Positions 1-64,000 of a DNA stretch of 64,000 bases are shown here, piece after piece. The stretch is from NCBI GenBank assembly GCA_018657065.1, contig JABHXU010000016.1:6333-70332 (forward strand), in the 5' to 3' direction. Origin of the DNA: an archaeon (GTDB lineage Archaea; Nanobdellota; Nanobdellia; Woesearchaeales; GW2011-AR15). A program made the position numbers and the translations under genes. The number at the start of each line of letters is the position of its first letter. The first letter of the stretch is position 1. Below the pieces are notes generated by a model. The model saw only the letters and a list, made by a program, of their open reading frames with translations, had not been told where the DNA came from and did not search any database.

Positions 1-544
1 TTAAAAAACTAGTTTTGTAAATTTCCCAAACAGATTTGTATCTACTTATTACTCCTTTAGGAACATGTTCATTTGCTAAATCTATTCCAAACGGGGTAAA
101 ATCATTTTTCCATTGAGAAAAATCATCTGCACTAAAATATGCTTGAATAAAAGAAAGATCTAACATTAATCTTTCATCTATATGAATTTTAGAATCTGGG
201 TGTTTATGTCGACTATAATATTCTGGATGAATTTTAGCAGCGTTTATTAACCAATCATACATTTCTTGCCCAGTTGGTAATCCTTGAATTCCTGAAAGAA
301 CAGGTTCATCAACAAAGGTTTTTGCAAGATTATATGCACTTCTAGCAATAGTCATTGCATCATCTGAAGTTGTATCTGGAAGAATTTCGACTGGTGGTGC
401 ATTTGCTCCGCAAGAAGTTAATAATTTTGTACCAACTAATGCTGCCCCTGTTTTCCCTAATTTTTTTAAAAATTCACGCCTTGAAGTAGGTCTTAACATT
501 AAATCTTTAAACCATCCTTCTTCCAAATCATCTACTCCACTCAT
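1..544 (-). CDS. Hypothetical secreted protein with twin-arginine (Tat) signal peptide (about 180 aa; stop codon at 1..3)
   Basis: Reverse-strand ORF not in the supplied track (it touches the window edge). My own translation starts MSGVDDLEEGWFKDLMLRPTSRREFLKKLGKTGAALVGTKLL, i.e. a canonical S-R-R-x-F-L-K Tat motif followed by a hydrophobic h-region. No recognisable catalytic domain. Confidence 0.5.
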   Translation of the reverse strand, partial: MSGVDDLEEGWFKDLMLRPTSRREFLKKLGKTGAALVGTKLLTSCGANAPPVEILPDTTSDDAMTIARSAYNLAKTFVDEPVLSGIQGLPTGQEMYDWLINAAKIHPEYYSRHKHPDSKIHIDERLMLDLSFIQAYFSADDFSQWKNDFTPFGIDLANEHVPKGVISRYKSVWEIYKTSFL

Positions 545-675
545 AATTCTTCGCCTTCTTATTTTATTTTCATCAAAAAATATTAGTTATTTAAAAGTAG
601 TAAAACATACTTGATATAAGAATATTCTTACATTATAATTATTATATATAATTATATATTTATATTTCCAAAATA

Positions 676-685
676 TTTTTATATT
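676..685 (+). promoter_or_regulatory. TATA-box-like element (tttttatatt) about 25 nt upstream of the ATG at 707; likely archaeal promoter for a leaderless transcript
   Basis: AT-rich TATA-like octamer at the canonical archaeal distance from the start codon. No Shine-Dalgarno sequence is present. Confidence 0.3.
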
Positions 686-706
686 CCAAAATTATCCCCT
701 ATAAAT

Positions 707-1624
707 ATGAAAAGAAAAGTATGTAAAGTTGGGCCTGCAACACTTGTTGTATCTTTACCTGCAAGATGGGTTAAAAAATATGGTGTAAAGAAGGGAGATG
801 AGATCAATATAGAAGATAATAACAAAAATTTGATTCTTTCATTACATGAATTTAATCAAGACAAAAAAAGCATCAACATAACAATTAAAGAAGGTGAACC
901 GTTTTTAAGAAGATATATCAACAAATTCTATATGCTTGGATTCGACGAGATAAAGCTAACATACGTTGAAGAAAAAATTCTAGGTTTAATAGATAAAGAA
1001 ATAAATTCTCTTCCAGGATTCCAAATTATTGAGCAAGGAAAAAATTATTGTGTAATTGAAAATGTTAGTAAAGGGCTTGATGATAAATTTGAAATCATGT
1101 TAAAAAGATTATTTTTTATAATAATAGAAATGATGAAAGAAATAATAAATGCCACAAAAAATCAAGATTTTGACTCTTTGCAAAACATTAACATAATGGA
1201 AAAATCCACAAATAAAATATATTTTTTTTGTAAAAGAATTTTAAACAAAGAAGGATTTATGCAAACATCACACTTAGGATTTTATCACTCTTTATTACAT
1301 TCTTTAGAAGCAATTGCTGATGATCTTAATGAATTCAGCAAAATTATTTTGCAAGAAAAAAAAATGCCAGAAAAAGATTTTTTTGAAGATATTTTAATTT
1401 TGTTCTCAGACAGTTTTGATCTGTTTAATTCCTTCAATAAAAAAAAGCTTCTTGGAGTACATAATAAAAATGATAATCTTTTTTCTAGCATTAAAAAAAA
1501 CATAAATAGAAACAACCCCCTACTAACCCATTACTTTCTATCAATTATTAAACATATACTGCATCTTGAACTGGCAATGAGCCACTTGCTTGATAAATTA
1601 CTTCAGGACGAGGCTGTTCAGTAA
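707..1624 (+). CDS. PhoU-domain regulatory protein with N-terminal AbrB/SpoVT-like swapped-hairpin domain (archaeal 'phosphate uptake regulator'-type)
   Basis: The N-terminus MKRKVCKVGPATLVVSLPARWVKKYGVKKGDEINIE matches the AbrB-like 'vtiPkeiRekLgikeGD' pattern. The remainder is helical and of PhoU-like length (305 aa). Confidence 0.5.
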   Translation: MKRKVCKVGPATLVVSLPARWVKKYGVKKGDEINIEDNNKNLILSLHEFNQDKKSINITIKEGEPFLRRYINKFYMLGFDEIKLTYVEEKILGLIDKEINSLPGFQIIEQGKNYCVIENVSKGLDDKFEIMLKRLFFIIIEMMKEIINATKNQDFDSLQNINIMEKSTNKIYFFCKRILNKEGFMQTSHLGFYHSLLHSLEAIADDLNEFSKIILQEKKMPEKDFFEDILILFSDSFDLFNSFNKKKLLGVHNKNDNLFSSIKKNINRNNPLLTHYFLSIIKHILHLELAMSHLLDKLLQDEAVQ

Positions 1625-3086
1625 AAGTTAATGGTGGCTCAACATATATTTGAAATTGATGCATAACTTCATCAGTATTCACTGCCCCATCTGGATAAGG
1701 ATGAAACACTGTTGGCAAAGAAATTTTCTTTTCCTTTTCAATCATAAGCATTTCACCTAAAGTACCAGCAATATAAGGATAACCTGAGTTAGCTTTGATA
1801 GGTATGTTTTCAACTATTTCTAACCAAGGAGCATCTATTAAATCTCTTAGTTTTGATTCTGTTAACAAATTACCTAACCTTCCAAATGCATTGAATTCAC
1901 CTTTGTATAATTCAGCAACTAAATCTTTCTTTGGATCTTTATTTCTTCTTGCAAGTTCACTTATAGCTTCTGCAGCAAAACTTAATAAATTATCTGCAAA
2001 TCCAACATTATAAGGATTAGAATTTCTATAAATTGGCAAATTAGCATTATGCTTTTTTTGACGTTCGCTTAACCTCATATTTGTACTACATTGAAATAAA
2101 CCATAATGAACTTTTGCTGCAAGATATATATCTTCATCAATTCTTGGTGAATCACCAGATAATTGAGAGTTATAAGAATCAATTAAATCACTTTCAAATA
2201 ATTTAATATCTTCAGCTGACCAAAGTAGTAAAGGGTTTGAAGTAATTGATAAAATTACACTTGCTAAATCTTCTTCAGGATTTGCCAAACCTGAATTTCC
2301 TGTATCAATAAATTCAAATGTTAAATTGTCACTTACAAACAGATTATTATGATTAAGATCTCTATGGGATAACACATAGCGGCTTTCATCACTTAAGTAT
2401 TTAATAAAAATCTGATCTGAGAATGCTTGCAACGTTTGGTTAGCTAATTCATTGATATCTTTTTCAGAATATCCAATTACAAAATTTAAAAAAAAATCTC
2501 TAAATATATCAACATAACTAGCTACTTCAAATCCAAAATGAAAGTCAGTTTTAACATCTGTTGCAGTTATTGAATCAGTTGGAGTACTATGCAGATCAGC
2601 TAACTTTGAAGCAAGTGAATGAACTATTGCCTTATATTGGCTACTATCTCTGTCAGCAGAAGGATTAATTCTATTTTCCAATTCTTCCATATCAAAAAAT
2701 AAAGTTCCAAGCTGATTCAATTGTAAGGCTTCAGACACTATTACTCCAACACCTAAATCTTCTAAAGTTGCACTTAAATAAACCTGGTCTGCGCGAAAAG
2801 AAGTAAAATTATTAGATGTTGCTTCTTCTTGAATAAATTCATCTCTTTTATACTCACCTAATTCAAAATCAAAAACTTTAATTGCAAATAATCTTTCTGA
2901 ATCTAAATCTTCTTCTGCACTAATTGAAAAAAAGTAAACATTATTTCTACTTTTGATAGGATTATCAAAAACTTTTACTTGATAATTTCCCCCTTCAACA
3001 TTAGGTTTTGTTAATCCTAAAGAAACTAAAAGATCGCCCTCATCCACTAGTGTTGAAAGTATATTTTGAAGTCCATTAGTTATCAA
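1548..3086 (-). CDS. Protein-kinase-like / aminoglycoside-phosphotransferase-fold protein
   Basis: The motif LSHRDLNHNNLFV resembles an HRD catalytic loop, and FIDTGNSG resembles a DFG-equivalent metal-binding loop. The N-terminal 200 aa are of unknown function. The ORF overlaps the 3' end of the convergent gene by 77 nt. Confidence 0.5.
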   Translation of the reverse strand: MITNGLQNILSTLVDEGDLLVSLGLTKPNVEGGNYQVKVFDNPIKSRNNVYFFSISAEEDLDSERLFAIKVFDFELGEYKRDEFIQEEATSNNFTSFRADQVYLSATLEDLGVGVIVSEALQLNQLGTLFFDMEELENRINPSADRDSSQYKAIVHSLASKLADLHSTPTDSITATDVKTDFHFGFEVASYVDIFRDFFLNFVIGYSEKDINELANQTLQAFSDQIFIKYLSDESRYVLSHRDLNHNNLFVSDNLTFEFIDTGNSGLANPEEDLASVILSITSNPLLLWSAEDIKLFESDLIDSYNSQLSGDSPRIDEDIYLAAKVHYGLFQCSTNMRLSERQKKHNANLPIYRNSNPYNVGFADNLLSFAAEAISELARRNKDPKKDLVAELYKGEFNAFGRLGNLLTESKLRDLIDAPWLEIVENIPIKANSGYPYIAGTLGEMLMIEKEKKISLPTVFHPYPDGAVNTDEVMHQFQIYVEPPLTFTEQPRPEVIYQASGSLPVQDAVYV

Positions 3087-3087
3087 C

Positions 3088-3612
3088 TCAAATCACCCCA
3101 AAAATTACGACTGCCGACAAAAGACATAAAATTCGAGTAATTAAATCTTTAAAAGTTAAGTTTTTAGTTATAATCTGGATAAGATAATCAAACATATACC
3201 TAAATAATAAAATAAGTGGACCTATGACAGAAATTTCAAAACCTCTAAAAATAGGTATAAAGAAATAAAAAAAACCAAGCCAAACTAATGCTTTTGTAAT
3301 ATATTTGAACCTAAATTTGCCAAATATACCCTTTGAAAAAAACATAAAAAATAGTAAGATAAATACAGAAATTTGTGGATAATCATAATACGATGCAAAA
3401 ATTATCCCTATATCAATAAATGGAATGAAAAGTAAATTAAAGATCCCACTCACTCTCAGATACTCTCGGATAAGCTCGAGAATTCCAAATATCAATGCAA
3501 AAATAACAATCTTATTTGATAAATAAACAAGTGCTATTACTAGAAGTAAAATCTTTACAATTCTAAGTGAATAATCATTATCAATTTGAAATGATTTGAT
3601 TTTTAAATACAT
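3088..3612 (-). CDS. Polytopic membrane protein, unknown function
   Basis: A 174-aa ORF with 4-5 hydrophobic segments. It lies immediately upstream of the kinase-like gene with a 1-nt gap. Confidence 0.4.
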   Translation of the reverse strand: MYLKIKSFQIDNDYSLRIVKILLLVIALVYLSNKIVIFALIFGILELIREYLRVSGIFNLLFIPFIDIGIIFASYYDYPQISVFILLFFMFFSKGIFGKFRFKYITKALVWLGFFYFFIPIFRGFEISVIGPLILLFRYMFDYLIQIITKNLTFKDLITRILCLLSAVVIFGVI

Positions 3613-3731
3613 TTTAATAAATTAATAAATCGCCCTTTATAAATGTTTCGTTATTTTTACTACTATAGAGTAATTAATTATTAAAACTTAACAAAAAGTA
3701 TATATTCTAACATTTATTATAAGTAAATGTT

Positions 3732-4391
3732 ATGGTAACTATAGCACATTTAACAAAACAAATTCTACAAGAAAAACCCTTTATTCATGAAGCATTAGAA
3801 AGAAATCTAATAAATATAATTGCTTTAGCAGAACATATAAAACCTGAAATTGAAAAAGAACTTGGACAAGTAAAAACTTCAGCTGTTTCTATGGCTATTC
3901 GTAGATACATTGAATCAACAAAAAAAAAATTCGAGAAATTCAAAATTACAAAAAAAGTTGATATTTTAATTAAGTCAAATTTATGTGAGATTTCATTATC
4001 AAAATCTAATACTATTTTTGATAAACTAATGAAACTCTATAAGATTGTAGACTTTGAAAAAGGTGATACACTTAATATTATTCAAGGTAATTATGAAATT
4101 TTAATTGTAAGTAATGAAAAATATGAAAAAAAAATAATTAAAATTTTAAAAGGAGAAAAAGTTAAAGCAATTAATAGAAACATGGCATCAATTTCTTTAC
4201 CAATCCCTGATGAAATGATAGATACTCCTGGATATTATTATGTTATGACAAAAACTCTAGCTCTGAATAATATTTCTATTATAGACGTTGTTAACACTGA
4301 AACAGAAGCAACATTTATTTTACATGATAAAGATATTGCAAGAGCATACAATATATTAAAAAAAGAAATAAGTGTTGAATACTATGAATAA
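3732..4391 (+). CDS. Hypothetical protein (possible HTH-like N-terminus, ACT-like C-terminus)
   Basis: A 219-aa ORF with coding-like composition. It carries a weak HTH-like segment, LINIIALAEHIKPEIEKELGQVKTSAVSMAIRRY. Confidence 0.35.
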   Translation: MVTIAHLTKQILQEKPFIHEALERNLINIIALAEHIKPEIEKELGQVKTSAVSMAIRRYIESTKKKFEKFKITKKVDILIKSNLCEISLSKSNTIFDKLMKLYKIVDFEKGDTLNIIQGNYEILIVSNEKYEKKIIKILKGEKVKAINRNMASISLPIPDEMIDTPGYYYVMTKTLALNNISIIDVVNTETEATFILHDKDIARAYNILKKEISVEYYE

Positions 4392-4393
4392 TA

Positions 4394-6058
4394 TTAAACA
4401 GCATCAAAAAGTTTTACAGCTTTTTCCCTAACTAATAATAAAAACCCTGCTAATTTAGGTCCTCTTTCTTTGTTAAGTAAAACTTTATATGCTGCTTGAA
4501 AAAATTCTCCAGTAGGAATATCAACTTCATCTCTACAAATAGTATAAAATTCATTGTAAAGTGTTTGTTCAGTCCATTTCCCATGTTTAAGTTTCTCAGC
4601 TAATATTTTTAGTGCTTGTCTTTGTTTATCATTCAATTCAACATCAGGTACTTTTTTTTGTAATTCAAATTTATAGTCCTCTGGTGCAAATTCATCTATC
4701 CATTTTTTTGCAAATAATAATCTTTCTTTTACATACTCAATTTCTTGCTTAGATGCGTCTTTATACACATGTCCTGATTCTTGAAGATTTTTTATTACAT
4801 CATCTATCTCTTCATAAATTTGAAGAAGTGTCGAAGCATGTCTTAAAGAAAACTGTGGTGGAATTCTATCAGGAATTTTTCCAATATAACTTAATTCATA
4901 TATTCTTTTTAACTTGATATTATCTTTTTCACCAAAATCTTCTTCTCCAAAATAAGCTCTTTCTGCTTTGTCATATCTTTCATAAAGCAAGACAATGTCA
5001 TTAGTTCCATAAGGATCAAAATCTATTACTGCATTAGGTCTAGTTCTTACTAGTAAAAATCTAAGCATTGGTGCAGGTGCAATACTTGTTGAATTTGCAA
5101 AACCTATACCTCTTCCTTTACTTGTTGACATCTTTTTACCACCAACAGTAAAAAATTCATATCCTGGACCTGTATAATATCCTTTAGAAGGATATGGTGG
5201 TGGATAATTTAAAACATCAACACAAATCCTACATGCAACTGTTCTGCTTCCTCCTTTTGTAAAATGGTCTTTTCCAGCTGTCTCAACAATAACTCCTTTT
5301 GCTGGCCATTTTGCTGCCCATTCAACTTTCCAAGGAAATTTCCCATTCCCATTATATGGTGAAATCCATCCAGATTCATTGCATCCTTTTGCCCAAGCAA
5401 CAACACCATCTTTACATTCAAACTTTATTTCTTCTTTTTCTGTATCCCATTCTAATGCTTTTGTTGTAGCAATCTTTCCACATTTAGGACATCTTACGTT
5501 AAAAGGAAGTTTATTAGCAGCACCTACATCATCTCCATATAAATCGGCAAATATTTTTTTTACCTTATCTGCATTATCAAGAATGATTTTAATTTGTTTA
5601 TTGAATGTACCTTTTTCATATTCTGCCCCAGTACTTTCAAGTTCACAAACAATTCCAAACTCTTCGAATTTATCAGTACAAAGTTTGAAATAATAATCTC
5701 CAAAACTATCATATCCTGGTTTAGGACTAGGAATATACTTAAATGGAACTCCTAAATACCTTTCATTTTCATCTTCAGTTAATAATTTGGAAGGTTTATC
5801 AAGTGGATCCATATCATCACTACTTAATACGAATTTAGCGTCAACACCTTTACTTCGAAGAGCCTTAGCAATTGCATCATGAATAACCCAACCACGTCCA
5901 GATCCAATATGAATTAATCCTGAAGGTGTTTTTTCATCATAGACAAAATAACCAGTCTTCTTTACTACTTCTTGTAAAAAAGGATCGCTTTCAACGCGTG
6001 CTATTGCTTCATCTGCTATCTGGTCTGCCCAGTGTTTAACTTCTTTGTCTTTTGCCAT
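4394..6058 (-). CDS. lysK: Lysyl-tRNA synthetase, class I (archaeal type)
   Basis: A HIGH-region variant (GLIHIGSGRG) and a clear KMSKS motif (GKKMSTSKGRG) are present. The 554-aa length is typical of class I LysRS. Confidence 0.85.
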   Translation of the reverse strand: MAKDKEVKHWADQIADEAIARVESDPFLQEVVKKTGYFVYDEKTPSGLIHIGSGRGWVIHDAIAKALRSKGVDAKFVLSSDDMDPLDKPSKLLTEDENERYLGVPFKYIPSPKPGYDSFGDYYFKLCTDKFEEFGIVCELESTGAEYEKGTFNKQIKIILDNADKVKKIFADLYGDDVGAANKLPFNVRCPKCGKIATTKALEWDTEKEEIKFECKDGVVAWAKGCNESGWISPYNGNGKFPWKVEWAAKWPAKGVIVETAGKDHFTKGGSRTVACRICVDVLNYPPPYPSKGYYTGPGYEFFTVGGKKMSTSKGRGIGFANSTSIAPAPMLRFLLVRTRPNAVIDFDPYGTNDIVLLYERYDKAERAYFGEEDFGEKDNIKLKRIYELSYIGKIPDRIPPQFSLRHASTLLQIYEEIDDVIKNLQESGHVYKDASKQEIEYVKERLLFAKKWIDEFAPEDYKFELQKKVPDVELNDKQRQALKILAEKLKHGKWTEQTLYNEFYTICRDEVDIPTGEFFQAAYKVLLNKERGPKLAGFLLLVREKAVKLFDAV

Positions 6059-6228
6059 AGACTAATAAGAATAGATAATAGATTAAAAAGGTTTTCTGAT
6101 TAGATAATAAAAATCTAACATGAAACAGGTATCATACTCCCCTCATTCTTAAAATTAGATTTTTAACTATGGAAATCAACCTAAATGTAGGGGTTTTAAA
6201 TTCTTCAATTTCCATATAACAAAAAATT

Positions 6229-6236
6229 TTTTATAT
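6229..6236 (+). promoter_or_regulatory. TATA-box-like element about 26 nt upstream of the epimerase start at 6259
   Basis: tttatatt lies at the canonical archaeal spacing from the start codon. It is preceded by an inverted repeat, tatggaaat...atttccata (6167..6217). Confidence 0.3.
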
Positions 6237-6258
6237 TAAATAATTTTGAAATAAAATA

Positions 6259-7239
6259 ATGGTTAGAGCTGTTATTACAGGAGGATGTGGGTACATTGGT
6301 AGGACAATTGCTCAAGGCTTAAAAAACAAATATTCCAAAATAATTCTAATTGATCTCGAAACATCAAATACTTCATAGATTAAATCAAAAAAAATTGAAT
6401 TTATTTGTGCTGATATTTGTAAAAAACAAACCCTAAAAAAGATTATAGAAAAAGGAGATCATGTATTTCACCTAGCTGCTCTAGGTGGATCTAGGCAAAT
6501 GCCATTTAAAATTTATGAAAAAATTAATGTAATAGGAACAAAAAACATTCTAGATGTTTCTATTGAAAATAAAGCTTCAAAGTTTTTTTTTATGAGCACA
6601 ATTTCAGTTATGAGTGGTAGTAGGCCTATACCTTTTGATGAAACAACAAAACCAATACCTAAGAGTATATATGGTATAACAAAATATAGAGCTGAAAAAT
6701 ATATTAAAAAAAAATCAAAAAAAAATATTACTTCAATTATATTTAGAGCACCTCTTATCTATGGACCTAGTCCCCATAAAGATTCAGGTATATTTAATAT
6801 TGTTAACATGCTAAATAAATCTTTTTACCCTATGGTAAATAAAGGACGAACTAAAATTGCTATGATTAATGTTCATAATCTCATTGAAATGATAAAAATT
6901 ACATTAAAAATAACAAACAAAAAAACTCATGTGTTTTTTGTTAAAGATAATGAAACTTTAACTATGCATGAATTAGTATCAATGCTTCAAAAAATAACCA
7001 AAATAAAAAATAAAATTATTTACATTCCTTCATTTTTTTTAACAATAGGATTTAGTATTATTAATATATATTCCAAGATCTTTAAAAAAAACACAAAACT
7101 TAACTATGATGTTTGGAAAGGTGCTGTTTCAAATCAATTTACTTATTCAATCACAAAAGTAAAAAAATTAGGATATAAACAAAAAAATAATTTAAAACAA
7201 GGTTTTAATGAAGTTTTAAGATCTTTAAATATGATTTAA
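6259..7239 (+). pseudogene. NAD-dependent epimerase/dehydratase (SDR family) interrupted by a single in-frame TAG at 6376..6378; either a pseudogene, a sequencing error or a read-through/recoded codon
   Basis: The ATG at 6259 gives MVRAVITGGCGYIGRTIAQG (a Rossmann GxxGxxG motif), then TAG. The same frame continues without further stops as IKSKKIEFICADICKK...DHVFHLAAL...YGITKYRAE (the YxxxK catalytic motif) to the TAA at 7237..7239. The total of 326 codons equals the length of the intact tandem paralogue at 7241..8209. Confidence 0.6.
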
Positions 7240-7240
7240 A

Positions 7241-8209
7241 ATGAAAATTATTGTTACTGGTGGAACTGGTTTTATTGGTGAACATTTAGTCAATAAATTA
7301 AGTAAAAATAAAAAAAACCAAATCCTTATTTTATCAAGAAAAAAACATAACCCTTCATTCTATTCTTTCTCTGGAAAAAAAAATATTAGTTTTAAAAATG
7401 GTATTGATATCTGTAACTTAAATCAGCTTTCAAAAGAGTTCAAAGGAGCAGACATAGTTTTTAATCTAGCTGCGATGGTATCATATAATCAAAAAGATAA
7501 ATTAAAACTAATTAAAATCAATAAGCTTGGTGCTATAAATGTTCTAAAAGCATGTAAAATTAACAATGTTTCAAAATTAATTCATCTAAGCTCTTCAGCG
7601 GCATTTGGATTTCCAAAAAAAATTATTACTGAAAATACTGAATTTAATTGGTCAAAACATAAAAAATGTGTATATTCTTACTCAAAATTTCTTGCAGAAA
7701 ATATTCTTCTAAACGACAGTATGAATGTTATTGTTGTTAATCCTCCTATGGTTATAGGTCCAGGAGACAAAAAAATATTCAAACTTATTGAACCTATATA
7801 CAAAGGAAAAATGTCAGTTTCTACAAGTGGAAGAAATTCATTTATTGATGTTAGAGATTTATCTGAATCTATGGTATTTTTAATGAAAAAAAAACTTGAT
7901 AATCAAAAATTTTTAGTTATTGGTGGAAATTATTCAATAAAAGAATTCAATAGCATTATTGCTTCACAATTAGGTGTAAAAAAACCAAGATACATTATTC
8001 CTAAAATCTTAGGACCAATAATTTGGAACTTAGTATATTTATATGAATTAATAGCTAAAAATCCAAAAATCAATTATGAAAATATGGTCTTAGCTTTTAA
8101 AGATAGAATTCATGATGATTCAAAAATTAGAAAATTAGGATTTAGTACTAAATATTCTGCTGAAGAATCTATCAAAGACACATTAGAATTTTATAAAAAA
8201 GAAAAATAA
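7241..8209 (+). CDS. NAD-dependent epimerase/dehydratase family protein (tandem paralogue of the upstream gene)
   Basis: VTGGTGFIGEHLV forms the Rossmann motif and YSYSKFLAE the YxxxK motif; the protein is 322 aa. Confidence 0.8.
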   Translation: MKIIVTGGTGFIGEHLVNKLSKNKKNQILILSRKKHNPSFYSFSGKKNISFKNGIDICNLNQLSKEFKGADIVFNLAAMVSYNQKDKLKLIKINKLGAINVLKACKINNVSKLIHLSSSAAFGFPKKIITENTEFNWSKHKKCVYSYSKFLAENILLNDSMNVIVVNPPMVIGPGDKKIFKLIEPIYKGKMSVSTSGRNSFIDVRDLSESMVFLMKKKLDNQKFLVIGGNYSIKEFNSIIASQLGVKKPRYIIPKILGPIIWNLVYLYELIAKNPKINYENMVLAFKDRIHDDSKIRKLGFSTKYSAEESIKDTLEFYKKEK

Positions 8210-8211
8210 AA

Positions 8212-9270
8212 TTAAATCTTTTTTAATGCTTTATCAACTTCAGATGCTGGCCATTTGTTATCTGTTAAAACTTTTTTTATATCTTTATCATCATATCCTT
8301 GTTTTCTGTATTTTTCAATAAATGGCTTAAGTCTCTCATGATGTTTTGTATCTTCTTTTTTTGTTTTATCAGAAGCTTTTTTCTCTAAAGTTTTTTGATC
8401 TGGTTCTTTATAGTTAAGATAACTAGTAACTTCATCTCTTAATTCTTTAGGCATCTTCATTGGCATTGCAATTGACACATAAAATAATGTAAAATAAACA
8501 ACCTTAATCATTTCAACGGTAATGTTGGCTGCAACATTAAATGCAATCATGACTAAAAATATGAAAACTAGTGGCAACCAAGTTCCAGTAAAAAATAATA
8601 ATGCAAAACCAACTAATATTCCTAAAAATAATATTCCTCCAACCATTGATTTTAAGGTGTTTCCTACAAAATCAATACCAAATACTCCTGCAAGAGCTCC
8701 AGGAACATTATTCTTTAATTCTTTAAGATCTTTTGCTGCTTCAGTAATTGTTTTCTCAGTTACAATTGACGCAGGAAGTAAAAAGTTTCCAATTAAATCC
8801 CAACCTTCTTCAATTATTTTTGATAACCCTGCTAAAATAATTCTAAAAAAAATACCTACACCTGAATTACTCTTATTTTTTAATTGTCTAGAAAAATGTG
8901 TAAGTAAAATGTCTAACGCACCTAATGCAAAAATATCTCCTCTATTTGCTTTTGCTCTTTTAATTCCGTCCGCATAATCTGTTTTTTCTCCAATAAACGT
9001 TTGATATACTATCCAAGACTGAGCAGCTTTATATTTAACTTCAATAAAAGGAAATATTAACATTAAAACTAATGCCATAACTATTATTCCTATTTGTCCA
9101 ACTCCACCTAAATTTGGAATAAAAAGTAAAACAATGCTAACAATCATTAAAAAATAAAAAAATGCTGCAATTTTTACTTGAGCCCATGTTGGCTTTAAAA
9201 TGTCTTTGTTACGAGCAACCAAACTTGTTGTATTTTTTAAAAGATTTAGTGTATCATTAATTCTTCCCAT
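8212..9270 (-). CDS. Membrane protein with lysine/acidic-rich cytoplasmic C-terminal tail, unknown function
   Basis: The 352-aa ORF has several TM segments, and its C-terminus is KE-rich (KKASDKTKKEDTKHHERLK...). Confidence 0.4.
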   Translation of the reverse strand: MGRINDTLNLLKNTTSLVARNKDILKPTWAQVKIAAFFYFLMIVSIVLLFIPNLGGVGQIGIIVMALVLMLIFPFIEVKYKAAQSWIVYQTFIGEKTDYADGIKRAKANRGDIFALGALDILLTHFSRQLKNKSNSGVGIFFRIILAGLSKIIEEGWDLIGNFLLPASIVTEKTITEAAKDLKELKNNVPGALAGVFGIDFVGNTLKSMVGGILFLGILVGFALLFFTGTWLPLVFIFLVMIAFNVAANITVEMIKVVYFTLFYVSIAMPMKMPKELRDEVTSYLNYKEPDQKTLEKKASDKTKKEDTKHHERLKPFIEKYRKQGYDDKDIKKVLTDNKWPASEVDKALKKI

Positions 9271-9348
9271 ATTTTTTCATTTTGTTATCCAAATATTTAA
9301 ATATTTCTCACTACCACTTAAAATAATAATTAAACAGATACACTTGAG

Positions 9349-10410
9349 GTGACAATATTGTTTGATGAATTATTAATAAAAACATATTACGGAAACACTG
9401 TAAAAGAATGGTTAATTGCATTTTTAATTATATTAGGAGTTGCAATTGTTGCTAAAGTATTATATTATGTACTAACAAGTATTATCAAAGCTTTTACAAA
9501 AAAGACAAAGACAAAATTAGATGACATTCTAATTGATATGATTGAAGAACCATTAGTTTTCGCCATGGTTTTAGGCGGAATTTGGTATGCTTTAACCACT
9601 TTAAATTTTACAGAAACTGGAAGATTATTTGTTGATAATGCATTCCAATTCTTAATTGTTATTAATGTTACTTGGTTAATAAGTAGATTATTTGAAGCTT
9701 TATATCAAGAATACATGGTTCCTTATGCTGAAGCATCTGAAAATGATTTAGATGACCAATTATTTCCTCTAATCAAAAAAGGAGTAAAAGGAATTGTTTG
9801 GACTTTAGGTATTATTGTTGGTCTTGATAATGCTGGATATGATGTAGGAACTATATTAGCTGGTCTAGGTATAGGTGGTTTGGCTCTAGCTATGGCAGCT
9901 AAAGACACTGTTGCCAATGTTTTTGGTGGACTTACAATATTTTCTGATAAATTATTCAAACTTAAAGATGTTGTAAATGTATCAGGTGTAGAAGGTAAAG
10001 TTGAAGATATTGGTCTAAGATCTACAAAAATTAGAACTTATGATGGAAGAATTGTCACAATGCCTAATTCAAAGTTTACAAGTAGTGCTGTTGAAAATAT
10101 AAGTAGTGAACCATCTAGAAAAGTTAAATTAACTCTAGGAATTTCATGTGATACAGCCCCACTTCAAATTAAAAAAGCAATGGGACTTATTGAAAAAATC
10201 CTTGAAAAAAATGAAAATATTTTAAAAAAGTATTCAGTTAATTTCGGAGGATTTGGTGATTTTACATTTGATATTTCTGTTGCCTATTACATTAAAAAAG
10301 GCGCAAATATTGGTGGAACAAAATCAGAAATTCATATGGAAATTCTTAAAGAATTTAATAAAAACAAAATTGAAATGCCTTATCCAACATCAGTAATGTT
10401 GAAAGGATAA
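9349..10410 (+). CDS. Small-conductance mechanosensitive channel (MscS family); GTG start
   Basis: TM3 and the beta-domain signature are conserved: GLGIGGLALAMAAKDTVANVFGGLTIFSDKLFKLKDVVNVSGVEGKVEDIGLRSTKIRTYDGRIVTMPNSKF. Confidence 0.85.
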   Translation: MTILFDELLIKTYYGNTVKEWLIAFLIILGVAIVAKVLYYVLTSIIKAFTKKTKTKLDDILIDMIEEPLVFAMVLGGIWYALTTLNFTETGRLFVDNAFQFLIVINVTWLISRLFEALYQEYMVPYAEASENDLDDQLFPLIKKGVKGIVWTLGIIVGLDNAGYDVGTILAGLGIGGLALAMAAKDTVANVFGGLTIFSDKLFKLKDVVNVSGVEGKVEDIGLRSTKIRTYDGRIVTMPNSKFTSSAVENISSEPSRKVKLTLGISCDTAPLQIKKAMGLIEKILEKNENILKKYSVNFGGFGDFTFDISVAYYIKKGANIGGTKSEIHMEILKEFNKNKIEMPYPTSVMLKG

Positions 10411-10412
10411 GA

Positions 10413-11429
10413 TTATTTTTTTTCTTTTATTTCTTTTATTAAACTATAACCTATCCCATTACCTATTGTTTGAATATATTTTTGTTCTTGAAGAGAATCT
10501 CCTAACTTATCTCTAATATTTGCTATAACAACAGGAACATATGAATAGTTCCCACCCCATACTTCAAGATTAATTTTATCTGGTGTAATTATTTCTCCAG
10601 AATATCTTAATAATACATTTAATACTTTACTTTCTATTCCAGTTAAAAAACTAGGTTTTTTATTTTTATTTTCAGGAAAATGAATAATCCTATTTTCATT
10701 ATCATATAATAAATCTTGAATATTTACATCTCCTGATCTTTTTAATTTTCCAACAACAACCTCATTTCTCTTTTTAGATATTTTATATATTGGTTCATCT
10801 TCTTTTGACAAAGTATCAACTTTTTTTATAACACTATTAATTATTTTTCTAAGACTACTCATTGAGTTTTTAGTTTTTGTATATATTTTATTATAGATAT
10901 CCCGATAATCAACAATTTGACCTTCCCTACCAACTAAATATTCAAAAACAAGTCCTTCAATTGGATTTAATTTTAAGTTTTCTTCAGATTCAGTTCTTAA
11001 AACTCGAGTAACTGGATTATAAAAAAGATCACAAAATTCTAAGTCTTCAACAACTCCATAAAATTTGTATTTTTTTGCAGCTGCTTGACCAATAATATCA
11101 AACTGAGTTACATCTCTAATTTGTCTCTTCAATTCATTTATATGTGTTCTAACTTTAGAGAATATTTCTTCGTCAGGTTTTCCACCATATAAATCTGTAA
11201 AAATGTCTCTTTCAGAAACCTCATCATGTGCCATAAAATATGCTAGAATTGCTCCCCTAGAAGGTCCTAAAACAATTTCAGAAACATCTTCTCCTCTAGT
11301 TACTGTTACTTTAAACTCTGTTTCATTACCTAAAACAATTTTCTCTAAATTTACACCTCTAGTTGTTTGATCTATTTTTTCAGGTAGTGATCCTATATAA
11401 GCAATTAAAGTTGAGTTCATTTCTTGCAT
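10413..11429 (-). CDS. DNA-binding protein with two OmpR/PhoB-type winged-helix (trans_reg_C-like) domains and no receiver domain
   Basis: The C-terminal segment LTGIESKVLNVLLRYSGEIITPDKINLEVWGG...VIANIRDKLGD...IQTIGNGIGYSL matches the OmpR wHTH pattern. A second, similar module is LVFEYLVGREGQIVDYRDIYNKIY...SLRKIINSVIKKV. Confidence 0.5.
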   Translation of the reverse strand: MQEMNSTLIAYIGSLPEKIDQTTRGVNLEKIVLGNETEFKVTVTRGEDVSEIVLGPSRGAILAYFMAHDEVSERDIFTDLYGGKPDEEIFSKVRTHINELKRQIRDVTQFDIIGQAAAKKYKFYGVVEDLEFCDLFYNPVTRVLRTESEENLKLNPIEGLVFEYLVGREGQIVDYRDIYNKIYTKTKNSMSSLRKIINSVIKKVDTLSKEDEPIYKISKKRNEVVVGKLKRSGDVNIQDLLYDNENRIIHFPENKNKKPSFLTGIESKVLNVLLRYSGEIITPDKINLEVWGGNYSYVPVVIANIRDKLGDSLQEQKYIQTIGNGIGYSLIKEIKEKK

Positions 11430-11487
11430 AGAAGCGCGAGAACCCTAACTTATTTATAAATATTAATTCAAAAAAAGAAAAAAAATA

Positions 11488-12030
11488 CTAATATACCCAC
11501 TTAATACTACAACCCATAGAGGGGTTTTCTTGTTTACTTATTTGTTCAGATTCAAAATATTCTTTAATTGCATCATATAATTCATGAACTTGTGCAGATT
11601 CAGAACCATGAGCATCATCTATTCTACTATGAAAAACCAACTTTAAATCTTTATCAAATAAAAATGGATCAGGTGTACAAACTGCCCCATAATCTTTAGC
11701 AATCTTTTGAGTATCATCAAATAAATATGAAAAACTCAAATTAAGCTTCTTCATATTTTCAAAACTATCTTCAGGATACTCAGGATTATTATTTGGATTA
11801 ATTCCTATAACACTTAGTCCTTTATCTTTAAAATCTCGTGCAATTCGATTTAACTCTTCAATTTTAGGAATAACATAAGGACAATGATTACACATAAAAA
11901 CAACTAGTGTTAATTTTTCACCTTTTAATTCATTTAAAGAATGTTTTTTATCATCTGTCCCAACTAGTTTAAAACTTGGAGCAATGCTTTGTTTTTGTAA
12001 TCTATCATCATTTGATCCCATTAATGTCAT
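11488..12030 (-). CDS. Thioredoxin-fold thiol-disulfide oxidoreductase (TlpA/ResA/redoxin-like)
   Basis: A CxxC active site sits in the motif TLVVFMCNHCPYVIPK within a thioredoxin-like beta-alpha-beta context. Confidence 0.6.
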   Translation of the reverse strand: MTLMGSNDDRLQKQSIAPSFKLVGTDDKKHSLNELKGEKLTLVVFMCNHCPYVIPKIEELNRIARDFKDKGLSVIGINPNNNPEYPEDSFENMKKLNLSFSYLFDDTQKIAKDYGAVCTPDPFLFDKDLKLVFHSRIDDAHGSESAQVHELYDAIKEYFESEQISKQENPSMGCSIKWVY

Positions 12031-12081
12031 AATATCACCAATTAAAAATATAATTCAAAAGTTTAAAAGAATATTGTTTAA

Positions 12082-12513
12082 TTATTCAATCCCATAATCA
12101 AAGTTATCATATTTTCCAGTATCAACAATAAATTCATCTTTTGATTTTTTGTAATGAACTTTTTCCTTTTTTTGAAGTGGTTTGTCAGAAACATTTGTTT
12201 TTGAGATTTTTGGTTTTTGTATTTCTTCTTTTTTTTCAGGATTATTTTTTTCTTGCTTTTTTTTACTATATTCAAGCATTTCAAGACCTTTTTTTAAATT
12301 AATATTTCCACAATTAATACAAAAAAAATAAGGACCATATTTTCCTGTTCTAATATCAAGCCAAGAACCACATAAACATTTTATATCTGGAAGATTAGTT
12401 TCTTTATGAGCCAAACAAACTAAAAGTCCTTGTTTATTTTTAGCTAATGCTTGTTTATCACAAAATGGACAACTATCATTTCTAGATTCTCCATATCGTT
12501 TAGGTATTCTCAT
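12082..12513 (-). CDS. Stand-alone topoisomerase-type C4 zinc-ribbon protein with lysine-rich tail
   Basis: CPFCDK...CLCGSWLDIRTGKYGPYFFCINCGN matches the zf-C4_Topoisom pattern (C-x2-C...G-R-f-G-p-f-f-g-C-x-x-C). Confidence 0.5.
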   Translation of the reverse strand: MRIPKRYGESRNDSCPFCDKQALAKNKQGLLVCLAHKETNLPDIKCLCGSWLDIRTGKYGPYFFCINCGNINLKKGLEMLEYSKKKQEKNNPEKKEEIQKPKISKTNVSDKPLQKKEKVHYKKSKDEFIVDTGKYDNFDYGIE

Positions 12514-12566
12514 TAAATAATTAATTTTTCATAGAATATTTATATCTATTTATTCTTCAATTAATT

Positions 12567-13157
12567 ATGAAGTTTAAAAAAGATAATTTAGTTTATAATT
12601 TTTTAAATAAACTGGATTCATTTTTAAAAAAACTAGCAAATGATCCTAAAAAAGTTATGGGTGTAGCTATTCTTTCAATTATTGGTCTTATTGTTATCAC
12701 AAAATTTCGAAGTATTTTATTTTTTGTTTTACTAAATTTACTTGCATCTGTTTCTATGATGTATTTAAAAATTTCAAAACATGCTCATTATATTGGATTA
12801 GAACTTTGCACATTAGCAACTGTTTTAATATCATTAAAATATGGACATACTCTAGGTATGATCACCGGTTTTATTTCTATAACCTCTGCATTAATTGTAA
12901 GCGGATATTTTAAACCTACATATTTTGTTTCTGTTTTAACTATGCCACTAATAGGCATAATTACACCATTATTCTCAAATTTAAGTTTGTGGCAAATTGG
13001 TCTTATTATGACATTGATGTATGACGCTATTGTTCTTCCCCTCTATATTTTTATGGGAAGTAGGATTATTTCAAGTGTAATTTTTTTTATAACACACGTT
13101 CTTTTCAACTATTGGGTCTTTACTACACTTGCACCTGTATTATTTAATTTGATGTAA
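12567..13157 (+). CDS. Polytopic membrane protein, unknown function
   Basis: 196-aa ORF with 5-6 hydrophobic helices. Confidence 0.4.
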   Translation: MKFKKDNLVYNFLNKLDSFLKKLANDPKKVMGVAILSIIGLIVITKFRSILFFVLLNLLASVSMMYLKISKHAHYIGLELCTLATVLISLKYGHTLGMITGFISITSALIVSGYFKPTYFVSVLTMPLIGIITPLFSNLSLWQIGLIMTLMYDAIVLPLYIFMGSRIISSVIFFITHVLFNYWVFTTLAPVLFNLM

Positions 13158-13206
13158 CAGTCAAAGAAAAATATATTAAGGGGATTTCTTAATTAAAACT
13201 TCAAAG

Positions 13207-13929
13207 GTGATTAATTTGAAAAAAAATTTATTATATTTTATGTTAATATTAAGTATTGTTATTATTGCAGGTTGCACAAGAAGTTATGCACCATCAACAA
13301 ATAATAATAACAATCCAATAGAACCTACCCAAAGTGAAAATGAAAATAGTTGTAAAGATTATGAAAATGGTGTCGATCAATATGTTAACGGTGAACTAAC
13401 TGTTTGCATGTATGGTGCTGAAGAACCAGGTGACGAGCCTGGGATGATGTGTGCTAGACATAATGATTTATGTGATCAGGATTCAGACGAATTATACGAA
13501 AAATATTGTGAAGGAGATGAAATGAAATTTGAAGTAATTCCTTGTAAATATGGTTGTGAAAATGGAGCATGTTTACAATTTATAGAAAGATGTCAATTCC
13601 CTGCAGGAACAGATTGTGTAGACAAAGCTACAACAACAAGCGATAGTATGGAAATAGCTCTTAGAAATAATATTGGTTTTACAATTGAAATAAGTCATGT
13701 AAATGATGAATATTGTAGTGGATTTACTTTAGTTGCTGTTGGAACATCTGATCCCTATGAACAAATAAATAATCAAGAAGTACCAAATAATGAAATCTAT
13801 AGAATTAAGTTGCAAGGATGTGAATTTGATGCAGATCCTATATTTAATAATGTTGAAGTAACTTATAAAAACACAGCAACAGGACTATCACATATAGCAA
13901 TTGGTGAAATTGAAAGTATAATAACTTAG
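13207..13929 (+). CDS. Cysteine-rich acidic lipoprotein (signal peptide plus lipobox IAGC), unknown function
   Basis: The N-terminus MINLKKNLLYFMLILSIVIIAGC has a hydrophobic h-region followed by a lipobox Cys. The mature part contains 16 or more Cys and acidic stretches. The gene ends with TAG, directly followed by a terminator hairpin. Confidence 0.5.
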   Translation: MINLKKNLLYFMLILSIVIIAGCTRSYAPSTNNNNNPIEPTQSENENSCKDYENGVDQYVNGELTVCMYGAEEPGDEPGMMCARHNDLCDQDSDELYEKYCEGDEMKFEVIPCKYGCENGACLQFIERCQFPAGTDCVDKATTTSDSMEIALRNNIGFTIEISHVNDEYCSGFTLVAVGTSDPYEQINNQEVPNNEIYRIKLQGCEFDADPIFNNVEVTYKNTATGLSHIAIGEIESIIT

Positions 13930-13939
13930 AATTTATATT

Positions 13940-13965
13940 CCTGCTTAATTAGCAGGCTTTTTTTT
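13940..13965 (+). terminator. Hairpin plus T-run termination signal
   Basis: cctgct-taatt-agcagg is a perfect 6-bp stem, followed by cttttttttg. It lies 11 nt after the TAG stop of the preceding gene. Confidence 0.5.
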
Positions 13966-14012
13966 GTTTCTTCAATAACTTTTATAACCAACAAACGATT
14001 TCTTTTAATAAT

Positions 14013-14711
14013 ATGGAAAAATATCAAATTGAAGGAAGAAATCCTGTATATGAAGCTCTTAGATCCAAAGTTAAGATTACAAAAATTTTTGTTGAAGAAA
14101 ATAAACAAAACAATGAACGAGTTAAAAAAATCATTAAACTAGCTAAAGACAAGAATGTACCTATTGTCATTAGAGAATTTCTTAAGAATTTTGCAGAAAC
14201 AGAAAGGCATCAAGGTGTCGTTGCTATTGCTATAAAAGACAAATTAAAATTAAAAGATATTAAAGATCCTCAATTAGTAATTATAATTTCTGGATCTGAT
14301 TATGATATGAATTTAGGTACATTAATTAGAAGTGCTGAAGCTGCAGGAGCAAATTGTATAATTGTTCCTAGAAAAACAAAAATTTCTCCACTTGTTATTA
14401 AATCAAGTGCCGGTGCAATTTCTCATATTCCTGTAATTGAAGAAAATTTATTTACTGCATTAAAACATTTTAGAAAAATCGGATTAATTGTTTACGGTTT
14501 AGATGAAGAAGCTAAAACAACAATATATAATGCTAACTTAAATCAACCTATTGTATTAGTTATAGGAAAAGAAGATTCTGGGTTAAATGAATCAAGCAGT
14601 AAATATATTGATGAATACTTAAAAATTCCAATGTATGGGAAAATGAATTCTTTGAATATGGCTGTAAGTGCATCAATTGCCATGTTTGAAACAATAAGAC
14701 AAAAAAAGTAA
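14013..14711 (+). CDS. SpoU/TrmH-family RNA 2'-O-methyltransferase
   Basis: The SPOUT signature motifs are present: LVIIISGSDYDMNLGTLIRSAEAAGA, VLVIGKEDSGL and SLNMAVSASIAMFE. Confidence 0.85.
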   Translation: MEKYQIEGRNPVYEALRSKVKITKIFVEENKQNNERVKKIIKLAKDKNVPIVIREFLKNFAETERHQGVVAIAIKDKLKLKDIKDPQLVIIISGSDYDMNLGTLIRSAEAAGANCIIVPRKTKISPLVIKSSAGAISHIPVIEENLFTALKHFRKIGLIVYGLDEEAKTTIYNANLNQPIVLVIGKEDSGLNESSSKYIDEYLKIPMYGKMNSLNMAVSASIAMFETIRQKK

Positions 14712-14765
14712 ACTCTTTTTTTACTTAAACAACATCTTTAAATACATTTCATCTAATCTTTAATC

Positions 14766-15371
14766 TTGGTGATTATTATGAATTTTAAAGAAATTGTTAT
14801 GTCTAGATATGCAACTAAAAAATTTAATGGTGAAAAAATTCCTCAAGATAAAGTTGATGAGTTAATTGAATTAATTAGATACTCAGCCTCAAGCTTTAAT
14901 ATGCAAACTTGGAAACTTAAAATTATTTCAGATCCTAAAATGTTAGCTGATCTAAAACCTGTTTCATTTAATCAAGAACAAATTACTACTTGTAGTCATT
15001 TACTTGTCTTTTGTGCTGACAGTGATTTAATGGGTTCAATAAATAGAATTAAACAAATGATGCTGGATAGTGGAGCTAAAGAAGAGGATATCAAAGCTTA
15101 TATTGATATGATGACAAGTTATGTTTCAAGTTTAGATGAAAATGGAAAAAATTCATATGCTAGAGACCAAGTTTTTATTGCTTTAGGTAATGCATTAAAC
15201 GGAGCTAAGGCACTTGGATTTGATTCTTGTCCTATGGGTGGATTTGATCCAATGAAATATAAAGAAATGTTAAATCTTAGTGATAACTTAATGCCTGCTG
15301 TTATTTGTCCAATTGGATACGCTGCAGACGAACCTCGTCCAAAAATGAGATTTGATAATATAGTTTTATAA
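14766..15371 (+). CDS. Nitroreductase-family oxidoreductase
   Basis: MSRYATKKFNGEKIPQDKVDELIELIRYSASSFNMQTWKLKII matches the nitroreductase N-terminal FMN-binding motif (R-x-S/A-x-r-x-f). Confidence 0.8.
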   Translation: MVIIMNFKEIVMSRYATKKFNGEKIPQDKVDELIELIRYSASSFNMQTWKLKIISDPKMLADLKPVSFNQEQITTCSHLLVFCADSDLMGSINRIKQMMLDSGAKEEDIKAYIDMMTSYVSSLDENGKNSYARDQVFIALGNALNGAKALGFDSCPMGGFDPMKYKEMLNLSDNLMPAVICPIGYAADEPRPKMRFDNIVL

Positions 15372-15438
15372 AAAAATTTTATTTTTTATTCTTACACTCA
15401 TAGAATAATTTAAATAATCAAATATTCTTTTAATTAAA

Positions 15439-15846
15439 ATGATGAATTATCTAAAACCTCTACAAATGAGTTATTCATATAGTATGGTTTTGTTTGGAGT
15501 TTTTTCAGTAGTTCTTATTGTATGGGCAATTATAGATTGTTTAAATTCAAAAAGAAAAGACATTGAAAAATTAATTTGGATTATTATCATTTTCTCACTA
15601 AATGTTATAGGTGTTGCTATATATTTTATGATTGCTAAACGAGGTATCACAATGGCTAAAAATACTAAAAAATTATTCAGAAGTAAAAAAAATAAAATGA
15701 TCGCAGGAGTTTGTGGAGGTTTAGGAGAGTATCTAGAAGTTGATCCAACAGTAGTTAGATTAATTTGGGTATTATTTGCACTAACTGGCTCAGGAATTCT
15801 TGCTTATATTGTTGCTTGGATTATTATTCCTGAATCTAAACATTAA
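15439..15846 (+). CDS. Small membrane protein fusing a PLDc_N-like N-terminal TM module to a PspC domain
   Basis: The C-terminal motif KKNKMIAGVCGGLGEYLEVDPTVVRLIWVLFAL matches the PspC signature (R-x-x-x-iaGVcgGla-yl-idp-vRv). The N-terminal segment VLIVWAIIDCLNS...WIIIIFSLNVIGVAIYFMI resembles PLDc_N. Confidence 0.55.
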   Translation: MMNYLKPLQMSYSYSMVLFGVFSVVLIVWAIIDCLNSKRKDIEKLIWIIIIFSLNVIGVAIYFMIAKRGITMAKNTKKLFRSKKNKMIAGVCGGLGEYLEVDPTVVRLIWVLFALTGSGILAYIVAWIIIPESKH

Positions 15847-15882
15847 TTTATTTGTTTTTTGAACATATATATTTTATTTATT

Positions 15883-16845
15883 TCAACCAACAAATTCATT
15901 TGTAAAAATATCTTCAATTTTTACCTCAGTCTCAATAATGTTATTGTTTGATAATATTGTTATCATGTTTTCCCAAACTTTAGGTTCCATTACTCCTAAT
16001 CTTGAATCTCCTGTATGAATTAAAGGAATTGAACTAGCTAACATATTTTGTTGATGAGACCTTGATGAATCAATTGCATAATTCATGATAATATCTACAG
16101 TTTCTTCTTCATTTTCAATAGCATATTGCCATCCTTTTAATGTCGCTTCAACAAAAGATCTAACTTGCTTAGGATTATTATTGATATTATCTACTGTTGT
16201 TACTATTACATCTGCATACATAGTAACTCCCCAATCTTCTGGTCCTATTATCTCAACTTCATATCCATTTTCCATAGCAGTATTTGGTTCATTTATTCTA
16301 AACCCTGGCCAGACATCTATTTCTTTATTATAAAATGAAGTTAAATCATATGCTATTTCTACTTCAGTAATTTCATTTCTATTAATATTCAAATATTCAA
16401 GCATAGAAACATAAGAGTAAAATGTTCCAGAACCTTTTTTGATCCCAATTTTTTTCCCCACAAAATCATGAGGGCTTTTTATTCCACTTTCCTTTAAAGC
16501 AAAATAACAAACTGGACTTAATTTATATATTACAGCAACTGCTTTTACTGGTTCGCCTTTTGAAATAGCAACAATTAAATCATCTGCTCCAACAATTCCA
16601 AAATCTGATTCTCCTGATAAAACTTCTTGCAATGATGAAAAATCCACTCCTCCTTTTTTTAATGAAACATTTAATCCATTTTGTTCATAAAATCCTTTAT
16701 CTAAAGCAATATAATTTCCTGAAAATTGTGCTTGATGTAACCATTTAAGTCTTACATCAACATTATCAAGTTCTATTGTAGTCTTTGTTGTTGCACAAGC
16801 TGTTAAAAAAATAATTATCAAAAGTAAAATAAGTCCTCGTCTCAT
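15883..16845 (-). CDS. ABC-transporter substrate-binding lipoprotein, NMT1/THI5 (SsuA/TauA-like) family
   Basis: It has a lipoprotein signal (LIIIFLTAC) and a periplasmic-binding-protein type 2 pattern (LDNVDVRLKWLHQAQFSGNYIALDKGFY...GIVGADDLI). Confidence 0.7.
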   Translation of the reverse strand: MRRGLILLLIIIFLTACATTKTTIELDNVDVRLKWLHQAQFSGNYIALDKGFYEQNGLNVSLKKGGVDFSSLQEVLSGESDFGIVGADDLIVAISKGEPVKAVAVIYKLSPVCYFALKESGIKSPHDFVGKKIGIKKGSGTFYSYVSMLEYLNINRNEITEVEIAYDLTSFYNKEIDVWPGFRINEPNTAMENGYEVEIIGPEDWGVTMYADVIVTTVDNINNNPKQVRSFVEATLKGWQYAIENEEETVDIIMNYAIDSSRSHQQNMLASSIPLIHTGDSRLGVMEPKVWENMITILSNNNIIETEVKIEDIFTNEFVG

Positions 16846-16925
16846 TACTATACCTCCTTAGTGACTGTAACAATATAACAAGTATGGGTGTTATCTGTAT
16901 TTAAATGTTTAGAAACATAATTGAA

Positions 16926-17780
16926 TTAATTAATAGCATATTTAACAGCAGATTCTGCTAAAATTTTTGCAGTGTCAAAAAGTTCAATATCTACATCTTC
17001 TTGTTTAAGTAAAAGAGGAATATCAGTACATCCTAAAATAATTGCTTTTACATTATTTTTTTCAAGTTTCCAAATAATTTTTTTAAAATCAAGTTTATCC
17101 TGCCTTAGTTTTTTACCCTGTAATATATTATCAACAATAGAATTCACTTTTTCTTGGTCTTTAGGAGCAATTAATTTTATTCCTAATTTTTTTAAGTCTT
17201 GATTGTAAATTTTTCCATTAATTGTTGTGTTTGTTGCTAGTATTCCTACAAAATCTATGTTTTCAGATTTGATTTTTTTAGCAGTTTCTGTTGCTATACT
17301 TAAAAAAGGAATCGATATTTGTTTTTTTATATCTTGATAATAAAAATGAGCTGTGTTACATGGCATAACAATAAAATCTGCACCTATTTTTTCAAGTCTT
17401 TTTGCTCCATTAATTAATAATTCTAACACTTCTTTAGATTTTTGCGCTTTGTTAAACATGTTTGGAACTGGTAAATTTAAAATTATAATTTCAGGAAAAT
17501 CAACATCATATTTTGCCCCATAAATTATTCTACATTGTTGAATTAACTCTTGATAAAAATTAGCTGTAGCTTCTGGACTCATACCACCTAAAACACCAAT
17601 TATCTTTTTTTTTGGTTTTGAATTTAAATCAACTTTTGTTTTCCACTTAATTTTAATATTATTTGGTAAAAAAACTACTTCTTCTTGAATTATTGAATAA
17701 GAATCCTCTGGATCAGAAAATAGAGTTTTATCTATTTTTACTTCATCTTCATAGATTCCTCTATTAACTAATCTAGACAT
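16926..17780 (-). CDS. Aspartate/glutamate racemase-family protein with about 60-aa N-terminal extension
   Basis: IIGVLGGMSPEATANFYQELI and VMPCNTAHFY match the Asp/Glu racemase active-site regions (the Cys of CNTAH). The second Cys region is GCTDIPLLL. Confidence 0.8.
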   Translation of the reverse strand: MSRLVNRGIYEDEVKIDKTLFSDPEDSYSIIQEEVVFLPNNIKIKWKTKVDLNSKPKKKIIGVLGGMSPEATANFYQELIQQCRIIYGAKYDVDFPEIIILNLPVPNMFNKAQKSKEVLELLINGAKRLEKIGADFIVMPCNTAHFYYQDIKKQISIPFLSIATETAKKIKSENIDFVGILATNTTINGKIYNQDLKKLGIKLIAPKDQEKVNSIVDNILQGKKLRQDKLDFKKIIWKLEKNNVKAIILGCTDIPLLLKQEDVDIELFDTAKILAESAVKYAIN

Positions 17781-17849
17781 ATATATAATTTAAAAAAATC
17801 TAGATATGAATCTAGAGCTAATATTGTATATATGCATATATATGTAAAA

Positions 17850-18560
17850 TTAGTAATCAAGCAAACTTGTTTTTTTTGTTACATCTATTTCTGGAGGCTC
17901 AAAACTTACTTTTGTTTCTCTATATTTACAATAATTGCATTTTTCAGCAGCCTCAGGAATTGGTCCTCTTAAAACATTTAAAGCATTATCAATTATTTTT
18001 TGAGCCACACCTTCATCTGTTTTTATCTTTACTAAATCTTTATGAAATAAAAAAACGTTTTCCATTACTTTATCAGGATGATAAAATAATAAATATGAAT
18101 AATCTTCAGTTTCATATCCAATCTTTCTTAAAAGATAATTATAAAGAGCTTGTTGATCAATATAATGACTGTGTGTGTCTTCTTTTAATGGATATCCTCT
18201 TGTTTTATAATCAAGAACAATTAATTTTCCATTTTCTTTATTAACTAAAATAGCGTCTACAGCTCCTTTTAAAATAAATTCATCGCATTCATACTTTATT
18301 CCTACCCAATTTGTTCTCCATTTGTCAAGTAATTCTAAATCCTCAAATAATTTAACACCCTTAATCTCTTTAATTTCAGGTGGCATTTCTTTTTTTTTAG
18401 CATAAAAATCAAAATGATGTTTTAATATTCTATCCATTCCACTAGGAAGACTAGGAAAGATACCATCTGGTCTTTTAAAATCTTTATTATATTGCAACCA
18501 AAAACATCTTGGACAGTCTTTAAGTAAATTAATTCTAGAAGGAGTGAATTTATATTTCAT
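17850..18560 (-). CDS. Cas4-like PD-(D/E)XK nuclease (DUF83/RecB-family) with four-Cys cluster, stand-alone
   Basis: The N-terminal CPRCFWLQY is a Cas4-like C-P-R-x-x-Y/W motif. IVLDYKT supplies the D-x-K catalytic residues, QQALYNYLL is a QhxxY motif, and CNYCKY sits at the C-terminus. No cas genes are nearby. Confidence 0.6.
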   Translation of the reverse strand: MKYKFTPSRINLLKDCPRCFWLQYNKDFKRPDGIFPSLPSGMDRILKHHFDFYAKKKEMPPEIKEIKGVKLFEDLELLDKWRTNWVGIKYECDEFILKGAVDAILVNKENGKLIVLDYKTRGYPLKEDTHSHYIDQQALYNYLLRKIGYETEDYSYLLFYHPDKVMENVFLFHKDLVKIKTDEGVAQKIIDNALNVLRGPIPEAAEKCNYCKYRETKVSFEPPEIDVTKKTSLLDY

Positions 18561-18620
18561 AATATTAAATAAAATAACAATTCTTTAAAAGAATTGTGTA
18601 AAGATGTCTAGTGAGAAAAT

Positions 18621-19028
18621 TTAGATTACAGGTTTCATTCCTAGATTTTCTGAAAACCTAAGCATGTACCCATCTGGATCTAAAACAATGAATTCTTTGT
18701 TTCCTGTAAAGTCATTATTAACTCTATACTAATTCTCTTCAATTTCTTTGAAAAGAGGATAATTTTTTTCATTTAGTTTTTTAACCATTAATTCTACATT
18801 ATTTGACTTAATCTCAAAATTGATTCCTCTTCCAAAAGGCCTTTCCAATTTAGTTTGAGTCCACCAATCTTGGTTTTCTGAAAGCATTATTTGTGAACCT
18901 TGAAATGATAAAAAAACAAATTTATCTCTACTATATTCAATTTTAAACCCTAATAAATCAACATAAAATTTTAAGGATTCTTTGATATCTAGCACAACCA
19001 TTTCAGGAAGTAAGCTATTGAATTTCAT
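18621..19028 (-). pseudogene. VOC/glyoxalase-bleomycin-resistance-fold protein interrupted by one in-frame TAG at 18729..18731 (pseudogene, sequencing error or read-through)
   Basis: The 99-aa track ORF (MKFNSLLPEMVVLDIKESLKFYVDLLGFKIE...) stops at TAG. The same frame continues for 35 more codons, YRVNNDFTGNKEFIVLDPDGYMLRFSENLGMKPVI, to a TAA at 18621..18623. That tail is the canonical last beta-strand (DPDGxxxEx) of a VOC domain, so the full-length protein would be about 134 aa. Confidence 0.55.
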
Positions 19029-19046
19029 AAAAAGAAAAAAATTAAT

Positions 19047-19562
19047 TTAATTTATTAAAACTATGTTTTCAATTATTTCTAATTCTTTATTAAACATAAA
19101 TTCTGCATGTATTTTTTTATTATCTAAAATTAAGGGAGTCCAATAAGGTGCATCTGACCACATAGAATCAAAAGGTAATTCTTTTTTATTAAACCAACTT
19201 GGTTTCATTTCTTCACTCTCAATTATTTCTCCTTCCCAATTTTCTGTAATAAAAATATGAACTTTCTGATTCCATTTTTGAGGTTTTTCTACAAAAGGAA
19301 AATAAAAATTTAGTGTTCCTACTTTTTTAATATTTTTTACAACAACACCAATTTCTTCTTGTACTTCTCTAATTGCTGCTTGTTCAATTGTTTCACCTTC
19401 TTCAACTTTCCCACCAATTCCTAAATATTTTCCTTTTCCAAACCCTGTTTTTTTCATCCCTAAAAGTACTTGATTATCTTTTATGAGAAAACATAATGTC
19501 AAATTCCTAAGTTCATACGTTAAAGAATTTTTATAATCATAGATTTTTTTATTTTGATTCAT
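19047..19562 (-). CDS. NUDIX hydrolase
   Basis: A complete Nudix box is present: GGKVEEGETIEQAAIREVQEEIGV (G-x5-E-x7-REUxEExGU). Confidence 0.85.
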   Translation of the reverse strand: MNQNKKIYDYKNSLTYELRNLTLCFLIKDNQVLLGMKKTGFGKGKYLGIGGKVEEGETIEQAAIREVQEEIGVVVKNIKKVGTLNFYFPFVEKPQKWNQKVHIFITENWEGEIIESEEMKPSWFNKKELPFDSMWSDAPYWTPLILDNKKIHAEFMFNKELEIIENIVLIN

Positions 19563-19610
19563 AAATTGATAAGAATTTTTAGAATTTAATAATTTTTAGT
19601 TACATAATAA

Positions 19611-20186
19611 TTATTTATCAAATAATTTTTGAATCTTTAAAATATTTTTTTTATATTCTATTGATTCCTGTTCAATTTTTATAAATTCATTTTTTATTGA
19701 TTTATTTTCTTTTTCCAAAAGTATCTCTTCAACATCCTCTGAATTTAACTCTGTAATCACAGAACATTTTGGATCTGAATCATGTGGAATTATTTTTACC
19801 TTATTATTAAGAAGTCGTATACCATAAAAAGGATATATTTTACAAACACTCGGTCTAAACGCATATATCTCGCATTTATTGTCATTATTTAAGAAAATAC
19901 AATTTCCATTTTCTTTAATTTTTAATCTGAGAAGTCTATAATTACTATCTAACATATTGTATCTTAAAAACCCTTCAAGTGCTGGATCTCCTTTTTTTAA
20001 AAAACTAATAGTTTTTTTCGGTAATGGTGAATAATCTAAAAAATAACTATAATCTTTTTTAGTGTGTTTTTTAATTTCTTTTGCATTTTTTATGCTAACA
20101 AATGTAAATCCTTTATTATCCTTAAACTTACAACAATGAATTTCAGTTGGACAAACACTACAATGTTTTTTAAAATAATTTTTCAT
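19611..20186 (-). CDS. YkgJ-family (UPF0153) putative Fe-S/zinc-binding protein
   Basis: A Cys cluster CSVCPTEIHCC is followed later by GNCIFLNNDNKCEIYAFRPSVCKIYPF, the typical CxxCxxCC ... C-x-x-Y-x-x-R-P-x-x-C arrangement. Confidence 0.55.
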   Translation of the reverse strand: MKNYFKKHCSVCPTEIHCCKFKDNKGFTFVSIKNAKEIKKHTKKDYSYFLDYSPLPKKTISFLKKGDPALEGFLRYNMLDSNYRLLRLKIKENGNCIFLNNDNKCEIYAFRPSVCKIYPFYGIRLLNNKVKIIPHDSDPKCSVITELNSEDVEEILLEKENKSIKNEFIKIEQESIEYKKNILKIQKLFDK

Positions 20187-20193
20187 AATTTCC

Positions 20194-20799
20194 TCAAATA
20201 ATTCTATATTTATCTCCTTCTACTATAATTGCTTGATTGTCATCAATTTTTACAAATTCACAGTTTTTGTAATCTGCAATAATTTTGTTATATGTATCTT
20301 TATATTTCTCACTATAATGAGGAAGAACAATAAAATCCACTAAATTAAGTGCATCATAGGTTTCAAGTTCTGGTGCTAATTTTGGATCATCTAAAACTTT
20401 AACTGATTCAATACTTGGACAAACTAATACTGCACCTGCACTACCTCCACAATATATTACTCCTTTTTCTAAAAGCTCAATAATTATTTTATTTAATCCA
20501 CTTTTTAGTGTTTCTTGCAACAAATAAAATGTGTTTCCTCCTGCAACATATATCACATCAAAAGTTTCAAGCTCTTTTTTTAATTCACTATAATTTTTGT
20601 TTCTAATATCAATTTCAATTAAATTAAAACCCAATTCTTTCCATTTTTTTCTATCATCATCAATAAACCATTTATTTTCATAAAGATCTGCTGCATTAGC
20701 AATAAAAGCTACTTTAGTTTTACTAGGTTCTTTACCTAAAAATTTAACAAATTCACCCATTACATTAGGTGTAACTGAAGTTAAAAATAATTTTTTCAT
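20194..20799 (-). CDS. Peptidase S51 (dipeptidase E / cyanophycinase-like) family protein
   Basis: VIYVAGGNTFYLL and GVIYCGGSAGAVL together form the S51 Ser-nucleophile region (G-x-S-A-G-A). Confidence 0.75.
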   Translation of the reverse strand: MKKLFLTSVTPNVMGEFVKFLGKEPSKTKVAFIANAADLYENKWFIDDDRKKWKELGFNLIEIDIRNKNYSELKKELETFDVIYVAGGNTFYLLQETLKSGLNKIIIELLEKGVIYCGGSAGAVLVCPSIESVKVLDDPKLAPELETYDALNLVDFIVLPHYSEKYKDTYNKIIADYKNCEFVKIDDNQAIIVEGDKYRII

Positions 20800-20831
20800 A
20801 ATTTAAGAAATGTGGAACAAGTTTTTAATTA

Positions 20832-21746
20832 TTATGTAACAAGAATTCCGTAAAGCAAAAGAACACCTATTGAAATAGGAACAAACAAACTAGTCAAATT
20901 TGATAAATATTTTCTATCCTTATCTGGAACTAACGCTGGAAGTAACAATGAAGAAGGTGCTAATGCAAACACCATTAATGCGTGTTTGTAATCTGTTGAT
21001 AATCCAAGTTTTACTAAAACTAAATTAAATAATATAATTGAAAAAGATGTAGCAAATAAGTATCTAACAAAAATTAATTTAATTGGATCAATAAAATCTT
21101 TTATTTTAAATTCTAAATCTATTCCTATTGAAAGAGCAATTAATGTCACCATTGGAATACTTAGTAATGTTAAAGTTTCAAGTGCTATTTTATAGATAAA
21201 GAATTCTTGTATCAAAGTATGAATTCCTAGTAAATTTAAACCTAAACCTAAAAACATTGCAATGAGTATTGGTGCACTATCAAGTAATGCGTCTTTAATT
21301 GATTTATCATTATGTTTAGATAATAAAACCATTATAACTGTAAAAAAGAAAATCGCATTTCCTAGATCAATTAATGCAACCATAAATATTTTTTCAACAC
21401 CAAATAACATTGTAAATATTGGATAAGCAATCATACCTCCTTCAAAAGTTGTCATTGAAAATTTAAAATAATCATTTTTAATTTTCAGAATTTTTGACAA
21501 AATATGTCCAATAAAAAGGAGCATACCTGCAAGTAAAAAACCTACTACAGGTAAAATAATTAACCTGGTTTCAAATTTTACACCTAAAAAAGCAATAAAT
21601 AAAAACGCTGGTAAAATTAATCTAAAAACTAAATTATTAATTGACTTTATTGTTTGATGGTTAAAATGACCTTTTTTCTTAAAAAAATATCCAATTAAGA
21701 TTAAAGCAATTGTGGCAAACGATTTTATTAAAGAATTTAATTCCAT
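20832..21746 (-). CDS. Auxin-efflux-carrier (AEC/Mem_trans) family transporter
   Basis: The 304-aa protein has about 10 TM helices with an AEC-like N-terminus (IALILIGYFFKKKGHFNHQTIKSINNLVFRLILPAFLF). Confidence 0.5.
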   Translation of the reverse strand: MELNSLIKSFATIALILIGYFFKKKGHFNHQTIKSINNLVFRLILPAFLFIAFLGVKFETRLIILPVVGFLLAGMLLFIGHILSKILKIKNDYFKFSMTTFEGGMIAYPIFTMLFGVEKIFMVALIDLGNAIFFFTVIMVLLSKHNDKSIKDALLDSAPILIAMFLGLGLNLLGIHTLIQEFFIYKIALETLTLLSIPMVTLIALSIGIDLEFKIKDFIDPIKLIFVRYLFATSFSIILFNLVLVKLGLSTDYKHALMVFALAPSSLLLPALVPDKDRKYLSNLTSLFVPISIGVLLLYGILVT

Positions 21747-21800
21747 TAAAAATAACCGAGTTAAATTGGTATATAAGTTTTTTGGGAAAAATAAAAAAAA

Positions 21801-22868
21801 TTAAATTTTTTTGAGTCTGTTTCCTAGTTTTCTTACAGACCACCAATTTCCTAAAGTAATCCTAGTGTAGCTTAAGCTTTCATTGTTGCTATCTTTAATC
21901 CATGGATGTGGTGAAGTCTTAATTCCATGTGTCATTAAATAGTCTCCTAAGTCAAAGCTAGTGCCTCTAATTAAAGCAATATTTGTTTTACTGTTTCTAA
22001 CCATTTCAAGATTAAAATTACTATCAACAATTGATTCAATAAATTGTTGTTTTTTTCTAGCTCCTTTTATTGCTCTATTTAGTTTGTAAGGATTTTTTAA
22101 TGATCTTATAGCTACACTTTCACCACTAGGTGTAAAAGGAAGTCTATAATCTTCTATTTGTTTTGCAATTCCTTTACTCGAAATTCCATAGCCTAGTCTA
22201 CATTTTCCTGCAAGTCCTCTTGCTTTAGACATTGTAAAAAGTGCTAACACATTTTCATTCTCAGATGCAATTTTTGCAACCTCATTTACATAATCTACAC
22301 CTGCAAATTCACCATATGCCATATCCAGCACTAAAAAATGTCTTTCTTGTGCTCTATCTACTAATTGACTAATGTACTCTAAAGAAAGCACTTGACCAGT
22401 TGGATTATTTGAAGTTGAAATCATTACAATTTTTTGCTCTTCATTCATATGTTCAAGTATACCTTCAATAGTACTATCATCAAATTCAAAATTATTATTA
22501 TTACTCCTAGATACATCATGTATTTCTCTATTGTATCTAATTCCTAGTTCTTTAAATCTAGGAAACTCTGGTGAAGAAATAACAATATCTCCAACAAAAA
22601 TTTGAGGTAATATTTCTAGAGTTGAATCTATACCTGATCCAATACTAATTTGATTTATATTAACATCTAAATATTTACTAACTTCATTCTTAAACCTAGT
22701 AAAATTTGGATCAGAGTATCTACTAGATCTATTTTCTGGATTAAGTACACCTAAACTTAAATCCGACTTTACTTTTTTTTGTTCAGATTTATGAACATAC
22801 GATTCAAAAGATTCTTCGTTAAATCGTTGCATTCCTATTGTTAATTCTAGTTCTTTCATTATTCTCAC
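21801..22868 (-). CDS. Class I/II (HisC-like) pyridoxal-phosphate aminotransferase
   Basis: ISTSNNPTGQVLS, LVLDMAYGEFAG and FTMSKARGLAGKCRLGYG match the S-K-x-x-x-L-x-G-x-R-x-G-Y PLP-lysine motif. Confidence 0.75.
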   Translation of the reverse strand: MRIMKELELTIGMQRFNEESFESYVHKSEQKKVKSDLSLGVLNPENRSSRYSDPNFTRFKNEVSKYLDVNINQISIGSGIDSTLEILPQIFVGDIVISSPEFPRFKELGIRYNREIHDVSRSNNNNFEFDDSTIEGILEHMNEEQKIVMISTSNNPTGQVLSLEYISQLVDRAQERHFLVLDMAYGEFAGVDYVNEVAKIASENENVLALFTMSKARGLAGKCRLGYGISSKGIAKQIEDYRLPFTPSGESVAIRSLKNPYKLNRAIKGARKKQQFIESIVDSNFNLEMVRNSKTNIALIRGTSFDLGDYLMTHGIKTSPHPWIKDSNNESLSYTRITLGNWWSVRKLGNRLKKI

Positions 22869-23157
22869 CTCATTATTTTTTTATAGAGCTCTCTAGAAGG
22901 ATACGAACCAACATCTCCCAGAATACGTGCTGGTTATTTTACTGTAAACTGCACAGAGAAATTAAGTAAGTCAAATATATCAATGAAAATTAGACTGCAA
23001 TCAAATAATCAATTAATTTTAATTTGAAAACAGACTAATTTAGAAATAATAATAACTAGATAAAATAAATACAGAACTTGAACTTATATTATGTTTCATA
23101 GAATAGTATTATGTGTTCAAAGTATTTAAATGTTTCGTTACTTAATAGTGAAAACAA

Positions 23158-23385
23158 TTATTCAAGTAAAGAAACACAACAAACCATATCAGGTTCTTGG
23201 CAAGTCATTCCCCTCATAGTTGTCCAACTACTAAGTCTCATACATGTGTCTTCAAGCATGCATGTTCCTCCATTCGCTTCACATGATCTAGAATTATCAC
23301 TAAATGTTTTAAGTTTAGGTTGGCAACCCGTCATTAAGAACAAAACAACAATTAACCCAATTATAAAAATAATTTTTGTTTTCAT
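23158..23385 (-). CDS. Small Cys-rich secreted lipoprotein (75 aa, 8 Cys), unknown function
   Basis: The sequence is MKTKIIFIIGLIVVLFLMTGCQPK... with a lipobox, followed by a mature region of about 50 aa containing 7 further Cys (defensin-/toxin-like spacing). The overlapping plus-strand ORF at 23111..23395 is its shadow. Confidence 0.45.
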   Translation of the reverse strand: MKTKIIFIIGLIVVLFLMTGCQPKLKTFSDNSRSCEANGGTCMLEDTCMRLSSWTTMRGMTCQEPDMVCCVSLLE

Positions 23386-23469
23386 AATTAATTAAACAAC
23401 AGTTTAAATTAAATAGTTTTCTCTTTAAAATTAAAAAAATATAAATATGCATACATACAAATTATAAAA

Positions 23470-23631
23470 ATGACAAAAACAAAAAACGAAGACAGATCTG
23501 GTTTATTTATTCCTGCTGGATTAATGATTGGTATGGGTGTAGGATTTTATACAAACCAACTTGTTGGTGGTTTATTTATTGGACTTGGTCTAGGATTTCT
23601 TTGTATGGCAATTGCAAAACCAAAAAGATAG
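23470..23631 (+). CDS. Small membrane protein (53 aa)
   Basis: MTKTKNEDRSGLFIPAGLMIGMGVGFYTNQLVGGLFIGLGLGFLCMAIAKPKR. It has two Gly-rich hydrophobic helices and falls below the track's size cutoff. Confidence 0.3.
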   Translation: MTKTKNEDRSGLFIPAGLMIGMGVGFYTNQLVGGLFIGLGLGFLCMAIAKPKR

Positions 23632-23702
23632 AAATTCAACTTGGTTCTTATTATTTTTTTTTCTAAATAATTATATACTTAGAACTCTATTTTATTGTTG
23701 AG

Positions 23703-23921
23703 GTGGTTCATTTGAACTTTTTTGATAGAGTTGAAAACTTAGGTAAAAAAATGAAATGGTATGATTTTTCACTTCTAAAAGGAACTGTATTTTTTGCTAC
23801 ACTATGTTTAATTACTGCTTGGCCAACATTTAAAGATCTAATTTTTTTAGTTGATTGGTATTGGTATTTGATATTATTTATAGTGTTTTCAGCTCCATTG
23901 TTTAAAAAAATGTATTCTTAA
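23703..23921 (+). CDS. Small membrane protein (72 aa)
   Basis: Hydrophobic ORF; weak evidence only. Confidence 0.25.
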   Translation: MVHLNFFDRVENLGKKMKWYDFSLLKGTVFFATLCLITAWPTFKDLIFLVDWYWYLILFIVFSAPLFKKMYS

Positions 23922-23978
23922 TTTTTTATTTATTCTAAATCAAAAAATATATATAACAATGATTCTCTAAATGCTAAT

Positions 23979-24479
23979 ATGAATAAACCTCTATTATCAT
24001 TAAAACCAAGTTTTTTTAATGCATTAATTCCTATGTTTGTTAAAAATTTAATTTATTCAGGAATTATTACAGTTGTTTTATATGGTCTTAGTTTTGTTCT
24101 AGAATTTCTAAATATTTTAAATCCAATTTCAAATAAAATATTTTTAGCAATTGTAATTTTAGTTGCTCTAGCAGTTCTTCCTCTTATTATTAGTGTAATA
24201 ATTTTAGCTAATAGTAATTATTATTTTTATAAAACACATGTTGAAAGTGAGTTTGAATTTTTTATAATTAAAAAACATTCAACACCATATAATCAAATAA
24301 CAAATATTTCAACTGATATTTCTATTTGGGATAGAATTTGTAGAGCTGGAGATATCACATTATATACTGCAGAAGATAATGTTAAAAATTTAACATTAAA
24401 ATACATTGAAAATCCTCAAAAAATTGAACAAGAGATTTATTCAATTATGAAATCAAATTCTAATCAAAAAACCAAATAA
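23979..24479 (+). CDS. Membrane protein with bacterial PH (bPH_2/YdbS-YdbT-like) domain
   Basis: Two N-terminal TM helices are followed by FFIIKKHSTPYNQITNISTDISIWDRICRAGDITLYTAED, which matches the bPH_2 pattern. Confidence 0.5.
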   Translation: MNKPLLSLKPSFFNALIPMFVKNLIYSGIITVVLYGLSFVLEFLNILNPISNKIFLAIVILVALAVLPLIISVIILANSNYYFYKTHVESEFEFFIIKKHSTPYNQITNISTDISIWDRICRAGDITLYTAEDNVKNLTLKYIENPQKIEQEIYSIMKSNSNQKTK

Positions 24480-24484
24480 TTTTC

Positions 24485-25810
24485 TTACTCATTTACTAAT
24501 AAACCCTTCCAAAGTTGAATAGTAGATTTAATTTTTAGTATTAATTCAGTAAATGATTTTGTATTTAATAAATGTCTAAAAATATATCCTAGTCTTAAAT
24601 AAAATTTTCTAAAAGCATAATTATGTAATTTATTTAATTCTTCTTTTGAAATCTTTGTTTGTTTTTCATTTAAAATATTTGTTTTTGGATAATTAATTAA
24701 TACATCAAAAGAAGCATACCGAGGATCTAATTCAATTGCAAAATTAATTGTCTTTAAAATATCCTTTCTTGTTTCTCCTGGGTTTCCAATCATAAAATGA
24801 CACAAGGTATCTATTCCAATTTTTTTACAATTTTCTACTGTTTGTTTAACTTGCTTAATTGTTGTTCCTTTTTTTAACAAATTAAGCATATTTTGATTTG
24901 AAGATTCAACTCCAAATTTTAATAAATGACATCCTGCTTTTTTCATTATTTTTAATAATTCAAAATCAACAGTATCAACTCTTGAATTACCTATCCATGA
25001 AATTTCTATTTTTTCTTTAATTATTTTCTCACATAATTCTTTTATGTATTTTTTATCCAATGTTAAATTTTCATCTCTAAAAAATATTTCTTTATACCCT
25101 AATTCTTTAATCTGTTTGATCTCTTTAATAACTATATTTATTGATCTTTTTCTAAATGTTTTTCCATACAAACTAGGAACTGTACAAAAAGTGCAACTAT
25201 AAGGACATCCTCTAGTAATTGTCATAGAGGTATAAGGTAAGTTTCTAGCTAAAGGATTAAAATATTTATTATCAAACTCAAGATTTCTTTTCGGAATTGG
25301 AACTTTATCTAAGTTTTTAATTTGAGCTTTCTCTTCAGAAATATGATTTTTTAAACAAACACCATTTATTTTTTTTAATTTATCATATTCATTAATATTT
25401 TTAACAACTTTTTGAATTATTTCTTCAGGTTCTCCTTTAATTGCAAAATCAATAACTCCTGATTTTAATGTGTCGTTAGGCAAAATCGTTGAATGTTGTC
25501 CAAAAGCTATAATTTTACATGAAATTTTTTGTTTAAGTTTTTTTAAAAATAAATGATCTTCTTGAAATGTATAAGTACCAATATTCACAATAATAATTTT
25601 TGGTTTTTCTTTAATTAGAATATTTATTGCTTTCTCACTAGTTCTTTTTGATAAATCGAATATTTTTGAATTAGAAATCAAAGTATTTAATTGTCTTAAA
25701 TATAAAGGTGGCCAGGAATAATTAATAAATTTTTTTTTATGCCAACACCCGTAATATGTATCTCTAATAAATCCCTCTGCATTAGGTGGAACTAAAAGAA
25801 TTATTGACAT
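24485..25810 (-). CDS. B12-binding-domain radical SAM enzyme (class B rSAM)
   Basis: An N-terminal Rossmann-like B12-binding region (KPKIIIVNIGTYTF...IIAFGQHST) is followed by the radical SAM core with the CxxxCxxC motif TRGCPYSCTFCTVP. Confidence 0.8.
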   Translation of the reverse strand: MSIILLVPPNAEGFIRDTYYGCWHKKKFINYSWPPLYLRQLNTLISNSKIFDLSKRTSEKAINILIKEKPKIIIVNIGTYTFQEDHLFLKKLKQKISCKIIAFGQHSTILPNDTLKSGVIDFAIKGEPEEIIQKVVKNINEYDKLKKINGVCLKNHISEEKAQIKNLDKVPIPKRNLEFDNKYFNPLARNLPYTSMTITRGCPYSCTFCTVPSLYGKTFRKRSINIVIKEIKQIKELGYKEIFFRDENLTLDKKYIKELCEKIIKEKIEISWIGNSRVDTVDFELLKIMKKAGCHLLKFGVESSNQNMLNLLKKGTTIKQVKQTVENCKKIGIDTLCHFMIGNPGETRKDILKTINFAIELDPRYASFDVLINYPKTNILNEKQTKISKEELNKLHNYAFRKFYLRLGYIFRHLLNTKSFTELILKIKSTIQLWKGLLVNE

Positions 25811-25888
25811 GATATTTTATATTCAAAGAATATATTTAAAGATTGCTTAAGCAAAATTTATATTAAGATTCTTTATTTAGTATATCTT

Positions 25889-28057
25889 ATGTTAATGTGG
25901 TTAAACTTAATTCTCTTAATTTTTTTAGGCTATTTATTTTCAATTTTAATTTTTAATAAATTAAATTTTAAAGAACTATTTGGATTCACTCTTTTGTTTG
26001 CAATCAGTTTATCTTCATTAGTTCTAGCAAATTTAATTTTCTTTCTTAATCTTAGCTCTAATCCTTATTTACTATTAGAAATAAATTTTATCTTAATTTC
26101 GTTGGTTTTATTTTTAATGTATAAAAAACAAATTAATATTTATATTCCCAAATTTAAAAAAACAGATTTGGTTTTTTCTTTATTTATCCTCATTATTGTT
26201 ATCTTTTCATTTTTTTATTATAATAATTCTGTTTATCATCTTTCATTAACTTCGTATTTAGAAAAAGGTGAGACAAATTGTTTTTACATGTTAGCTTTTG
26301 CACTTCAACCTTCTTTAGAAGATAAATTAGCTACAAAAACACCTTATGACATATTATCAACTCCTGGAAATTCTGTTTTTGTGTCTCCAATGCACTTATT
26401 TTTTGACTATAACACTTTCAAATATATCTATATTATATTTCAAGTCCTACTTTTTATTTTTACATATTTAATAATAAAATTTTTAACAAAAAGTTCTTTT
26501 TTTTCTTATATTACTTCACTATTTGCAATTTTTAATCCTTATATTCTTTCAATTGAAGTTCTTGATAGAAATGTTATGGCTTTAGTAGTTAGTACTATTC
26601 TATTTTTTTCTATATTCAAATATAAAAAAAAGTATTTCTTACATGGTCTTTTATACGGACTAGTGTCAGGTTTAGGATTAAGATTTCTTCCACTTGTTTT
26701 TATAATTCCAATTTTTATTTTATATTTTAAAGAAAAAACAAAAGTATGGAATTATCTGTTTTTTATTATAATTGCAGTTCTTTGTTTTGCTTACAATTTT
26801 CCTCATTTAAATTATCATGGACTTAACACATTAGGTGAATCAAAAAGCTATTTTTCTCTGGCTATTTTTGCTTTTACAAAATGGCTAAGAACTCCTTTTG
26901 TTCCATATCCTAATTTATTTTATATTTTAATTCAAATCATAAGTTATTTTGGCTATTTTATATCCTCAATAGTAATTTTGGGGTTTATTAGATTATTTAA
27001 AAAATCAAAAATAAACACTCTAATTTATTCACTAATTTTTCTAATTCCTTTTTTTACTCTTACAATTCAAAGAGATTTTATTGAAATGCCAAAAAATCGA
27101 ATAATCTTAATGAGTTTTCTTCCAATATTTATTTGGTTTTCTTTTGGATTAATTTCACTCACCCAGGCATTTAGATTTATAAGATTTAGAAAAAACATTA
27201 TTTATTTTAGTATAATATTCTTTATTTTATTTGGTTTTATTAATGTAGTTAAACAAATTAATTTTTCAGAAGAAAATGAATTTTACAATAGAAAATTTCT
27301 ATATCAAAAAGAAACTAATTCTTACTATAATTTTCAAAAACAACAATTAAGCAAAATCAAACTCTTTCCTTATTTTAAAAGACTTGGAAATAAAATCAAA
27401 TTTCCAAGAAAAAAACTTGAGGAAAAAGCAGTTATTTATAATTTAATTCAAAGAAAAAGTTTATCAAATTTTTATCAAGAAAAAAATTATGATTTTAATA
27501 TTCAAAAACCTATAGAAACTAATGATGAATATGTGAAAGTCTCAATAAATTTTGATAATCTTGTAACAAATCTAAGCAATGCTATTAAATTTTCTAGAGA
27601 AAATAATTTATTTATTGATTTTGAAAACAAAGAAGAGTTAATTGATGTATATTATAAAGAATTTAATATTTCATGGCAAAATGAAAAATTACCTTTAACC
27701 GTCTTTACTAAACACTCAGATTCAATATTTTTAAATGAAATATATTTAGATCTAAATTCATTTATTAGTTACAGCAAAGATGAATTTGGTTTTCATAAAA
27801 TAAATTCCATTAATTACAATTTTTATCCTGAATCTAAAGATTTTGCATTAAAGTCTTCAATGTCCGCTCTTCCTTCTCTTGATAATTCAAATTCTGTTAC
27901 TTTAAATATTCCTAGAAACCACAAAATAATTATTCGAAATTGGTTTATAAATGGTGCAAATGCTCAAGCCTTTAAAATTGATTCATGGGTTATTGATGTT
28001 AGTAAAGACGAACCATCTATCCAATTCTTATATAATGAACCTGAAAGTTATATTTAG
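25889..28057 (+). CDS. Large polytopic membrane protein (about 13 TM plus 260-aa extracytoplasmic C-terminal domain), GT-C-fold glycosyltransferase-like
   Basis: 722 aa. The N-terminal 460 residues are dominated by hydrophobic helices separated by short loops. The architecture (many TM helices plus a soluble C-terminal domain) is that of PMT/ArnT/AglB-type GT-C enzymes. No WWDYG motif is present. Confidence 0.45.
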   Translation: MLMWLNLILLIFLGYLFSILIFNKLNFKELFGFTLLFAISLSSLVLANLIFFLNLSSNPYLLLEINFILISLVLFLMYKKQINIYIPKFKKTDLVFSLFILIIVIFSFFYYNNSVYHLSLTSYLEKGETNCFYMLAFALQPSLEDKLATKTPYDILSTPGNSVFVSPMHLFFDYNTFKYIYIIFQVLLFIFTYLIIKFLTKSSFFSYITSLFAIFNPYILSIEVLDRNVMALVVSTILFFSIFKYKKKYFLHGLLYGLVSGLGLRFLPLVFIIPIFILYFKEKTKVWNYLFFIIIAVLCFAYNFPHLNYHGLNTLGESKSYFSLAIFAFTKWLRTPFVPYPNLFYILIQIISYFGYFISSIVILGFIRLFKKSKINTLIYSLIFLIPFFTLTIQRDFIEMPKNRIILMSFLPIFIWFSFGLISLTQAFRFIRFRKNIIYFSIIFFILFGFINVVKQINFSEENEFYNRKFLYQKETNSYYNFQKQQLSKIKLFPYFKRLGNKIKFPRKKLEEKAVIYNLIQRKSLSNFYQEKNYDFNIQKPIETNDEYVKVSINFDNLVTNLSNAIKFSRENNLFIDFENKEELIDVYYKEFNISWQNEKLPLTVFTKHSDSIFLNEIYLDLNSFISYSKDEFGFHKINSINYNFYPESKDFALKSSMSALPSLDNSNSVTLNIPRNHKIIIRNWFINGANAQAFKIDSWVIDVSKDEPSIQFLYNEPESYI

Positions 28058-28178
28058 AAAACTTAATAAACTCTCGTCTATTTAAAGAGAGTGGGGGAAA
28101 TAATGGATACAGCTCAAGCTCTTATTTATACGCATATCCCGTACCTATTTGTTCTTATTTACATTATCTATGAGATAA

Positions 28179-28379
28179 TTGCAATTAGAACATTATTTGT
28201 TAAAATTAGAAAAAAGGTGGAAAAATATGATTAGTACAACATGGTCAATTATTCTAACTCAAATACCTATAGCCATAGCAATTGTGTACGCTGTAATTGA
28301 AGTTAGGAAAACAAAAAAAGAATTATTAAGAATATTAGACAAATTAGCTGATAAGGTTAATGAAAAAAACAAAAAATGA
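28179..28379 (+). CDS. Small membrane peptide(s) upstream of the carbamoyltransferase (the true start is probably the ATG at 28227: MISTTWSIILTQIPIAIAIVYAVIEV...; a second 42-aa hydrophobic ORF lies at 28104..28232)
   Basis: Hydrophobic mini-ORFs. The stop overlaps the next gene's ATG (ATGA). Confidence 0.3.
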   Translation: MQLEHYLLKLEKRWKNMISTTWSIILTQIPIAIAIVYAVIEVRKTKKELLRILDKLADKVNEKNKK

Positions 28380-30073
28380 TTTTAGGTATATGGGATGGAC
28401 ATGAATCTAGTGCTTGTTTAGTTAATAAAGGAAAACTAATTGCTGCTGTTTCTGAGGAACGATTTACTCGAAGAAAACTTGAACCACTATTTCCTGTTAA
28501 TTCCATAAGATACTGTCTAAAAAGTCAAAATCTAAAACCTAATGAAATATATCATATTGCAATATCTACTTCTGACTGGTCTGTAACACTTTCTAGATCA
28601 TTATCTTGGTTAAAAAATGATTTTTGGTATAAAAGAAGAAGACATTTGACAAATAAACCAATAACTTGGGACCTTGATCTTCAAATATTAAATCAAACAG
28701 GTAAAATAAAATCAAACTCAATGTTTAGAAAAATCTCCAAATTTGCGATTAAAAAAATTCTATTAAACTTAGGTTTTAATATGAAAAAAACTAAAATACA
28801 TTTAGTAGATCATCATACTGCTCACGCTGCCTCAGCATATTTTACTTCTGGACTTAAAAAAGCCACTTGTGTAACTTTAGATGCTCTGGGTGACGGATAT
28901 TCTTCAACAATAAGTATTTGCGAAAATAATGAAATTAAAACAATTGCAAGAAATAAAACAAAAGATTCACTTGGACTCTTTTTTCAAGAAGTAACTTCAA
29001 TTATGGGTCTAAGAATTTTAGAAGATGAAGGAAAGGTTATGGCTCTTTCTGATTATGCATATGTTGATAACAAAAAAAATAATCCAATGCTTAATTATTT
29101 TACAGTTCATGGTACAAAGATAACTTCTAATTTTTCATTATTAAAAAGATATCAAATGCAAAAAAACCTACACTGGAGAAATAAGTCTGAAAACTTTGCT
29201 CATATGGCTCAAGATGCTCTTGAACATTTTACTACAAAACTTGTTGATAATTCAGTTAAAAAAACAGGAATAAAAGACGTTGTTTTAGCTGGAGGAATAG
29301 CTTCAAATATAAAGATGAATATGAAAATTAGAGACTTAAATAGTGTTAATAAATGTCATATTTTTCCTGCTATGGTAGATACTGGACTAAGTGCAGGTGC
29401 TGCACTTTATGTTTCAAATAAAATACTAGGAACAAAACCTTACCAATTAAAAAATGTATATCTAGGACCTGAATATTCAAATACTGAAATTAAAAAAACT
29501 CTTCAAAAATATAAAGATAAAATTAATTTTACAAAAGATAATGATTCGTCAAATCATGCTGGAGAACTTATTTCAAATAATAAAATAGTATTTAATCATC
29601 AAGGAAAAATGGAATTTGGTCCTAGAGCTCTAGGAAATCGAAGTATTCTTGCTTCAGCCTCAAGTATTGAAGTTAAAAATTTACTTAATACTAGAATTAA
29701 AAAAAGATCTTGGTTCCAACCTTTCTGTCCATCTTTGCTAGAAAAAGAAGCAACAAAATTTGTAAATGAAAAAGAATATAATAGATTCATGACAATGGGT
29801 TATATGCTAAAAAAAAGTTCTGTAGATCATGCTAGATCTACGATGAATGTTGATAAATCAATTAGACCTCAAATTCTCCACAATGAAAATCCAAGATATG
29901 AAAAATTAATTAAAAGAGTTAAAAAAGAAACTGGACAAGGAATTGTTTTAAACACAAGTTTCAATATTCATGGTGAACCTATTGTTAATTCTCCTAAAGA
30001 CGCGATCAATACAATGCTTAATTCAAAAGCTAAAAATATGTTTATTGGAGATTACTATGTTCAGCTAAAATGA
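28376..30073 (+). CDS. NodU/CmcH-family carbamoyltransferase
   Basis: The N-terminal ILGIWDGHESSACLVNKGKLIAAVSEERFTRRK matches Carbam_trans_N, and the C-terminal GPRALGNRSILA is the Carbam_trans_C signature. Confidence 0.85.
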   Translation: MILGIWDGHESSACLVNKGKLIAAVSEERFTRRKLEPLFPVNSIRYCLKSQNLKPNEIYHIAISTSDWSVTLSRSLSWLKNDFWYKRRRHLTNKPITWDLDLQILNQTGKIKSNSMFRKISKFAIKKILLNLGFNMKKTKIHLVDHHTAHAASAYFTSGLKKATCVTLDALGDGYSSTISICENNEIKTIARNKTKDSLGLFFQEVTSIMGLRILEDEGKVMALSDYAYVDNKKNNPMLNYFTVHGTKITSNFSLLKRYQMQKNLHWRNKSENFAHMAQDALEHFTTKLVDNSVKKTGIKDVVLAGGIASNIKMNMKIRDLNSVNKCHIFPAMVDTGLSAGAALYVSNKILGTKPYQLKNVYLGPEYSNTEIKKTLQKYKDKINFTKDNDSSNHAGELISNNKIVFNHQGKMEFGPRALGNRSILASASSIEVKNLLNTRIKKRSWFQPFCPSLLEKEATKFVNEKEYNRFMTMGYMLKKSSVDHARSTMNVDKSIRPQILHNENPRYEKLIKRVKKETGQGIVLNTSFNIHGEPIVNSPKDAINTMLNSKAKNMFIGDYYVQLK

Positions 30074-31815
30074 TTATAAGAATAATTCTAGGAATTATGT
30101 ACCTTTTCTTAACATTATATTTAGGATCATCTTTTTCAAAAAAATATTTTAAATTAAAAGGGCTCAAAAGTGTTGTTTCTGGTTTTATTTGTTTGAATTT
30201 TATTATTGCTTTTATTGCTTTTATGCTTGCGATTATATTTGGTTCAAACATCAATTTTCTCAATACTTTAATTTCTGTTCTAATAGTATTTTTGTCCATA
30301 CGTGAACTCCCCAAAATAAGATTTAAAAATATTCTAAAAGAAATTTTGAGAAATAAGATAATCTTAATATTTTCAATTCTAATTTTTGTTATTTATTTCT
30401 TTAATTTTTCAGGTCCTTTTTTAGGTTATTGGGACACATATATAGCAGCTCCTTCAATTACTATGGCAGGAACACAATTAAATTTTGTTGATATTAACAA
30501 TGAAACATTATATAATTATACACTTTTACAAAAAATACCTAATGATTTGATTAATAAAAAATCTTATGGAATAATTTCTAAAGATCAAAGAATAAGTAGT
30601 GGAATTTTAATGTCTGTTCCTTTTCTATTTTTTGGAATATTTGGATTTAGATTATTTTACTCTTTTTTTATTGTAAGTGGTTTTTTTATCTTATATTTCT
30701 TAGTAAAACTAATTACTAAGTCCAAAACAATTTCACTAATTGCATCTGCACTATGCTATATGAATGGATACATCTTCTCGATAAACACCTTAAATCCAAA
30801 TTTATTTGGAATGATTCTATTAACTTTGATAATCTACCTCTCTTTATTAAATGTTAAAAATTGGTTCATTATAGGTTTACTTTTTGGAATCCTAGGAAGC
30901 ATTAGAAATATTGCTATAATTTTTTCGTTTGGAATGTTTTTTTATTTAATTACAGAAGAAAAATCTATTAAAAAAATTACAATATTTACTCTAGCTACAA
31001 TATTAGGAATAATTCCAATTTTATATTGGAATAATTTTGCCTTTGGAAATATGTTCATGCACTCATCTCAATATTCTTTTTTTGAAGGTTATAGACCTGA
31101 ATTTTCTCATAACATTTTTAATCTAAAATTTATGTTTAATGGTCTCTTTAATTTTCCTTTAAATAATGAAATTATTAGAACTCCTCATTATACTTATCCA
31201 GTTTATATTTACCTATTTTTACTATTAAAAAAAACATTTGGATTATTTTTAGTATTTCCTATTTTAGGTTATTTTAATTTTTATAAAAAAAACAAAAGAA
31301 ACACTCTTTTTATTGGACTACTTTTTATTCCTCTTTTCTTATTACTCTCGTTTCAAGAAAATTGGGAAGTAGCTAAAACAAGTTTTATTTTACTTTGCTT
31401 CCCTCAAATCATAATTTTTTTATCAAAAGGTTTGGAAGAATTGAAAAAAAATTGGCTAAATCCAATATATCACACTAAACTCGGAATTTTAATTATTATA
31501 CTAGTTTTAATATCTACTTTTACAATATCTCAAAATTACGAACTAGACCAACGATGGTACGAAAGATTTCCTAAAGCCGCAGCAGATTCTTACAACAAAT
31601 ATGAAAACAAAATTGATTTAGATGAGTTTAAATTTTTTCAATCAAAAGAAACAATTAAAGAACTAAATTCTCAAAAAGAATTTCTTGATAAAACATATTT
31701 ACCTTTTTTAAAAATGCCATCAAAAAATAGAATTAATATTTCAAATGAATTAAAAAAAGAAAATATCAATGTATTTGTAATTTGGAAATACATTTATGTA
31801 GATATTAAAAACTAA
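30070..31815 (+). CDS. Polytopic membrane protein (about 12 TM), GT-C/ArnT-like, translationally coupled (ATGA) to the carbamoyltransferase
   Basis: 581 aa. The first large loop carries YWDTYIAAPSITMAGTQLNFVDINNE, a weak resemblance to GT-C first-loop acidic motifs. Confidence 0.45.
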   Translation: MIIRIILGIMYLFLTLYLGSSFSKKYFKLKGLKSVVSGFICLNFIIAFIAFMLAIIFGSNINFLNTLISVLIVFLSIRELPKIRFKNILKEILRNKIILIFSILIFVIYFFNFSGPFLGYWDTYIAAPSITMAGTQLNFVDINNETLYNYTLLQKIPNDLINKKSYGIISKDQRISSGILMSVPFLFFGIFGFRLFYSFFIVSGFFILYFLVKLITKSKTISLIASALCYMNGYIFSINTLNPNLFGMILLTLIIYLSLLNVKNWFIIGLLFGILGSIRNIAIIFSFGMFFYLITEEKSIKKITIFTLATILGIIPILYWNNFAFGNMFMHSSQYSFFEGYRPEFSHNIFNLKFMFNGLFNFPLNNEIIRTPHYTYPVYIYLFLLLKKTFGLFLVFPILGYFNFYKKNKRNTLFIGLLFIPLFLLLSFQENWEVAKTSFILLCFPQIIIFLSKGLEELKKNWLNPIYHTKLGILIIILVLISTFTISQNYELDQRWYERFPKAAADSYNKYENKIDLDEFKFFQSKETIKELNSQKEFLDKTYLPFLKMPSKNRINISNELKKENINVFVIWKYIYVDIKN

Positions 31816-31816
31816 A

Positions 31817-34573
31817 ATGAAAGCAAATAAATCAAATTTCAAACTAGATAACTTAAATCTAATTTTAAGTTTCTTATTTTTGATTGGTGGGATTTGTTTT
31901 ATAGTAATATTTTATAATAATATTTTTGACATTACACCTACAAAATACTCATGCAATTCACAATATTTTAATTCTAATAATCCAGATGAAATTTTTAATA
32001 TTAGTGAGTGTTATTTAAATAATAGTGAAATAAATCAGTCAATAGATGTTCTTAATAATGCAATTAAACACGGTGTAATTAACTTAGATATTTTTTTAAG
32101 TTTAGCAGGTCAATATTATGAACAAGTAGATTTTGATTCAGCAAAAAAAGTATATGAATATGCTAAAAAAGAATATCCTAATAGTCCTAGACTATATGAT
32201 AAAATTGGTAATTTACATAAAAGTTTAGGCTACAAAAATTCACTTGAATTTGAGAAAGCATTAGAAGCATATCAAAAAGCAATTAATTTAGAACCTAATA
32301 ATCCACAACATTATGAAAACTTAGGTATAGTTTATTCACAACTTAATGAACCTGAAAAAGCTAATTTTACATTCATTCAAGGAAAAGAAAAAAGTAGTTA
32401 TAACTACTCGTTTTATTTAGGTTGGAGTGAATATTATCGATCAATAGGGAATTATAAAAAATCTAATGAATATTTAAAAAAATTAGTTGATTCAAATCCA
32501 AATATTGCTCATTATAAAACTGAACTTGCAAGAAATTATCTTATTGAAGGAGAAATAGAACTGGCTAAAGAATATTATTCTAAAGCAATTGATAATGGTT
32601 GGTCACTTCCTACATATAATTGTCCTTATGAAGGACTAGGATTAATTTATTATATGGAAGGAAACCATGAAAAATCTGAAGAATATCTTAAAAAATCTAT
32701 AGCACTAAATCCAAAAGTTAGTGATTTAAATCGTCGTGCCTTAGCTAATCTATATGTTTCACAAAATAGAACTAATGAAGCAATATCAACTTTAAATTTA
32801 TTGATAAACTTAACTTATTTAGATTATGAAAAAAATAAAATTGAAAACTATATTAACCAATTAAAACAAGGAAAAAAACCTCACATTGATTTAGGACCTC
32901 TTGAAAAAGAAAATTTTGCGGATATAGCTCAAGAATCTAATAAAATGTTCTTTGAAGGTGAAAAAAAACTTAGAGATGGAGATTATGAACAAGCTGAAAA
33001 AAAGTATATTAACTCATTAGAATTAAATCAACTTCACGAATATAGTTCAATGCGATTATTATATTTATATTTTGCAATTTATGGTAATAAACAAAAAACA
33101 CTTAATTTATTTGAAGAATACTCTGCTACATTTAACTCTGACACAAAAAATACCTTTAAAAGTCTTATTTATCTTGATTCGAACAATATTTTAAAAGCCA
33201 AAAAACACTTAGATTTAATCTCAAATCACTCTGATTTGTCCTATTTACCATTAGGTGAATATTACTTAGAAACAGGTGAATATAAAAAAGCATATGATTG
33301 TTTTGAAAGGTCAATAGATCTCCGTCCTTTAGATGCTTTTGATTATTTTGAAATCTATAAAATAGATCGAATTTTGAGAGCAATAATCAAAGTAAAACAA
33401 TATGATTTAGCATATGATTTCATAGAAAAAATTAATTCACTTTCTGATAAATGGTTCTATCATAATAAAGCTATTGAATTAAAAATTCTCGAATCAAAAG
33501 GATATATTGCACTCAATAACAATAATTTTACTGAATCTGAAAATTATTTTAATGAATTAAAAGAAAAAAATCCTGTTATTGGATGTTCCTTTCAAGGACT
33601 AGGAGTATTATATTCTAAAACTCAAAAATACACAGAATCAACTATTAATTATATAAATGGAGCTGATCTAACACCTTATAGTTCAAGGGATCAATTTTTA
33701 GCAGCTTATTCTTGTTTTTTAACTGGAGATTATAATTGCGCAAATAAATATGTTGATAAAGCGATAAATCTCAATGATAATATTGAATATTTGGAATTAA
33801 AAGGATTTATCCTTATTATGGAAAATAAACCTCACGAAGCAAAAGTTATTTTTGATAAAATTCTAAGGGAGAAAGAATCAATAATCGCAAAATCAGGTTT
33901 AGGACATATTGCTTTAATTAACAAAAATTACACATTATCTAAACAAATATTTGAAGAATTACTAAATCAAAGTTTAAAAAACTCTTATGACAACATACAT
34001 ATTGATTATAATTATATGTATGAAACCGTGCCTTTAGGTTTAGCCTGGTCATATTCAAATCAAAACCAACATAAAGATGCTTTAGAATATTATGATATGA
34101 TTCTAAATAAAACTCCTGACCACCTTTTAGCTTTAATTAGCAAGGGAAATGCATTACTCTGGTTAGAAAGATATGATGAAGCTAAAAAAATATTTGATTA
34201 TATACTAAAATTGTATCCAAATAATGAATATGCACTAGCTGAACTAGGTTTATTAGAATATAATTTAGGAAATTTAACTGAAGCTCAAAATAAATTTAAT
34301 CAAGCTCTTGAACAAAACAGTGAAACATATACTTGTCCTTATGAAGGTTTAGGTCTTGTTTATTATAAACAAGGAAATTTAGATTTAGCAAAAGAAAATT
34401 TTGAAAAATCAATTGAAATAAATCCAGATATTGAATATAAAAAATTCAATTTGCTTGCAAAAATTTATATTGAAGAAGGAAGAAGGAAGGATGCTAAAAT
34501 TCTTTTACTAAAATCTATTGAAAACTATCCATATGATCCTGAAGCAAAACTGCTTTTAGAACAAATTAGCTAA
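31817..34573 (+). CDS. Membrane-anchored TPR-repeat protein (918 aa) with internal duplication
   Basis: An N-terminal TM helix is followed by more than 15 TPR-like repeats. The motif Y-x-C-P-Y-E-G-L-G-L-[IV]-Y occurs twice (near 32620 and 34330). Confidence 0.75.
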   Translation: MKANKSNFKLDNLNLILSFLFLIGGICFIVIFYNNIFDITPTKYSCNSQYFNSNNPDEIFNISECYLNNSEINQSIDVLNNAIKHGVINLDIFLSLAGQYYEQVDFDSAKKVYEYAKKEYPNSPRLYDKIGNLHKSLGYKNSLEFEKALEAYQKAINLEPNNPQHYENLGIVYSQLNEPEKANFTFIQGKEKSSYNYSFYLGWSEYYRSIGNYKKSNEYLKKLVDSNPNIAHYKTELARNYLIEGEIELAKEYYSKAIDNGWSLPTYNCPYEGLGLIYYMEGNHEKSEEYLKKSIALNPKVSDLNRRALANLYVSQNRTNEAISTLNLLINLTYLDYEKNKIENYINQLKQGKKPHIDLGPLEKENFADIAQESNKMFFEGEKKLRDGDYEQAEKKYINSLELNQLHEYSSMRLLYLYFAIYGNKQKTLNLFEEYSATFNSDTKNTFKSLIYLDSNNILKAKKHLDLISNHSDLSYLPLGEYYLETGEYKKAYDCFERSIDLRPLDAFDYFEIYKIDRILRAIIKVKQYDLAYDFIEKINSLSDKWFYHNKAIELKILESKGYIALNNNNFTESENYFNELKEKNPVIGCSFQGLGVLYSKTQKYTESTINYINGADLTPYSSRDQFLAAYSCFLTGDYNCANKYVDKAINLNDNIEYLELKGFILIMENKPHEAKVIFDKILREKESIIAKSGLGHIALINKNYTLSKQIFEELLNQSLKNSYDNIHIDYNYMYETVPLGLAWSYSNQNQHKDALEYYDMILNKTPDHLLALISKGNALLWLERYDEAKKIFDYILKLYPNNEYALAELGLLEYNLGNLTEAQNKFNQALEQNSETYTCPYEGLGLVYYKQGNLDLAKENFEKSIEINPDIEYKKFNLLAKIYIEEGRRKDAKILLLKSIENYPYDPEAKLLLEQIS

Positions 34574-34574
34574 A

Positions 34575-35684
34575 ATGAAAAAAAGAAAAAAAAACAAATT
34601 ATTGTTGATTGGAAGTTTAATTTTTTTAGGTCTATCAATCTTGCTATTTATATTTGGTTCATTAAATAATTTAGATGATAATGAACAAAATATTTCAATT
34701 TTAAAGAAATCTTCAATTGAATACTACAATTCAAAAAAATATTATGCTTTTGTTGAAACTAATAAAAAAATAGCTAGCTTAACACCTAATAATTCAAGTC
34801 ATCAATTTATTGCATCATATTCTTGTTTTATTATTGGAGATTATTTTTGTTCAATGGAATATGTAAATAATGCTCTTGAACTAAAAAATGATATTGCTTA
34901 TTTAGAACTCAAAGGGTTTATCTTAAACTTACAAGAAAAACCAGTTGAAGCAAAAGAAATATTTCAAGATATTTTAAAAGAAAGTAATTCAACTCTTGCA
35001 AAAATAGGTATTGGACATATTAAATTGCAAGAAAATAATTGTATACAGGCAAAGGAAATTTTTTTTGAATATAATTATCAAACAAATATAAAAACAGTAA
35101 TATTTGATAAGATTAATTCTGATTACCTTAGCCAGATGAACTCGCTTGGAATAGGTTGGTGTGATCTTGCAAATAATGACTTTGAAAATGCTCTTAAACA
35201 ATTTGATAAAATTCTTGACAATAATCCGGATCATTTACTTGGCATTATTAATAAAGCAAATACCTTAAGATGGTTAAAAAAATATAATGAAGCTAGAGAT
35301 ATTCTTTTAGATGGTCTAAAAATTTACCCAAATAGTGAATATATGTATGGTGAATTAGGTTTAATTGAACAAGAGTTAGGTAATTTAGACCAAGCAAAAA
35401 AATATTTTAATCAAGCACTTAGTAATAATAATAATACTTATTCTTGCCCTTATGAAGGACTAGGATTAATTTATTTTATGGAAGGAGATAATGAAAAAGC
35501 AAAGGAACATCTAGAAAAATCTATTGAAATAAAACAAAATTTAGATTTTGAAAAATATAATACTCTAGCTAAAATTTATATTAAAGAAGGAAAAATAACT
35601 GATGCTAAAATACTACTTTTAAAATCACTTGAAAATAATCCCGAGGGTATTGAAGCAAATGAATTATTAAAAAATATTTCTTAA
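34575..35684 (+). CDS. Membrane-anchored TPR-repeat protein (369 aa), paralogue of the C-terminal third of the upstream TPR protein
   Basis: It shares the blocks AYLELKGFIL, DNNPDHLLGIINKAN and YSCPYEGLGLIYFMEG...AKILLLKS with the 918-aa protein. Confidence 0.75.
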   Translation: MKKRKKNKLLLIGSLIFLGLSILLFIFGSLNNLDDNEQNISILKKSSIEYYNSKKYYAFVETNKKIASLTPNNSSHQFIASYSCFIIGDYFCSMEYVNNALELKNDIAYLELKGFILNLQEKPVEAKEIFQDILKESNSTLAKIGIGHIKLQENNCIQAKEIFFEYNYQTNIKTVIFDKINSDYLSQMNSLGIGWCDLANNDFENALKQFDKILDNNPDHLLGIINKANTLRWLKKYNEARDILLDGLKIYPNSEYMYGELGLIEQELGNLDQAKKYFNQALSNNNNTYSCPYEGLGLIYFMEGDNEKAKEHLEKSIEIKQNLDFEKYNTLAKIYIKEGKITDAKILLLKSLENNPEGIEANELLKNIS

Positions 35685-35879
35685 GAAGTTTTTAATTGTT
35701 TCTTCTTTAAATCATTAATTAAATCATTGCAATAAATTGTAAATGTTTTTGAAATTCTTTTATATTTTTTATTAAATAAACTTGCAAATATAATAAAAAT
35801 TTTAAACATTAATTGCATTGCTAAAATAAAAAACAGTTTTAGAAGAACTACAAACTTTGAATCTCTTTTTTTCTTATCT

Positions 35880-36665
35880 TTAATATTGCAGCATCCCATT
35901 TTTCTTAAGTAATTTATATGTTTTCAATATTTTATTTTTTTGATCATCAAATTTCAAATTATTATTCATTAAATGTAATTTAATTGTTTTATCAACAAAA
36001 TCAGATTTTCTTTTAAAAAATAACTTAATTTGCTTATCATCATGTTTAGGTTTTTCTCTGAATAAAATATTAGGTAAATAATATATCTCTCCAGCTAAAC
36101 ATTTAGGTTGAATTCCTAAGAATCTATCCATAATTTGCATATAACCCATATTAAATTTTAATTCTTTTAATTTCTTAATCTCTTCTTTTCTTTTTAAATT
36201 ATATACTGGTGTAACAAAAGAAATACCATATTTTTTGTAGAGTTTTCGAATTAATTTAACTGTTATTTCTTTTTGTTCAACCATTTCATTTGTATCCTTT
36301 GAAGATCCATCTGACATTAAAGCAATTCCATTTTCTAAACAATAAATTATACTATATGTATGCATTGCAAGTTTACATCCTAAACACCAAACAAAACCTG
36401 ATTTATGAGTTTTATATTCATTTAAAACATTGTTAATTGTAATTTTTTCAAATAAATCTTTTGAAGAAGATAATTTAAATTTAAATTTGCCTGGAAACAT
36501 ATCTTCTAACTCATTAAATCTGTTTTTTGTTCTGCCTTTGAATAAGTGACCGTATCCATTATTGTAAGTTAGTAAATGTATTTCATCATATTTTTTAGCT
36601 AAAAGATATGCTACCATTGTGGAATCAACCCCACCTGAAAACATTAATGCAATTTTTGATTTCAT
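35880..36665 (-). CDS. PP-loop superfamily ATP pyrophosphatase (QueC/ThiI/LarE/TtuA-like adenylating enzyme)
   Basis: The PP-loop SGGxDS sits in IALMFSGGVDSTMVAYLL. A central Cys cluster is WCLGCKLAMHTYSIIYC. Confidence 0.65.
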   Translation of the reverse strand: MKSKIALMFSGGVDSTMVAYLLAKKYDEIHLLTYNNGYGHLFKGRTKNRFNELEDMFPGKFKFKLSSSKDLFEKITINNVLNEYKTHKSGFVWCLGCKLAMHTYSIIYCLENGIALMSDGSSKDTNEMVEQKEITVKLIRKLYKKYGISFVTPVYNLKRKEEIKKLKELKFNMGYMQIMDRFLGIQPKCLAGEIYYLPNILFREKPKHDDKQIKLFFKRKSDFVDKTIKLHLMNNNLKFDDQKNKILKTYKLLKKNGMLQY

Positions 36666-36676
36666 TTTTATCTCAA

Positions 36677-38083
36677 TTAATTAAAAATAAGTTCTTTAAA
36701 TCCATTAAATACTGAGCGTAAAATCGGCTTATATGTTTTATGTTTAATTGTAAACCTTATTAGATTCATTAAATATTTTGGTCTTAAATAAAAAGATCTT
36801 TCTAAATCCTTTTTTAATTTCATAAGTTCTTTTTTTGATAAATTTTTATTTTCCATTGTAATATTTTTTAAAAAAATCATTTTTGACCAATTATCATCTA
36901 TTTTTAATTTATTTTTATTGGCATACATTTCCAAATCTGTGCCTGGATAAGGTGTTGCAAAAGAAACTTGTAAGAAATCTGGATCCAAATCAAGAACAAA
37001 TTTTTTTGTTTGTTTTATTGTTTCTTTTGTTTCAAGTGGCATATTTAAAATAATGAAACCTAATGTTGGTAAACCAACTTTCTTTGATAATCTAAATGCC
37101 TTTTTTATTTGATCTTTTTTTAATCCTTTTTTAGAAAAATCAAGTATTTTTTGTGATCCTGATTCTATTCCAAACTCAATTTTCATACATCCTGAATTTT
37201 TCATATGTTGAAGCATTTCTTCATTAACATTATCTACTCTTGTTAAACACATCCAAGTTATTTTTTTATTAAGAATTGAATTCATAATTTCGTCACAAAA
37301 CTCATGTACCCACTTAATATTAGTTGTAAAAGTATCATCTAAAAAAGAGAAATGTCTTGTTCCATATTTTTTATAACACTCAATCATTTCTTGAACAATA
37401 TTTTTTGAACTTCTTCTTCTAATAGTTCGTCCTGAAAAAAAAGGAACAGCACAATAATTACATTTAGCATAACAACCCCTCATAGCAATGATCGTTGTAA
37501 AATGATTTGAAACTACAGACCTATACTTTCTCATAGGTAACAAATGCCTCGCTGGAAATGGTAATAAATCTAAATCATTTATGTAGCCTTTATACTTGTT
37601 TAATTTAATTGATTTTTTTTGTCTATACGCTATCCCATTTATCTTTAAGAGAGATTTATTTTGAAGAATACTCTTAATTAAATCTGAAATTATTCCTTCA
37701 CCTTCAAATAACACAACAATATCAAAAAAATTAAACCTCTTTAAAGTGTCTTTAGGTAATGTACTGGCATGAACTCCACCAATTAAGATTTTTACTAAAG
37801 GTAATATTTTTTTTATTTCTTGAGCTAAATTATGAACTTGATTAATTGTTGGAGTAACTGCAGAAAGACCTATAATTCTAGGTTTAATTTTCTTAACATA
37901 AGTTAATATCTCATTTTTACTTAAACCTAAAGCATTTGCATCCAATATTTTTACTTTTACATTCTCTTTTTCTAAAACTGCTGCAAGGTATCCTAATCCC
38001 AGAGGAGGTCCTACTGTAATTTGAGAAATAGATTTAATTTTACTTTGAAAATTTAAATTTATAAATAATACCTCAGTTTTCAT
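36677..38083 (-). CDS. B12-binding-domain radical SAM enzyme
   Basis: The B12-binding N-domain (VKVKILDANALGLSK...IIGLSAVT) is followed by the rSAM motif MRGCYAKCNYCAVP. Its start overlaps the upstream rSAM gene by 11 nt. Confidence 0.8.
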   Translation of the reverse strand: MKTEVLFINLNFQSKIKSISQITVGPPLGLGYLAAVLEKENVKVKILDANALGLSKNEILTYVKKIKPRIIGLSAVTPTINQVHNLAQEIKKILPLVKILIGGVHASTLPKDTLKRFNFFDIVVLFEGEGIISDLIKSILQNKSLLKINGIAYRQKKSIKLNKYKGYINDLDLLPFPARHLLPMRKYRSVVSNHFTTIIAMRGCYAKCNYCAVPFFSGRTIRRRSSKNIVQEMIECYKKYGTRHFSFLDDTFTTNIKWVHEFCDEIMNSILNKKITWMCLTRVDNVNEEMLQHMKNSGCMKIEFGIESGSQKILDFSKKGLKKDQIKKAFRLSKKVGLPTLGFIILNMPLETKETIKQTKKFVLDLDPDFLQVSFATPYPGTDLEMYANKNKLKIDDNWSKMIFLKNITMENKNLSKKELMKLKKDLERSFYLRPKYLMNLIRFTIKHKTYKPILRSVFNGFKELIFN

Positions 38084-39377
38084 TTTTTAATATTTTTAGT
38101 GTAGATTTAATTCCTGAAATTATCATTGTTGGAAAATACTTAATACCCATGATACTAACTATCCGAACTATTGTTTTTATCATATTTAAATTAAAGTAAA
38201 AATGTTTGTATGCTTTATTTTGGTATTTTTCAAGGTTAAGATTTTTATTAACTTGATTTTTATTATAGTGGATATTTGAAAACTTATTTTTCTTATTTTT
38301 AAAAAATTCAAATAATGCAGATCCTGGAAAAGGTGTTGCTATGTAATAAAATGCAAAATCTAAACCAATTTTACTTGATATTTTAATATTTTTAATTAGA
38401 TTCTTGTTGGAATCTCCAGGAAGTCCTAAAATAAAATGTCCAAAACTAAGTATTCCAGACTTATTTGTAATCCCAATTGTATGTCTTATTTTATTTGCAT
38501 TTATTCCTTTTTTTGATTTATTTAAAATATTTTGGTTGAAATTTTCTATACCATAAGAAATCATATAGCAACCTGATTTTTTCATTAGTTTTAAGAGATT
38601 TTCATCAACACTATCAATTCGAGAATTACACATCCAATTAATTTTAAGATTTTGTTTAATAATTTCATTACAAATTTCAATTACATAATCCTTGTCAAAT
38701 GTAAATATTTCTGAATAAAAAACAATCTCATCAATTCCTAATTTTTTAATGGCTTTTATTTCTTCAATTATACTCGTTACTCTTTTTTTCCGATATTTTT
38801 TACCATAATAAAATGGAGCTGTACAAAAAATGCAAGAATAGGGACACCCTCTTGAAGTTTGAATAAGTAAAAAAGATTTATTTTTAATTGGTAATTTATA
38901 ATTCTTTATTTCAACTAAGTCCCAAGCTGGAGTAGGTAAATCTTCAAAAGAAAAATTTTTTCCAATTAATTCATATGCAATTTCTTCAGGTTCCTTTGAT
39001 AATAAAATAATATTTTTCCCATACTTTTCATTTGAAAAATATTTTGCATGTACTCCATATACATAGAATTTAGTTGTTTTTGATATTTCTGATAATTGTT
39101 TTGTTAAATTAATATCATTTTCAAATGTTGGTGTTGTTGTATTTATAAAAACAATTTTAGGATTTTGGTTCTTAAACAATTGAATAATCCTTTTTTCATT
39201 AATCTTTTGAGCTATGCAATCATATAGCTTAATATCAAATTTTCGTCTTAAAATAGCTGCTATTTGAGCCATAGAGAGTGGTGGATATGTTGTATCAAAC
39301 AATGATGTTTCTTGTTCACATCGTCCTTCTTTAATAAAGTCCTTCTTATATGGAGGACTTAATACCCACACCACCAT
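38073..39377 (-). CDS. B12-binding-domain radical SAM enzyme
   Basis: The rSAM motif is SRGCPYSCIFCTAP, preceded by a B12-binding-like N-domain. Confidence 0.8.
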   Translation of the reverse strand: MVVWVLSPPYKKDFIKEGRCEQETSLFDTTYPPLSMAQIAAILRRKFDIKLYDCIAQKINEKRIIQLFKNQNPKIVFINTTTPTFENDINLTKQLSEISKTTKFYVYGVHAKYFSNEKYGKNIILLSKEPEEIAYELIGKNFSFEDLPTPAWDLVEIKNYKLPIKNKSFLLIQTSRGCPYSCIFCTAPFYYGKKYRKKRVTSIIEEIKAIKKLGIDEIVFYSEIFTFDKDYVIEICNEIIKQNLKINWMCNSRIDSVDENLLKLMKKSGCYMISYGIENFNQNILNKSKKGINANKIRHTIGITNKSGILSFGHFILGLPGDSNKNLIKNIKISSKIGLDFAFYYIATPFPGSALFEFFKNKKNKFSNIHYNKNQVNKNLNLEKYQNKAYKHFYFNLNMIKTIVRIVSIMGIKYFPTMIISGIKSTLKILKNEN

Positions 39378-39414
39378 TCATGACTAAAAGAGATTTTTAT
39401 TAATATAAATTTCC

Positions 39415-39681
39415 TTAAATCCCACTTAATAAATATACAAAAAAATAATAAACATAAATTGACAAAAAAAGTAAAAATACTCCTTCTCCAAGCATTATTT
39501 TAATGTCAATAGATTCTTTTTTCTTATAATTCATTATGCAAATCACGAAAAGGGAAAAAAACATAATAAAAGCAGGATAACTAAATGATTTATTTTGAAT
39601 TTTTGGATTTAAATAAATTAAAAGTCCACTAATTAAAAACCCAATTGAAGAAAAAAAGGACCTAAAAAATCTTGTTTTCAT
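39415..39681 (-). CDS. Small membrane protein (88 aa)
   Basis: Three hydrophobic helices; weak evidence. Confidence 0.3.
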   Translation of the reverse strand: MKTRFFRSFFSSIGFLISGLLIYLNPKIQNKSFSYPAFIMFFSLFVICIMNYKKKESIDIKIMLGEGVFLLFLSIYVYYFFVYLLSGI

Positions 39682-40406
39682 TAAGTTTTAATAATACAAT
39701 TTATTATAAAAAGCTTATGATTAGTGAGTTTATTGATTTTTTAAAATTTGAATCAAGATTTGGATTACGAGTCTTTATTATCGATTTAATAGCAATAAAT
39801 AAATTATATTTTAGAAAAATTTATCTAGATAAGTTACTAAATTTAGCTGCAAAAGATAATCTAAAATTTACTTTTTTTGTTAGATCTTATAATTTAAAAA
39901 ATAAAAAATATTTAATCAAGAATCTTAAAAAAGGAGGTCATGAAATAGCTTCTCATGGGCATAGTCATGTTTTATATAACAATAAGTCTAAATTTTGGAT
40001 CCAAAATGAACTAAAAAAATCTCAAAAAGAGTTCAAAAAAATGGATATTAATGTTAAAGGTTTTAGATCCCCATTTTTATCTGAAAATAAATTATTGTAT
40101 GATGTATTAGATGAACTTAAATTTACATATTCTTCAAACAGATTTAAAAAAAATAAAATCAAAACAAAAATTAAACAAGCCTACATGATATATCCCTCTG
40201 ACTGGCATGGTCTTATAGTAGAAAATTGGAGTATTGAAAAAATCATTAAATCATGGAAAGATCAAAAAGGAACTTTAGCACTTCATCCTTGGATCTTTGT
40301 AAAACATTATAATAAATTAAAATCAATTATTGGATCTCAAAAAGACTTAACTATAATAAATAATTTGAAAAAAGAAAACCTGAAAATATCTTTTGATGTA
40401 TATTAA
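39672..40406 (+). CDS. Polysaccharide deacetylase (NodB-homology/CE4) family protein
   Basis: FTFFVRS...GGHEIASHGHSHV...GFRSPFL matches the CE4 motifs (TFF, H-x-x-x-H, R-x-P-Y). Confidence 0.7.
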   Translation: MFSLSFNNTIYYKKLMISEFIDFLKFESRFGLRVFIIDLIAINKLYFRKIYLDKLLNLAAKDNLKFTFFVRSYNLKNKKYLIKNLKKGGHEIASHGHSHVLYNNKSKFWIQNELKKSQKEFKKMDINVKGFRSPFLSENKLLYDVLDELKFTYSSNRFKKNKIKTKIKQAYMIYPSDWHGLIVENWSIEKIIKSWKDQKGTLALHPWIFVKHYNKLKSIIGSQKDLTIINNLKKENLKISFDVY

Positions 40407-41160
40407 AATGAAAACTACTTTAATAATTCCAGCATATAATGAAGACCCTAAAATCTTAAAACAAATAGTTAAAAAATCAAAAAAATATGTTGACAAAATT
40501 ATAATTATTGACGATGGATCTTCAAAAAATATTAAAATAGATTGTACGATAATTAAAAACATAAAAAATAAAGGTAAAGGGTTTTCAATAAGAAAAGCAA
40601 TAAAATTTGTTGGTAAATCTGATATTATTATTTTTATGGATGCTGATAATGAACATGATCCTAAAGATTTGCCAAAATTTCTTAATAAATTCAAATCAAA
40701 TAAGTTTCAAGGATTAGTGATTGGAAAAAGAAGACAATATAGATCTCCACTAAGAAAAATTCTAAATAATTGGATGAATTTTTGGATTGGATTTATTATT
40801 AAAAAAGCAGATTTTTCCTGTGGATTTAGAGCAATTGACATAAGTTCTCTAAAAAAATTTAATTTAAAATCTAATAGATTTGAAATAGATCTTGAAATGA
40901 TTCTAGAAAGTTACCTAAATAAAATAAAAATTGTATCTATAGATATTAATCATAAACCTGTTAAAAAATCTCATGTGAAATTTATTGATTATATTAAACT
41001 CAATAATTTTTTTGATAGGTGGATTTTAAAAAATCATTCTAAATTAAATATTCCATTATTAAAGAAAATGTTTTTAATGTTTTTTTCTGTTATTGGATTA
41101 ATAATTGGTTCAATAGTATATTTAACTTACTCCATTTTTAACTTAGCAACAAGTGGGTAA
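40393..41160 (+). CDS. Family 2 glycosyltransferase, dolichyl-phosphate sugar synthase-like
   Basis: TLIIPAYNEDPKIL and IIIDDGSSKN form the GT-A DxD region, and IIIFMDADNEHDPKDLPKF is a DPM-synthase-like motif. There is a C-terminal TM anchor. Confidence 0.85.
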   Translation: MMYIKMKTTLIIPAYNEDPKILKQIVKKSKKYVDKIIIIDDGSSKNIKIDCTIIKNIKNKGKGFSIRKAIKFVGKSDIIIFMDADNEHDPKDLPKFLNKFKSNKFQGLVIGKRRQYRSPLRKILNNWMNFWIGFIIKKADFSCGFRAIDISSLKKFNLKSNRFEIDLEMILESYLNKIKIVSIDINHKPVKKSHVKFIDYIKLNNFFDRWILKNHSKLNIPLLKKMFLMFFSVIGLIIGSIVYLTYSIFNLATSG

Positions 41161-41981
41161 TGATCTGACCCAACACAGTCATACAAAACATCACAAAAAG
41201 TTGGTTTAAGATTTTTAACAAAGATCCAATCTAACCGCTGCCTAACATGAATTCCTAAAGGAACAAAAAGTTTTCTAAATGTTGTAGCACCTTTCATAGT
41301 TGGACTAACATTGTTTTTAATGTCACTAGTCCAATACTTTCCTCTTGGCAATTTAACATCAATAAATCCTTTACCTAATAGGTTTAAGAACTGTTTTTTA
41401 TGAGCCATAAGTTTCTTTTTTGAAAAATTAGCTAAACCTACAGTATTCATGTCACCACAAAAAATTTCATAATCTACTTTTTCTTTAAAATGTGACAATA
41501 TATGTTTTATTTTCTTTTTTTTATATTTCATATTGCCAATAATTTCTAAATGTGCATTTGAAATTCTAATTGTTTTTTTATTAGGTAATTCATAAACCGT
41601 AGATATTACTCCAAATATTGCACTTTCAGTACAAATATATTTATGTGGATTAAATGGACCATTTATTGTTGGAAGTTCAACTCTAGTTTCATTTAACTTT
41701 TTTAAATTCGAAAAAGATCCTAAACCAAGTCTATCACATGTAACTTTTGGATAAATGTAGAAGCTTCCCTTTAATTTAGGAAATAATGATTGAAATTTCT
41801 TTTTCATATCTTTATTTTCATCTGTATTTCTAAGTTCTTGAAAATTAAAAAATTGATAATTTGTATTTTTACTCAATTTTTTTATATTTTCAATGGAATC
41901 ATAAACTTTATTATCAAAGCCCATTAGAATATTATACGTTGAAACAAAAATTTCCTTACTCATCACTCTAAAAAAAATCAT
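41127..41981 (-). CDS. Endonuclease/exonuclease/phosphatase (EEP) family hydrolase
   Basis: The C-terminal RLDWIFVKN and GSDHYPLVAKL match the EEP motif (S-D-H-x-P-V). Confidence 0.7.
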   Translation of the reverse strand: MIFFRVMSKEIFVSTYNILMGFDNKVYDSIENIKKLSKNTNYQFFNFQELRNTDENKDMKKKFQSLFPKLKGSFYIYPKVTCDRLGLGSFSNLKKLNETRVELPTINGPFNPHKYICTESAIFGVISTVYELPNKKTIRISNAHLEIIGNMKYKKKKIKHILSHFKEKVDYEIFCGDMNTVGLANFSKKKLMAHKKQFLNLLGKGFIDVKLPRGKYWTSDIKNNVSPTMKGATTFRKLFVPLGIHVRQRLDWIFVKNLKPTFCDVLYDCVGSDHYPLVAKLKME

Positions 41982-42048
41982 GATATAATTAAATCTTTAG
42001 GTTATATTCTAAGAAAAATATTTATACTTAGATAATTCATTAAAAAAT

Positions 42049-42660
42049 ATGAAAAAAGAATCAATTAACCCATACAAAATTGCTGCAATTGGTGGAACTT
42101 TACTAATATTATTACAGATTTTTCGTATATTTGCTAGTAGACTACAACTTGTTGATCTAATGTATCCTGGAACTTTAGCAACTGTTACCATGAGTTTTGC
42201 ATCTCTTATTATTAGTGTAATGCTCTATTATGGTTATATTTACTTTGGAAAACAAAATAATAATATTTTAATGGTTATTTCTTCAATTCTTGTTATTTTC
42301 TCTTTAGTTGTAAGTTCATCTTTTACCTTGCTAACTTTTTTGTTTCAGAAATTTACTAGTACGGGACTCTTTAATAATCCTTTTTTAATGATGGGTAGAT
42401 TCCTTAACTTTTTTTCAATATTCTACATTTTACTTGGTGCTTCAATAATTTTATCAAAAAAAGAATTAGGAAATCTTGGCCTTGTAACAGGTATTATTAT
42501 TATTATTGATTCATTTTTAAGTTTAAGTTATATGTTTATTTTTCCAATATATCCAAAATTTATCCAAATAAGCTATATAATGTTCTACTTATTTTATATT
42601 GAAAAAATACTTCAAATTTTTTTATTTTATTTTTTATCTACTAAAAAAGGACTCCATTAA
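42049..42660 (+). CDS. Polytopic membrane protein, unknown function
   Basis: 203 aa with 6 hydrophobic helices. Confidence 0.4.
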   Translation: MKKESINPYKIAAIGGTLLILLQIFRIFASRLQLVDLMYPGTLATVTMSFASLIISVMLYYGYIYFGKQNNNILMVISSILVIFSLVVSSSFTLLTFLFQKFTSTGLFNNPFLMMGRFLNFFSIFYILLGASIILSKKELGNLGLVTGIIIIIDSFLSLSYMFIFPIYPKFIQISYIMFYLFYIEKILQIFLFYFLSTKKGLH

Positions 42661-42693
42661 CTTCTTAAATACTTTTTATTTTAGAAAAAAAGT

Positions 42694-43437
42694 ATGTTAA
42701 CAAATACCTTCATTCATATTCCTTATGTAAGTGAAAACACAGAAAAAAAATTGTGGCAAAATAGTATCAATTGCTGGGATGATTTCTTAAAAATACAACC
42801 TCATGTGAAAAACCAAGATGTTATAACCAAATTTCTTAAACTCTCTAAAGAGCATTACAATAAAAAGAATCATGAATTTTTTTCAAATAAAATTATATCA
42901 AAACACCAATGGAGAGCTTATGAAGATTTTAAAGATAATTGTTGTTTTTTAGATATTGAAACTACTGGACTGAGTAAACATAGAGATGAATTAACTGTTG
43001 TAGGTTTATATGATGGTAAAAAATCAAAAGTTTATATTAAAGGAAAAAATATGAATGAATTTGCAAAAGATATTGCTAAATTTTCTTTTATTGTGACATT
43101 TAATGGGGCAACTTTTGACCTACCTTTTTTAAAAGCAAAGTTTCCAGACGTAGAATTTAATCATCTACATGCTGATTTAAGATTTGTTCTAAGAAGACTT
43201 GGTTATGCTGGAGGACTTAAATCAATTGAAAAAGAATTTGGAATTGCTAGACAATCAGATTTATCTAATTTAAGTGGAAGAGATGCTATCAGACTTTGGT
43301 ATGCATACAAAAAAAAAGGAGATGAAAAAGCACTAGATAAACTAATAAGATACAATATTGAAGATATTGAAAATTTAAAAGTTTTAATGGATCATTCTTA
43401 TACTGAACTTAAAAAAAAGTGTTTAAATTTTTGTTAA
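42694..43437 (+). CDS. RNase-H-fold predicted 3'-5' exonuclease (YprB-like)
   Basis: FLDIETTGLSKHRDELTVVGLY...IVTFNGATFDLPFLK...HADL matches the DEDD-like Exo motifs I-III of the YprB/RNase_H_2 family. Confidence 0.55.
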   Translation: MLTNTFIHIPYVSENTEKKLWQNSINCWDDFLKIQPHVKNQDVITKFLKLSKEHYNKKNHEFFSNKIISKHQWRAYEDFKDNCCFLDIETTGLSKHRDELTVVGLYDGKKSKVYIKGKNMNEFAKDIAKFSFIVTFNGATFDLPFLKAKFPDVEFNHLHADLRFVLRRLGYAGGLKSIEKEFGIARQSDLSNLSGRDAIRLWYAYKKKGDEKALDKLIRYNIEDIENLKVLMDHSYTELKKKCLNFC

Positions 43438-43481
43438 AATTATAGAAAATCTTTAAATATCTCTTTTCAATTACTTTTATT

Positions 43482-44168
43482 ATGCATCACAAACTTCAAA
43501 TTGAACAAGAAACTCAAAGATTTTTTACAAAAGTATTTGGATGGATGTTTTTAGGTCTTTTACTTTCAGGATTTACTGCATATTATGTATCTATTACTCC
43601 AGCCATCTTAGCAATTATTTTTTCAAGCCAAATTGTATTTTTTGGTCTTTTAATTGTTGAGCTGGTTTTAGTTATTAGTCTTTCAGCTTTTATTAAAAAA
43701 GTTAGTGCTACTTTAGCTACATTCTTATTTTTATTATATTCTTTTGTGACTGGATTAACCCTTTCGGTAATATTCTTGGTATATACAATTGAATCAATCA
43801 ATCTCGTATTTTTTATAACTGGAGGAATGTTTGGTTTAATGAGTTTTATTGGTTATACAACTAAAATGGATCTAACAAAATTTGGTCCAATTCTTTTTAT
43901 GGGATTACTTGGAATAATTATTGCCGGATTTGCAAATTTATTTCTTAGAAATTCAATGTTGGATTTTATTGTTACAATTATTGGAGTAATTATTTTTACT
44001 GCATTAACTGCATACGACATTCAAAGAATTAAAAAAACAAATATAATTGGGAATGAAGGGACAGAGGAAGACCATAAAGAAGCAATTATTGGCGCTCTTA
44101 CATTATATTTAGATTTTATCAACCTGTTCTTAAAACTATTAAGACTAACTGGTAAAAGAAAAAATTAA
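43482..44168 (+). CDS. Bax-inhibitor-1/YccA (UPF0005) family membrane protein
   Basis: Seven TM helices, with the characteristic C-terminal region ...TAYDIQRIKK...EDHKEAIIGALTLYLDFINLFLKLL. Confidence 0.75.
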   Translation: MHHKLQIEQETQRFFTKVFGWMFLGLLLSGFTAYYVSITPAILAIIFSSQIVFFGLLIVELVLVISLSAFIKKVSATLATFLFLLYSFVTGLTLSVIFLVYTIESINLVFFITGGMFGLMSFIGYTTKMDLTKFGPILFMGLLGIIIAGFANLFLRNSMLDFIVTIIGVIIFTALTAYDIQRIKKTNIIGNEGTEEDHKEAIIGALTLYLDFINLFLKLLRLTGKRKN

Positions 44169-44175
44169 AGAAAAA

Positions 44176-45360
44176 CTAACTATATTTTTCTTTCATATAT
44201 TTTTCAAGTCTATCAAATGCAGTATTTAATGCTTCTTCACTTGCTGCAAATACAACTCTAAAATGAAAAGTATTAGGTTTTTGCCCAAATCCAGAGCCAT
44301 TAACAAATAAGACTTGATATTCATTTAAAAAATCTAAAACAAACTCTTTATCTGATTCAATTGACACATTAATTTTAGGATATGCGTAAAATGCACCTTT
44401 AGGTTTAACACAAGATATTCCTGGAATTGAATTTAATCTATTATAAGTAATGTCTCTTCTTTTTCGCAGTTCATTTTTCATATATTCAACATGATCTTGA
44501 GGTCCTTCTAATGCTGGTTTTACTGCATATTGCATTGGATGATTAATTGAAAGTCTTGCTCTTGCTAATTGTTTTACTGCATTAACATATTCCATATTAC
44601 AATTTGAAAACACCACCCATCCAACTCTCCAACCTGGACAAAGATAAGATTTTGAAAGTGTATTAATTGTAACAACAGGAACTTCATTAGTTAGCGATCC
44701 AACTGCATAAAATTCATCATCATCTAAAACAAGTTTATCATACGTTTCATCTGAAAAAATAAGTAAATTATGTTCTTTTGCTAAATCAATAATTTTCAAG
44801 AGTGTTTCTTTAGAATAAACTGAACCAGTTGGATTATTAGGATTAATTATGACTATTCCTCTTGTTTTTTCATTAATTTTTGACTTCATATCCTCAATAT
44901 CTGGTTGCCAATCATTTTCTTCATCTAAAAAATATTCATTCATTTCAATTTCTAAATAATTCAGAGTAGATTGATACAATGGATATCCTGGACTAGGAGT
45001 TAAAATATTTTCACCATTATTGACAAGAGCTCCTATAGCCATTGTTATTCCTTCAGAACCTCCAGAAGTAATTATTACATCCTCTTCACTAATACTTGGT
45101 ATATTCAATCTTTTAGCTTCTTTAGATATTGCTCTTCTTGCTTCAAGTAATCCCATTGAATCTGCATAACTAGAACTTTTGCTCCAACTATTTTCCACAG
45201 ATTTAATCATATGTTCAGGTGTATGAAAATCATATTTTAATGGATCTCCAATATTTAGATAAATAACTTTTTTACCTAATTTTTCTTGTTTTTTTGCGGC
45301 TTCAACTACATCTCTAATAGCATAAGTGATTTTTTTTGTTCTATTGGCTGGATTTATCAT
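44176..45360 (-). CDS. Class I/II aminotransferase (aspartate/alanine aminotransferase-like)
   Basis: VIINPNNPTGSV and TLSKSYLCPGWRVGW match the PLP-Lys motif S-K-x-x-x-x-x-G-W-R-V-G. Confidence 0.85.
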   Translation of the reverse strand: MINPANRTKKITYAIRDVVEAAKKQEKLGKKVIYLNIGDPLKYDFHTPEHMIKSVENSWSKSSSYADSMGLLEARRAISKEAKRLNIPSISEEDVIITSGGSEGITMAIGALVNNGENILTPSPGYPLYQSTLNYLEIEMNEYFLDEENDWQPDIEDMKSKINEKTRGIVIINPNNPTGSVYSKETLLKIIDLAKEHNLLIFSDETYDKLVLDDDEFYAVGSLTNEVPVVTINTLSKSYLCPGWRVGWVVFSNCNMEYVNAVKQLARARLSINHPMQYAVKPALEGPQDHVEYMKNELRKRRDITYNRLNSIPGISCVKPKGAFYAYPKINVSIESDKEFVLDFLNEYQVLFVNGSGFGQKPNTFHFRVVFAASEEALNTAFDRLEKYMKEKYS

Positions 45361-45474
45361 AGAGATTTTCTAATGTTTATTCTAGTATTTAAATTTTGAG
45401 AAAGATACATTAATTTTCACATAGTTATTTATGAAACAAAAAAGTTTTTATACTCTTTTAACAAAAGAAATTTT

Positions 45475-45690
45475 ATGGCAAAAAAATCAGAAACAAAAAA
45501 ACAAGAAGTTCTCGAGCATAAAAAAGAAGTTCTGCTTAAAGGAATTGGCCTTCATCTATTAACTTATCTTGTCATTTGTATAATCTTATTATTAATTGGC
45601 GTTCCATTATACATCGCAGTTATGCTTTTTATGGTATTAATTTGGGGATTATTTGTTTTAAGCTACGCACTAGTTAATAAAAATAAATAA
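45475..45690 (+). CDS. Small membrane protein (71 aa)
   Basis: A KE-rich N-terminus is followed by two TM helices. Confidence 0.3.
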   Translation: MAKKSETKKQEVLEHKKEVLLKGIGLHLLTYLVICIILLLIGVPLYIAVMLFMVLIWGLFVLSYALVNKNK

Positions 45691-45704
45691 AAATTCTTTT
45701 TTTA

Positions 45705-46946
45705 TTATTGTTCTACTTTTAATCTTATGAATTTTTGTGAGAATCTAGCCATAATTGAAGATAAAATTATACTGTAGAGCATGAAAAGTATCATTAAATC
45801 AATAATTGTCTTAGCTCCTGGATATTGGATCAAAGGAATACTATTAATTAGTTTAACACCATCTACTAAAATTGGTAAATTAAGAACATAATTACTTAAA
45901 ATAAATGCTATAACTGCTACAGCAATTCCTTTTGCACAATTTAAAGAAATAAAAATTCTTTCTTTTAAATTTAAATGATCATTATAATACACAAGCTCAA
46001 TTGCAATAAATCTTAAAATAATCATTAACCCAAATAACAATATTGATTTTAGAATAAAACTAATTGGTAGATGTATTGGTAACACAAATCCAATTAAAAC
46101 AAAAACAACTATTTCAAGAATATTTGATATTGAATTTGAAAATCCTTTTAACTCAATTTTTTTCTTAACTCTAGTATTACCAAAAAATACTCCAAAAACT
46201 GTTACTGCTAATACTCCATTTCCACCTATACTTTCAGCCATAATATATGTTAAAAGTGATGTTGTAAGGAGCATTAATGGTGAAAGTTTATCTGAATAAA
46301 ATTTCTTCATAAATCTAAAAACTATAATTCCTAAAAATACTCCAGTTCCTATGCCTGTAATTATTTGTTGCATAAACGGCGTTAAATATTCTAAAAAATT
46401 ACTCATAACATTTGCGTCAAGTTCCATTAAATCTAATAAAATAAATGGAATTAAAACCATTACTGGAGTGTTTACAATAGACTCAAACTTCAATAATTCT
46501 GTAATTTTATTTGATTTTGTTTGAAACAATGATAATACACTTCCTGGATCAGTTCCTGCCATAACTGCAGCAAAAAGTAAACTTAAAATCATACTACTAA
46601 CTCCAAATAAATAATAGGTTGCTATACTTAGAAATAACATATTAAAAACAAAAAACATAACAACTGTCTTTAACGCGTATGTTGTATAAGTATCTAAATC
46701 ATGTAGTGTAAAATTTGAACTACCTTCAAAAACAATCATAACTAAAGCTAAAATACTAACACTAATCAAAAATTCATCAGAAAAAACAAATACTGGACTA
46801 CCATTCAAAGTAATATTTTTAATAACAGCTCCTGAAATCATTAAAAGAAGCATTGCTGGAATCTTTAATTTCTTAGAAATTAATCCCATTAAAAGACCAA
46901 TAAATAAAATTACTGTAAGATTTGTTAGCATTGACAAGGTGTCCAT
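45705..46946 (-). CDS. Na+/H+ antiporter (CPA1/NhaP-type cation:proton antiporter)
   Basis: 413 aa with about 12 TM helices. The N-terminus TVILFIGLLMGLISKKLKIPAMLLLMISGAVIK is typical of Na_H_Exchanger TM1-2. Confidence 0.65.
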   Translation of the reverse strand: MDTLSMLTNLTVILFIGLLMGLISKKLKIPAMLLLMISGAVIKNITLNGSPVFVFSDEFLISVSILALVMIVFEGSSNFTLHDLDTYTTYALKTVVMFFVFNMLFLSIATYYLFGVSSMILSLLFAAVMAGTDPGSVLSLFQTKSNKITELLKFESIVNTPVMVLIPFILLDLMELDANVMSNFLEYLTPFMQQIITGIGTGVFLGIIVFRFMKKFYSDKLSPLMLLTTSLLTYIMAESIGGNGVLAVTVFGVFFGNTRVKKKIELKGFSNSISNILEIVVFVLIGFVLPIHLPISFILKSILLFGLMIILRFIAIELVYYNDHLNLKERIFISLNCAKGIAVAVIAFILSNYVLNLPILVDGVKLINSIPLIQYPGAKTIIDLMILFMLYSIILSSIMARFSQKFIRLKVEQ

Positions 46947-46979
46947 ATAAAATTCTTAGAGAATAATGGTATATAAATG

Positions 46980-47414
46980 TTATTCTTGATTTACATTAAT
47001 TTTTACTAAATTTTCCAAATCTTCTCTTTTACCAGCTACAACATAATTTCCATTTCCTACTAACGCAACCAAATCACCAATCTCAAGCCCTGCGTTTTCC
47101 AAAATATTAACTGGAATAGAAACTCGAAATTTATCATCAACAGAACTAGTTCTAAATGATCTAAAATCTTGGAATCCTTTAATTTTCACTGTTTTTTCAT
47201 CAGTTAAAAGAAGATAATTTAGGTCAAGAGTTGTATCATGACATGTTTTATAATACAAACGATGATCATAAATTGGCCCAACTCTGTTTTCATGAATCAT
47301 AGCAAATTCTGCACTAAAACAAAATCTTCCTAGTGAGCTACTACCTCCAACTTCAGAAATTTTATATCCTTTTGCTCCTGGTCCATCACTTATTCCAGTA
47401 TATAATTCAGTCAT
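46980..47414 (-). CDS. Hypothetical protein with C-terminal AbrB/SpoVT-like swapped-hairpin domain
   Basis: The C-terminal KFRVSIPVNILENAGLEIGDLVALVGNGNYVV matches the AbrB-like pattern (vtIPkeire-lgl-eGD-v-l). Confidence 0.4.
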   Translation of the reverse strand: MTELYTGISDGPGAKGYKISEVGGSSSLGRFCFSAEFAMIHENRVGPIYDHRLYYKTCHDTTLDLNYLLLTDEKTVKIKGFQDFRSFRTSSVDDKFRVSIPVNILENAGLEIGDLVALVGNGNYVVAGKREDLENLVKINVNQE

Positions 47415-47488
47415 TTGTGAAGGTACAATTATTTTATATTTAAATCTATTACAAAAATTATTTATATTTTCAATTCCTTATTTAGTTC

Positions 47489-47794
47489 ATGAGAATAATC
47501 TATATAACTACAAGAAATGTTGGAGAAGCTAAAAAAATTGCAAATCATTTGCTTTCAAAAAAACTAATTGCATGTGCTAACATGTTTCCTATTGAAAGTA
47601 TGTACTCTTTTGAAGGAGATCTACAAGAAGACATTGAATTTGTAATTCTGATTAAAACAAAAAAAGAAAATTATGAAATTGTACAAAAAGAAATTGAAAA
47701 AATGCATTCATATGAAACACCTGCAATTTTTTCATGGGTTCCTGATAAAGTAAATAAAAAATATAATGACTGGATAAATAATAATTGTAATTAA
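47489..47794 (+). CDS. cutA: Divalent-cation tolerance protein CutA (CutA1 family)
   Basis: IIYITTRNVGEAKKIANHLLSKKLIACANMFPIESMYSFEG...IEFVILIKT...HSYETPAIF matches the CutA1 family pattern across the whole 101 aa. Confidence 0.8.
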   Translation: MRIIYITTRNVGEAKKIANHLLSKKLIACANMFPIESMYSFEGDLQEDIEFVILIKTKKENYEIVQKEIEKMHSYETPAIFSWVPDKVNKKYNDWINNNCN

Positions 47795-47817
47795 TAGAAT
47801 AAAAAAATTAGAAAAAA

Positions 47818-48336
47818 TTATTTCTTTTTTCTAACAACTTTTTTCTTAGTTGGTCTTTTCTTTGCTACTTTTTTGACTGCTTTCTTTTTAACAGGCTTCT
47901 TAACAGCTTTCTTGACTGGTTTTTTCTTTACTGCTTTTTTAACTGGTCTCTTAACAGCTTTCTTAACTACTCGTTTAACTTTTCTAGCTGGCCTTTTAAC
48001 TGCTTCTTTAACTTTCTTTGCTGCCTTTTTAACTGGTTTTCTTTTAGCTACTTTTTTAACTTTCTTAACTACTTTTTTTGTTTTCTTTTTAACAGCTTTC
48101 TTTAATTTCTTTGCAGATTTCTTAACTACCTTAGCAGATTTCTTTACAGACTTGCTAATTTTTTCAAGTTCTTTTACTAATTCTGCTTTAAGTTCTTCAC
48201 CATCTTTTTTAGAAAGTTTTCTTTTTTTTACTTGTTCAGTAATTGCTCTCTTAACTTTTGGAATTTGTGTTGCGGCTGCTCCAGCTGCTGCAATGCCCAT
48301 CCCTAGTAAGAAAAATCTTTTTAAACCTCTTTTCAT
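47818..48336 (-). CDS. Membrane-anchored or secreted highly basic protein with K/A/V/P-rich histone-H1-like tandem repeats
   Basis: The N-terminus is MKRGLKRFFLLGMGIAAAGAAATQIP (a signal/anchor), followed by about 100 residues of repeats such as AVKKKTKKVVKKVKKVAKRKPVKKAAKKVKEAVKRPARKVKRVVKKAVKRPVKKAVKKKPVKK. The plus-strand ORF at 47873..48409 is the F/L/T-rich shadow of this repeat. Confidence 0.5.
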   Translation of the reverse strand: MKRGLKRFFLLGMGIAAAGAAATQIPKVKRAITEQVKKRKLSKKDGEELKAELVKELEKISKSVKKSAKVVKKSAKKLKKAVKKKTKKVVKKVKKVAKRKPVKKAAKKVKEAVKRPARKVKRVVKKAVKRPVKKAVKKKPVKKAVKKPVKKKAVKKVAKKRPTKKKVVRKKK

Positions 48337-48460
48337 CTATGCACCTCTTTTTAAAAATCTAATAAAAAAATTTGAGTCAATGTCCTATTTAAACATTTTG
48401 TTTTTATAGTAAATTATTTTTCAATTAATACGCTAATAAAAAAAATTCTATTTTGTATTA

Positions 48461-48973
48461 TTATCCAAAAACAAATAATATAATTACAAATTTTAGAGAC
48501 AATGCAAAAAAAGTTAGAACTAACCATTTTAAATATTTAAATTTTGTAAGACCAACTGTGAAATTTAAAACAGTATATGGGATTGGTGCCAAATTACCAA
48601 AAAAAATTGCATAACTTTCATATTTAAAGAGATGTTTTTCAATCCATCTTCTTGTAGATTTTTTTACATACGGATTAATTATATTCTCAAAATATCTTCC
48701 AAAAAAATAATTTATATTTTGGCCAGTAAAAACTCCCAAAAAAACTGGAATAATGAAATAAGGATTCAATCTAATTAAATCTATACATATTACATCTAAT
48801 GGTGTAGGAAGAATTGCAATTGATGCTAATGAAAAAAATAAATATAAAGATAAATAATTTGGAACTAATAAATTTGAAAAAATATAATTAGTTAAAAATA
48901 AAGAAATAAAAATAATTAGAGCAATGGCTGCAATACTTGAAAAAATTATTTTTAATTTCTTAATCATGCTCAA
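48461..48973 (-). CDS. DedA/TVP38 (SNARE-associated)-like membrane protein
   Basis: YFFGRYFENIINPYVKKSTRRWIEKHLFKYESYAIFFGNLAPIPYTVLNFTVGLTKFKY loosely matches the DedA core (G-x-x-x-G-R ... r-x-i-P ... G). Confidence 0.45.
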   Translation of the reverse strand: MSMIKKLKIIFSSIAAIALIIFISLFLTNYIFSNLLVPNYLSLYLFFSLASIAILPTPLDVICIDLIRLNPYFIIPVFLGVFTGQNINYFFGRYFENIINPYVKKSTRRWIEKHLFKYESYAIFFGNLAPIPYTVLNFTVGLTKFKYLKWLVLTFFALSLKFVIILFVFG

Positions 48974-50549
48974 GTATTACTTTCATTATTTCAGCGAATG
49001 CTGGTCTTGTAATAAATACTCCGTTGGTTACTCCAATAATTGTTGTAACTGCAAAACCTTTAAGAAGTCCTGCACCTGCAAATAATAATGGAATCATTGC
49101 TGCAATTGTTGCAAAATATGCTGCGAATACCATAAAAAATGCCTTTTTAATTCTTTGAGACCAAGTCGTATATTTTTTTTGCTTGTCTTTTTTATTATCA
49201 AGAATTTCATCAGTAATAATTATCTGATCATCTACCCCAGTACCTATTGCAATTATAATTCCTGCAATTCCTGCAATATCTAAATTTTGTTTTAATAATG
49301 CAGAAATACCTAAGATCAATATAATTTCTGAAGTAATAACTAAAATAATGGGTAACGCAACTTTTATTTTTCTATATCTTAAAAGTACAACCGCTGTTAC
49401 TGCAATTTCTGAAAGTAATCCAATAAGCAAAGCATTTCTTAAAAACTCTTTACCTAATGAAGGACTTAAAGTATCTGTTTTAATTATTTCTAATTTGACA
49501 GGTAAACTTCCTGTAATTAATACAGTTTGTAATTGCTTCATAGATTTTTGACTGTCAACAATTGCTTCTCTTCTATCTCTTCCTATTCCGCTTCCACTAA
49601 TTTGAATATCAGTTACTGGATTCCCTTTAAGTTCAGATCCAATTCTTAATGAATCAACAAGTAAGTCATCTAAATATAAATCAATATTTTTACTTAGATA
49701 TGCTTGTCCATATTCATTGTATTCAACATCTAATTCTCTAGTTGCATTTGCTTGTCTTTCCGCTGCTTCTGGACTTAATGTAATTGAAAATCTAAATCTA
49801 CATGAGTATCCATCTGCAAAAGCTTGGCAACCATATTGTGGATCAATACCTGAACAGTCTGCAGTTCTACAAACATAAGTAACATCTTGACCACCTAGAA
49901 ACACTGTTTTGTTTCCAACTTTTGCTTCAAATTTTCCCTGTTTAGCAAGTAATTCTTTAACTTCTTCTTCATTTGCTCCAGCAACTTCAACAATAATAAA
50001 CTGATTGCCTGCTAAATCATTTGCACTTCTAACAATTGTATCAGTTAAACCAAAAACATTAATTCTTTGTTTCATATTTGCTAAAAGAATATCGGTGTCT
50101 TGACTAGATAGTTTGGTTTCAGGTTGTAACACAACTCTTGTTCCACCTTGTAAATCAAGGCCCAAAATAATATTACTTTTAGGTGCGTCATAAACTGTTA
50201 ATCCTAAAGTTTCTTTGTTAATAAAATTAAGAACATAACCTTGTTTATTCTTACTTGTTTTAATAACCATTGTTGTGTTTTCTGGAAAAGTATTAATTAT
50301 GTTTTCAAAATCTATAACTGAAGTTATAGGCATATTATTAACGTCAATAATTCGTTCTCTAGCTCGAGGTGCTTCTTTAGGACTAGGACTTGCTATATCA
50401 GCAACATAAGCACTTGTGTTTTGTCTAACGGATCTTATTGTAACTCCTTTAACATATGGATTAGGATTAATAGCAATAATTGTCAAAACAAAAAAAACAA
50501 TGTATACCCAAATTTTCCAACTCCTAAATATTTTTTTTATTTTACTCAT
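48960..50549 (-). CDS. secD: Protein-export membrane protein SecD (start revised to the ATG at 50549, giving an ATGA overlap with the secF stop)
   Basis: A large periplasmic domain is followed by 6 TM helices with the motif GTGVDDQIIITDEIL. It lies downstream of the 294-aa SecF-like gene in the archaeal secF-secD order. The track start at 50597 would overlap secF by 52 nt. Confidence 0.7.
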   Translation of the reverse strand: MSKIKKIFRSWKIWVYIVFFVLTIIAINPNPYVKGVTIRSVRQNTSAYVADIASPSPKEAPRARERIIDVNNMPITSVIDFENIINTFPENTTMVIKTSKNKQGYVLNFINKETLGLTVYDAPKSNIILGLDLQGGTRVVLQPETKLSSQDTDILLANMKQRINVFGLTDTIVRSANDLAGNQFIIVEVAGANEEEVKELLAKQGKFEAKVGNKTVFLGGQDVTYVCRTADCSGIDPQYGCQAFADGYSCRFRFSITLSPEAAERQANATRELDVEYNEYGQAYLSKNIDLYLDDLLVDSLRIGSELKGNPVTDIQISGSGIGRDRREAIVDSQKSMKQLQTVLITGSLPVKLEIIKTDTLSPSLGKEFLRNALLIGLLSEIAVTAVVLLRYRKIKVALPIILVITSEIILILGISALLKQNLDIAGIAGIIIAIGTGVDDQIIITDEILDNKKDKQKKYTTWSQRIKKAFFMVFAAYFATIAAMIPLLFAGAGLLKGFAVTTIIGVTNGVFITRPAFAEIMKVILEHD

Positions 50550-51430
50550 TTTCTTCTCTCCAAATAATATCTTAGGAACGCTACATTTCCTACCCATGTT
50601 GTGATCAAATCAATTACTAATCCAATAACTAAAATAAGCATAATTTGTCTAAGTGTTGAATTGTTTGTAAGTAAAAATGACACACCCATTGCTGCAATTC
50701 CTGCTGCACTCATTGTGAATCCAGTTGTCATCGCGTTAAACAAACCTTGTTTTAAATCTCCTTTTTCTTTTAGAAGTTTAGTTGAAAGCAAAATACTTGT
50801 ATCAATTGAATACCCAATAAGCATTAAGTATGCTGCAATTCCTCCAGCGGTTAATTTTATACCCATAAGATTTGTTATTCCTACTGTAATAAAAATATCC
50901 ATAAAAGCTGAAAACAAAGCAGCTGCAGTCCCATAAATATTTTTAAAATATAATTGAAATACTATCCCCATACTAACAAATGCAATTAATAATGCTACAA
51001 ACATTTGTTTGAAAAAAGATTGGCCTAATGTTGAACCCATTGTTTCAACATTATAATTTTCTTTTGTTAACGGTATTAATTTAGTTATTTCTGCTAACAA
51101 ATCATTTTGAGAAATATCAGATGCTTCAATTATTATTCCAGTAATAACTCCAGAAGATTCAACTGTTCTTAAATTAATTGAAGAAGTTGGGAAAGCTAAA
51201 TTAAGAGTATTTTCTAAATTATTAATATCTGAATAACCAGTTTCTATTGTAATAGAGATTCCACCTTTAAGTGAAACATCTCGATTAATAAAATCTCCAG
51301 TTGTTCTAGCAGTATTAAAAATAACTAGTGCTGAAAGTAAAAACAAGATAACTGGAATCCAAAATAATTTCTTGTATTCTTTGTAATAATACTCTTTAAG
51401 ATTGTCTAAAAAACCCCTCGTCTTCTTCAT
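50546..51430 (-). CDS. secF: Protein-export membrane protein SecF
   Basis: 294 aa with 6 TM helices. GYSIDTSILLSTKLLKEKGD matches the SecF conserved region (GYS-x-D ... r-e). Confidence 0.7.
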   Translation of the reverse strand: MKKTRGFLDNLKEYYYKEYKKLFWIPVILFLLSALVIFNTARTTGDFINRDVSLKGGISITIETGYSDINNLENTLNLAFPTSSINLRTVESSGVITGIIIEASDISQNDLLAEITKLIPLTKENYNVETMGSTLGQSFFKQMFVALLIAFVSMGIVFQLYFKNIYGTAAALFSAFMDIFITVGITNLMGIKLTAGGIAAYLMLIGYSIDTSILLSTKLLKEKGDLKQGLFNAMTTGFTMSAAGIAAMGVSFLLTNNSTLRQIMLILVIGLVIDLITTWVGNVAFLRYYLERRK

Positions 51431-51554
51431 AATATTTCGGGAACAAGTTTTGGTTTATAAATATTATCCACGAAGCGACATTTCAAATTAAAACAATAAA
51501 CTTTATAAACATTAATCTCTTCCATAGATACATTAGATTTCTTAGGGTGAAATT

Positions 51555-52193
51555 ATGGAAAATAATATTATGAAGACAGGTACAACAACCGTAGGTTTAG
51601 TTGCAAAAGATTGTATAGTGTTAGCTGCAGACAAAAGAGCTACAGCAGGACATTTTATTGCTGGTAAAAAAGTTGATAAAGTTCTACCAGTCTCAGATTC
51701 TATGGCTGTAACAACAGCGGGAAGTGTTTCTGATATTCAATTACTTGTTAAATTAATTAAAGCTGAATTAAGTTTAAGAGAATTAAGAACAGGAAGAACT
51801 AATAGTGCAAATGAAGCAGCAAATCTACTTGCTGGAATTGTATATGGAAAAATTAGAAATTACTCAGCAATTCCTGGAATTGTACATTTCTTATTTGCAG
51901 GTTTTGATGAAGATGGACCTCACCTTTATGATATATATCCAGATGGATCTATCACTGGTGTTGATGATTTTGTAACCTCAGGAAGTGGCGGAAGTTTTGC
52001 TTTTGGTGTTTTTGATGCTCAGTATAAACCTGATTTAAAACAAGAGGATGCAGTTAAACTAGCTGTAACTGCAATAAACTCTGCATTACAAAGAGATAGT
52101 GCAAGTGGTGACGGAATTGATGTTGTCGTCATAAATAAAGACGGTGTTAAAAAAGTCTTTAGTAAAGAACTATTTATAAAAGTATCAAAATAA
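51555..52193 (+). CDS. psmB: Proteasome subunit beta (with short N-terminal propeptide)
   Basis: A short propeptide (MENNIMKTG, ending in Gly) is followed by TTTVGLVAKDCIVLAADKRATAG, which includes the active-site Thr. Confidence 0.9.
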   Translation: MENNIMKTGTTTVGLVAKDCIVLAADKRATAGHFIAGKKVDKVLPVSDSMAVTTAGSVSDIQLLVKLIKAELSLRELRTGRTNSANEAANLLAGIVYGKIRNYSAIPGIVHFLFAGFDEDGPHLYDIYPDGSITGVDDFVTSGSGGSFAFGVFDAQYKPDLKQEDAVKLAVTAINSALQRDSASGDGIDVVVINKDGVKKVFSKELFIKVSK

Positions 52194-52246
52194 TTTTTAT
52201 TATTTTATTTTAATTAAATAAACAAATCTAAAAAGGTGTATTCTCA

Positions 52247-54136
52247 ATGACTCAAATATTAAAAGAAGTTCTTAGTGAACTACCAGCAGGTAAAATTAGC
52301 GACGCTGTTTTTGAAGGCGCAAATATAGTATTATATACAAAAGATGAGAAATTTTTCAAAGAAAGCTCAGATTTAGTTAGATCTATAGTTAACAAAATTA
52401 AAAAAAGGATTGAATTAAGACCCGATCCAAGTATTACTCATGATAGAGAAATAGCTGAAAAAGAAATTCAACAACTAGTTCCCGAAGAAGCTAAAATTGA
52501 TCAAATAATTTTTGATCCTCAAAGATCAATTGTTATAATTGAAGCTGAAAAACCAGGTGTTGCTATTGGTAAACAAGGCGAAAATTTAAAAAAAATTAAA
52601 GAAAAAACTCTTTGGGTTCCTGTTGTTAAAAGAACTCCCGCTTTAAGATCACAAATTATTGAAAATATAAGAGCAACTTTATATGCAAATTCAGCTGAAA
52701 GAAGAAAATTTTTACATAAAACAGGTGAAAGAATTTATAATGGTTGGATTAGAGCTAAAAGAGACGAGTGGATTAGACTCTCATATTTAGGAAGCGGAAG
52801 ACAAGTTGGTAGAAGTTGTATTTTTTTACAAACTCCTGAGTCGAGAATTTTAATGGATGTTGGTGTTGATGTCGCTGATGTTAACAATGCATACCCACTT
52901 TTAGAAGCTCCTGAATTTAAAATTGAGGAATTAGATGCTGTTGTTATTTCACATAGTCATTTAGATCATTGTGGGTTTGTACCATATTTATTCAAATATG
53001 GATTTAAAGGACCAGTATATTGTACAAAACCAACAAGAGATGTTATGTCACTTCAATTACTTGATTATGTAAAAATTATGCGAAATAATGGTCAAGAACC
53101 TATTTTTACTAGTGAAGAAGTTAAAGAAATGGTTATGCATACAATTACTTTAAATTTTGAAGAAGTAACAGATATCACTCCTGACGTTAGATTAACATTT
53201 TACAATGCAGGTCATATTTTAGGAAGTGCTATGTGTCATCTTCATATTGGAAATGGTCTTCATAATCTACTTTATAGTGCTGATATGAAATTTGGAAAAT
53301 CTGTAATGCTTAGTCCAGCTGCTACAAGATTTCCTAGATTAGAAACTTTACTTTTAGAAGGTACTTATGGTGGAAAAGATAATATTTTGCCAAGTAAAAA
53401 TGAAGTTTATGCTTACTTAAAAGATATTATTAATGACACAATTAAAAACAAAGGAAAATGTTTAATTCCGGTTCTTGGTTCTGGAAGAGCTCAAGATTTA
53501 ATGATTATGATTGAAGAACTTGTTAGAACTAAACAAATAAAAGAAGTTGATGTATTCATTGATGGAATTGTTTGGGATATAACCGCTATTCATACCGCAT
53601 ATCCTGAATTTTTAAATAGTTCAATTAGAAAACAAATATTTCATAAAGACAATAATCCATTTTTATCTAAAATATTTAAACGAGTTGGATCTGGAAAAGA
53701 AAGAAAAGAAGTTATTGAAGAAGGCAAACCTTGTATTATTCTAGCTACCTCCGGTATGCTTATTGGTGGACCTTCTGTTGAATATCTAAGATCTCTTTCA
53801 GATAATCCAAAAAACGCATTAATCTTTAGTTCATATCAAGGTGAAGGATCACTAGGTAGAAGAATTAGAAATGGTGAACGTGAAATTATCTTTAAAAATG
53901 GTTCAAAAAAAGAAACTTGTGAAATAAAAATGCAAGTTCATAAAATTGAAATCTCGGACCATTCTGATAGAAGAGAACTAATGAATTTTGTTGGAAGACT
54001 TAATCCTCGACCTAAAAAAATCTTAATTAACCATGGTGAAAATTCAAGAGCTCTTGACTTAGCTAGTTCACTTCATAAAACTTATAGACTCGAAACTAGT
54101 GTACCTAGAAATTTAGATAGTGTTAGAATTAAATAA
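52247..54136 (+). CDS. aCPSF1/FttA-type KH-domain plus metallo-beta-lactamase plus beta-CASP ribonuclease (archaeal transcription termination factor)
   Basis: Two N-terminal KH-like segments are followed by an MBL HxHxDH motif (VISHSHLDHCG), a beta-CASP region and a C-terminal ISDHSD motif. The protein is 629 aa. Confidence 0.9.
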   Translation: MTQILKEVLSELPAGKISDAVFEGANIVLYTKDEKFFKESSDLVRSIVNKIKKRIELRPDPSITHDREIAEKEIQQLVPEEAKIDQIIFDPQRSIVIIEAEKPGVAIGKQGENLKKIKEKTLWVPVVKRTPALRSQIIENIRATLYANSAERRKFLHKTGERIYNGWIRAKRDEWIRLSYLGSGRQVGRSCIFLQTPESRILMDVGVDVADVNNAYPLLEAPEFKIEELDAVVISHSHLDHCGFVPYLFKYGFKGPVYCTKPTRDVMSLQLLDYVKIMRNNGQEPIFTSEEVKEMVMHTITLNFEEVTDITPDVRLTFYNAGHILGSAMCHLHIGNGLHNLLYSADMKFGKSVMLSPAATRFPRLETLLLEGTYGGKDNILPSKNEVYAYLKDIINDTIKNKGKCLIPVLGSGRAQDLMIMIEELVRTKQIKEVDVFIDGIVWDITAIHTAYPEFLNSSIRKQIFHKDNNPFLSKIFKRVGSGKERKEVIEEGKPCIILATSGMLIGGPSVEYLRSLSDNPKNALIFSSYQGEGSLGRRIRNGEREIIFKNGSKKETCEIKMQVHKIEISDHSDRRELMNFVGRLNPRPKKILINHGENSRALDLASSLHKTYRLETSVPRNLDSVRIK

Positions 54137-54145
54137 AAAATAAAA

Positions 54146-55426
54146 TTATTTTTTTACTTCTTTTACTTTTACCAAAAAGTAAATTCCTAAAAGTATAATT
54201 AGACCTAAAAATAAAACTGATACTCTATATTTCATTACTGGGTATTTTGATAAGACAAAAACTGTTAATCCCCAAATTAATGGACCTATAACCGACGCAA
54301 ATCTTTGAAAAACTGAATAATAACCGAAATATTCACCAAGTTTATCTTTTGGAGAAATGTTAATAAAAAGTAATCTAGATATTGTAAAAAGTCCACCTTG
54401 TGTTAAACCTATTATAAAAAAAATAATGAATAATAAAACAAGATTAGCTTTAATTAAAGAAATAACAATTAATATAATACTCAGAGAACTTGCTGTAAAA
54501 AAATAAAGCTTTTTTGGAGAATATTTCTGACACAAAAGTCCAAAAATATATGTTCCTGGAAGTAGACTAATAAAAGTTACTCCTAATACTAAAGTTTTAA
54601 GAGTATCCGAAAGCATCCAAACTTCTGAAAAATATATTGCAATATAGAGGCCAAAAGTAAGTACAGCATCTGAGATAAAATAAAATGAAATCAAAAATCT
54701 AAATACATTCTTATCATGTTTTATTATGTTCTTTAATCCTTTAAAAAAAGTAAGATATATTGATTTAACATTTAGCATATTATATTTCTTTTCTCTTTTT
54801 TTCTTTTCTTCTTTGTAAATAAATAACATTGGTAAAGATAATAATATTGACAACAATGCACCTGCAAAAAACACCTGAGATCTGCCCATCTCACCAGATA
54901 ATAATGCAAATTTTCCGTTTGCAATTGGAAGAAATAAAAAAAGTCCAATAAGTGTTCCAAAATTATTAAAAAATTCTCCAATACCTGATAGCATTCCAAT
55001 ATTATTTTTATTTGAAATATCATACAACATTGAATTAAAAAATACTAAAACTAATTGATAACAATATTGGAACAAGAAAAACATTAATAATGAAAGTGGA
55101 ATTTTCAAGTATTGCGGTAAATTAGACGGTGCTATAATTCCTAACACTATTGATGACAAACTAATAAAAATTGTAAATAAAGTAACAAAAGGTTTTCGTT
55201 GTTTAATGTTATCAGACCAAGCACCAAAAAAAGGACTAGTGATCAAAACTGCAGCTGTAGCAATAGAAAACACAAGTCCATACCAAAAGTCATGTACTCC
55301 ATTATCAATAATTATCCATTGAGAAAAATACATAGTAAAACAAATTGTCATTATTGAATTAGCTAAGTCATAAATTCCCCATGACCAAATATTTCTTTTC
55401 ACAACTTTATTATCTATTGTCATCAT
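54146..55426 (-). CDS. Major facilitator superfamily transporter
   Basis: 426 aa with 12 TM helices in a 6+6 arrangement. The central loop is KEEKKKREKKYN. Confidence 0.7.
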   Translation of the reverse strand: MMTIDNKVVKRNIWSWGIYDLANSIMTICFTMYFSQWIIIDNGVHDFWYGLVFSIATAAVLITSPFFGAWSDNIKQRKPFVTLFTIFISLSSIVLGIIAPSNLPQYLKIPLSLLMFFLFQYCYQLVLVFFNSMLYDISNKNNIGMLSGIGEFFNNFGTLIGLFLFLPIANGKFALLSGEMGRSQVFFAGALLSILLSLPMLFIYKEEKKKREKKYNMLNVKSIYLTFFKGLKNIIKHDKNVFRFLISFYFISDAVLTFGLYIAIYFSEVWMLSDTLKTLVLGVTFISLLPGTYIFGLLCQKYSPKKLYFFTASSLSIILIVISLIKANLVLLFIIFFIIGLTQGGLFTISRLLFINISPKDKLGEYFGYYSVFQRFASVIGPLIWGLTVFVLSKYPVMKYRVSVLFLGLIILLGIYFLVKVKEVKK

Positions 55427-55511
55427 AAATAGTGTTAATAAGTTATAAATAAATACTAGTCGTAATTAACATTACGACAATTTTAAATATTAGAATAGTT
55501 AATCTGTTATA

Positions 55512-56291
55512 ATGAACATAAAAATTCTTGAAGAATTAGGGTTAACTGAAAATGAAACTACAATCTATTTAACACTAATTCAAGATGGTACGTCATCTGC
55601 AAATGCAATTTCAGAAAAAACTGGAATGCACAGAAGTTATATATATGATACACTGTCAAAAATGGTCAATAAGGGTTTAGTAAGTTATGTAACAAAATCT
55701 GGTAAAAAAAATTTCAAAGGAGTAAATCCAAGTAAATTTAAAGACATAATTAGAGAAAAGGAAGAAAAAATAACCAAACTTATACCTGATTTATTAAAAA
55801 TATACAAACAAGAAAAATCCGAATACAAAATTGAAGTTCTCGAAGGAAAGGAGGGACTAAAAACTTACCTAAATGATTTATTTGACTATGTATTAATTCA
55901 AGATAATGTTGAAACACTTCAATTAGGAAGAAAAATTTCAATGGAAGATCATCTAATGAAATATTACAGAACGAACCTTGAAAAAAAAGCTAAAAAACTC
56001 GGTTTGATGAAAAAAGTAAAACAAGGAAAAATCAAATCCAGAGCTTTACTTGATCATGCTGTAAAAAATAAAAAACTCCTAATAAAAAAAATAATGCCAT
56101 ATAGATACTTACCAAAAGGTTTTGACACAGGAGGAAAAGACTTAACTATTGTTGGTAATAAAGTTGCTATTGAATCACTTGATGGCAAACCTTTTGCAAT
56201 CGTAATAACAAATCACGGTATTGCTAATTTTTATAAAAATCTTTTTGAGACTCTTTGGCAAATCTCATCAAAAGAAAAAGAAAAAAAATAA
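55512..56291 (+). CDS. TrmB-family transcriptional regulator
   Basis: ILEELGLTENETTIYLTLIQDGTSSANAISEKTGMHRSYIYDTLSKMVNKGLV matches the TrmB N-terminal wHTH almost position by position. Confidence 0.75.
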   Translation: MNIKILEELGLTENETTIYLTLIQDGTSSANAISEKTGMHRSYIYDTLSKMVNKGLVSYVTKSGKKNFKGVNPSKFKDIIREKEEKITKLIPDLLKIYKQEKSEYKIEVLEGKEGLKTYLNDLFDYVLIQDNVETLQLGRKISMEDHLMKYYRTNLEKKAKKLGLMKKVKQGKIKSRALLDHAVKNKKLLIKKIMPYRYLPKGFDTGGKDLTIVGNKVAIESLDGKPFAIVITNHGIANFYKNLFETLWQISSKEKEKK

Positions 56292-56297
56292 TCTTTT

Positions 56298-57134
56298 TTA
56301 TTCTATTATTATTTCTGCTCTACTCGATGTAAATCTTGATTTATCAGGTCTAACAATTGTGACTGCATAATAATTCACACCTGGATCTGGAGTAAGATGC
56401 AAATATTCTGTTTGATTTACATATGCAATAGTAGCTTTTGCAGAATCATCTGGATATTTAGGAAATGGATGATCTGTTGTCCAAACGACTTTATAAAATA
56501 AAAAGTCACCATTGTATTTATCCCAATTTAATTGAACACCATCTTCTGTTTTAACAACTGTTAAACTAATTTCTTGATCTGGTGTTTCTTTAAGATTAGG
56601 AAATTCTACTTTAACTGGATTACTATGTGTTTTTTCATTTAATGGACTTATTGCACTAATTACATAATAACTAATTCCTTCTTCAGGTAAAACATCTTCA
56701 TAACTTGTTTCATTAATATCTGTAATTGTTTTTCGTAAAGATTGTCCTGGATAAGTGGGATTTGCGTCTGTCACAGATCTACTAACTTTATATGATGCAA
56801 ATTCATGATCTCCTTCATATACTGTCCATGTTAATTTTACTGAAGAATCTGTTTTTTCTAAACTAAGTTGAATTGGATATTTTAATGAATCTTTCATTTG
56901 TTGATCTTCTTCATAAGTAAGTTCGTCTAAAGGTCCACCTTCTTCATAAAGTTCTTCATCAAATTCCTCTTCTACATTTTCAGAATCATTAATATCTTGA
57001 TTTTCTTCAAGTTCATCCGTAGTCAGTTCATCAAATGGATCATATTCCTCTGTTGAACATGCTGTAATAAGAATTGATAACATTAAAACAATTAGTAATG
57101 CTTTTTTCATTAAATCACCTAATAAACTCAACAT
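56298..57134 (-). CDS. Acidic secreted lipoprotein with two Fn3-like beta-sandwich repeats
   Basis: A lipobox (LITAC) is followed by an extremely acidic linker (EEYDPFDELTTDELEENQD...). Two repeats then follow: VKLTWTVYEGDHEFASYKV...GISYYVISAI and VQLNWDKYNGDFLFYKVVW...GVNYYAVTIV. Confidence 0.5.
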   Translation of the reverse strand: MLSLLGDLMKKALLIVLMLSILITACSTEEYDPFDELTTDELEENQDINDSENVEEEFDEELYEEGGPLDELTYEEDQQMKDSLKYPIQLSLEKTDSSVKLTWTVYEGDHEFASYKVSRSVTDANPTYPGQSLRKTITDINETSYEDVLPEEGISYYVISAISPLNEKTHSNPVKVEFPNLKETPDQEISLTVVKTEDGVQLNWDKYNGDFLFYKVVWTTDHPFPKYPDDSAKATIAYVNQTEYLHLTPDPGVNYYAVTIVRPDKSRFTSSRAEIIIE

Positions 57135-57227
57135 TATAGGACTATTTAATGATTTTTATTTATATTAACTACTTAATAGTACTAAAAAGAGTAAGATTTA
57201 TAAAGAGTAGCTACTTCACAGTGACAT

Positions 57228-57794
57228 ATGAGTATCAAATCCATATTTTTTTTAGCTATTGGAATGATTCTAGGTATTTTGATCTCTATAGTTGCCTTCT
57301 CAGCTCAATCAAATTCTCCAAGTGTTTCCTCAACAACATATATTGTTGCTAACGCTAATACTGTTAGAGAAGAAGCATCAGAAAATGAGCATTTTGTCAC
57401 AAAAATTTTAGGAATGACTAATGAGGAACAAGTTAGCCCATATAATTGGATAGGAGAACACGAAATTTCTGTTTTAAAAGATAAAATTGTTATTGATTTA
57501 GAAAATGCAGTCTGGTCAAAATTTACAGACACAAATAGTATGGACCCTGTAATTGACAAAGGAGCTAATGCTATTCAAATTATTCCTAAAGATATATCTG
57601 ATATTCACGTTGGAGATATTGTGTCGTATGATTCAAAATACTCTGATGGTATAATTATCCATAGAGTTATTGAAATTGGATATGATACAGAAGGTTGGTA
57701 TTGTATTATGAAGGGCGATAATAATAAAAAACAAGATCCTGGAAAAGTTCGATTTGATCAAATAAAAAGAATTACTGTTGCCATAATTTACTAA
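57228..57794 (+). CDS. Signal peptidase I (S26 family, archaeal/Sec11-like)
   Basis: After an N-terminal TM helix, SMDPVIDKGANAI carries the Ser nucleophile region (SM-x-P), IIHRVIEI the His, and KGDNNK the GDN box. Confidence 0.7.
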   Translation: MSIKSIFFLAIGMILGILISIVAFSAQSNSPSVSSTTYIVANANTVREEASENEHFVTKILGMTNEEQVSPYNWIGEHEISVLKDKIVIDLENAVWSKFTDTNSMDPVIDKGANAIQIIPKDISDIHVGDIVSYDSKYSDGIIIHRVIEIGYDTEGWYCIMKGDNNKKQDPGKVRFDQIKRITVAIIY

Positions 57795-57971
57795 AGGTGT
57801 TTTCTAATGAGGTTTTCATATTATATTCTTGGGGCTTTTATGGCATTACTTACAATATTTAGCATACTAAAATAAAATTAATAAAAGGGGGCGCGGGGAA
57901 CGGCGCATAATTATTATTTGTTACAAAATAACTCTTTATTAAAAACATTTAAAAACAAATATTCTATTCTT

Positions 57972-58245
57972 TAAGCTGAGGCTAGACTGGAGTGCTCATC
58001 CTACTCTGTAACCTTAAACGGATGTTGAAGGAGTCGAAGCTTAAGAAGCGGTATATTGGCTAAGTAATGGTCTTGGCTCGTACGTTGAAGTCCTGTCCTG
58101 TTTGACTGGCGCTTTTGAGAACCACGTCAGGTTGGGAACAAAGCAGCGTTAATCATTAATGCTGGTGCTTTCAGGGTAGCGGGATGGAGGAAAAGTCAAG
58201 GTAGCTGTTATTTGATCAGTGTATCCATTCTTTTGCGTGCCTCAC
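57972..58245 (+). ncRNA. Signal recognition particle RNA (archaeal 7S RNA)
   Basis: A GC-rich island sits in AT-rich DNA. The helix-8 (SRP54-binding) motif GTCAGG-TTG-GGAA-CAA-AGCAGCG at 58126..58148 parallels the E. coli GUCAGG-UCC-GGAA-GGA-AGCAGCC, including the GGAA tetraloop at 58135..58138. A 3' partner segment (gctggtgc...cagggtagc) follows. The 5' tgaggc (57977..57982) can pair with the 3' gcctca (58239..58244). A T7 run follows the 3' end, and a TATA-like tttaaaaa lies about 25 nt upstream. Confidence 0.7.
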
Positions 58246-58289
58246 TTTTTTTAACAAAATATAAATAATATTCTCTCTAATTAAATTTC

Positions 58290-58931
58290 ATGTGGGTAGC
58301 AAAATTCAAAATAACACATGATGACTGGATTCTTCCTAAAACACTAAAATATGATGTGTCTGCAACAGGTATTCCAGTAAATGCATATGAAAAAAACGGA
58401 AAAAAACTTCATTCAGGTATGGTTTTTTTGCATGGTAAAAAAGAAGATAAAGAAAAGTTTATTGAAAGTTTAAAACATGACAAATTCATTAAGGATATTG
58501 ATGTTAAAGGTAATCAAGTATATGTTTTAATTGAAGGAGAAGACGCGATAACACATGCATTTGATGCTTCCTTATTTTTTACTCAACCTGTTCTTTTAAA
58601 AAAAGGATATGAATATTGGGAACTAGGTTCATGGAATAGAGAAAGTTTAATAAAATTCTATAATAAAGTTAAAAAAATTGCAAGTATTGAAATTCTTCGT
58701 ATAAAACAAGAAATGCCTTCTGTTTTTATTCAACATACTATTCCTAAATTAACAAATAAACAGAGATTTGCTGTTGAACTTGCTATTGAAAAAGGATATT
58801 ATGAATATCCTCGAAAAATTTCTGTTCAAGAATTAGCAAAAATATCAAAATCTCCTCGAAGCACATTTCAAGAACATCTAAGAAAGGCAGAGAGTAAATT
58901 AATGAAAATACTTCTCCAATCTCAAAATTGA
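58290..58931 (+). CDS. HTH_10 (bacterio-opsin-activator-type HTH) DNA-binding protein
   Basis: The C-terminal LTNKQRFAVELAIEKGYYEYPRKISVQELAKISKSPRSTFQEHLRKAESKLM matches the HTH_10/COG3413 signature. Confidence 0.6.
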   Translation: MWVAKFKITHDDWILPKTLKYDVSATGIPVNAYEKNGKKLHSGMVFLHGKKEDKEKFIESLKHDKFIKDIDVKGNQVYVLIEGEDAITHAFDASLFFTQPVLLKKGYEYWELGSWNRESLIKFYNKVKKIASIEILRIKQEMPSVFIQHTIPKLTNKQRFAVELAIEKGYYEYPRKISVQELAKISKSPRSTFQEHLRKAESKLMKILLQSQN

Positions 58932-58999
58932 CCGTCATATGACTGTATAAATTAAATATATTAATTACAACATACTAGTGACATATAATTAAAATAAAG

Positions 59000-59659
59000 G
59001 TGAAAATCATGACAAAAAAACTATTTTGGGAAGATCCGTATCAAACTGAATGTAATGCCATTGTAACTTCAATAAATGAAAATAAAATAAAACTAGATCA
59101 AACAATTTTTTTCGCTTTTTCAGGAGGCCAAGCAAGTGATGAAGGAACAATAAATGGAATCAAAGTTATTAATGCTATAAAAGAAGGTGACAAAGAAAAC
59201 ATTGTTGATATTGAATATGAACTTGAAACTGTTCCAAAATTTAAAGTTGGTGAAGAGATTAAAGTAAAAATTAATGAAAAAACAAGATCTAACCTAAGAA
59301 AACTGCATAGTGCTGCTCATGTGTTTTATTATTTCTTTGTTGATACTCTTGGAAGACAAAAAATTATTGGTAGTAATATTGCTAAAGAAAAGGCACGAGT
59401 TGATTTCATATATAATGAATCATTAACAGAAAAACTACTCGAAATGGAAAAAGTAGTAAATGAATTCTTATCAGAAAGTCATGAAATCATAACAAAGCCT
59501 GATGAAAATAAACCAGATTTAAAATGGTGGAACTGTGAAGAATGGAAAATGCCATGTGGCGGAACTCATGTGAAAAATACAAAAGAAATAGGACAAATAA
59601 AACTAAAAAGAAAAAATATTGGATCAGGAAAAGAAAGAATTGAAATTTATCTTTCTTAA
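59000..59659 (+). CDS. AlaX-type Ala-tRNA editing protein (tRNA_SAD domain)
   Basis: A zinc-binding HxxxH (LHSAAHVFYY) and a CxxxH (CGGTHV) are present. The protein is 219 aa, as expected for AlaX-M. Confidence 0.8.
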   Translation: MKIMTKKLFWEDPYQTECNAIVTSINENKIKLDQTIFFAFSGGQASDEGTINGIKVINAIKEGDKENIVDIEYELETVPKFKVGEEIKVKINEKTRSNLRKLHSAAHVFYYFFVDTLGRQKIIGSNIAKEKARVDFIYNESLTEKLLEMEKVVNEFLSESHEIITKPDENKPDLKWWNCEEWKMPCGGTHVKNTKEIGQIKLKRKNIGSGKERIEIYLS

Positions 59660-59799
59660 TTATTCTATTAGTTCTAGTCTAAATATCCTTTTTTATATTA
59701 ATTATTTTAAAATATTCCCAAACTTCTTTATTTTAAAGAAATCTATTTTAAATTAATGTACATAAATAATACTTGATTAAAATATTAACGTCATAAACT

Positions 59800-61203
59800 T
59801 TATTTTACAGACTCATAATTTGTCCATTTAGGTTTTAAATTTAATTTTAAACATGCTTCATAAAGTATTTTAAATCTTTTTATTCTTTCTTTAAGATCTA
59901 ATTTGTTTTTTGTCGACCAGTTGCCACCAAGCATCTGTTCTTTAGAAGAAATATTAAATAATTTAGGTTCTAAATGTAGTGACGATCCTTTGTTAATTGT
60001 ACACAAATTCAGGCTATTAATTAAATCAATATGTGAAGACAAACTTTCTAATACTCGAATTGTTTCATATACATTTTCTCTAGTTTCTCCTGGAAAACCT
60101 ACAATTAAATTTATGCTTACAGATATCCCAGATTCTTTAGTATCATTAATTACTTTTTGGGCTGTTTTAGAAGTATATCCTTTTCTCATAGAATTTAAAA
60201 CAGCATCTGAAAAAGATTCTACTCCATATGAAATTGACATACAACCAGAAAATCTTATTTTCATCAATAATTCTGGTGTCATTTCTTCTCTTATTATACC
60301 TTGTCCATTCCAATTACATTTAATTTTATTTTCAATAATTAGGTCTGATAATTCTTCTAAAAATTTAATATTCCCATTCATAACTAAATCAACCGTTCTA
60401 AAAACATTTCTTTTGAATAACTCAATGTGTTTTTTCATCTCCTTCACAACATTTTTAGGGTTCCTTACTCTATAAGGAAATTGTTGAGGTGAATCTGAAC
60501 AAAAAGCACATTTCCTTATGCATCCTCTTGAAAACATTATTGGTAATGTATGTTTATCCTCATACAAATCAATTGGAAACAATTCATATATTGGGTCTGG
60601 AATTTGCAATGGTTTTAATTTTGATTTTGACTTTAAAATTAGATAGTCTCTTTTTTTATCTTTCCATACTTCAAATTCATTATTTTCTATTACAGGTGTA
60701 TTACTTTCCAACTTATTTAGTAAATATTGTATACTAACTTCTCCTTCATCTACAATAAAAAAATCTATTAACTCATCAAATATTCTTAATCGACTATTTT
60801 TCTCAAAAGCTAATCCTCCGTCAACAACTATTTTTGAATTAGTTTTTTGTTTTAAAGACTTTAAAACATAATTTAATATATTAACTGAATAAATATTTGC
60901 TGAAATTCCAATTAAATCATAGTTTTCAGAAGTTATTTCTTCAACAAATTTGTCTATTAAATTACTGTATTTTTCAAGAAGTTCTTTTTCCCAAAACAAT
61001 TGATCTTGTTTTTTCCAGACATTTCTCTCTTTTAACTCCATTTCATCATAAATTCTAATATTCATGTCAAAAATTTTTACTTCATAGTTTTTATTAGATA
61101 AAGCTCCTGCAATATATGCTAGTCCTAATGGTAGAGTTTCTATGTCCCAAGGAGGTAATTGAATAAGAAGTATTTTCATTATTAATAAAAAAATAACTAA
61201 CAA
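59800..61203 (-). CDS. B12-binding-domain radical SAM enzyme
   Basis: The rSAM motif is SRGCIRKCAFCSD. The N-terminal segment LLIQLPPWDIETLPLGLAYIAGAL is a B12-binding-like Rossmann. Confidence 0.8.
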   Translation of the reverse strand: MLVIFLLIMKILLIQLPPWDIETLPLGLAYIAGALSNKNYEVKIFDMNIRIYDEMELKERNVWKKQDQLFWEKELLEKYSNLIDKFVEEITSENYDLIGISANIYSVNILNYVLKSLKQKTNSKIVVDGGLAFEKNSRLRIFDELIDFFIVDEGEVSIQYLLNKLESNTPVIENNEFEVWKDKKRDYLILKSKSKLKPLQIPDPIYELFPIDLYEDKHTLPIMFSRGCIRKCAFCSDSPQQFPYRVRNPKNVVKEMKKHIELFKRNVFRTVDLVMNGNIKFLEELSDLIIENKIKCNWNGQGIIREEMTPELLMKIRFSGCMSISYGVESFSDAVLNSMRKGYTSKTAQKVINDTKESGISVSINLIVGFPGETRENVYETIRVLESLSSHIDLINSLNLCTINKGSSLHLEPKLFNISSKEQMLGGNWSTKNKLDLKERIKRFKILYEACLKLNLKPKWTNYESVK

Positions 61204-61231
61204 TTATAAAAATATTGGAAAACTCAATGTC

Positions 61232-62578
61232 CTAGACCCATTCAGGGATAAGGCCATTTTTTTTACAAACATTAACTAATTTATTAAGTCTTTTTACCCT
61301 TGATTCTTTATTATTACTATATTTGGCTGTCCAATCTAGGTTTTTTTGAAACTTAATATCAAATTTATCTGGATATTTTGAAACAAAACATCCCACTTGA
61401 ATTGAAAAAATATTAATACTATTTACTTGATCTATAAACATTGAATATTTCTCCAATAAATCTATTGTTATATCAATGTCTTCTTTTTTTTCACCTGGAA
61501 ATCCAACTAATAAATTAATTCCAACATTAATTCCTGCAAACTTTGTATTTTTAATAACTGTTATTGCTTCACTTGAAGAATAATCTTTGTCCATATGTTT
61601 TAATACATTATCTGAAAATGATTCTACTCCATAGGCAATATTATGACATCCAGACATTCTTAATTTTTTTAATAAATCCAGAGTCATTTCTTTTCTTATT
61701 GTTGCTTGTCCTGCCCAAGAAATTTTAATGTTTTTTTTATTTAACAAGTCTAAAAATCTCTCTAGAAAACTCATATCTCCATTTATAATTAAATCACACA
61801 CATGGTAATCAGTTCTTTCATATTTAATATAATTATTAATAATTTCATCAACAACATTTTTAGGATCTCTTATTTTAAATAAATTATATTCTTTTTTATC
61901 TGAACAAAAAGCACAATTTTTTTTACACCCTCTACTAAAAAAAATTGGAAGTCTTTTTTGATCTTCATATTTCTCTAATCTAAATTTTTCATAATTAGGA
62001 AAGTTAATATTTTTTAAACTAGGTGAAACCTTTGTAGAAAAAGTTATTAAGTTATTTTCTTGCACAACATTTAATTTATTTGATTTAAAATTACCCTTTA
62101 TTACATCAATTAGAATATTTTCAGCTTCACCATAAATTATAAAATCAATTAAACTTTTTTCAATTTTATTTGAGTATTCTTCTTTTGCTATTTTTCCACC
62201 AATTAAAATTTTTATAGATTGATTTTGTTTTTTTAGTTCATAAGAAATTTTATTTAGTAAAGAAATACTAAACATAGTTCCAACAAAACAGACAATATCT
62301 GCTTTTTTTGAAATTAATATCTTAAGAAGTTCTGAAAGTTTTGGATGATCAAAAACTTCTTTTTCCCAATATTTACACTTTTGTTTTTTCCAAATGGTTT
62401 TTGTTTCTTCTTCTGATAACAAAAATAATTCTAAATTCAAATCATAAATCTCAGATTTAATTGTTTTATCTTTACTCACTATTGCATCAAGATATGAAAC
62501 AATTATTGGAGGAGACTCAACTGACCAAGGAGGTAAATTAACAAAAAGTAATTTCATAAATTCAAGAACGTAAAACAT
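61232..62578 (-). CDS. B12-binding-domain radical SAM enzyme (tandem paralogue of the downstream gene)
   Basis: The rSAM motif is SRGCKKNCAFCSD. It shares blocks with 59800..61203: LPI[MF]FSRGC, RDPKNVV, GVESFSD and NLIVGFPGE. Confidence 0.8.
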   Translation of the reverse strand: MFYVLEFMKLLFVNLPPWSVESPPIIVSYLDAIVSKDKTIKSEIYDLNLELFLLSEEETKTIWKKQKCKYWEKEVFDHPKLSELLKILISKKADIVCFVGTMFSISLLNKISYELKKQNQSIKILIGGKIAKEEYSNKIEKSLIDFIIYGEAENILIDVIKGNFKSNKLNVVQENNLITFSTKVSPSLKNINFPNYEKFRLEKYEDQKRLPIFFSRGCKKNCAFCSDKKEYNLFKIRDPKNVVDEIINNYIKYERTDYHVCDLIINGDMSFLERFLDLLNKKNIKISWAGQATIRKEMTLDLLKKLRMSGCHNIAYGVESFSDNVLKHMDKDYSSSEAITVIKNTKFAGINVGINLLVGFPGEKKEDIDITIDLLEKYSMFIDQVNSINIFSIQVGCFVSKYPDKFDIKFQKNLDWTAKYSNNKESRVKRLNKLVNVCKKNGLIPEWV

Positions 62579-62599
62579 ATTTAAAAAATTTAGTATTAA

Positions 62600-63241
62600 C
62601 TATTCCATGATTTCAACACGACAACCTTCTGCTTTTTGCTTGAATCTAATAGCATCAGATTCTTCACCTACAATTTTTCCATAATGCATTGGAATTGCAA
62701 CTTTTGGCCTTATTTTTTTAACAGCTTGTACTGCTTCATCAGCAGTCATAACATATGTTCCTGAAACCGGTAAAAATGCAACATCTGCTATCACATCTGC
62801 CATCTCAGGTATAAAGTCTGTGTCTCCAGCATGATAAAATTTAATGTTGTTTATTTCAAAAATATATCCAACCCACTCATTTTCTTTAGGATGGAATGGC
62901 TTATCAATATTATATGCATGGACTGCTTTAATTTTTACACCTTTAACATCAAACTTTGCACCAGGTTTAGCTAATTCCATATGACCACCAATAACTTTAC
63001 CTGACAATTTACTTGTAGTATCTGGTGTTGTAATTATTATTGTGTCTTCTTTTACTAATTTTTTTAAATCCGGAATTGAACAATGATCATAATGTCCATG
63101 TGTAATTAAAATAATATCTGCTTTATCATGAACTTTTACTTCATAAGGATCTATATAAAGAATTTTATCACCAAATTCAAACCTATAAGAATCATGACCT
63201 AACCATTTAACTTTTACTCCTGAAAAATCTAATACTCTCAT
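62600..63241 (-). CDS. MBL-fold metal-dependent hydrolase (UPF0173-like)
   Basis: VKWLGHDSYRFEFGDKILYIDPY and ILITHGHYDHCS form the HxHxDH motif in a 213-aa protein. Confidence 0.75.
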   Translation of the reverse strand: MRVLDFSGVKVKWLGHDSYRFEFGDKILYIDPYEVKVHDKADIILITHGHYDHCSIPDLKKLVKEDTIIITTPDTTSKLSGKVIGGHMELAKPGAKFDVKGVKIKAVHAYNIDKPFHPKENEWVGYIFEINNIKFYHAGDTDFIPEMADVIADVAFLPVSGTYVMTADEAVQAVKKIRPKVAIPMHYGKIVGEESDAIRFKQKAEGCRVEIME

Positions 63242-63879
63242 GAATTTACACCTCGAAGTTTTTTAATTGCTTCAATTCTATCTTTATTCTTAAAAATATA
63301 TGATCCTGCTACAAAAATATTTGCTCCAGCTTTTTTAGCTTTTTTAATTGTAAAATCATTTATGCCACCATCCATTTCAATATTTTTTTTAAAACTATAT
63401 TTGATTCTAAGATTTTCAACCTTACTTAATACCTTTGAGATAAATTTTTGACCTCCAAATCCAGCATAAACAGACATAATTAAAACATAATCAATATCAT
63501 CTAAAACTTCTATTATTAGGTCTAAAGGATCATCTGGATTTAAAGCCAAACCAACTTTTACATTAAGTTTTTTAATTTCTTCTACAGCTTTTTTTAATTC
63601 GTTTTTAGAAAATAAAGATGCATGAAAACTAATCATATCACAAAATTTGGCAAATTCTTTTGCATATTTCAAAGGATTTGAGATCATTAAATGAACATCT
63701 ATAGGAAGATTTGTTTTTATATCTTTAACAACACAAGGTCCAATAGTTAAATTATCTACAAAATGTCCATCCATAACATCCACGTGTAATAAATCAACAT
63801 GTTTCTCAATAGATTTTATGTCACTATTCAAATTACCAAAATCTGCTGAAAGTATTGATGGAGCTATTTTTATTTTCAT
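63238..63879 (-). CDS. rpe: Ribulose-phosphate 3-epimerase
   Basis: MKIKIAPSILSADFGNLNSDIKSIEK...DLLHVDVMDGHFVDNLTIGP and GFGGQKF match RPE signatures. An ATGA overlap links it to the downstream gene. Confidence 0.85.
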   Translation of the reverse strand: MKIKIAPSILSADFGNLNSDIKSIEKHVDLLHVDVMDGHFVDNLTIGPCVVKDIKTNLPIDVHLMISNPLKYAKEFAKFCDMISFHASLFSKNELKKAVEEIKKLNVKVGLALNPDDPLDLIIEVLDDIDYVLIMSVYAGFGGQKFISKVLSKVENLRIKYSFKKNIEMDGGINDFTIKKAKKAGANIFVAGSYIFKNKDRIEAIKKLRGVNS

Positions 63880-64000
63880 ATTATTTCCACTATTAATGAT
63901 TCGATATAAGTGCTACCCTCTTCATCTTTTAATTCAAAAGATAATTTTGATATACCTTCACTATCTTTTGCTTTCAATGGTAAAGAAAATGCAACATAAT
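63876..64000 (-). CDS. 3' end of an unidentified gene (partial, runs off the window); stop TGA overlaps the rpe ATG
   Basis: The reverse frame reads ...VAFSLPLKAKDSEGISKLSFELKDEEGSTYIESLIVEII*, with no stops up to the window edge. Confidence 0.3.
   Translation of the reverse strand, partial: YVAFSLPLKAKDSEGISKLSFELKDEEGSTYIESLIVEII

What the first reader, a model, noticed from the sequence alone, without database searches (positions are those of the whole stretch)
28104..31815. Carbamoyltransferase translationally coupled to a GT-C-like 12-TM protein, preceded by hydrophobic mini-ORFs
Two or three successive start/stop ATGA overlaps (28376 and 30070) chain one or two small hydrophobic peptides, a NodU/CmcH carbamoyltransferase and a 581-aa polytopic membrane protein. 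NodU-family enzymes O-carbamoylate sugars or antibiotic scaffolds, so coupling to a membrane transferase suggests that a carbamoylated sugar is installed on an envelope component. Alternatively the mini-ORFs (about 42 and 50 aa, each a single TM helix) could be RiPP-like precursors or membrane chaperones for the rSAM enzymes nearby.
Basis: inference. Interest (0 to 1): 0.55.

Follow-up and report, generated by a model that had tools for sequence, protein, structure and literature searches.

The report
Archaeal carbamoyl-sugar transferase operon with microproteins
A DPANN-type archaeon carries an operon joining a sugar-type carbamoyltransferase, two membrane glycosyltransferases of the GT-C fold and a conserved pair of tiny one-helix membrane proteins, most likely a so-far undescribed variant of the lipid-linked pathways that decorate the cell envelope.

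Summary
They lie in a seven-gene operon (25889-35684) that starts with a 722-aa paralogue and ends with two TPR proteins. The host is archaeal.

Both large membrane proteins are GT-C-fold transferases, not transporters. The mini-ORFs are real genes: they are paralogues, always in tandem in six independent loci, with saturated synonymous sites and conserved protein. They form a family of stand-alone 42-83 aa proteins with no Pfam or NCBIfam match. They show no RiPP features.

The GT-C/carbamoyltransferase pairing recurs in DPANN archaea, Omnitrophota and Myxococcota, usually with an AglJ/PpgS/ArnC-like GT2, B12-radical-SAM enzymes and a PP-loop ATPase.

Best reading: an Arn/Gtr-like pathway that tailors a dolichol-phosphate sugar and transfers it outside the cell. 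The microproteins would be small membrane subunits. Product, acceptor and microprotein role are inferred, not shown. I rate it a new variant of a known kind, with moderate interest.

The parts
25889..28057 (+). 722-aa polytopic membrane protein. It is a GT-C-fold paralogue of the 581-aa protein, with a C-terminal beta-rich extracytoplasmic domain (about residues 545-715). First gene of the operon.
   Evidence: BLASTP against the 581-aa protein gives 27% identity over 315 aa, E 5e-16. The AF2 model has pLDDT 83.6 and pTM 0.88. Foldseek PDB top hits are STT3/OST, PglB, ArnT and PIG-U at prob 0.9-1.0. It lacks the YWD loop motif; its own invariant residues are E223, D226, R227 and N228.
28103..28234 (+). 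mini1: a 43-aa single-pass microprotein with predicted N-out/C-in topology.
   Evidence: Translation. It is a paralogue of mini2 (hhalign prob 97%, E 1e-10). It is conserved directly upstream of mini2 in L001, L006, L007, L024 and L025. pN is 0.18-0.53 against pS of 0.63-1.0. The exact sequence is not in the public protein collection, so it has not been gene-called.
28227..28379 (+). mini2: a 50-aa single-pass microprotein with a basic amphipathic C-terminal helix. It overlaps mini1 by 8 nt, and CT by ATGA.
   Evidence: identical to NCBI 'hypothetical protein HN789_03275 [archaeon]'. An exhaustive profile search found 21 cluster representatives, all 42-83 aa. Consensus: MDTTTAIIxTQIPIAIAILxGAYELxxxKKELxKILEKL. 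pN is 0.13-0.41 with pS saturated. Charge and hydrophobic-moment analysis.
28376..30073 (+). O-carbamoyltransferase of the NodU/CmcH/TobZ type, 565 aa, soluble. It has a Kae1-like N domain and a YrdC-like C domain.
   Evidence: Pfam Carbam_trans_N 2.2e-35 and Carbam_trans_C 2.5e-53. PDB relatives are 7xb6, NovN, TobZ and GdmN at E 1e-62 to 1e-50. The alignment keeps the HHxAH, LDxxGDG and DTG(L/V)SxGAA motifs.
30070..31815 (+). 581-aa GT-C-fold membrane glycosyltransferase. It consists of an N-terminal detachable 3-TM module (about residues 1-90), the core with an invariant YWDTY loop motif (residues 120-124), and a C-terminal soluble tail of about 95 aa.
   Evidence: 70 homologues were found, many carrying PF13231 PMT_2 or PF09594 GT87. 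The AF2 model has pLDDT 89.9 and pTM 0.93. Foldseek top hits are ArnT, AglB, ALG9/12 and PglB at prob 1.0. The N-terminal module is homologous to a stand-alone bacterial ORF of about 90 aa (hhalign 95%, E 2e-8).
31817..34573 (+). 918-aa TPR protein with an N-terminal membrane anchor; the TPR part is predicted to be extracytoplasmic.
   Evidence: Pfam TPR_2 3e-56 and others. The start lies 1 nt after the GT-C stop. TPR genes flank the GT-C in L001, L004, L005 and the P0003 locus.
34575..35684 (+). 369-aa TPR protein with an N-terminal membrane anchor. Last gene of the operon.
   Evidence: Pfam TPR_2 4e-23; ORF list.
24485..25810 (-). B12-binding-type radical SAM enzyme, divergent from the operon.
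   Evidence: Pfam Radical_SAM 6.6e-27. Best NCBIfam match is HpnJ at 211 bits, far below the 577-bit cut-off.
35681..35899 (-). 'MGCC' microprotein, 72 aa, one TM helix, N-terminus MGCCNIKDK. It overlaps the 3' end of the PP-loop gene.
   Evidence: It is conserved after the PP-loop gene in archaeal and bacterial loci. It is homologous to the N-terminal module fused to the GT-C in Omnitrophota-type proteins P0008, P0018 and P0029 (hhalign 97.8%, E 1e-12).
35880..36665 (-). PP-loop ATPase, QueC-like/DUF7411, 261 aa.
   Evidence: Pfam DUF7411 4e-07 and QueC 8e-07. A homologue is present in 41 of 83 related loci.
36677..38083 (-). B12-binding radical SAM enzyme.
   Evidence: Pfam B12-binding 6e-23 and Radical_SAM 3e-21. 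HpnJ/BchE-like, below the equivalog cut-offs.
38073..39377 (-). Radical SAM enzyme of the B12-rSAM-like family.
   Evidence: Pfam Radical_SAM 1.3e-18; NCBIfam.
39672..40406 (+). CE4 polysaccharide deacetylase-family enzyme.
   Evidence: Pfam Polysacc_deac_1 1.9e-15. PDB CE4 relatives; NCBIfam.
40393..41160 (+). GT2 glycosyltransferase, 255 aa, no TM helix. It is closest to polyprenyl-phosphate sugar synthases.
   Evidence: Pfam Glycos_transf_2 2e-18. Best NCBIfam matches are AglJ 1.7e-19, PpgS 1.2e-08 and ArnC 1.2e-06. PDB relatives are P. furiosus DPMS and ArnC. A GT2 lies within 4 kb of the GT-C in 29 of 53 loci.

Best explanation
The finding is the core of an archaeal envelope-glycan modification cluster of about 17.5 kb (24485-41160, perhaps to 41981). 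The host is DPANN-like with about 25% GC.

Shown:
- A seven-gene operon encodes, in order: a GT-C paralogue, mini1, mini2, a carbamoyltransferase, a GT-C, and two TPR proteins.
- Both large membrane proteins have the GT-C glycosyltransferase fold.
- The 581-aa family has an invariant YWD motif in the first loop of its core.
- The carbamoyltransferase has both domains and the catalytic motifs of TobZ-type O-carbamoyltransferases.
- mini1 and mini2 are genuine, selected, paralogous single-pass microproteins.

Inferred mechanism:
1. On the cytoplasmic face, the AglJ/PpgS/ArnC-like GT2 loads a sugar, probably a HexNAc, onto dolichyl phosphate.
2. The CE4 enzyme de-N-acetylates it, as ArnD deformylates Und-P-Ara4FN.
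3. The carbamoyltransferase uses carbamoyl phosphate plus ATP, via carbamoyl-AMP, to carbamoylate a hydroxyl or the freed amine.
4. The B12-radical-SAM enzymes and the PP-loop ATPase add further tailoring.
5. The lipid-linked sugar is flipped. Sister loci encode MprF-type flippase-like proteins for this step.
6. The GT-C enzymes transfer the sugar to an extracytoplasmic acceptor (surface protein, glycan or lipid). The membrane-anchored external TPR proteins probably hold the acceptor.

The microprotein pair is predicted N-out/C-in, with a conserved T-Q-x-P motif in the helix and a basic amphipathic cytoplasmic tail. It most likely forms a heterodimeric small membrane subunit that organises or tethers the soluble cytoplasmic enzymes (CT, GT2, deacetylase) or the flippase at the membrane. 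Known parallels are DPM2/DPM3 for DPM1, Alg14 for Alg13 and Ost4 in OST.
For: Gene chain and overlaps.

Archaeal host: class I LysRS, FttA/aCPSF1 and HTH_10. The nearest loci are labelled archaeon, Woesearchaeota or Nanobdellota.

GT-C assignment:
- PMT_2 is matched by 19 of 38 family members (best 5e-10) and GT87 by 6 of 38.
- The AF2 models are high-confidence.
- Foldseek top hits are exclusively GT-C enzymes at prob 0.9-1.0; transporters score 0.06 or less.
- Y120, W121, D122 and Y124 are invariant.

CT.

Conserved neighbourhood: of 53 loci with at least 4 kb on each side, CT lies within 4 kb in 38, GT2 in 29, a radical SAM gene in 26 and the PP-loop gene in 19.

GT2 relatives are all polyprenyl-phosphate sugar synthases: AglJ, PpgS, ArnC and DPMS.

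A flippase-like LPG_synthase_TM gene sits beside the mini pair, the deacetylase or CT in L006, L009, L024 and L025.

Microproteins:
- Tandem pair in 6 independent loci.
- Paralogy.
- pN well below a saturated pS.
- 21 stand-alone family representatives.
- Topology from charge bias.
- Found only in loci that also have CT: 6 of 6. Absent from the two close archaeal loci without CT.

Other small membrane modules of this cluster physically join the GT-C in some genomes. The 3-TM module and the MGCC module occur both free and fused. Small subunits around this GT-C are therefore a real theme.

The three-component paradigm (polyprenyl-P-sugar synthase, flippase, GT-C) is described in PMC11127046.
Against: - There is no biochemical or expression evidence.
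- The window's 581-aa protein itself misses Pfam PMT_2.
- A profile of the family finds no PDB sequence.
- Foldseek E-values are only about 2e-3 and TM-scores about 0.38.
- No flippase candidate was found in the 64-kb window.
- The GT2 and deacetylase lie 8-9 kb from the CT, beyond opposite-strand genes.
- GT2, rSAM and PP-loop matches are far below the equivalog cut-offs, so sugar identity and tailoring chemistry are unknown.
- The nearest solved relatives of the CT tailor soluble antibiotics.
- The 722-aa paralogue lacks an invariant acidic residue in its first loop and may not be catalytic.
- The mini pair is coupled to CT only here. It is absent from three archaeal loci that have CT (L009, L047, L071), and no fusion or known homologue indicates its partner.
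Confidence: 0.55

Rival explanations
1. The mini1/mini2 pair is part of the flipping step. It would be an accessory subunit of the MprF-type (LPG_synthase_TM) flippase-like protein, or itself a minimal scramblase for the lipid-linked sugar. That would put it in the role of GtrA or ArnE/ArnF rather than a tether for soluble enzymes.
For: In L025 the pair follows the LPG_synthase_TM gene on the same strand. In L024 it overlaps the end of that gene. In L006 the flippase-like gene is two genes away. Conserved polar residues (T, Q/H, P) sit inside the helix. Three-component systems normally include a small membrane flippase.
Against: Each protein has only one TM helix. Known small flippases (GtrA, ArnE/F, SMR type) have four (established knowledge). 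The window and L001 have the pair but no LPG_synthase_TM gene. L009, L047 and L071 have that gene but no pair.
Confidence: 0.18
2. The cluster makes a soluble or secreted specialised metabolite, such as an aminoglycoside-like or other carbamoylated small molecule tailored by radical SAM enzymes. On this reading the GT-C proteins are only neighbours or resistance/export-related genes.
For: The closest solved CT relatives (TobZ, NovN, GdmN) tailor antibiotics. The region has at least five radical SAM genes and a PP-loop ATPase.
Against: CT-GT-C linkage is conserved across archaea and several bacterial phyla (38 of 53 loci). It comes with a polyprenyl-P-sugar-synthase-like GT2, a CE4 deacetylase, flippase-like genes and external TPR proteins. 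No scaffold-forming genes such as PKS, NRPS or cyclitol synthase were seen in the window. DPANN genomes are small and poor in biosynthetic capacity (general knowledge).
Confidence: 0.12
3. The mini-ORFs are RiPP-type precursor peptides modified by the neighbouring radical SAM and PP-loop enzymes.
For: Small size, tandem paralogues, and several radical SAM enzymes plus a PP-loop ATPase nearby.
Against: Conservation is highest across the hydrophobic helix and the amphipathic tail. There is no leader/core split or cleavage motif. Cys counts are 0-2, mostly 0. The N-terminus has only 3-8 residues before the helix. Their direct neighbours are CT, GT2, a flippase-like gene or a deacetylase; a radical SAM gene is adjacent only in L007. 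No RiPP recognition element or protease was noticed in the window cluster.
Confidence: 0.04
4. The mini-ORFs are chance ORFs in an AT-rich intergenic spacer.
For: At 25% GC, short hydrophobic ORFs arise easily. mini1 is not gene-called in public collections.
Against: The same tandem pair occurs in six loci whose DNA is saturated at synonymous sites while the protein is kept; for example mini2 against L001 shows 35 of 47 residues identical with pS 0.87. There are 21 family representatives at E below 1e-3 among 1.84 billion proteins. Shine-Dalgarno-like motifs precede both ORFs.
Confidence: 0.02

Closest known systems
Arn pathway for lipid A aminoarabinose (ArnC GT2, ArnD CE4-type deformylase, ArnE/ArnF small flippase subunits, ArnT GT-C)
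   Same: The same set of part types is present. The GT2 resembles ArnC. A CE4-family deacylase is present. A GT-C has ArnT as its best structural match. Small membrane proteins are encoded beside them. The logic of tailoring a polyprenyl-phosphate monosaccharide in the cytoplasm before external transfer is the same.
   Different: The host is archaeal. A TobZ/NodU carbamoyltransferase, B12-radical-SAM enzymes and a PP-loop ATPase are added. The small proteins have one TM helix, not four, and are not homologous to ArnE/F. There are two GT-C paralogues and external TPR partners. The acceptor is unknown. No gene reaches an Arn equivalog score.
Three-component extracytoplasmic glycosylation systems (GtrB/GtrA/Gtr*; mycobacterial PpgS-Rv3779 GalN addition; C. 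youngae ORF15/14/12, PMC11127046)
   Same: A polyprenyl-P-sugar synthase plus a GT-C, with a flippase-like gene in sister loci. GT2-GT-C adjacency is the commonest arrangement in the bacterial relatives.
   Different: The flippase-like protein, where present, is MprF-type (PF03706) rather than GtrA, SMR or MATE type, and is absent from this window. Extensive cytoplasmic tailoring enzymes are added. The GT-C family is only remotely related to PMT_2/GT87.
TobZ / NodU / CmcH / NovN O-carbamoyltransferases
   Same: Two-domain architecture and conserved catalytic motifs; E 1e-55 to 1e-62 against solved members.
   Different: It scores far below the NodU equivalog cut-off: 103 bits against 1000. It is genetically locked to a membrane GT-C rather than to antibiotic or Nod-factor genes. 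The substrate is unknown.
Small membrane subunits of lipid-linked glycosylation enzymes (DPM2/DPM3 with DPM1, Alg14 with Alg13, Ost4 in OST, PgaD with PgaC)
   Same: Very small membrane proteins are encoded with, and presumed to act on, enzymes that handle polyprenyl-linked sugars. A cytoplasmic amphipathic tail is suited to docking a soluble enzyme.
   Different: There is no sequence similarity. Here the proteins form a tandem paralogous pair of 43 and 50 aa. The partner is unidentified. This resemblance rests on established knowledge and was not tested.
HpnI/HpnK/HpnJ hopanoid side-chain pathway (GT2, deacetylase, B12-radical-SAM acting on a lipid-linked glucosamine)
   Same: The same enzyme triad logic. 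HpnJ is the best NCBIfam match for all three nearby radical SAM proteins.
   Different: Scores are 147-224 bits against a 577-bit cut-off. The deacetylase here is CE4 rather than YdjC type (from memory). Archaea lack hopanoids.
TMTC / PMT_2-TPR protein O-mannosyltransferases
   Same: A GT-C of the PMT_2 clan working with TPR repeats on the non-cytoplasmic side.
   Different: The TPR repeats are separate membrane-anchored proteins, not fused. Protein acceptors are not shown.

Membership tests
GT-C fold glycosyltransferases | Polytopic membrane fold shared by ArnT, PglB/STT3, PMT and ALG enzymes | tested here: met
   AF2 models have pLDDT 89.9 and 83.6. The top Foldseek PDB hits are all GT-C enzymes at prob 0.9-1.0. 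TM-scores are only about 0.3-0.4, so the relationship is distant.
GT-C fold glycosyltransferases | Conserved acidic residue in the first extracytoplasmic loop of the core | tested here: met
   For the 581-aa family, D122 in the YWDTY motif is invariant in 38 sequences and follows the core's first TM helix, H96-112. For the 722-aa paralogue it is not met: there is no invariant D/E in that loop.
GT-C fold glycosyltransferases | Uses a polyprenyl-phosphate-linked sugar donor | not testable with these tools
   Only contextual evidence: an AglJ/PpgS/ArnC-like GT2 in the cluster.
Pfam PMT_2 (PF13231; GT39/GT83-like) | Score above the Pfam gathering threshold | tested here: not met
   The window protein has no hit at E of 0.01 or better. 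By contrast, 19 of 38 homologues match (best 5.3e-10), so the family sits at the edge of the PMT_2 clan.
NodU/CmcH/TobZ carbamoyltransferases | Carbam_trans_N (Kae1-like) plus Carbam_trans_C (YrdC-like) domains above threshold | tested here: met
   123 bits (cut-off 24) and 180 bits (cut-off 27).
NodU/CmcH/TobZ carbamoyltransferases | Metal-binding and catalytic motifs (HxxxH, D, D) retained | tested here: met
   VDHHTAHAAS, LDALGDG and VDTGLSAGAA align with the corresponding TobZ and NovN segments. Residue roles are recalled from the TobZ literature.
NodU/CmcH/TobZ carbamoyltransferases | NodU equivalog (NF041651) score | tested here: not met
   102.9 bits against a cut-off of 1000. It is a family member but not NodU itself.
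Three-component extracytoplasmic glycosylation system | Polyprenyl-phosphate sugar synthase (GT2) in the locus | tested here: inconclusive
   The GT2 at 40393-41160 is closest to AglJ, PpgS, ArnC and DPMS, but far below cut-offs: 70 bits against 325.
Three-component extracytoplasmic glycosylation system | Dedicated flippase gene | tested here: not met
   No LPG_synthase_TM, GtrA, SMR or MATE-like gene was recognised in the window cluster. One is present in sister loci L006, L009, L024, L025, L047 and L071.
Three-component extracytoplasmic glycosylation system | GT-C transferase | tested here: met
RiPP precursor peptides | Leader/core organisation with a modifiable core (Cys/Ser/Thr-rich or hypervariable) and a cleavage site | tested here: not met
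   Alignment of 22 family members shows one conserved TM helix and an amphipathic basic tail, no bipartite pattern, and 0-2 Cys, mostly 0.
Small flippase subunits (GtrA, ArnE/ArnF, SMR type) | About 110-130 aa with four TM helices | tested here: not met
   mini1 and mini2 are 43 and 50 aa with one TM helix each. There is no Pfam or NCBIfam match.

The most novel reading that the evidence does not exclude
mini1/mini2, the MGCC microprotein and the detachable 3-TM module may be dedicated small subunits of a previously undescribed GT-C-centred membrane machine. That machine would build a carbamoylated, radical-SAM-tailored lipid-linked sugar and put it on the cell surface. The cluster is shared by horizontal transfer between DPANN archaea, Omnitrophota and Myxococcota, lineages rich in ultra-small, host-attached or predatory cells. 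The surface mark could therefore matter for cell-cell attachment. A more radical sub-reading is that the one-helix pair is itself a minimal lipid-linked-sugar scramblase.
Probability: 0.2. Interest if true: 0.75.

Novelty: new variant of a known kind. Interest (0 to 1): 0.5.

Why it matters
DPANN archaea depend on contact with host cells, yet almost nothing is known about how they build or decorate their surface.

This cluster gives a concrete, testable pathway. It comprises a distant new GT-C family, an O-carbamoyltransferase that probably works on a lipid-linked sugar, and at least three families of unannotated membrane microproteins. Two of those families are shown by free-versus-fused gene forms to belong with the GT-C.

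The same module in Omnitrophota and Myxococcota offers more tractable organisms for testing. It also points to cross-domain transfer of envelope chemistry.

The two microproteins are also a clean example of conserved genes that standard annotation misses: mini1 and the MGCC ORF are absent from the public protein collection.

Tried and rejected
The true starts are 28103 and 28227.
- Pfam and NCBIfam give nothing for mini1, mini2, the MGCC protein, the bacterial 3-TM ORF, or either large membrane protein of the window. A weak Fer4_NDSU1 hit to mini2 (E 0.009, below cut-off) is dismissed as noise.
- I first thought the bacterial 3-TM ORF of about 90 aa that overlaps the CT start was a functional analogue of the mini pair, that is, a CT tether. 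hhalign shows no homology to the minis (prob below 1%). It is instead the detached form of the N-terminal module of the archaeal GT-C, so that argument was dropped.
- The RiPP-precursor idea was rejected.
- A profile search of the GT-C family against PDB sequences found nothing significant.
- The tRNA scan was empty.
- Four literature searches for this gene combination found no description. Only the general three-component paradigm was retrieved.
- The sigma-70 promoter and terminator scan was not run, because the host is archaeal.

Full report
**1. What is in the sequence**

The window has about 25% GC. It is archaeal: it encodes a class I lysyl-tRNA synthetase, the archaeal termination factor FttA/aCPSF1 and an HTH_10 regulator. 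The mini2 protein is identical to NCBI 'hypothetical protein HN789_03275 [archaeon]'. The nearest related loci are labelled archaeon, Woesearchaeota or Nanobdellota.

The + strand between 25889 and 35684 carries seven genes with almost no spacing:

| Gene | Coordinates | Junction with the previous gene |
|---|---|---|
| 722-aa membrane protein | 25889-28057 | first gene |
| mini1, 43 aa | 28103-28234 | 45-nt gap |
| mini2, 50 aa | 28227-28379 | 8-nt overlap (ATGATTAG) |
| carbamoyltransferase, 565 aa | 28376-30073 | ATGA overlap |
| 581-aa membrane protein | 30070-31815 | ATGA overlap |
| TPR protein, 918 aa | 31817-34573 | 1-nt gap |
| TPR protein, 369 aa | 34575-35684 | 1-nt gap |

Both mini-ORFs have Shine-Dalgarno-like tracts upstream. 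The carbamoyltransferase and GT-C starts have none, which fits translational coupling (inference).

**2. The enzymes**

*Carbamoyltransferase.* It has both Pfam domains well above threshold. It matches the solved TobZ, NovN and GdmN enzymes and a further carbamoyltransferase at E 1e-50 to 1e-62. The HHxAH, GDG and DTG motifs are retained. It is not a NodU equivalog.

*581-aa protein.*
- It has no Pfam hit itself, but it has 70 homologues, of which many carry PMT_2 or GT87. Among 38 aligned members, 19 match PMT_2 and 6 match GT87.
- The alignment shows an invariant YWDTY motif (residues 120-124) directly after the first helix of the conserved core, along with other invariant polar residues.
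- An AlphaFold model built from this alignment is confident (pLDDT 89.9, pTM 0.93).
- Its best PDB matches by Foldseek are all GT-C enzymes (ArnT, AglB, ALG9, ALG12, PglB) at probability 1.0, but with low TM-scores of about 0.38. Transporters appear only at probability 0.03 or less.

*722-aa protein.*
- It is a paralogue of the 581-aa protein: 27% identity over 315 residues, E 5e-16.
- Its model (pLDDT 83.6) again hits STT3, PglB, ArnT and PIG-U.
- It lacks the YWD motif, has its own invariant E223/D226/R227/N228, and carries a beta-rich C-terminal domain. It may be catalytically divergent.

**3. The mini-ORFs are real genes**

- phmmer and a family HMM run against six-frame ORFs of 83 related loci find the pair in L001/L002 (two contigs carrying the same locus), L006, L007, L024 and L025. 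It is always mini1 followed immediately by mini2.
- The two are paralogues (hhalign 97%, E 1e-10).
- Between loci, synonymous sites are saturated (pS 0.6-1.0) while non-synonymous divergence is low (pN 0.13-0.53). For example, mini2 of the window against L001 keeps 35 of 47 residues at pS 0.87.
- An exhaustive profile search of 1.84 billion representative proteins returns 21 members at E below 1e-3. All are 42-83 aa and stand-alone.
- The family consensus is MDTTTAIIxTQIPIAIAILxGAYELxxxKKELxKILEKL followed by a basic tail.
- Across the family the N-terminus is 3-8 residues with net charge zero or negative. There is one hydrophobic helix. The C-terminal 18-45 residues are net +2 to +6 and strongly amphipathic. 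This predicts N-out/C-in topology.
- There is no leader/core pattern and almost no cysteine, so the RiPP-precursor alternative is not supported.
- mini1 is not present in the public protein collection, meaning gene callers miss it.

**4. Context across genomes**

Of 53 non-redundant loci with at least 4 kb on each side of the GT-C, the following lie within 4 kb:

| Gene type | Loci (of 53) |
|---|---|
| Carbamoyltransferase | 38 (directly adjacent on the same strand in 11) |
| GT2 | 29 |
| Radical SAM enzyme | 26 |
| QueC-like PP-loop ATPase | 19 |

The loci come from DPANN-type archaea, Omnitrophota, Myxococcota and other uncultured bacteria.

In the window the same set is present:
- B12-type radical SAM genes at 24485-25810, 36677-38083 and 38073-39377.
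- A PP-loop gene at 35880-36665.
- A CE4 deacetylase at 39672-40406.
- A 255-aa GT2 at 40393-41160.

The best matches of the GT2 are all polyprenyl-phosphate sugar synthases: AglJ, PpgS and ArnC in NCBIfam, and P. furiosus DPMS and ArnC in the PDB. All scores are far below the equivalog cut-offs.

Sister archaeal loci additionally encode MprF-type flippase-like proteins (PF03706) next to these genes. None was found in the window.

**5. Neighbours of the mini pair**

| Locus | Arrangement |
|---|---|
| Window | Translationally coupled to the carbamoyltransferase |
| L001 | 160 nt upstream of the carbamoyltransferase |
| L007 | SPASM radical SAM, mini1, mini2, GT2 |
| L006 | Between the GT2 and the CE4 gene, on the opposite strand, two genes from the flippase-like gene and the carbamoyltransferase |
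| L024, L025 | Directly behind the flippase-like gene |

The pair is thus a cluster component rather than a fixed partner of the carbamoyltransferase. Even so, every locus with the pair has a carbamoyltransferase. Two close archaeal loci without the enzyme (L005 and the P0003 locus) also lack the pair. Three loci with the enzyme lack the pair.

**6. Other small membrane modules**

Two further observations show that small membrane pieces really do belong to this GT-C.

(a) *A detachable 3-TM module.* Bacterial loci carry a 3-TM ORF of about 90 aa between the GT-C and the carbamoyltransferase, and its stop overlaps the enzyme's start. It is homologous to residues 3-68 of the window's 581-aa protein: hhalign 95%, E 2e-8, against 0.1% for a reversed control. 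The N-terminal extension of the archaeal GT-C is therefore a module that can also exist as a separate gene.

(b) *The MGCC microprotein.* A 72-aa ORF at 35681-35899 (minus strand) begins MGCCNIKDK and overlaps the end of the PP-loop gene. It is conserved after the PP-loop gene in both archaeal and bacterial loci. It is homologous to the N-terminal module fused to the GT-C in Omnitrophota-type proteins (hhalign 97.8%, E 1e-12).

No such fusion exists for mini1 or mini2.

**7. Most likely mechanism (inferred)**

The part list matches the known logic of Arn-type and Gtr-type 'three-component' systems (PMC11127046). In these, a GT2 makes a polyprenyl-phosphate sugar, the sugar is tailored and flipped, and a GT-C transfers it outside the membrane.

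Here the tailoring would include de-N-acetylation (CE4), carbamoylation (CT, using carbamoyl phosphate and ATP) and radical-SAM/PP-loop chemistry of unknown kind. The two membrane-anchored TPR proteins, predicted to face outward, probably present the acceptor.

The microprotein pair has a cytoplasmic basic amphipathic tail. I consider it most likely a heterodimeric small subunit that holds soluble enzymes or the flippase at the membrane. The main alternative is a direct role in flipping.

Sugar identity, acceptor and microprotein partner are all untested.

**8. Comparison and novelty**

The system works like Arn, Gtr or PpgS-Rv3779 pathways, but it is not a member of any of them:
- No component reaches an equivalog score.
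- The GT-C family lies at the margin of PMT_2.
- The carbamoyltransferase, radical SAM and PP-loop additions, and the three microprotein or module families, are not described in the papers I could search.

I rate it a new variant of a known kind, with moderate interest (0.5). It is a well-defined uncharacterised surface-modification cluster in DPANN archaea, shared across domains, with previously unannotated microproteins. It has no experimental handle yet.

Noticed in passing
window 35681-35899 (-); also L001 11906-12094 (-), L004 3328-3555 (-), L005 12706-12936 (-), L006 12265-12525 (-), L029, L030, L049, L050, L057, L062: A conserved 'MGCC' microprotein of 62-90 aa with one TM helix and an N-terminus of MGCCN(I/K). 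It always lies just after, and overlaps, the QueC-like PP-loop ATPase gene, in both archaea and bacteria. In Omnitrophota-type proteins (P0008, P0018, P0029) the same module is fused to the N-terminus of the GT-C (hhalign 97.8%). It has no Pfam match and is not gene-called in the window genome. The invariant N-terminal Gly-Cys-Cys is unexplained; acylation, metal binding or sulfur chemistry with the PP-loop enzyme are possibilities.
   Followed up: partly
L003 11719-11988, L010 11422-11712, L012 11513-11782, L017 4526-4843, L023, L027, L031, L068; window 30070-30340: A stand-alone 3-TM ORF of about 90 aa (motifs FLPGYL and LIPIxxFSxAxLLHT) lies between the GT-C and the carbamoyltransferase in bacteria, with its stop overlapping the CT start. 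It is homologous to the N-terminal extension of the archaeal 581-aa GT-C. The GT-C family thus exists with a 3-TM N-module, an MGCC N-module, or neither.
   Followed up: yes
window 25889-28057: The 722-aa GT-C paralogue lacks the invariant YWD loop motif of the 581-aa family and has no invariant acidic residue in that loop. It has its own invariant E223/D226/R227/N228 and a conserved beta-rich C-terminal domain (RNWFING, DSW and NEPESY motifs). It may be a non-catalytic or differently catalytic partner.
   Followed up: partly
window 59800-61203 (-) and 61232-62578 (-): Two more B12-binding radical SAM genes lie about 20 kb from the cluster. That makes at least five radical SAM genes in 64 kb of what is probably a small DPANN genome.
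   Followed up: no
L024 3152-5110 (-): A 651-aa fusion of a Glyco_tran_28_C-like domain with a radical SAM-SPASM enzyme. It lies directly upstream of the flippase-like gene and the mini pair.
   Followed up: no
window 41127-41981 (-) and 39415-39681 (-): A 284-aa protein ending GSDHYPLV, with a weak endonuclease/exonuclease/phosphatase-family match (1.3e-07), sits at the cluster edge. An 88-aa hydrophobic ORF follows the last radical SAM gene; no homologue of it was found in the related loci.
   Followed up: partly
window 30070-31815 against NCBI records: NCBI annotates the 581-aa and 722-aa genes in shortened forms (489 aa; 646 and 589 aa). That cuts off the conserved N-terminal 3-TM module. 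The longer starts are supported by conservation in P0002-P0004.
   Followed up: partly
window 1-64000: No tRNA or tmRNA gene was detected in 64 kb.
   Followed up: no
L004-L083 record titles: Several of the loci closest to this archaeal window are labelled 'uncultured Methanosarcinales', and several Myxococcota-like loci are labelled 'Rickettsiales' or 'Enterobacterales'. These automatic MAG labels look unreliable.
   Followed up: no

Follow-up and report, generated by a model that had tools for sequence, protein, structure and literature searches.

A YcfA-like PP-loop enzyme with a predicted three-cysteine metal site, encoded with class-B-type radical-SAM enzymes in a gene island recurring in archaea and bacteria

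The window analyzed here, a 64,000-nucleotide stretch of archaeal DNA (GC content, ~25%), carries on its minus strand an operon of five translationally coupled genes. These encode an 88-amino-acid (aa) small membrane protein with two to three hydrophobic segments, whose gene (positions 39415 to 39681; called by open reading frame [ORF] and hydropathy) is the probable first of the operon; a 434-aa class-B-type radical-SAM enzyme (38073 to 39377; ORF and Pfam Radical_SAM); a 468-aa B12-binding radical-SAM enzyme (36677 to 38083; ORF, Pfam B12-binding and Radical_SAM); a 261-aa YcfA-like PP-loop ATP pyrophosphatase (35880 to 36665; ORF, SGGVDS motif, and family profile against the PDB); and a 72-aa small membrane protein beginning MGCCNIKDK (35681 to 35899; an ORF conserved in relatives). 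The 88-aa ORF sits 37 nt upstream of the 434-aa gene, the two radical-SAM ORFs share 11 nt (38073 to 38083, ATGAAAACTGA), 11 nt (36666 to 36676) separate the 468-aa gene from the PP-loop gene, and the start of the 72-aa ORF overlaps the 3' end of the PP-loop gene by 20 nt. By our own arithmetic at this GC content, any given codon would be a stop with a probability of ~0.088 and a chance open frame of at least 434 codons has a p of ~1e-17, ruling out chance for the ORFs. The 88-aa ORF matched no Pfam or NCBIfam family; at locus L092, a similar 103-aa ORF (7981 to 8292) precedes the orthologous radical-SAM gene in the equivalent place. The original prediction had described a co-translated operon of three genes, the radical-SAM pair and the PP-loop gene. 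Its ORF coordinates, 11-nt overlap, and 11-nt gap were all reproduced, with the genes co-directional on the minus strand and forming a single translationally coupled unit, but two more co-directional, conserved ORFs (88 and 72 aa) had been overlooked.

The PP-loop protein carries SGGVDS at residues 10 to 15, within an SGGVDST (residues 10 to 16) that is invariant across its family, and cysteines at positions 94, 97, 109, and 189; the predicted C-x2-C...C cluster is seen as C94-x2-C97...C189. In its AF2 model (pLDDT 93.7; strand 3 to 7, then helix 12 to 22), an SGGxDS/T motif follows the first strand, and every fold match is a PP-loop enzyme, argininosuccinate synthetases included, placing the protein in the PP-loop ATP pyrophosphatase superfamily. 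The nearest solved relative by both profile and fold is YcfA: the family profile matched it in the PDB with an E value of 1.8e-24 (runner-up QueC, 3.9e-5), and Foldseek aligned the model to it with TM scores of 0.74/0.87 and an rmsd of 2.1 Å, against ~0.5 for QueC. YcfA is the thioamide synthase of the YcfA-YcfC 6-thioguanine pathway of Erwinia amylovora (PDB 9KQ6/7/9/D). A cytosolic enzyme with GTP as its substrate, it activates an amide carbonyl by adenylation and exchanges oxygen for sulfur; it binds free L-cysteine via R18, Y128, and Q129, its cysteine/GTP residues are R18, Y128, Q129, and K169/K180 with Glu134 as general base, and its activity needs a two-layer heptameric (double-heptamer) assembly (PMC12494993). 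The two proteins are 20% identical. In the HMM alignment, YcfA D19, E134, and Q135 fall on the invariant D14, E130, and Q131 of the PP-loop family, R18 falls on Val13, and Y128/Q129 fall on a conserved Asp-Thr. The comparison strongly supports the view that the window's protein is a YcfA-like adenylating enzyme in which the Asp of the PP-loop and the catalytic Glu and Gln are retained. YcfA further resembles the family in its partner, the product of a nearby gene, a PLP enzyme with the cysteine-desulfurase fold; in the bacterial PP-loop homologues that enzyme is a true SufS. Unlike the PP-loop family, YcfA has neither a membrane partner nor radical-SAM neighbors.

Other assignments fared poorly when the protein was classified with profile HMMs. 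In Pfam it matched DUF7411 (30 bits) and QueC (29 bits, just above its low domain cut-off). QueC itself was rejected on a TIGR00364 score of 31.3 bits against a cut-off of 150, spanning residues 7 to 38 only, and on the TM score of ~0.5; MnmA reached 17 bits against an NCBIfam cut-off of 237. TtuA, NcsA, and TtcA were set aside because there was no ATP_bind_3 match (E ≤ 0.01), there were no Zn-finger segments, and the folds superposed with a TM score of 0.39 to 0.47 and an rmsd above 13 Å. No LarE model appeared among the NCBIfam and Pfam matches, and LarE, with a fold TM score of 0.42, has the Cys layout alone in common. With scores far under every NCBIfam equivalog cut-off, the protein does not belong with the housekeeping tRNA or queuosine enzymes. 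The family is rare: among 1.84 billion representatives it forms 648 clusters at 50% identity (64 at E ≤ 1e-30).

The cysteines set this family apart from YcfA, which lacks the CxxC...C (LLGEK versus WCLGCK) and whose cysteine-binding set R18/Y128/Q129 is replaced by Val/Asp/Thr. Cysteine covariation was computed over 187 non-redundant homologues. C97 and C189 were present in 187 of 187; the third cysteine lay at position 94 in 139 and at position 184 in the other 48, never at both and never at neither. This pattern strongly supports a model in which the free-cysteine site of YcfA has been replaced by an obligatory, predicted three-Cys metal site with the layout of the [4Fe-4S] enzymes LarE and TtuA, although the site could hold Zn, as in QueC, instead of an Fe-S cluster. 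In Thermotoga maritima LarE, C92, C95, and C172 ligate the [4Fe-4S] cluster and IscS is the sulfur source (PMC9283937); the spacing resembles C94/C97/C189 here, as does the CxxC...C layout of TtuA, NcsA, and TtcA. The [4Fe-4S] PP-loop insertases use ATP to adenylate a carbonyl or carboxyl that is attacked by cluster-bound sulfide, with sulfur supplied via a cysteine desulfurase. The window's protein is not a member of their sequence families (no ATP_bind_3 or LarE match; fold TM 0.4 to 0.5), its 261 residues lack the Zn-finger domains of TtuA and NcsA, and its gene context suggests a substrate other than their tRNA or nicotinic-acid nucleotide.

Both radical-SAM proteins fall in B12-type (class B) families and are predicted to bind cobalamin. 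The 468-aa protein matches Pfam B12-binding (81 bits) and Radical_SAM (77 bits) and has its CxxxCxxC at C204/C208/C211. The 434-aa protein has C178/C182/C185 and matches Radical_SAM (68 bits); its own copy in the window has no Pfam B12-binding match, but 10 of 13 orthologues do. It aligns with its 468-aa paralogue at 30% identity from residue 29 through the N-terminal domain, hhalign pairs the two families over full length with a probability of 100, and an R-C-x-Q motif near the N terminus is invariant in the 434-aa family. Its N-terminal region is accordingly best described as a putative diverged B12-binding-like domain, and the original assignment of both enzymes to class B holds. Named functions are another matter. 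The 468-aa protein scored far short of the NCBIfam cut-offs for HpnJ (224 bits versus 578), BchE (217 versus 481), AprD4 (120 versus 500), and PhpK (126 versus 600), as did the 434-aa protein for its best matches, HpnJ (147 bits) and BchE (138 bits), and equivalog identity was rejected. AprD4, the radical-SAM diol dehydratase of apramycin C3'-deoxygenation (PDB 6FD2), acts on an amino sugar and is the nearest solved relative of the 468-aa family profile (E = 6.5e-47), in a match that spans the radical-SAM core alone (profile positions 163 to 398). To our knowledge, the N-terminal domain of AprD4 does not use cobalamin.

The operon sits in a ~17-kb gene island (24.5 to 41.2 kb) that recurs, with shuffled gene order, in DPANN-type archaea, Myxococcota, Omnitrophota, and Planctomycetes. 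At its far edge lies a third class-B-type radical-SAM paralogue (441 aa; 24485 to 25810, minus strand), 31% identical to both operon enzymes over nearly its full length and matching HpnJ at 212 bits. The remaining genes are on the plus strand. A 722-aa polytopic membrane protein (25889 to 28057), with ~12 transmembrane (TM) segments and a C-terminal soluble domain by hydropathy, has no Pfam or PDB match; it recurs beside the carbamoyltransferase at six loci (L005, L098, L118, L143, L003, and L034), and a bacterial 749-aa paralogue matches both it and the 581-aa protein described below, making it a distant paralogue of that GT-C protein. The 565-aa TobZ/NodU/NovN-type O-carbamoyltransferase (28376 to 30073) matches Pfam Carbam_trans_N and Carbam_trans_C and, in the PDB, carbamoyltransferase 7xb6, NovN, TobZ, and GdmN (E = 1e-62 to 1e-50). 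It is followed by a 581-aa probable GT-C-fold membrane glycosyltransferase (PMT_2/ArnT-like; 30070 to 31815). Pfam PMT_2 is matched by 10 of 17 members of this family, not by the window copy; its YWDTY loop (D122), entered from the preceding TM helix, is invariant, and source records annotate homologues as "glycosyltransferase family 39" and "ArnT-like." Its AF2 model (pLDDT 90.3) has top Foldseek matches that are all GT-C (ArnT, AglB, PglB, ALG12, and Pmt4), but the match is weak (TM ~0.4, E = 1.5e-3). Two membrane-anchored TPR proteins (918 and 369 aa; 31817 to 35684; Pfam TPR) with N-terminal TM segments converge on the 3' end of the operon, and TPR genes flank the PP-loop gene at L006, L009, L011, and L012. 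Beyond the operon, a divergent pair (39672 to 41160; Pfam Polysacc_deac_1 and Glycos_transf_2) encodes a NodB-type polysaccharide deacetylase (244 aa), with translation probably beginning at the ATG at 39717, and a 255-aa Dol-P-sugar-synthase-like GT2 with a C-terminal TM segment and AglJ/PpgS/ArnC-like NCBIfam matches (AglJ, 70 bits). The same divergent layout lies beside the radical-SAM pair at L091/L092 and L155, and at L155 a gene resembling the 441-aa radical-SAM adjoins the deacetylase-GT2 pair.

Conservation around the PP-loop gene was counted over 53 loci with long flanks. Nearby were the carbamoyltransferase in 34, the GT-C protein in 31, the 468-aa radical-SAM in 21, GT2 in 15, and the 434-aa enzyme in just 5. 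Orthologues of the 468-aa protein (35 to 70% identity) are present in 24 PP-loop loci; the 21 long-flank cases (~40%), from archaea and bacteria, lie within 10 kb of the PP-loop gene, and at L009, L073, L094, and L155 the two genes are directly adjacent. This recurrence supports the shared pathway originally proposed, for the 468-aa and PP-loop enzymes, and the reverse scan from the radical-SAM enzyme recovered the same neighbors, about half of the long loci having a PP-loop gene no more than 10 kb away. A search for the three genes as a unit, however, found no fixed cassette, the carbamoyltransferase and GT-C protein being the steadier PP-loop neighbors. Nor is the trio self-contained: in its closest relatives the linkage of radical-SAM pair and PP-loop gene varies, with the pair 5 to 7 kb away at L011 and L012 and followed by a TPR gene in place of the PP-loop gene at L091/L092, and the unit lies within the ~17-kb cluster. 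Because the radical-SAM enzymes are missing from ~60% of PP-loop loci and from 22 of 22 of the C184 subfamily, we regard them as accessory to the PP-loop step, not obligate.

The small membrane protein is the dedicated and most constant partner of the PP-loop enzyme. The 72-aa "MGCC" protein has a single hydrophobic segment and a basic C-terminal motif. In 62 of 86 loci, an M(x0-4)CC ORF is placed -49 to +93 nt from the stop codon of the PP-loop gene, and in 2 more it lies slightly beyond; with ~10 loci (~12%) that have a homologue without CC, the partner is found in ~74 of 86, and those ~12% indicate that the Cys-Cys motif is not essential to the family. At L066 and L143 it is fused to the N terminus of the GT-C protein. 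That the small protein works with the PP-loop enzyme and tethers it to the GT-C glycosyltransferase is strongly supported. Sulfur supply is visible in bacteria: in ~20 loci the next gene after the PP-loop and small ORFs, on their own strand, encodes a bona fide SufS cysteine desulfurase (E = 1e-77), and 14 loci have NifU-like genes. Of the 26 loci of the subtype defined by C94 plus "CCN," to which the window's protein belongs, 19 contain SufS; no cysteine desulfurase or NifU gene was found within the window. The original guess of TtuA/LarE-like sulfur insertion fits the YcfA-like fold, the obligatory CxxC...C site, and the SufS gene directly downstream in bacteria.

The island also recalls two lipid-linked sugar pathways, HpnI-HpnK-HpnJ (hopanoid head group) and ArnC-ArnD-ArnT (lipid A aminoarabinose), with which it shares GT2-deacetylase logic. 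In both, a GT2 places an (N-acyl) amino sugar on a lipid and a deacetylase or deformylase follows; HpnJ performs a B12-type radical-SAM rearrangement and ArnT a GT-C transfer across the membrane. HpnJ is the best NCBIfam match of all three radical-SAM paralogues, though far under its cut-off, and by fold the 581-aa protein matches ArnT best. As far as we know, archaea have neither hopanoids nor lipid A, and we know of no PP-loop enzyme, carbamoyltransferase, or TPR proteins in the Hpn and Arn pathways.

We put at about even the chance that the cluster is a membrane-bound pathway modifying a polyprenyl-phosphate-linked sugar by ATP-dependent, Fe-S-mediated sulfur insertion; no published description of the cluster was found. 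We infer every chemical step. The GT2 would load an amino sugar onto polyprenyl phosphate, and the deacetylase would unmask the bound amino sugar. Decoration would come from the carbamoyltransferase and class-B radical-SAM enzymes, through C-methylation or a rearrangement like that of HpnJ or AprD4. The PP-loop enzyme would adenylate an amide or carbamoyl carbonyl and swap oxygen for sulfur, the sulfide being borne on the open iron of its cluster. In bacteria, the Cys-Cys at the N terminus of the small protein may relay sulfur from SufS; in the window's archaeon, free sulfide is a possible source. The GT-C enzyme would finally move the product to an extracellular acceptor. The originally proposed order, sequential radical modification and then ATP activation, stands as conjecture.

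An unlikely but plausible alternative is that the PP-loop enzyme is an amidotransferase in the same membrane glycan pathway, which the glycan context also fits. Its analogues would be the WbpG/PseA-type N-acetyl-sugar amidotransferases and argininosuccinate synthetase: once an N-acetyl or carbamoyl carbonyl had been adenylated, ammonia would be added, giving an acetamidino or guanidino-type sugar, with the three cysteines as a structural Zn site as in QueC. QueC is indeed the second-closest relative, argininosuccinate synthetases occur among the fold matches, and no sulfur-mobilizing gene lies nearby in the archaeal window. The nearest characterized relative, however, yields a thioamide; the CxxC...C spacing is that of [4Fe-4S] LarE/TtuA and not the four-Cys Zn site of QueC; and the bacterial SufS and NifU-like genes point to sulfur. 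Nor was a glutaminase partner found in the loci examined, and N-acetyl-sugar amidotransferase models were unmatched at E ≤ 0.01.

The strict adjacency and translational coupling of the small ORF, together with its conserved N-terminal motif, could instead mark the "MGCC" protein as the substrate of RiPP-like peptide modification, in which the PP-loop enzyme activates a backbone carbonyl beside the Cys-Cys (thioamide or heterocycle) and class-B radical-SAM enzymes C-methylate the peptide. We consider this improbable. The motif is at the extreme N terminus without a leader peptide, the protein is membrane embedded and twice fused to the GT-C glycosyltransferase, ~10 loci retain it without Cys-Cys, and no RiPP-typical protease or exporter was seen. 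SPASM-type radical-SAM genes occur in about one-third of loci, but the class-B radical-SAM genes are absent from most loci; similarly, the 468-aa enzyme matches the RiPP radical-SAM ApyD at 184 bits against a cut-off of 750, and the RiPP C-methyltransferase models that it also matches are likewise far under cut-off. Least probable is incidental adjacency, with a divergent housekeeping nucleoside/tRNA thiolase or QueC-like enzyme next to radical-SAM enzymes of an unrelated pathway. JGI/NCBI automatic annotations do call homologues "QueC," "TilS/MesJ," or "subunit of tRNA methyltransferase," yet the weak Pfam/NCBIfam matches to QueC, MnmA, and ThiI are 5- to 20-fold under cut-offs and mostly confined to the PP-loop N terminus. 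The rarity of the family is unlike that of a housekeeping enzyme, the YcfA GTP-binding residues are not kept (R18 is Val), and linkage to the carbamoyltransferase, GT-C, and radical-SAM genes is conserved across phyla in both search directions.

The three genes originally singled out act together, as part of a larger uncharacterized cluster, common to tiny archaea and several bacterial phyla, that seems to build a chemically unusual, membrane-linked sugar, probably one containing sulfur.

Three minus-strand open reading frames (ORFs) lie where the original prediction had placed them, at 38073..39377 (434 aa), 36677..38083 (468 aa), and 35880..36665 (261 aa), separated by the 11-nt overlap and the 11-nt gap that it had described. 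The GC content of the window is ∼25%, which corresponds arithmetically to a random-codon stop probability of ∼0.088, and because stops are this frequent, ORFs of 260 to 470 codons do not arise by chance. The operon extends beyond the two radical-SAM genes and the PP-loop gene. On the 3′ side, a 72-aa ORF (35681..35899) begins 20 nt within the end of the PP-loop gene and encodes a protein that opens with MGCCNIKDKKKR..., followed by a single hydrophobic segment and a basic tail. On the 5′ side, an 88-aa membrane ORF (39415..39681) has a recognizable counterpart at the same upstream position in the homologous locus L092. The 20 nt at 35880..35899 are dual coding, specifying the PP-loop C terminus (...NGMLQY and stop) and, in another frame, MGCCNI of the small protein. 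A GML(QY) tail recurs in the archaeal homologs P0003, L005, and P0068 and is probably a by-product of conserved gene overlap. The listed TTG start (39672) of the neighboring deacetylase ORF overlaps the start of the divergent 88-aa gene; the deacetylase ortholog in L092 starts where the window has an ATG at 39717, so the true divergent intergenic region is only ∼35 nt.

The Pfam matches of the PP-loop protein are marginal (DUF7411, 30 bits, at the N terminus; QueC, 29 bits), and it misses NCBIfam equivalog cutoffs 5- to 20-fold (QueC, 31 versus 150; MnmA, ThiI, and AsnB, ∼16). When a 42-sequence family profile was searched against the PDB, the best match was YcfA of Erwinia amylovora (E = 1.8e-24), with QueC next (3.9e-5). 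An AF2 model (pLDDT 93.7) superposed on YcfA with TM scores of 0.74/0.87 and an rmsd of 2.1 Å, while QueC, NcsA, TtuA, LarE, and ThiI each gave 0.4 to 0.5. Membership in the WbpG/PseA-type amidotransferases was considered and rejected, since no such model matched at E ≤ 0.01. A search of 1.84 billion representatives returned 648 family clusters at 50% identity (64 at E ≤ 1e-30), marking the family as rare. In the 6-thioguanine pathway, YcfA activates GTP by adenylation at the C6 carbonyl and then adds free l-cysteine, after which YcfC, a desulfurase-fold lyase, leaves the thioamide (PMC12494993). Residues aligned with D19, E134, and Q135 of YcfA are invariant in the PP-loop family. The l-Cys/GTP ligands of YcfA, however, are not kept: R18 is replaced by Val and Y128/Q129 by Asp-Thr.

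In place of these ligands stands a tri-cysteine site. C97 and C189 (numbered as in the 261-aa protein) are present in 187/187 nonredundant homologs. The third cysteine is found at position 94 in 139/187, where 184 is not Cys, and at position 184 in 48/187, where 94 is Phe; none of the 187 has it at both positions, and none at neither. Such a compensatory move between 94 and 184, a clean natural experiment, points to a metal site that must have three ligands. The cysteine layout equals that of TtuA and of Thermotoga LarE, in which C92/C95/C172 hold a [4Fe-4S] cluster and IscS is the sulfur donor (PMC9283937).

The 72-aa protein is a recurrent partner. Among the 86 homologous loci with sufficient downstream sequence, 62 have an ORF starting M(x0-4)CC at −49 to +93 nt from the PP-loop stop, and 2 more have one slightly further off; ∼10 loci have a clearly homologous small ORF without Cys-Cys. 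In L066 (Planctomycetia; 10689-12407) and L143 (13381-15102), the small protein, here MGRCCDGKNAYKPI..., is fused in frame to the N terminus of the predicted GT-C protein. With this added hydrophobic segment, two transmembrane segments instead of one precede the YWDTY loop, compared with three in the window copy, which suggests that the hydrophobic stretch of the small protein is a re-entrant hairpin and not a spanning helix. In ∼20 bacterial loci, the PP-loop gene and the small ORF are followed on the same strand by a bona fide SufS/CsdA-type cysteine desulfurase gene (E = 1e-77 to solved SufS), at a distance that matches the small ORF. SufS is present in 19/26 loci of the subtype found in the window (Cys94 with MGCCN), and other PP-loop loci have genes for NifU-like scaffolds and a TrxR-like flavoprotein. 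The window itself contains no SufS, NifU-like, or TrxR-like flavoprotein gene.

The genes around the operon are together those of a polyprenyl-phosphate-sugar pathway, in which the sugar would be loaded, deacylated, decorated, flipped, and transferred by a GT-C enzyme. They include genes for an O-carbamoyltransferase of the TobZ/NovN/GdmN/NodU type (565 aa), a NodB-type deacetylase (244 aa), a GT2 protein with a C-terminal transmembrane segment whose best matches are the polyprenyl-phosphate sugar synthases AglJ, PpgS, and ArnC (255 aa), and two TPR proteins with N-terminal anchors (918 and 369 aa). A 581-aa protein has 12 to 14 transmembrane segments, and its homologs match PMT_2 and carry the names GT39 or ArnT-like; a 722-aa protein is a distant paralog of the 581-aa protein. 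Neither gave anything significant in PDB profile searches, and the window copies match no Pfam or NCBIfam model, so the GT-C assignment rests on homologs and a fold model. The AF2 model of the 581-aa protein, built with database homologs, had a pLDDT of 90.3, and its top Foldseek matches were GT-C enzymes only (ArnT, AglB, PglB, ALG12, and Pmt4), at low TM scores of ∼0.4. The island can be likened to the ArnC/D/T, PpgS/Rv3779, or HpnI/K/J systems.

The 468-aa protein has standard class-B architecture, and the 434-aa protein is its paralog at 30% identity, N-terminal domain included; most orthologs of the latter score for Pfam B12-binding. A third class-B-type paralog of 441 aa (24485..25810) is encoded at the opposite end of the island. 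For each of the three, the HpnJ and BchE models give the best scores, well under cutoff. The sugar diol dehydratase AprD4 is the nearest relative of the 468-aa family with a solved structure, followed by OxsB, TsrM, TokK, and CysS, and the chemistry may therefore be methylation or rearrangement. A second adjacent pair of B12-binding radical-SAM genes (467 and 448 aa) occupies 59800..62578 on the minus strand, 37% identical to each other and 24 to 30% to the first set, so that five class-B-type genes fall within 64 kb; the genome is archaeal, small, and low in GC. An MBL-fold hydrolase gene and a ribulose-phosphate 3-epimerase-like gene (62600..63241 and 63238..63879) come after the pair.

The original prediction treated the two radical-SAM genes and the PP-loop gene as one cassette. 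Their linkage was recovered both in a forward scan (PP-loop family seed against GTDB species genomes; 80 loci) and in a reverse scan (468-aa family seed against metagenomes; 72 loci). Among 53 nonredundant loci whose flanks span 12 kb or more, the PP-loop gene was accompanied by carbamoyltransferase in 34, GT-C protein of the 581-aa family in 31, 468-aa radical-SAM in 21, GT2 in 15, and the 722-aa and 434-aa proteins in 5 each. In the reverse scan, 468-aa orthologs of at least 36% identity almost always adjoined a carbamoyltransferase, GT-C, 722-aa, GT2, or 434-aa paralog gene, and in roughly half of the long loci a PP-loop gene lay no more than 10 kb away. The PP-loop gene comes immediately after the 468-aa gene in L009, L073, L094, and L155. 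The arrangement as a fixed module did not hold up. In L011 and L012, whose PP-loop proteins are 60 to 63% identical to that of the window, the radical-SAM pair is 5 to 7 kb off; in L091/L092 (radical-SAM 67% identical), the pair retains its divergent deacetylase-GT2 neighbors and is followed by a TPR gene with no PP-loop gene; and none of 22 loci of the Cys184 subfamily has a radical-SAM gene. The linkage is therefore genuine, at the level of a pathway in a shuffled island.

PP-loop carriers are Myxococcota ("Deltaproteobacteria"), Bradymonadales, Omnitrophota, and Planctomycetia and, among archaea, Woesearchaeota, Nanobdellota, and Undinarchaeota metagenome-assembled genomes (MAGs); taxon counts based on record titles call for caution, since several "TPA_asm" MAG records (L012, L019, L020, L029, and L065) bear implausible labels such as Enterobacterales, Rickettsiales, and Methanosarcinales. 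Most bacterial PP-loop loci carry two carbamoyltransferase paralogs. Recurrent PP-loop neighbors absent from the window (L001, L003, and other Myxococcota loci) include SPASM/twitch radical-SAM (∼31 loci), MBL-fold hydrolase (29), TrxR-like flavoprotein and a 285-aa unknown (12 to 15), LPG_synthase_TM (13), and UDP-GlcNAc 2-epimerase (9).

The window has archaeal features (archaeal SRP RNA, transcription termination factor FttA, and class I LysRS), and its PP-loop protein has an identical GenBank entry, "hypothetical protein [archaeon]." The SRP RNA (57975..58246), 18 kb from the operon, is the sole Rfam match; neither Rfam nor ARAGORN detected RNA elements within the operon or close to it, and ARAGORN found no tRNA gene in the whole window (1..64000). 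Just past the GT2 gene lie genes for a weakly matched endonuclease/exonuclease/phosphatase-family protein (41127..41981, minus strand) and a 203-aa protein with six transmembrane segments (42049..42660, plus strand); no homolog of either was found in any related locus, and they thus probably mark the island edge.

Beyond the observed anatomy, family assignments, co-occurrence, fusion, and cysteine covariation, we propose that the small protein would hold the PP-loop enzyme at the membrane, beside the GT-C enzyme. There the PP-loop enzyme would adenylate an amide or carbamoyl carbonyl of a lipid-linked sugar, and sulfur would be substituted in via the tri-cysteine site, probably a [4Fe-4S] center. 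The sulfur would come from SufS, probably through the N-terminal Cys-Cys, or else from sulfide, and the class-B radical-SAM enzymes would alter unactivated carbons of the same sugar intermediate. As a whole, membrane-held sulfur insertion combined with radical-SAM action on a lipid-linked sugar seems to us about evenly poised between right and wrong. The main rival, in which the cysteines form a Zn site and the product is an amidine or guanidine, we consider unlikely; a RiPP-like reading is less probable again, and incidental adjacency of the genes is very improbable. A defense role was rejected: PADLOC returned just a generic radical-SAM match (PDC-M51A, 43 to 48 bits) and matched neither the PP-loop nor the small proteins. 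Returning to sulfur insertion, its fullest version is tentative and rather unlikely to hold in every part: a membrane-anchored relay of PP-loop enzyme, MGCC partner, and SufS, with B12 radical-SAM enzymes and carbamoyltransferases, would yield a thioamide- or thiocarbamate-bearing, C-methylated or rearranged polyprenyl-phosphate sugar that is exported by GT-C to the surface. Horizontal transfer would account for the sharing of this system by DPANN archaea, Omnitrophota, Planctomycetes, and Myxococcota/Bradymonadales.

The component enzyme classes are already known, and PP-loop sulfur insertases serve tRNA, cofactors, and a few antibiotics. We know of none with a membrane glycoconjugate role or a dedicated small membrane subunit, nor, to our knowledge, has any class of thio-modified surface glycan been described. 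No NCBIfam equivalog or PADLOC model covers the cluster, and literature searches for DUF7411, the gene combination, and YcfA homologs found no description of it. What is new is a YcfA-fold enzyme with a predicted Fe-S-type site, by which an Fe-S-type mechanism would be added to those of this newly solved fold; the small membrane protein that is its obligate partner; and a glycoconjugate-island setting with three class-B radical-SAM paralogs, common to DPANN-type archaea and several bacterial phyla. These paralogs, the two predicted GT-C proteins, and the carbamoyltransferase are candidates for new sugar chemistry. The cluster is one of few elaborate biosynthetic islands in genome-reduced DPANN-type archaea, and since it also occurs in Omnitrophota, Planctomycetes, and Myxococcota, recognition or attachment at the cell surface may depend on its product.
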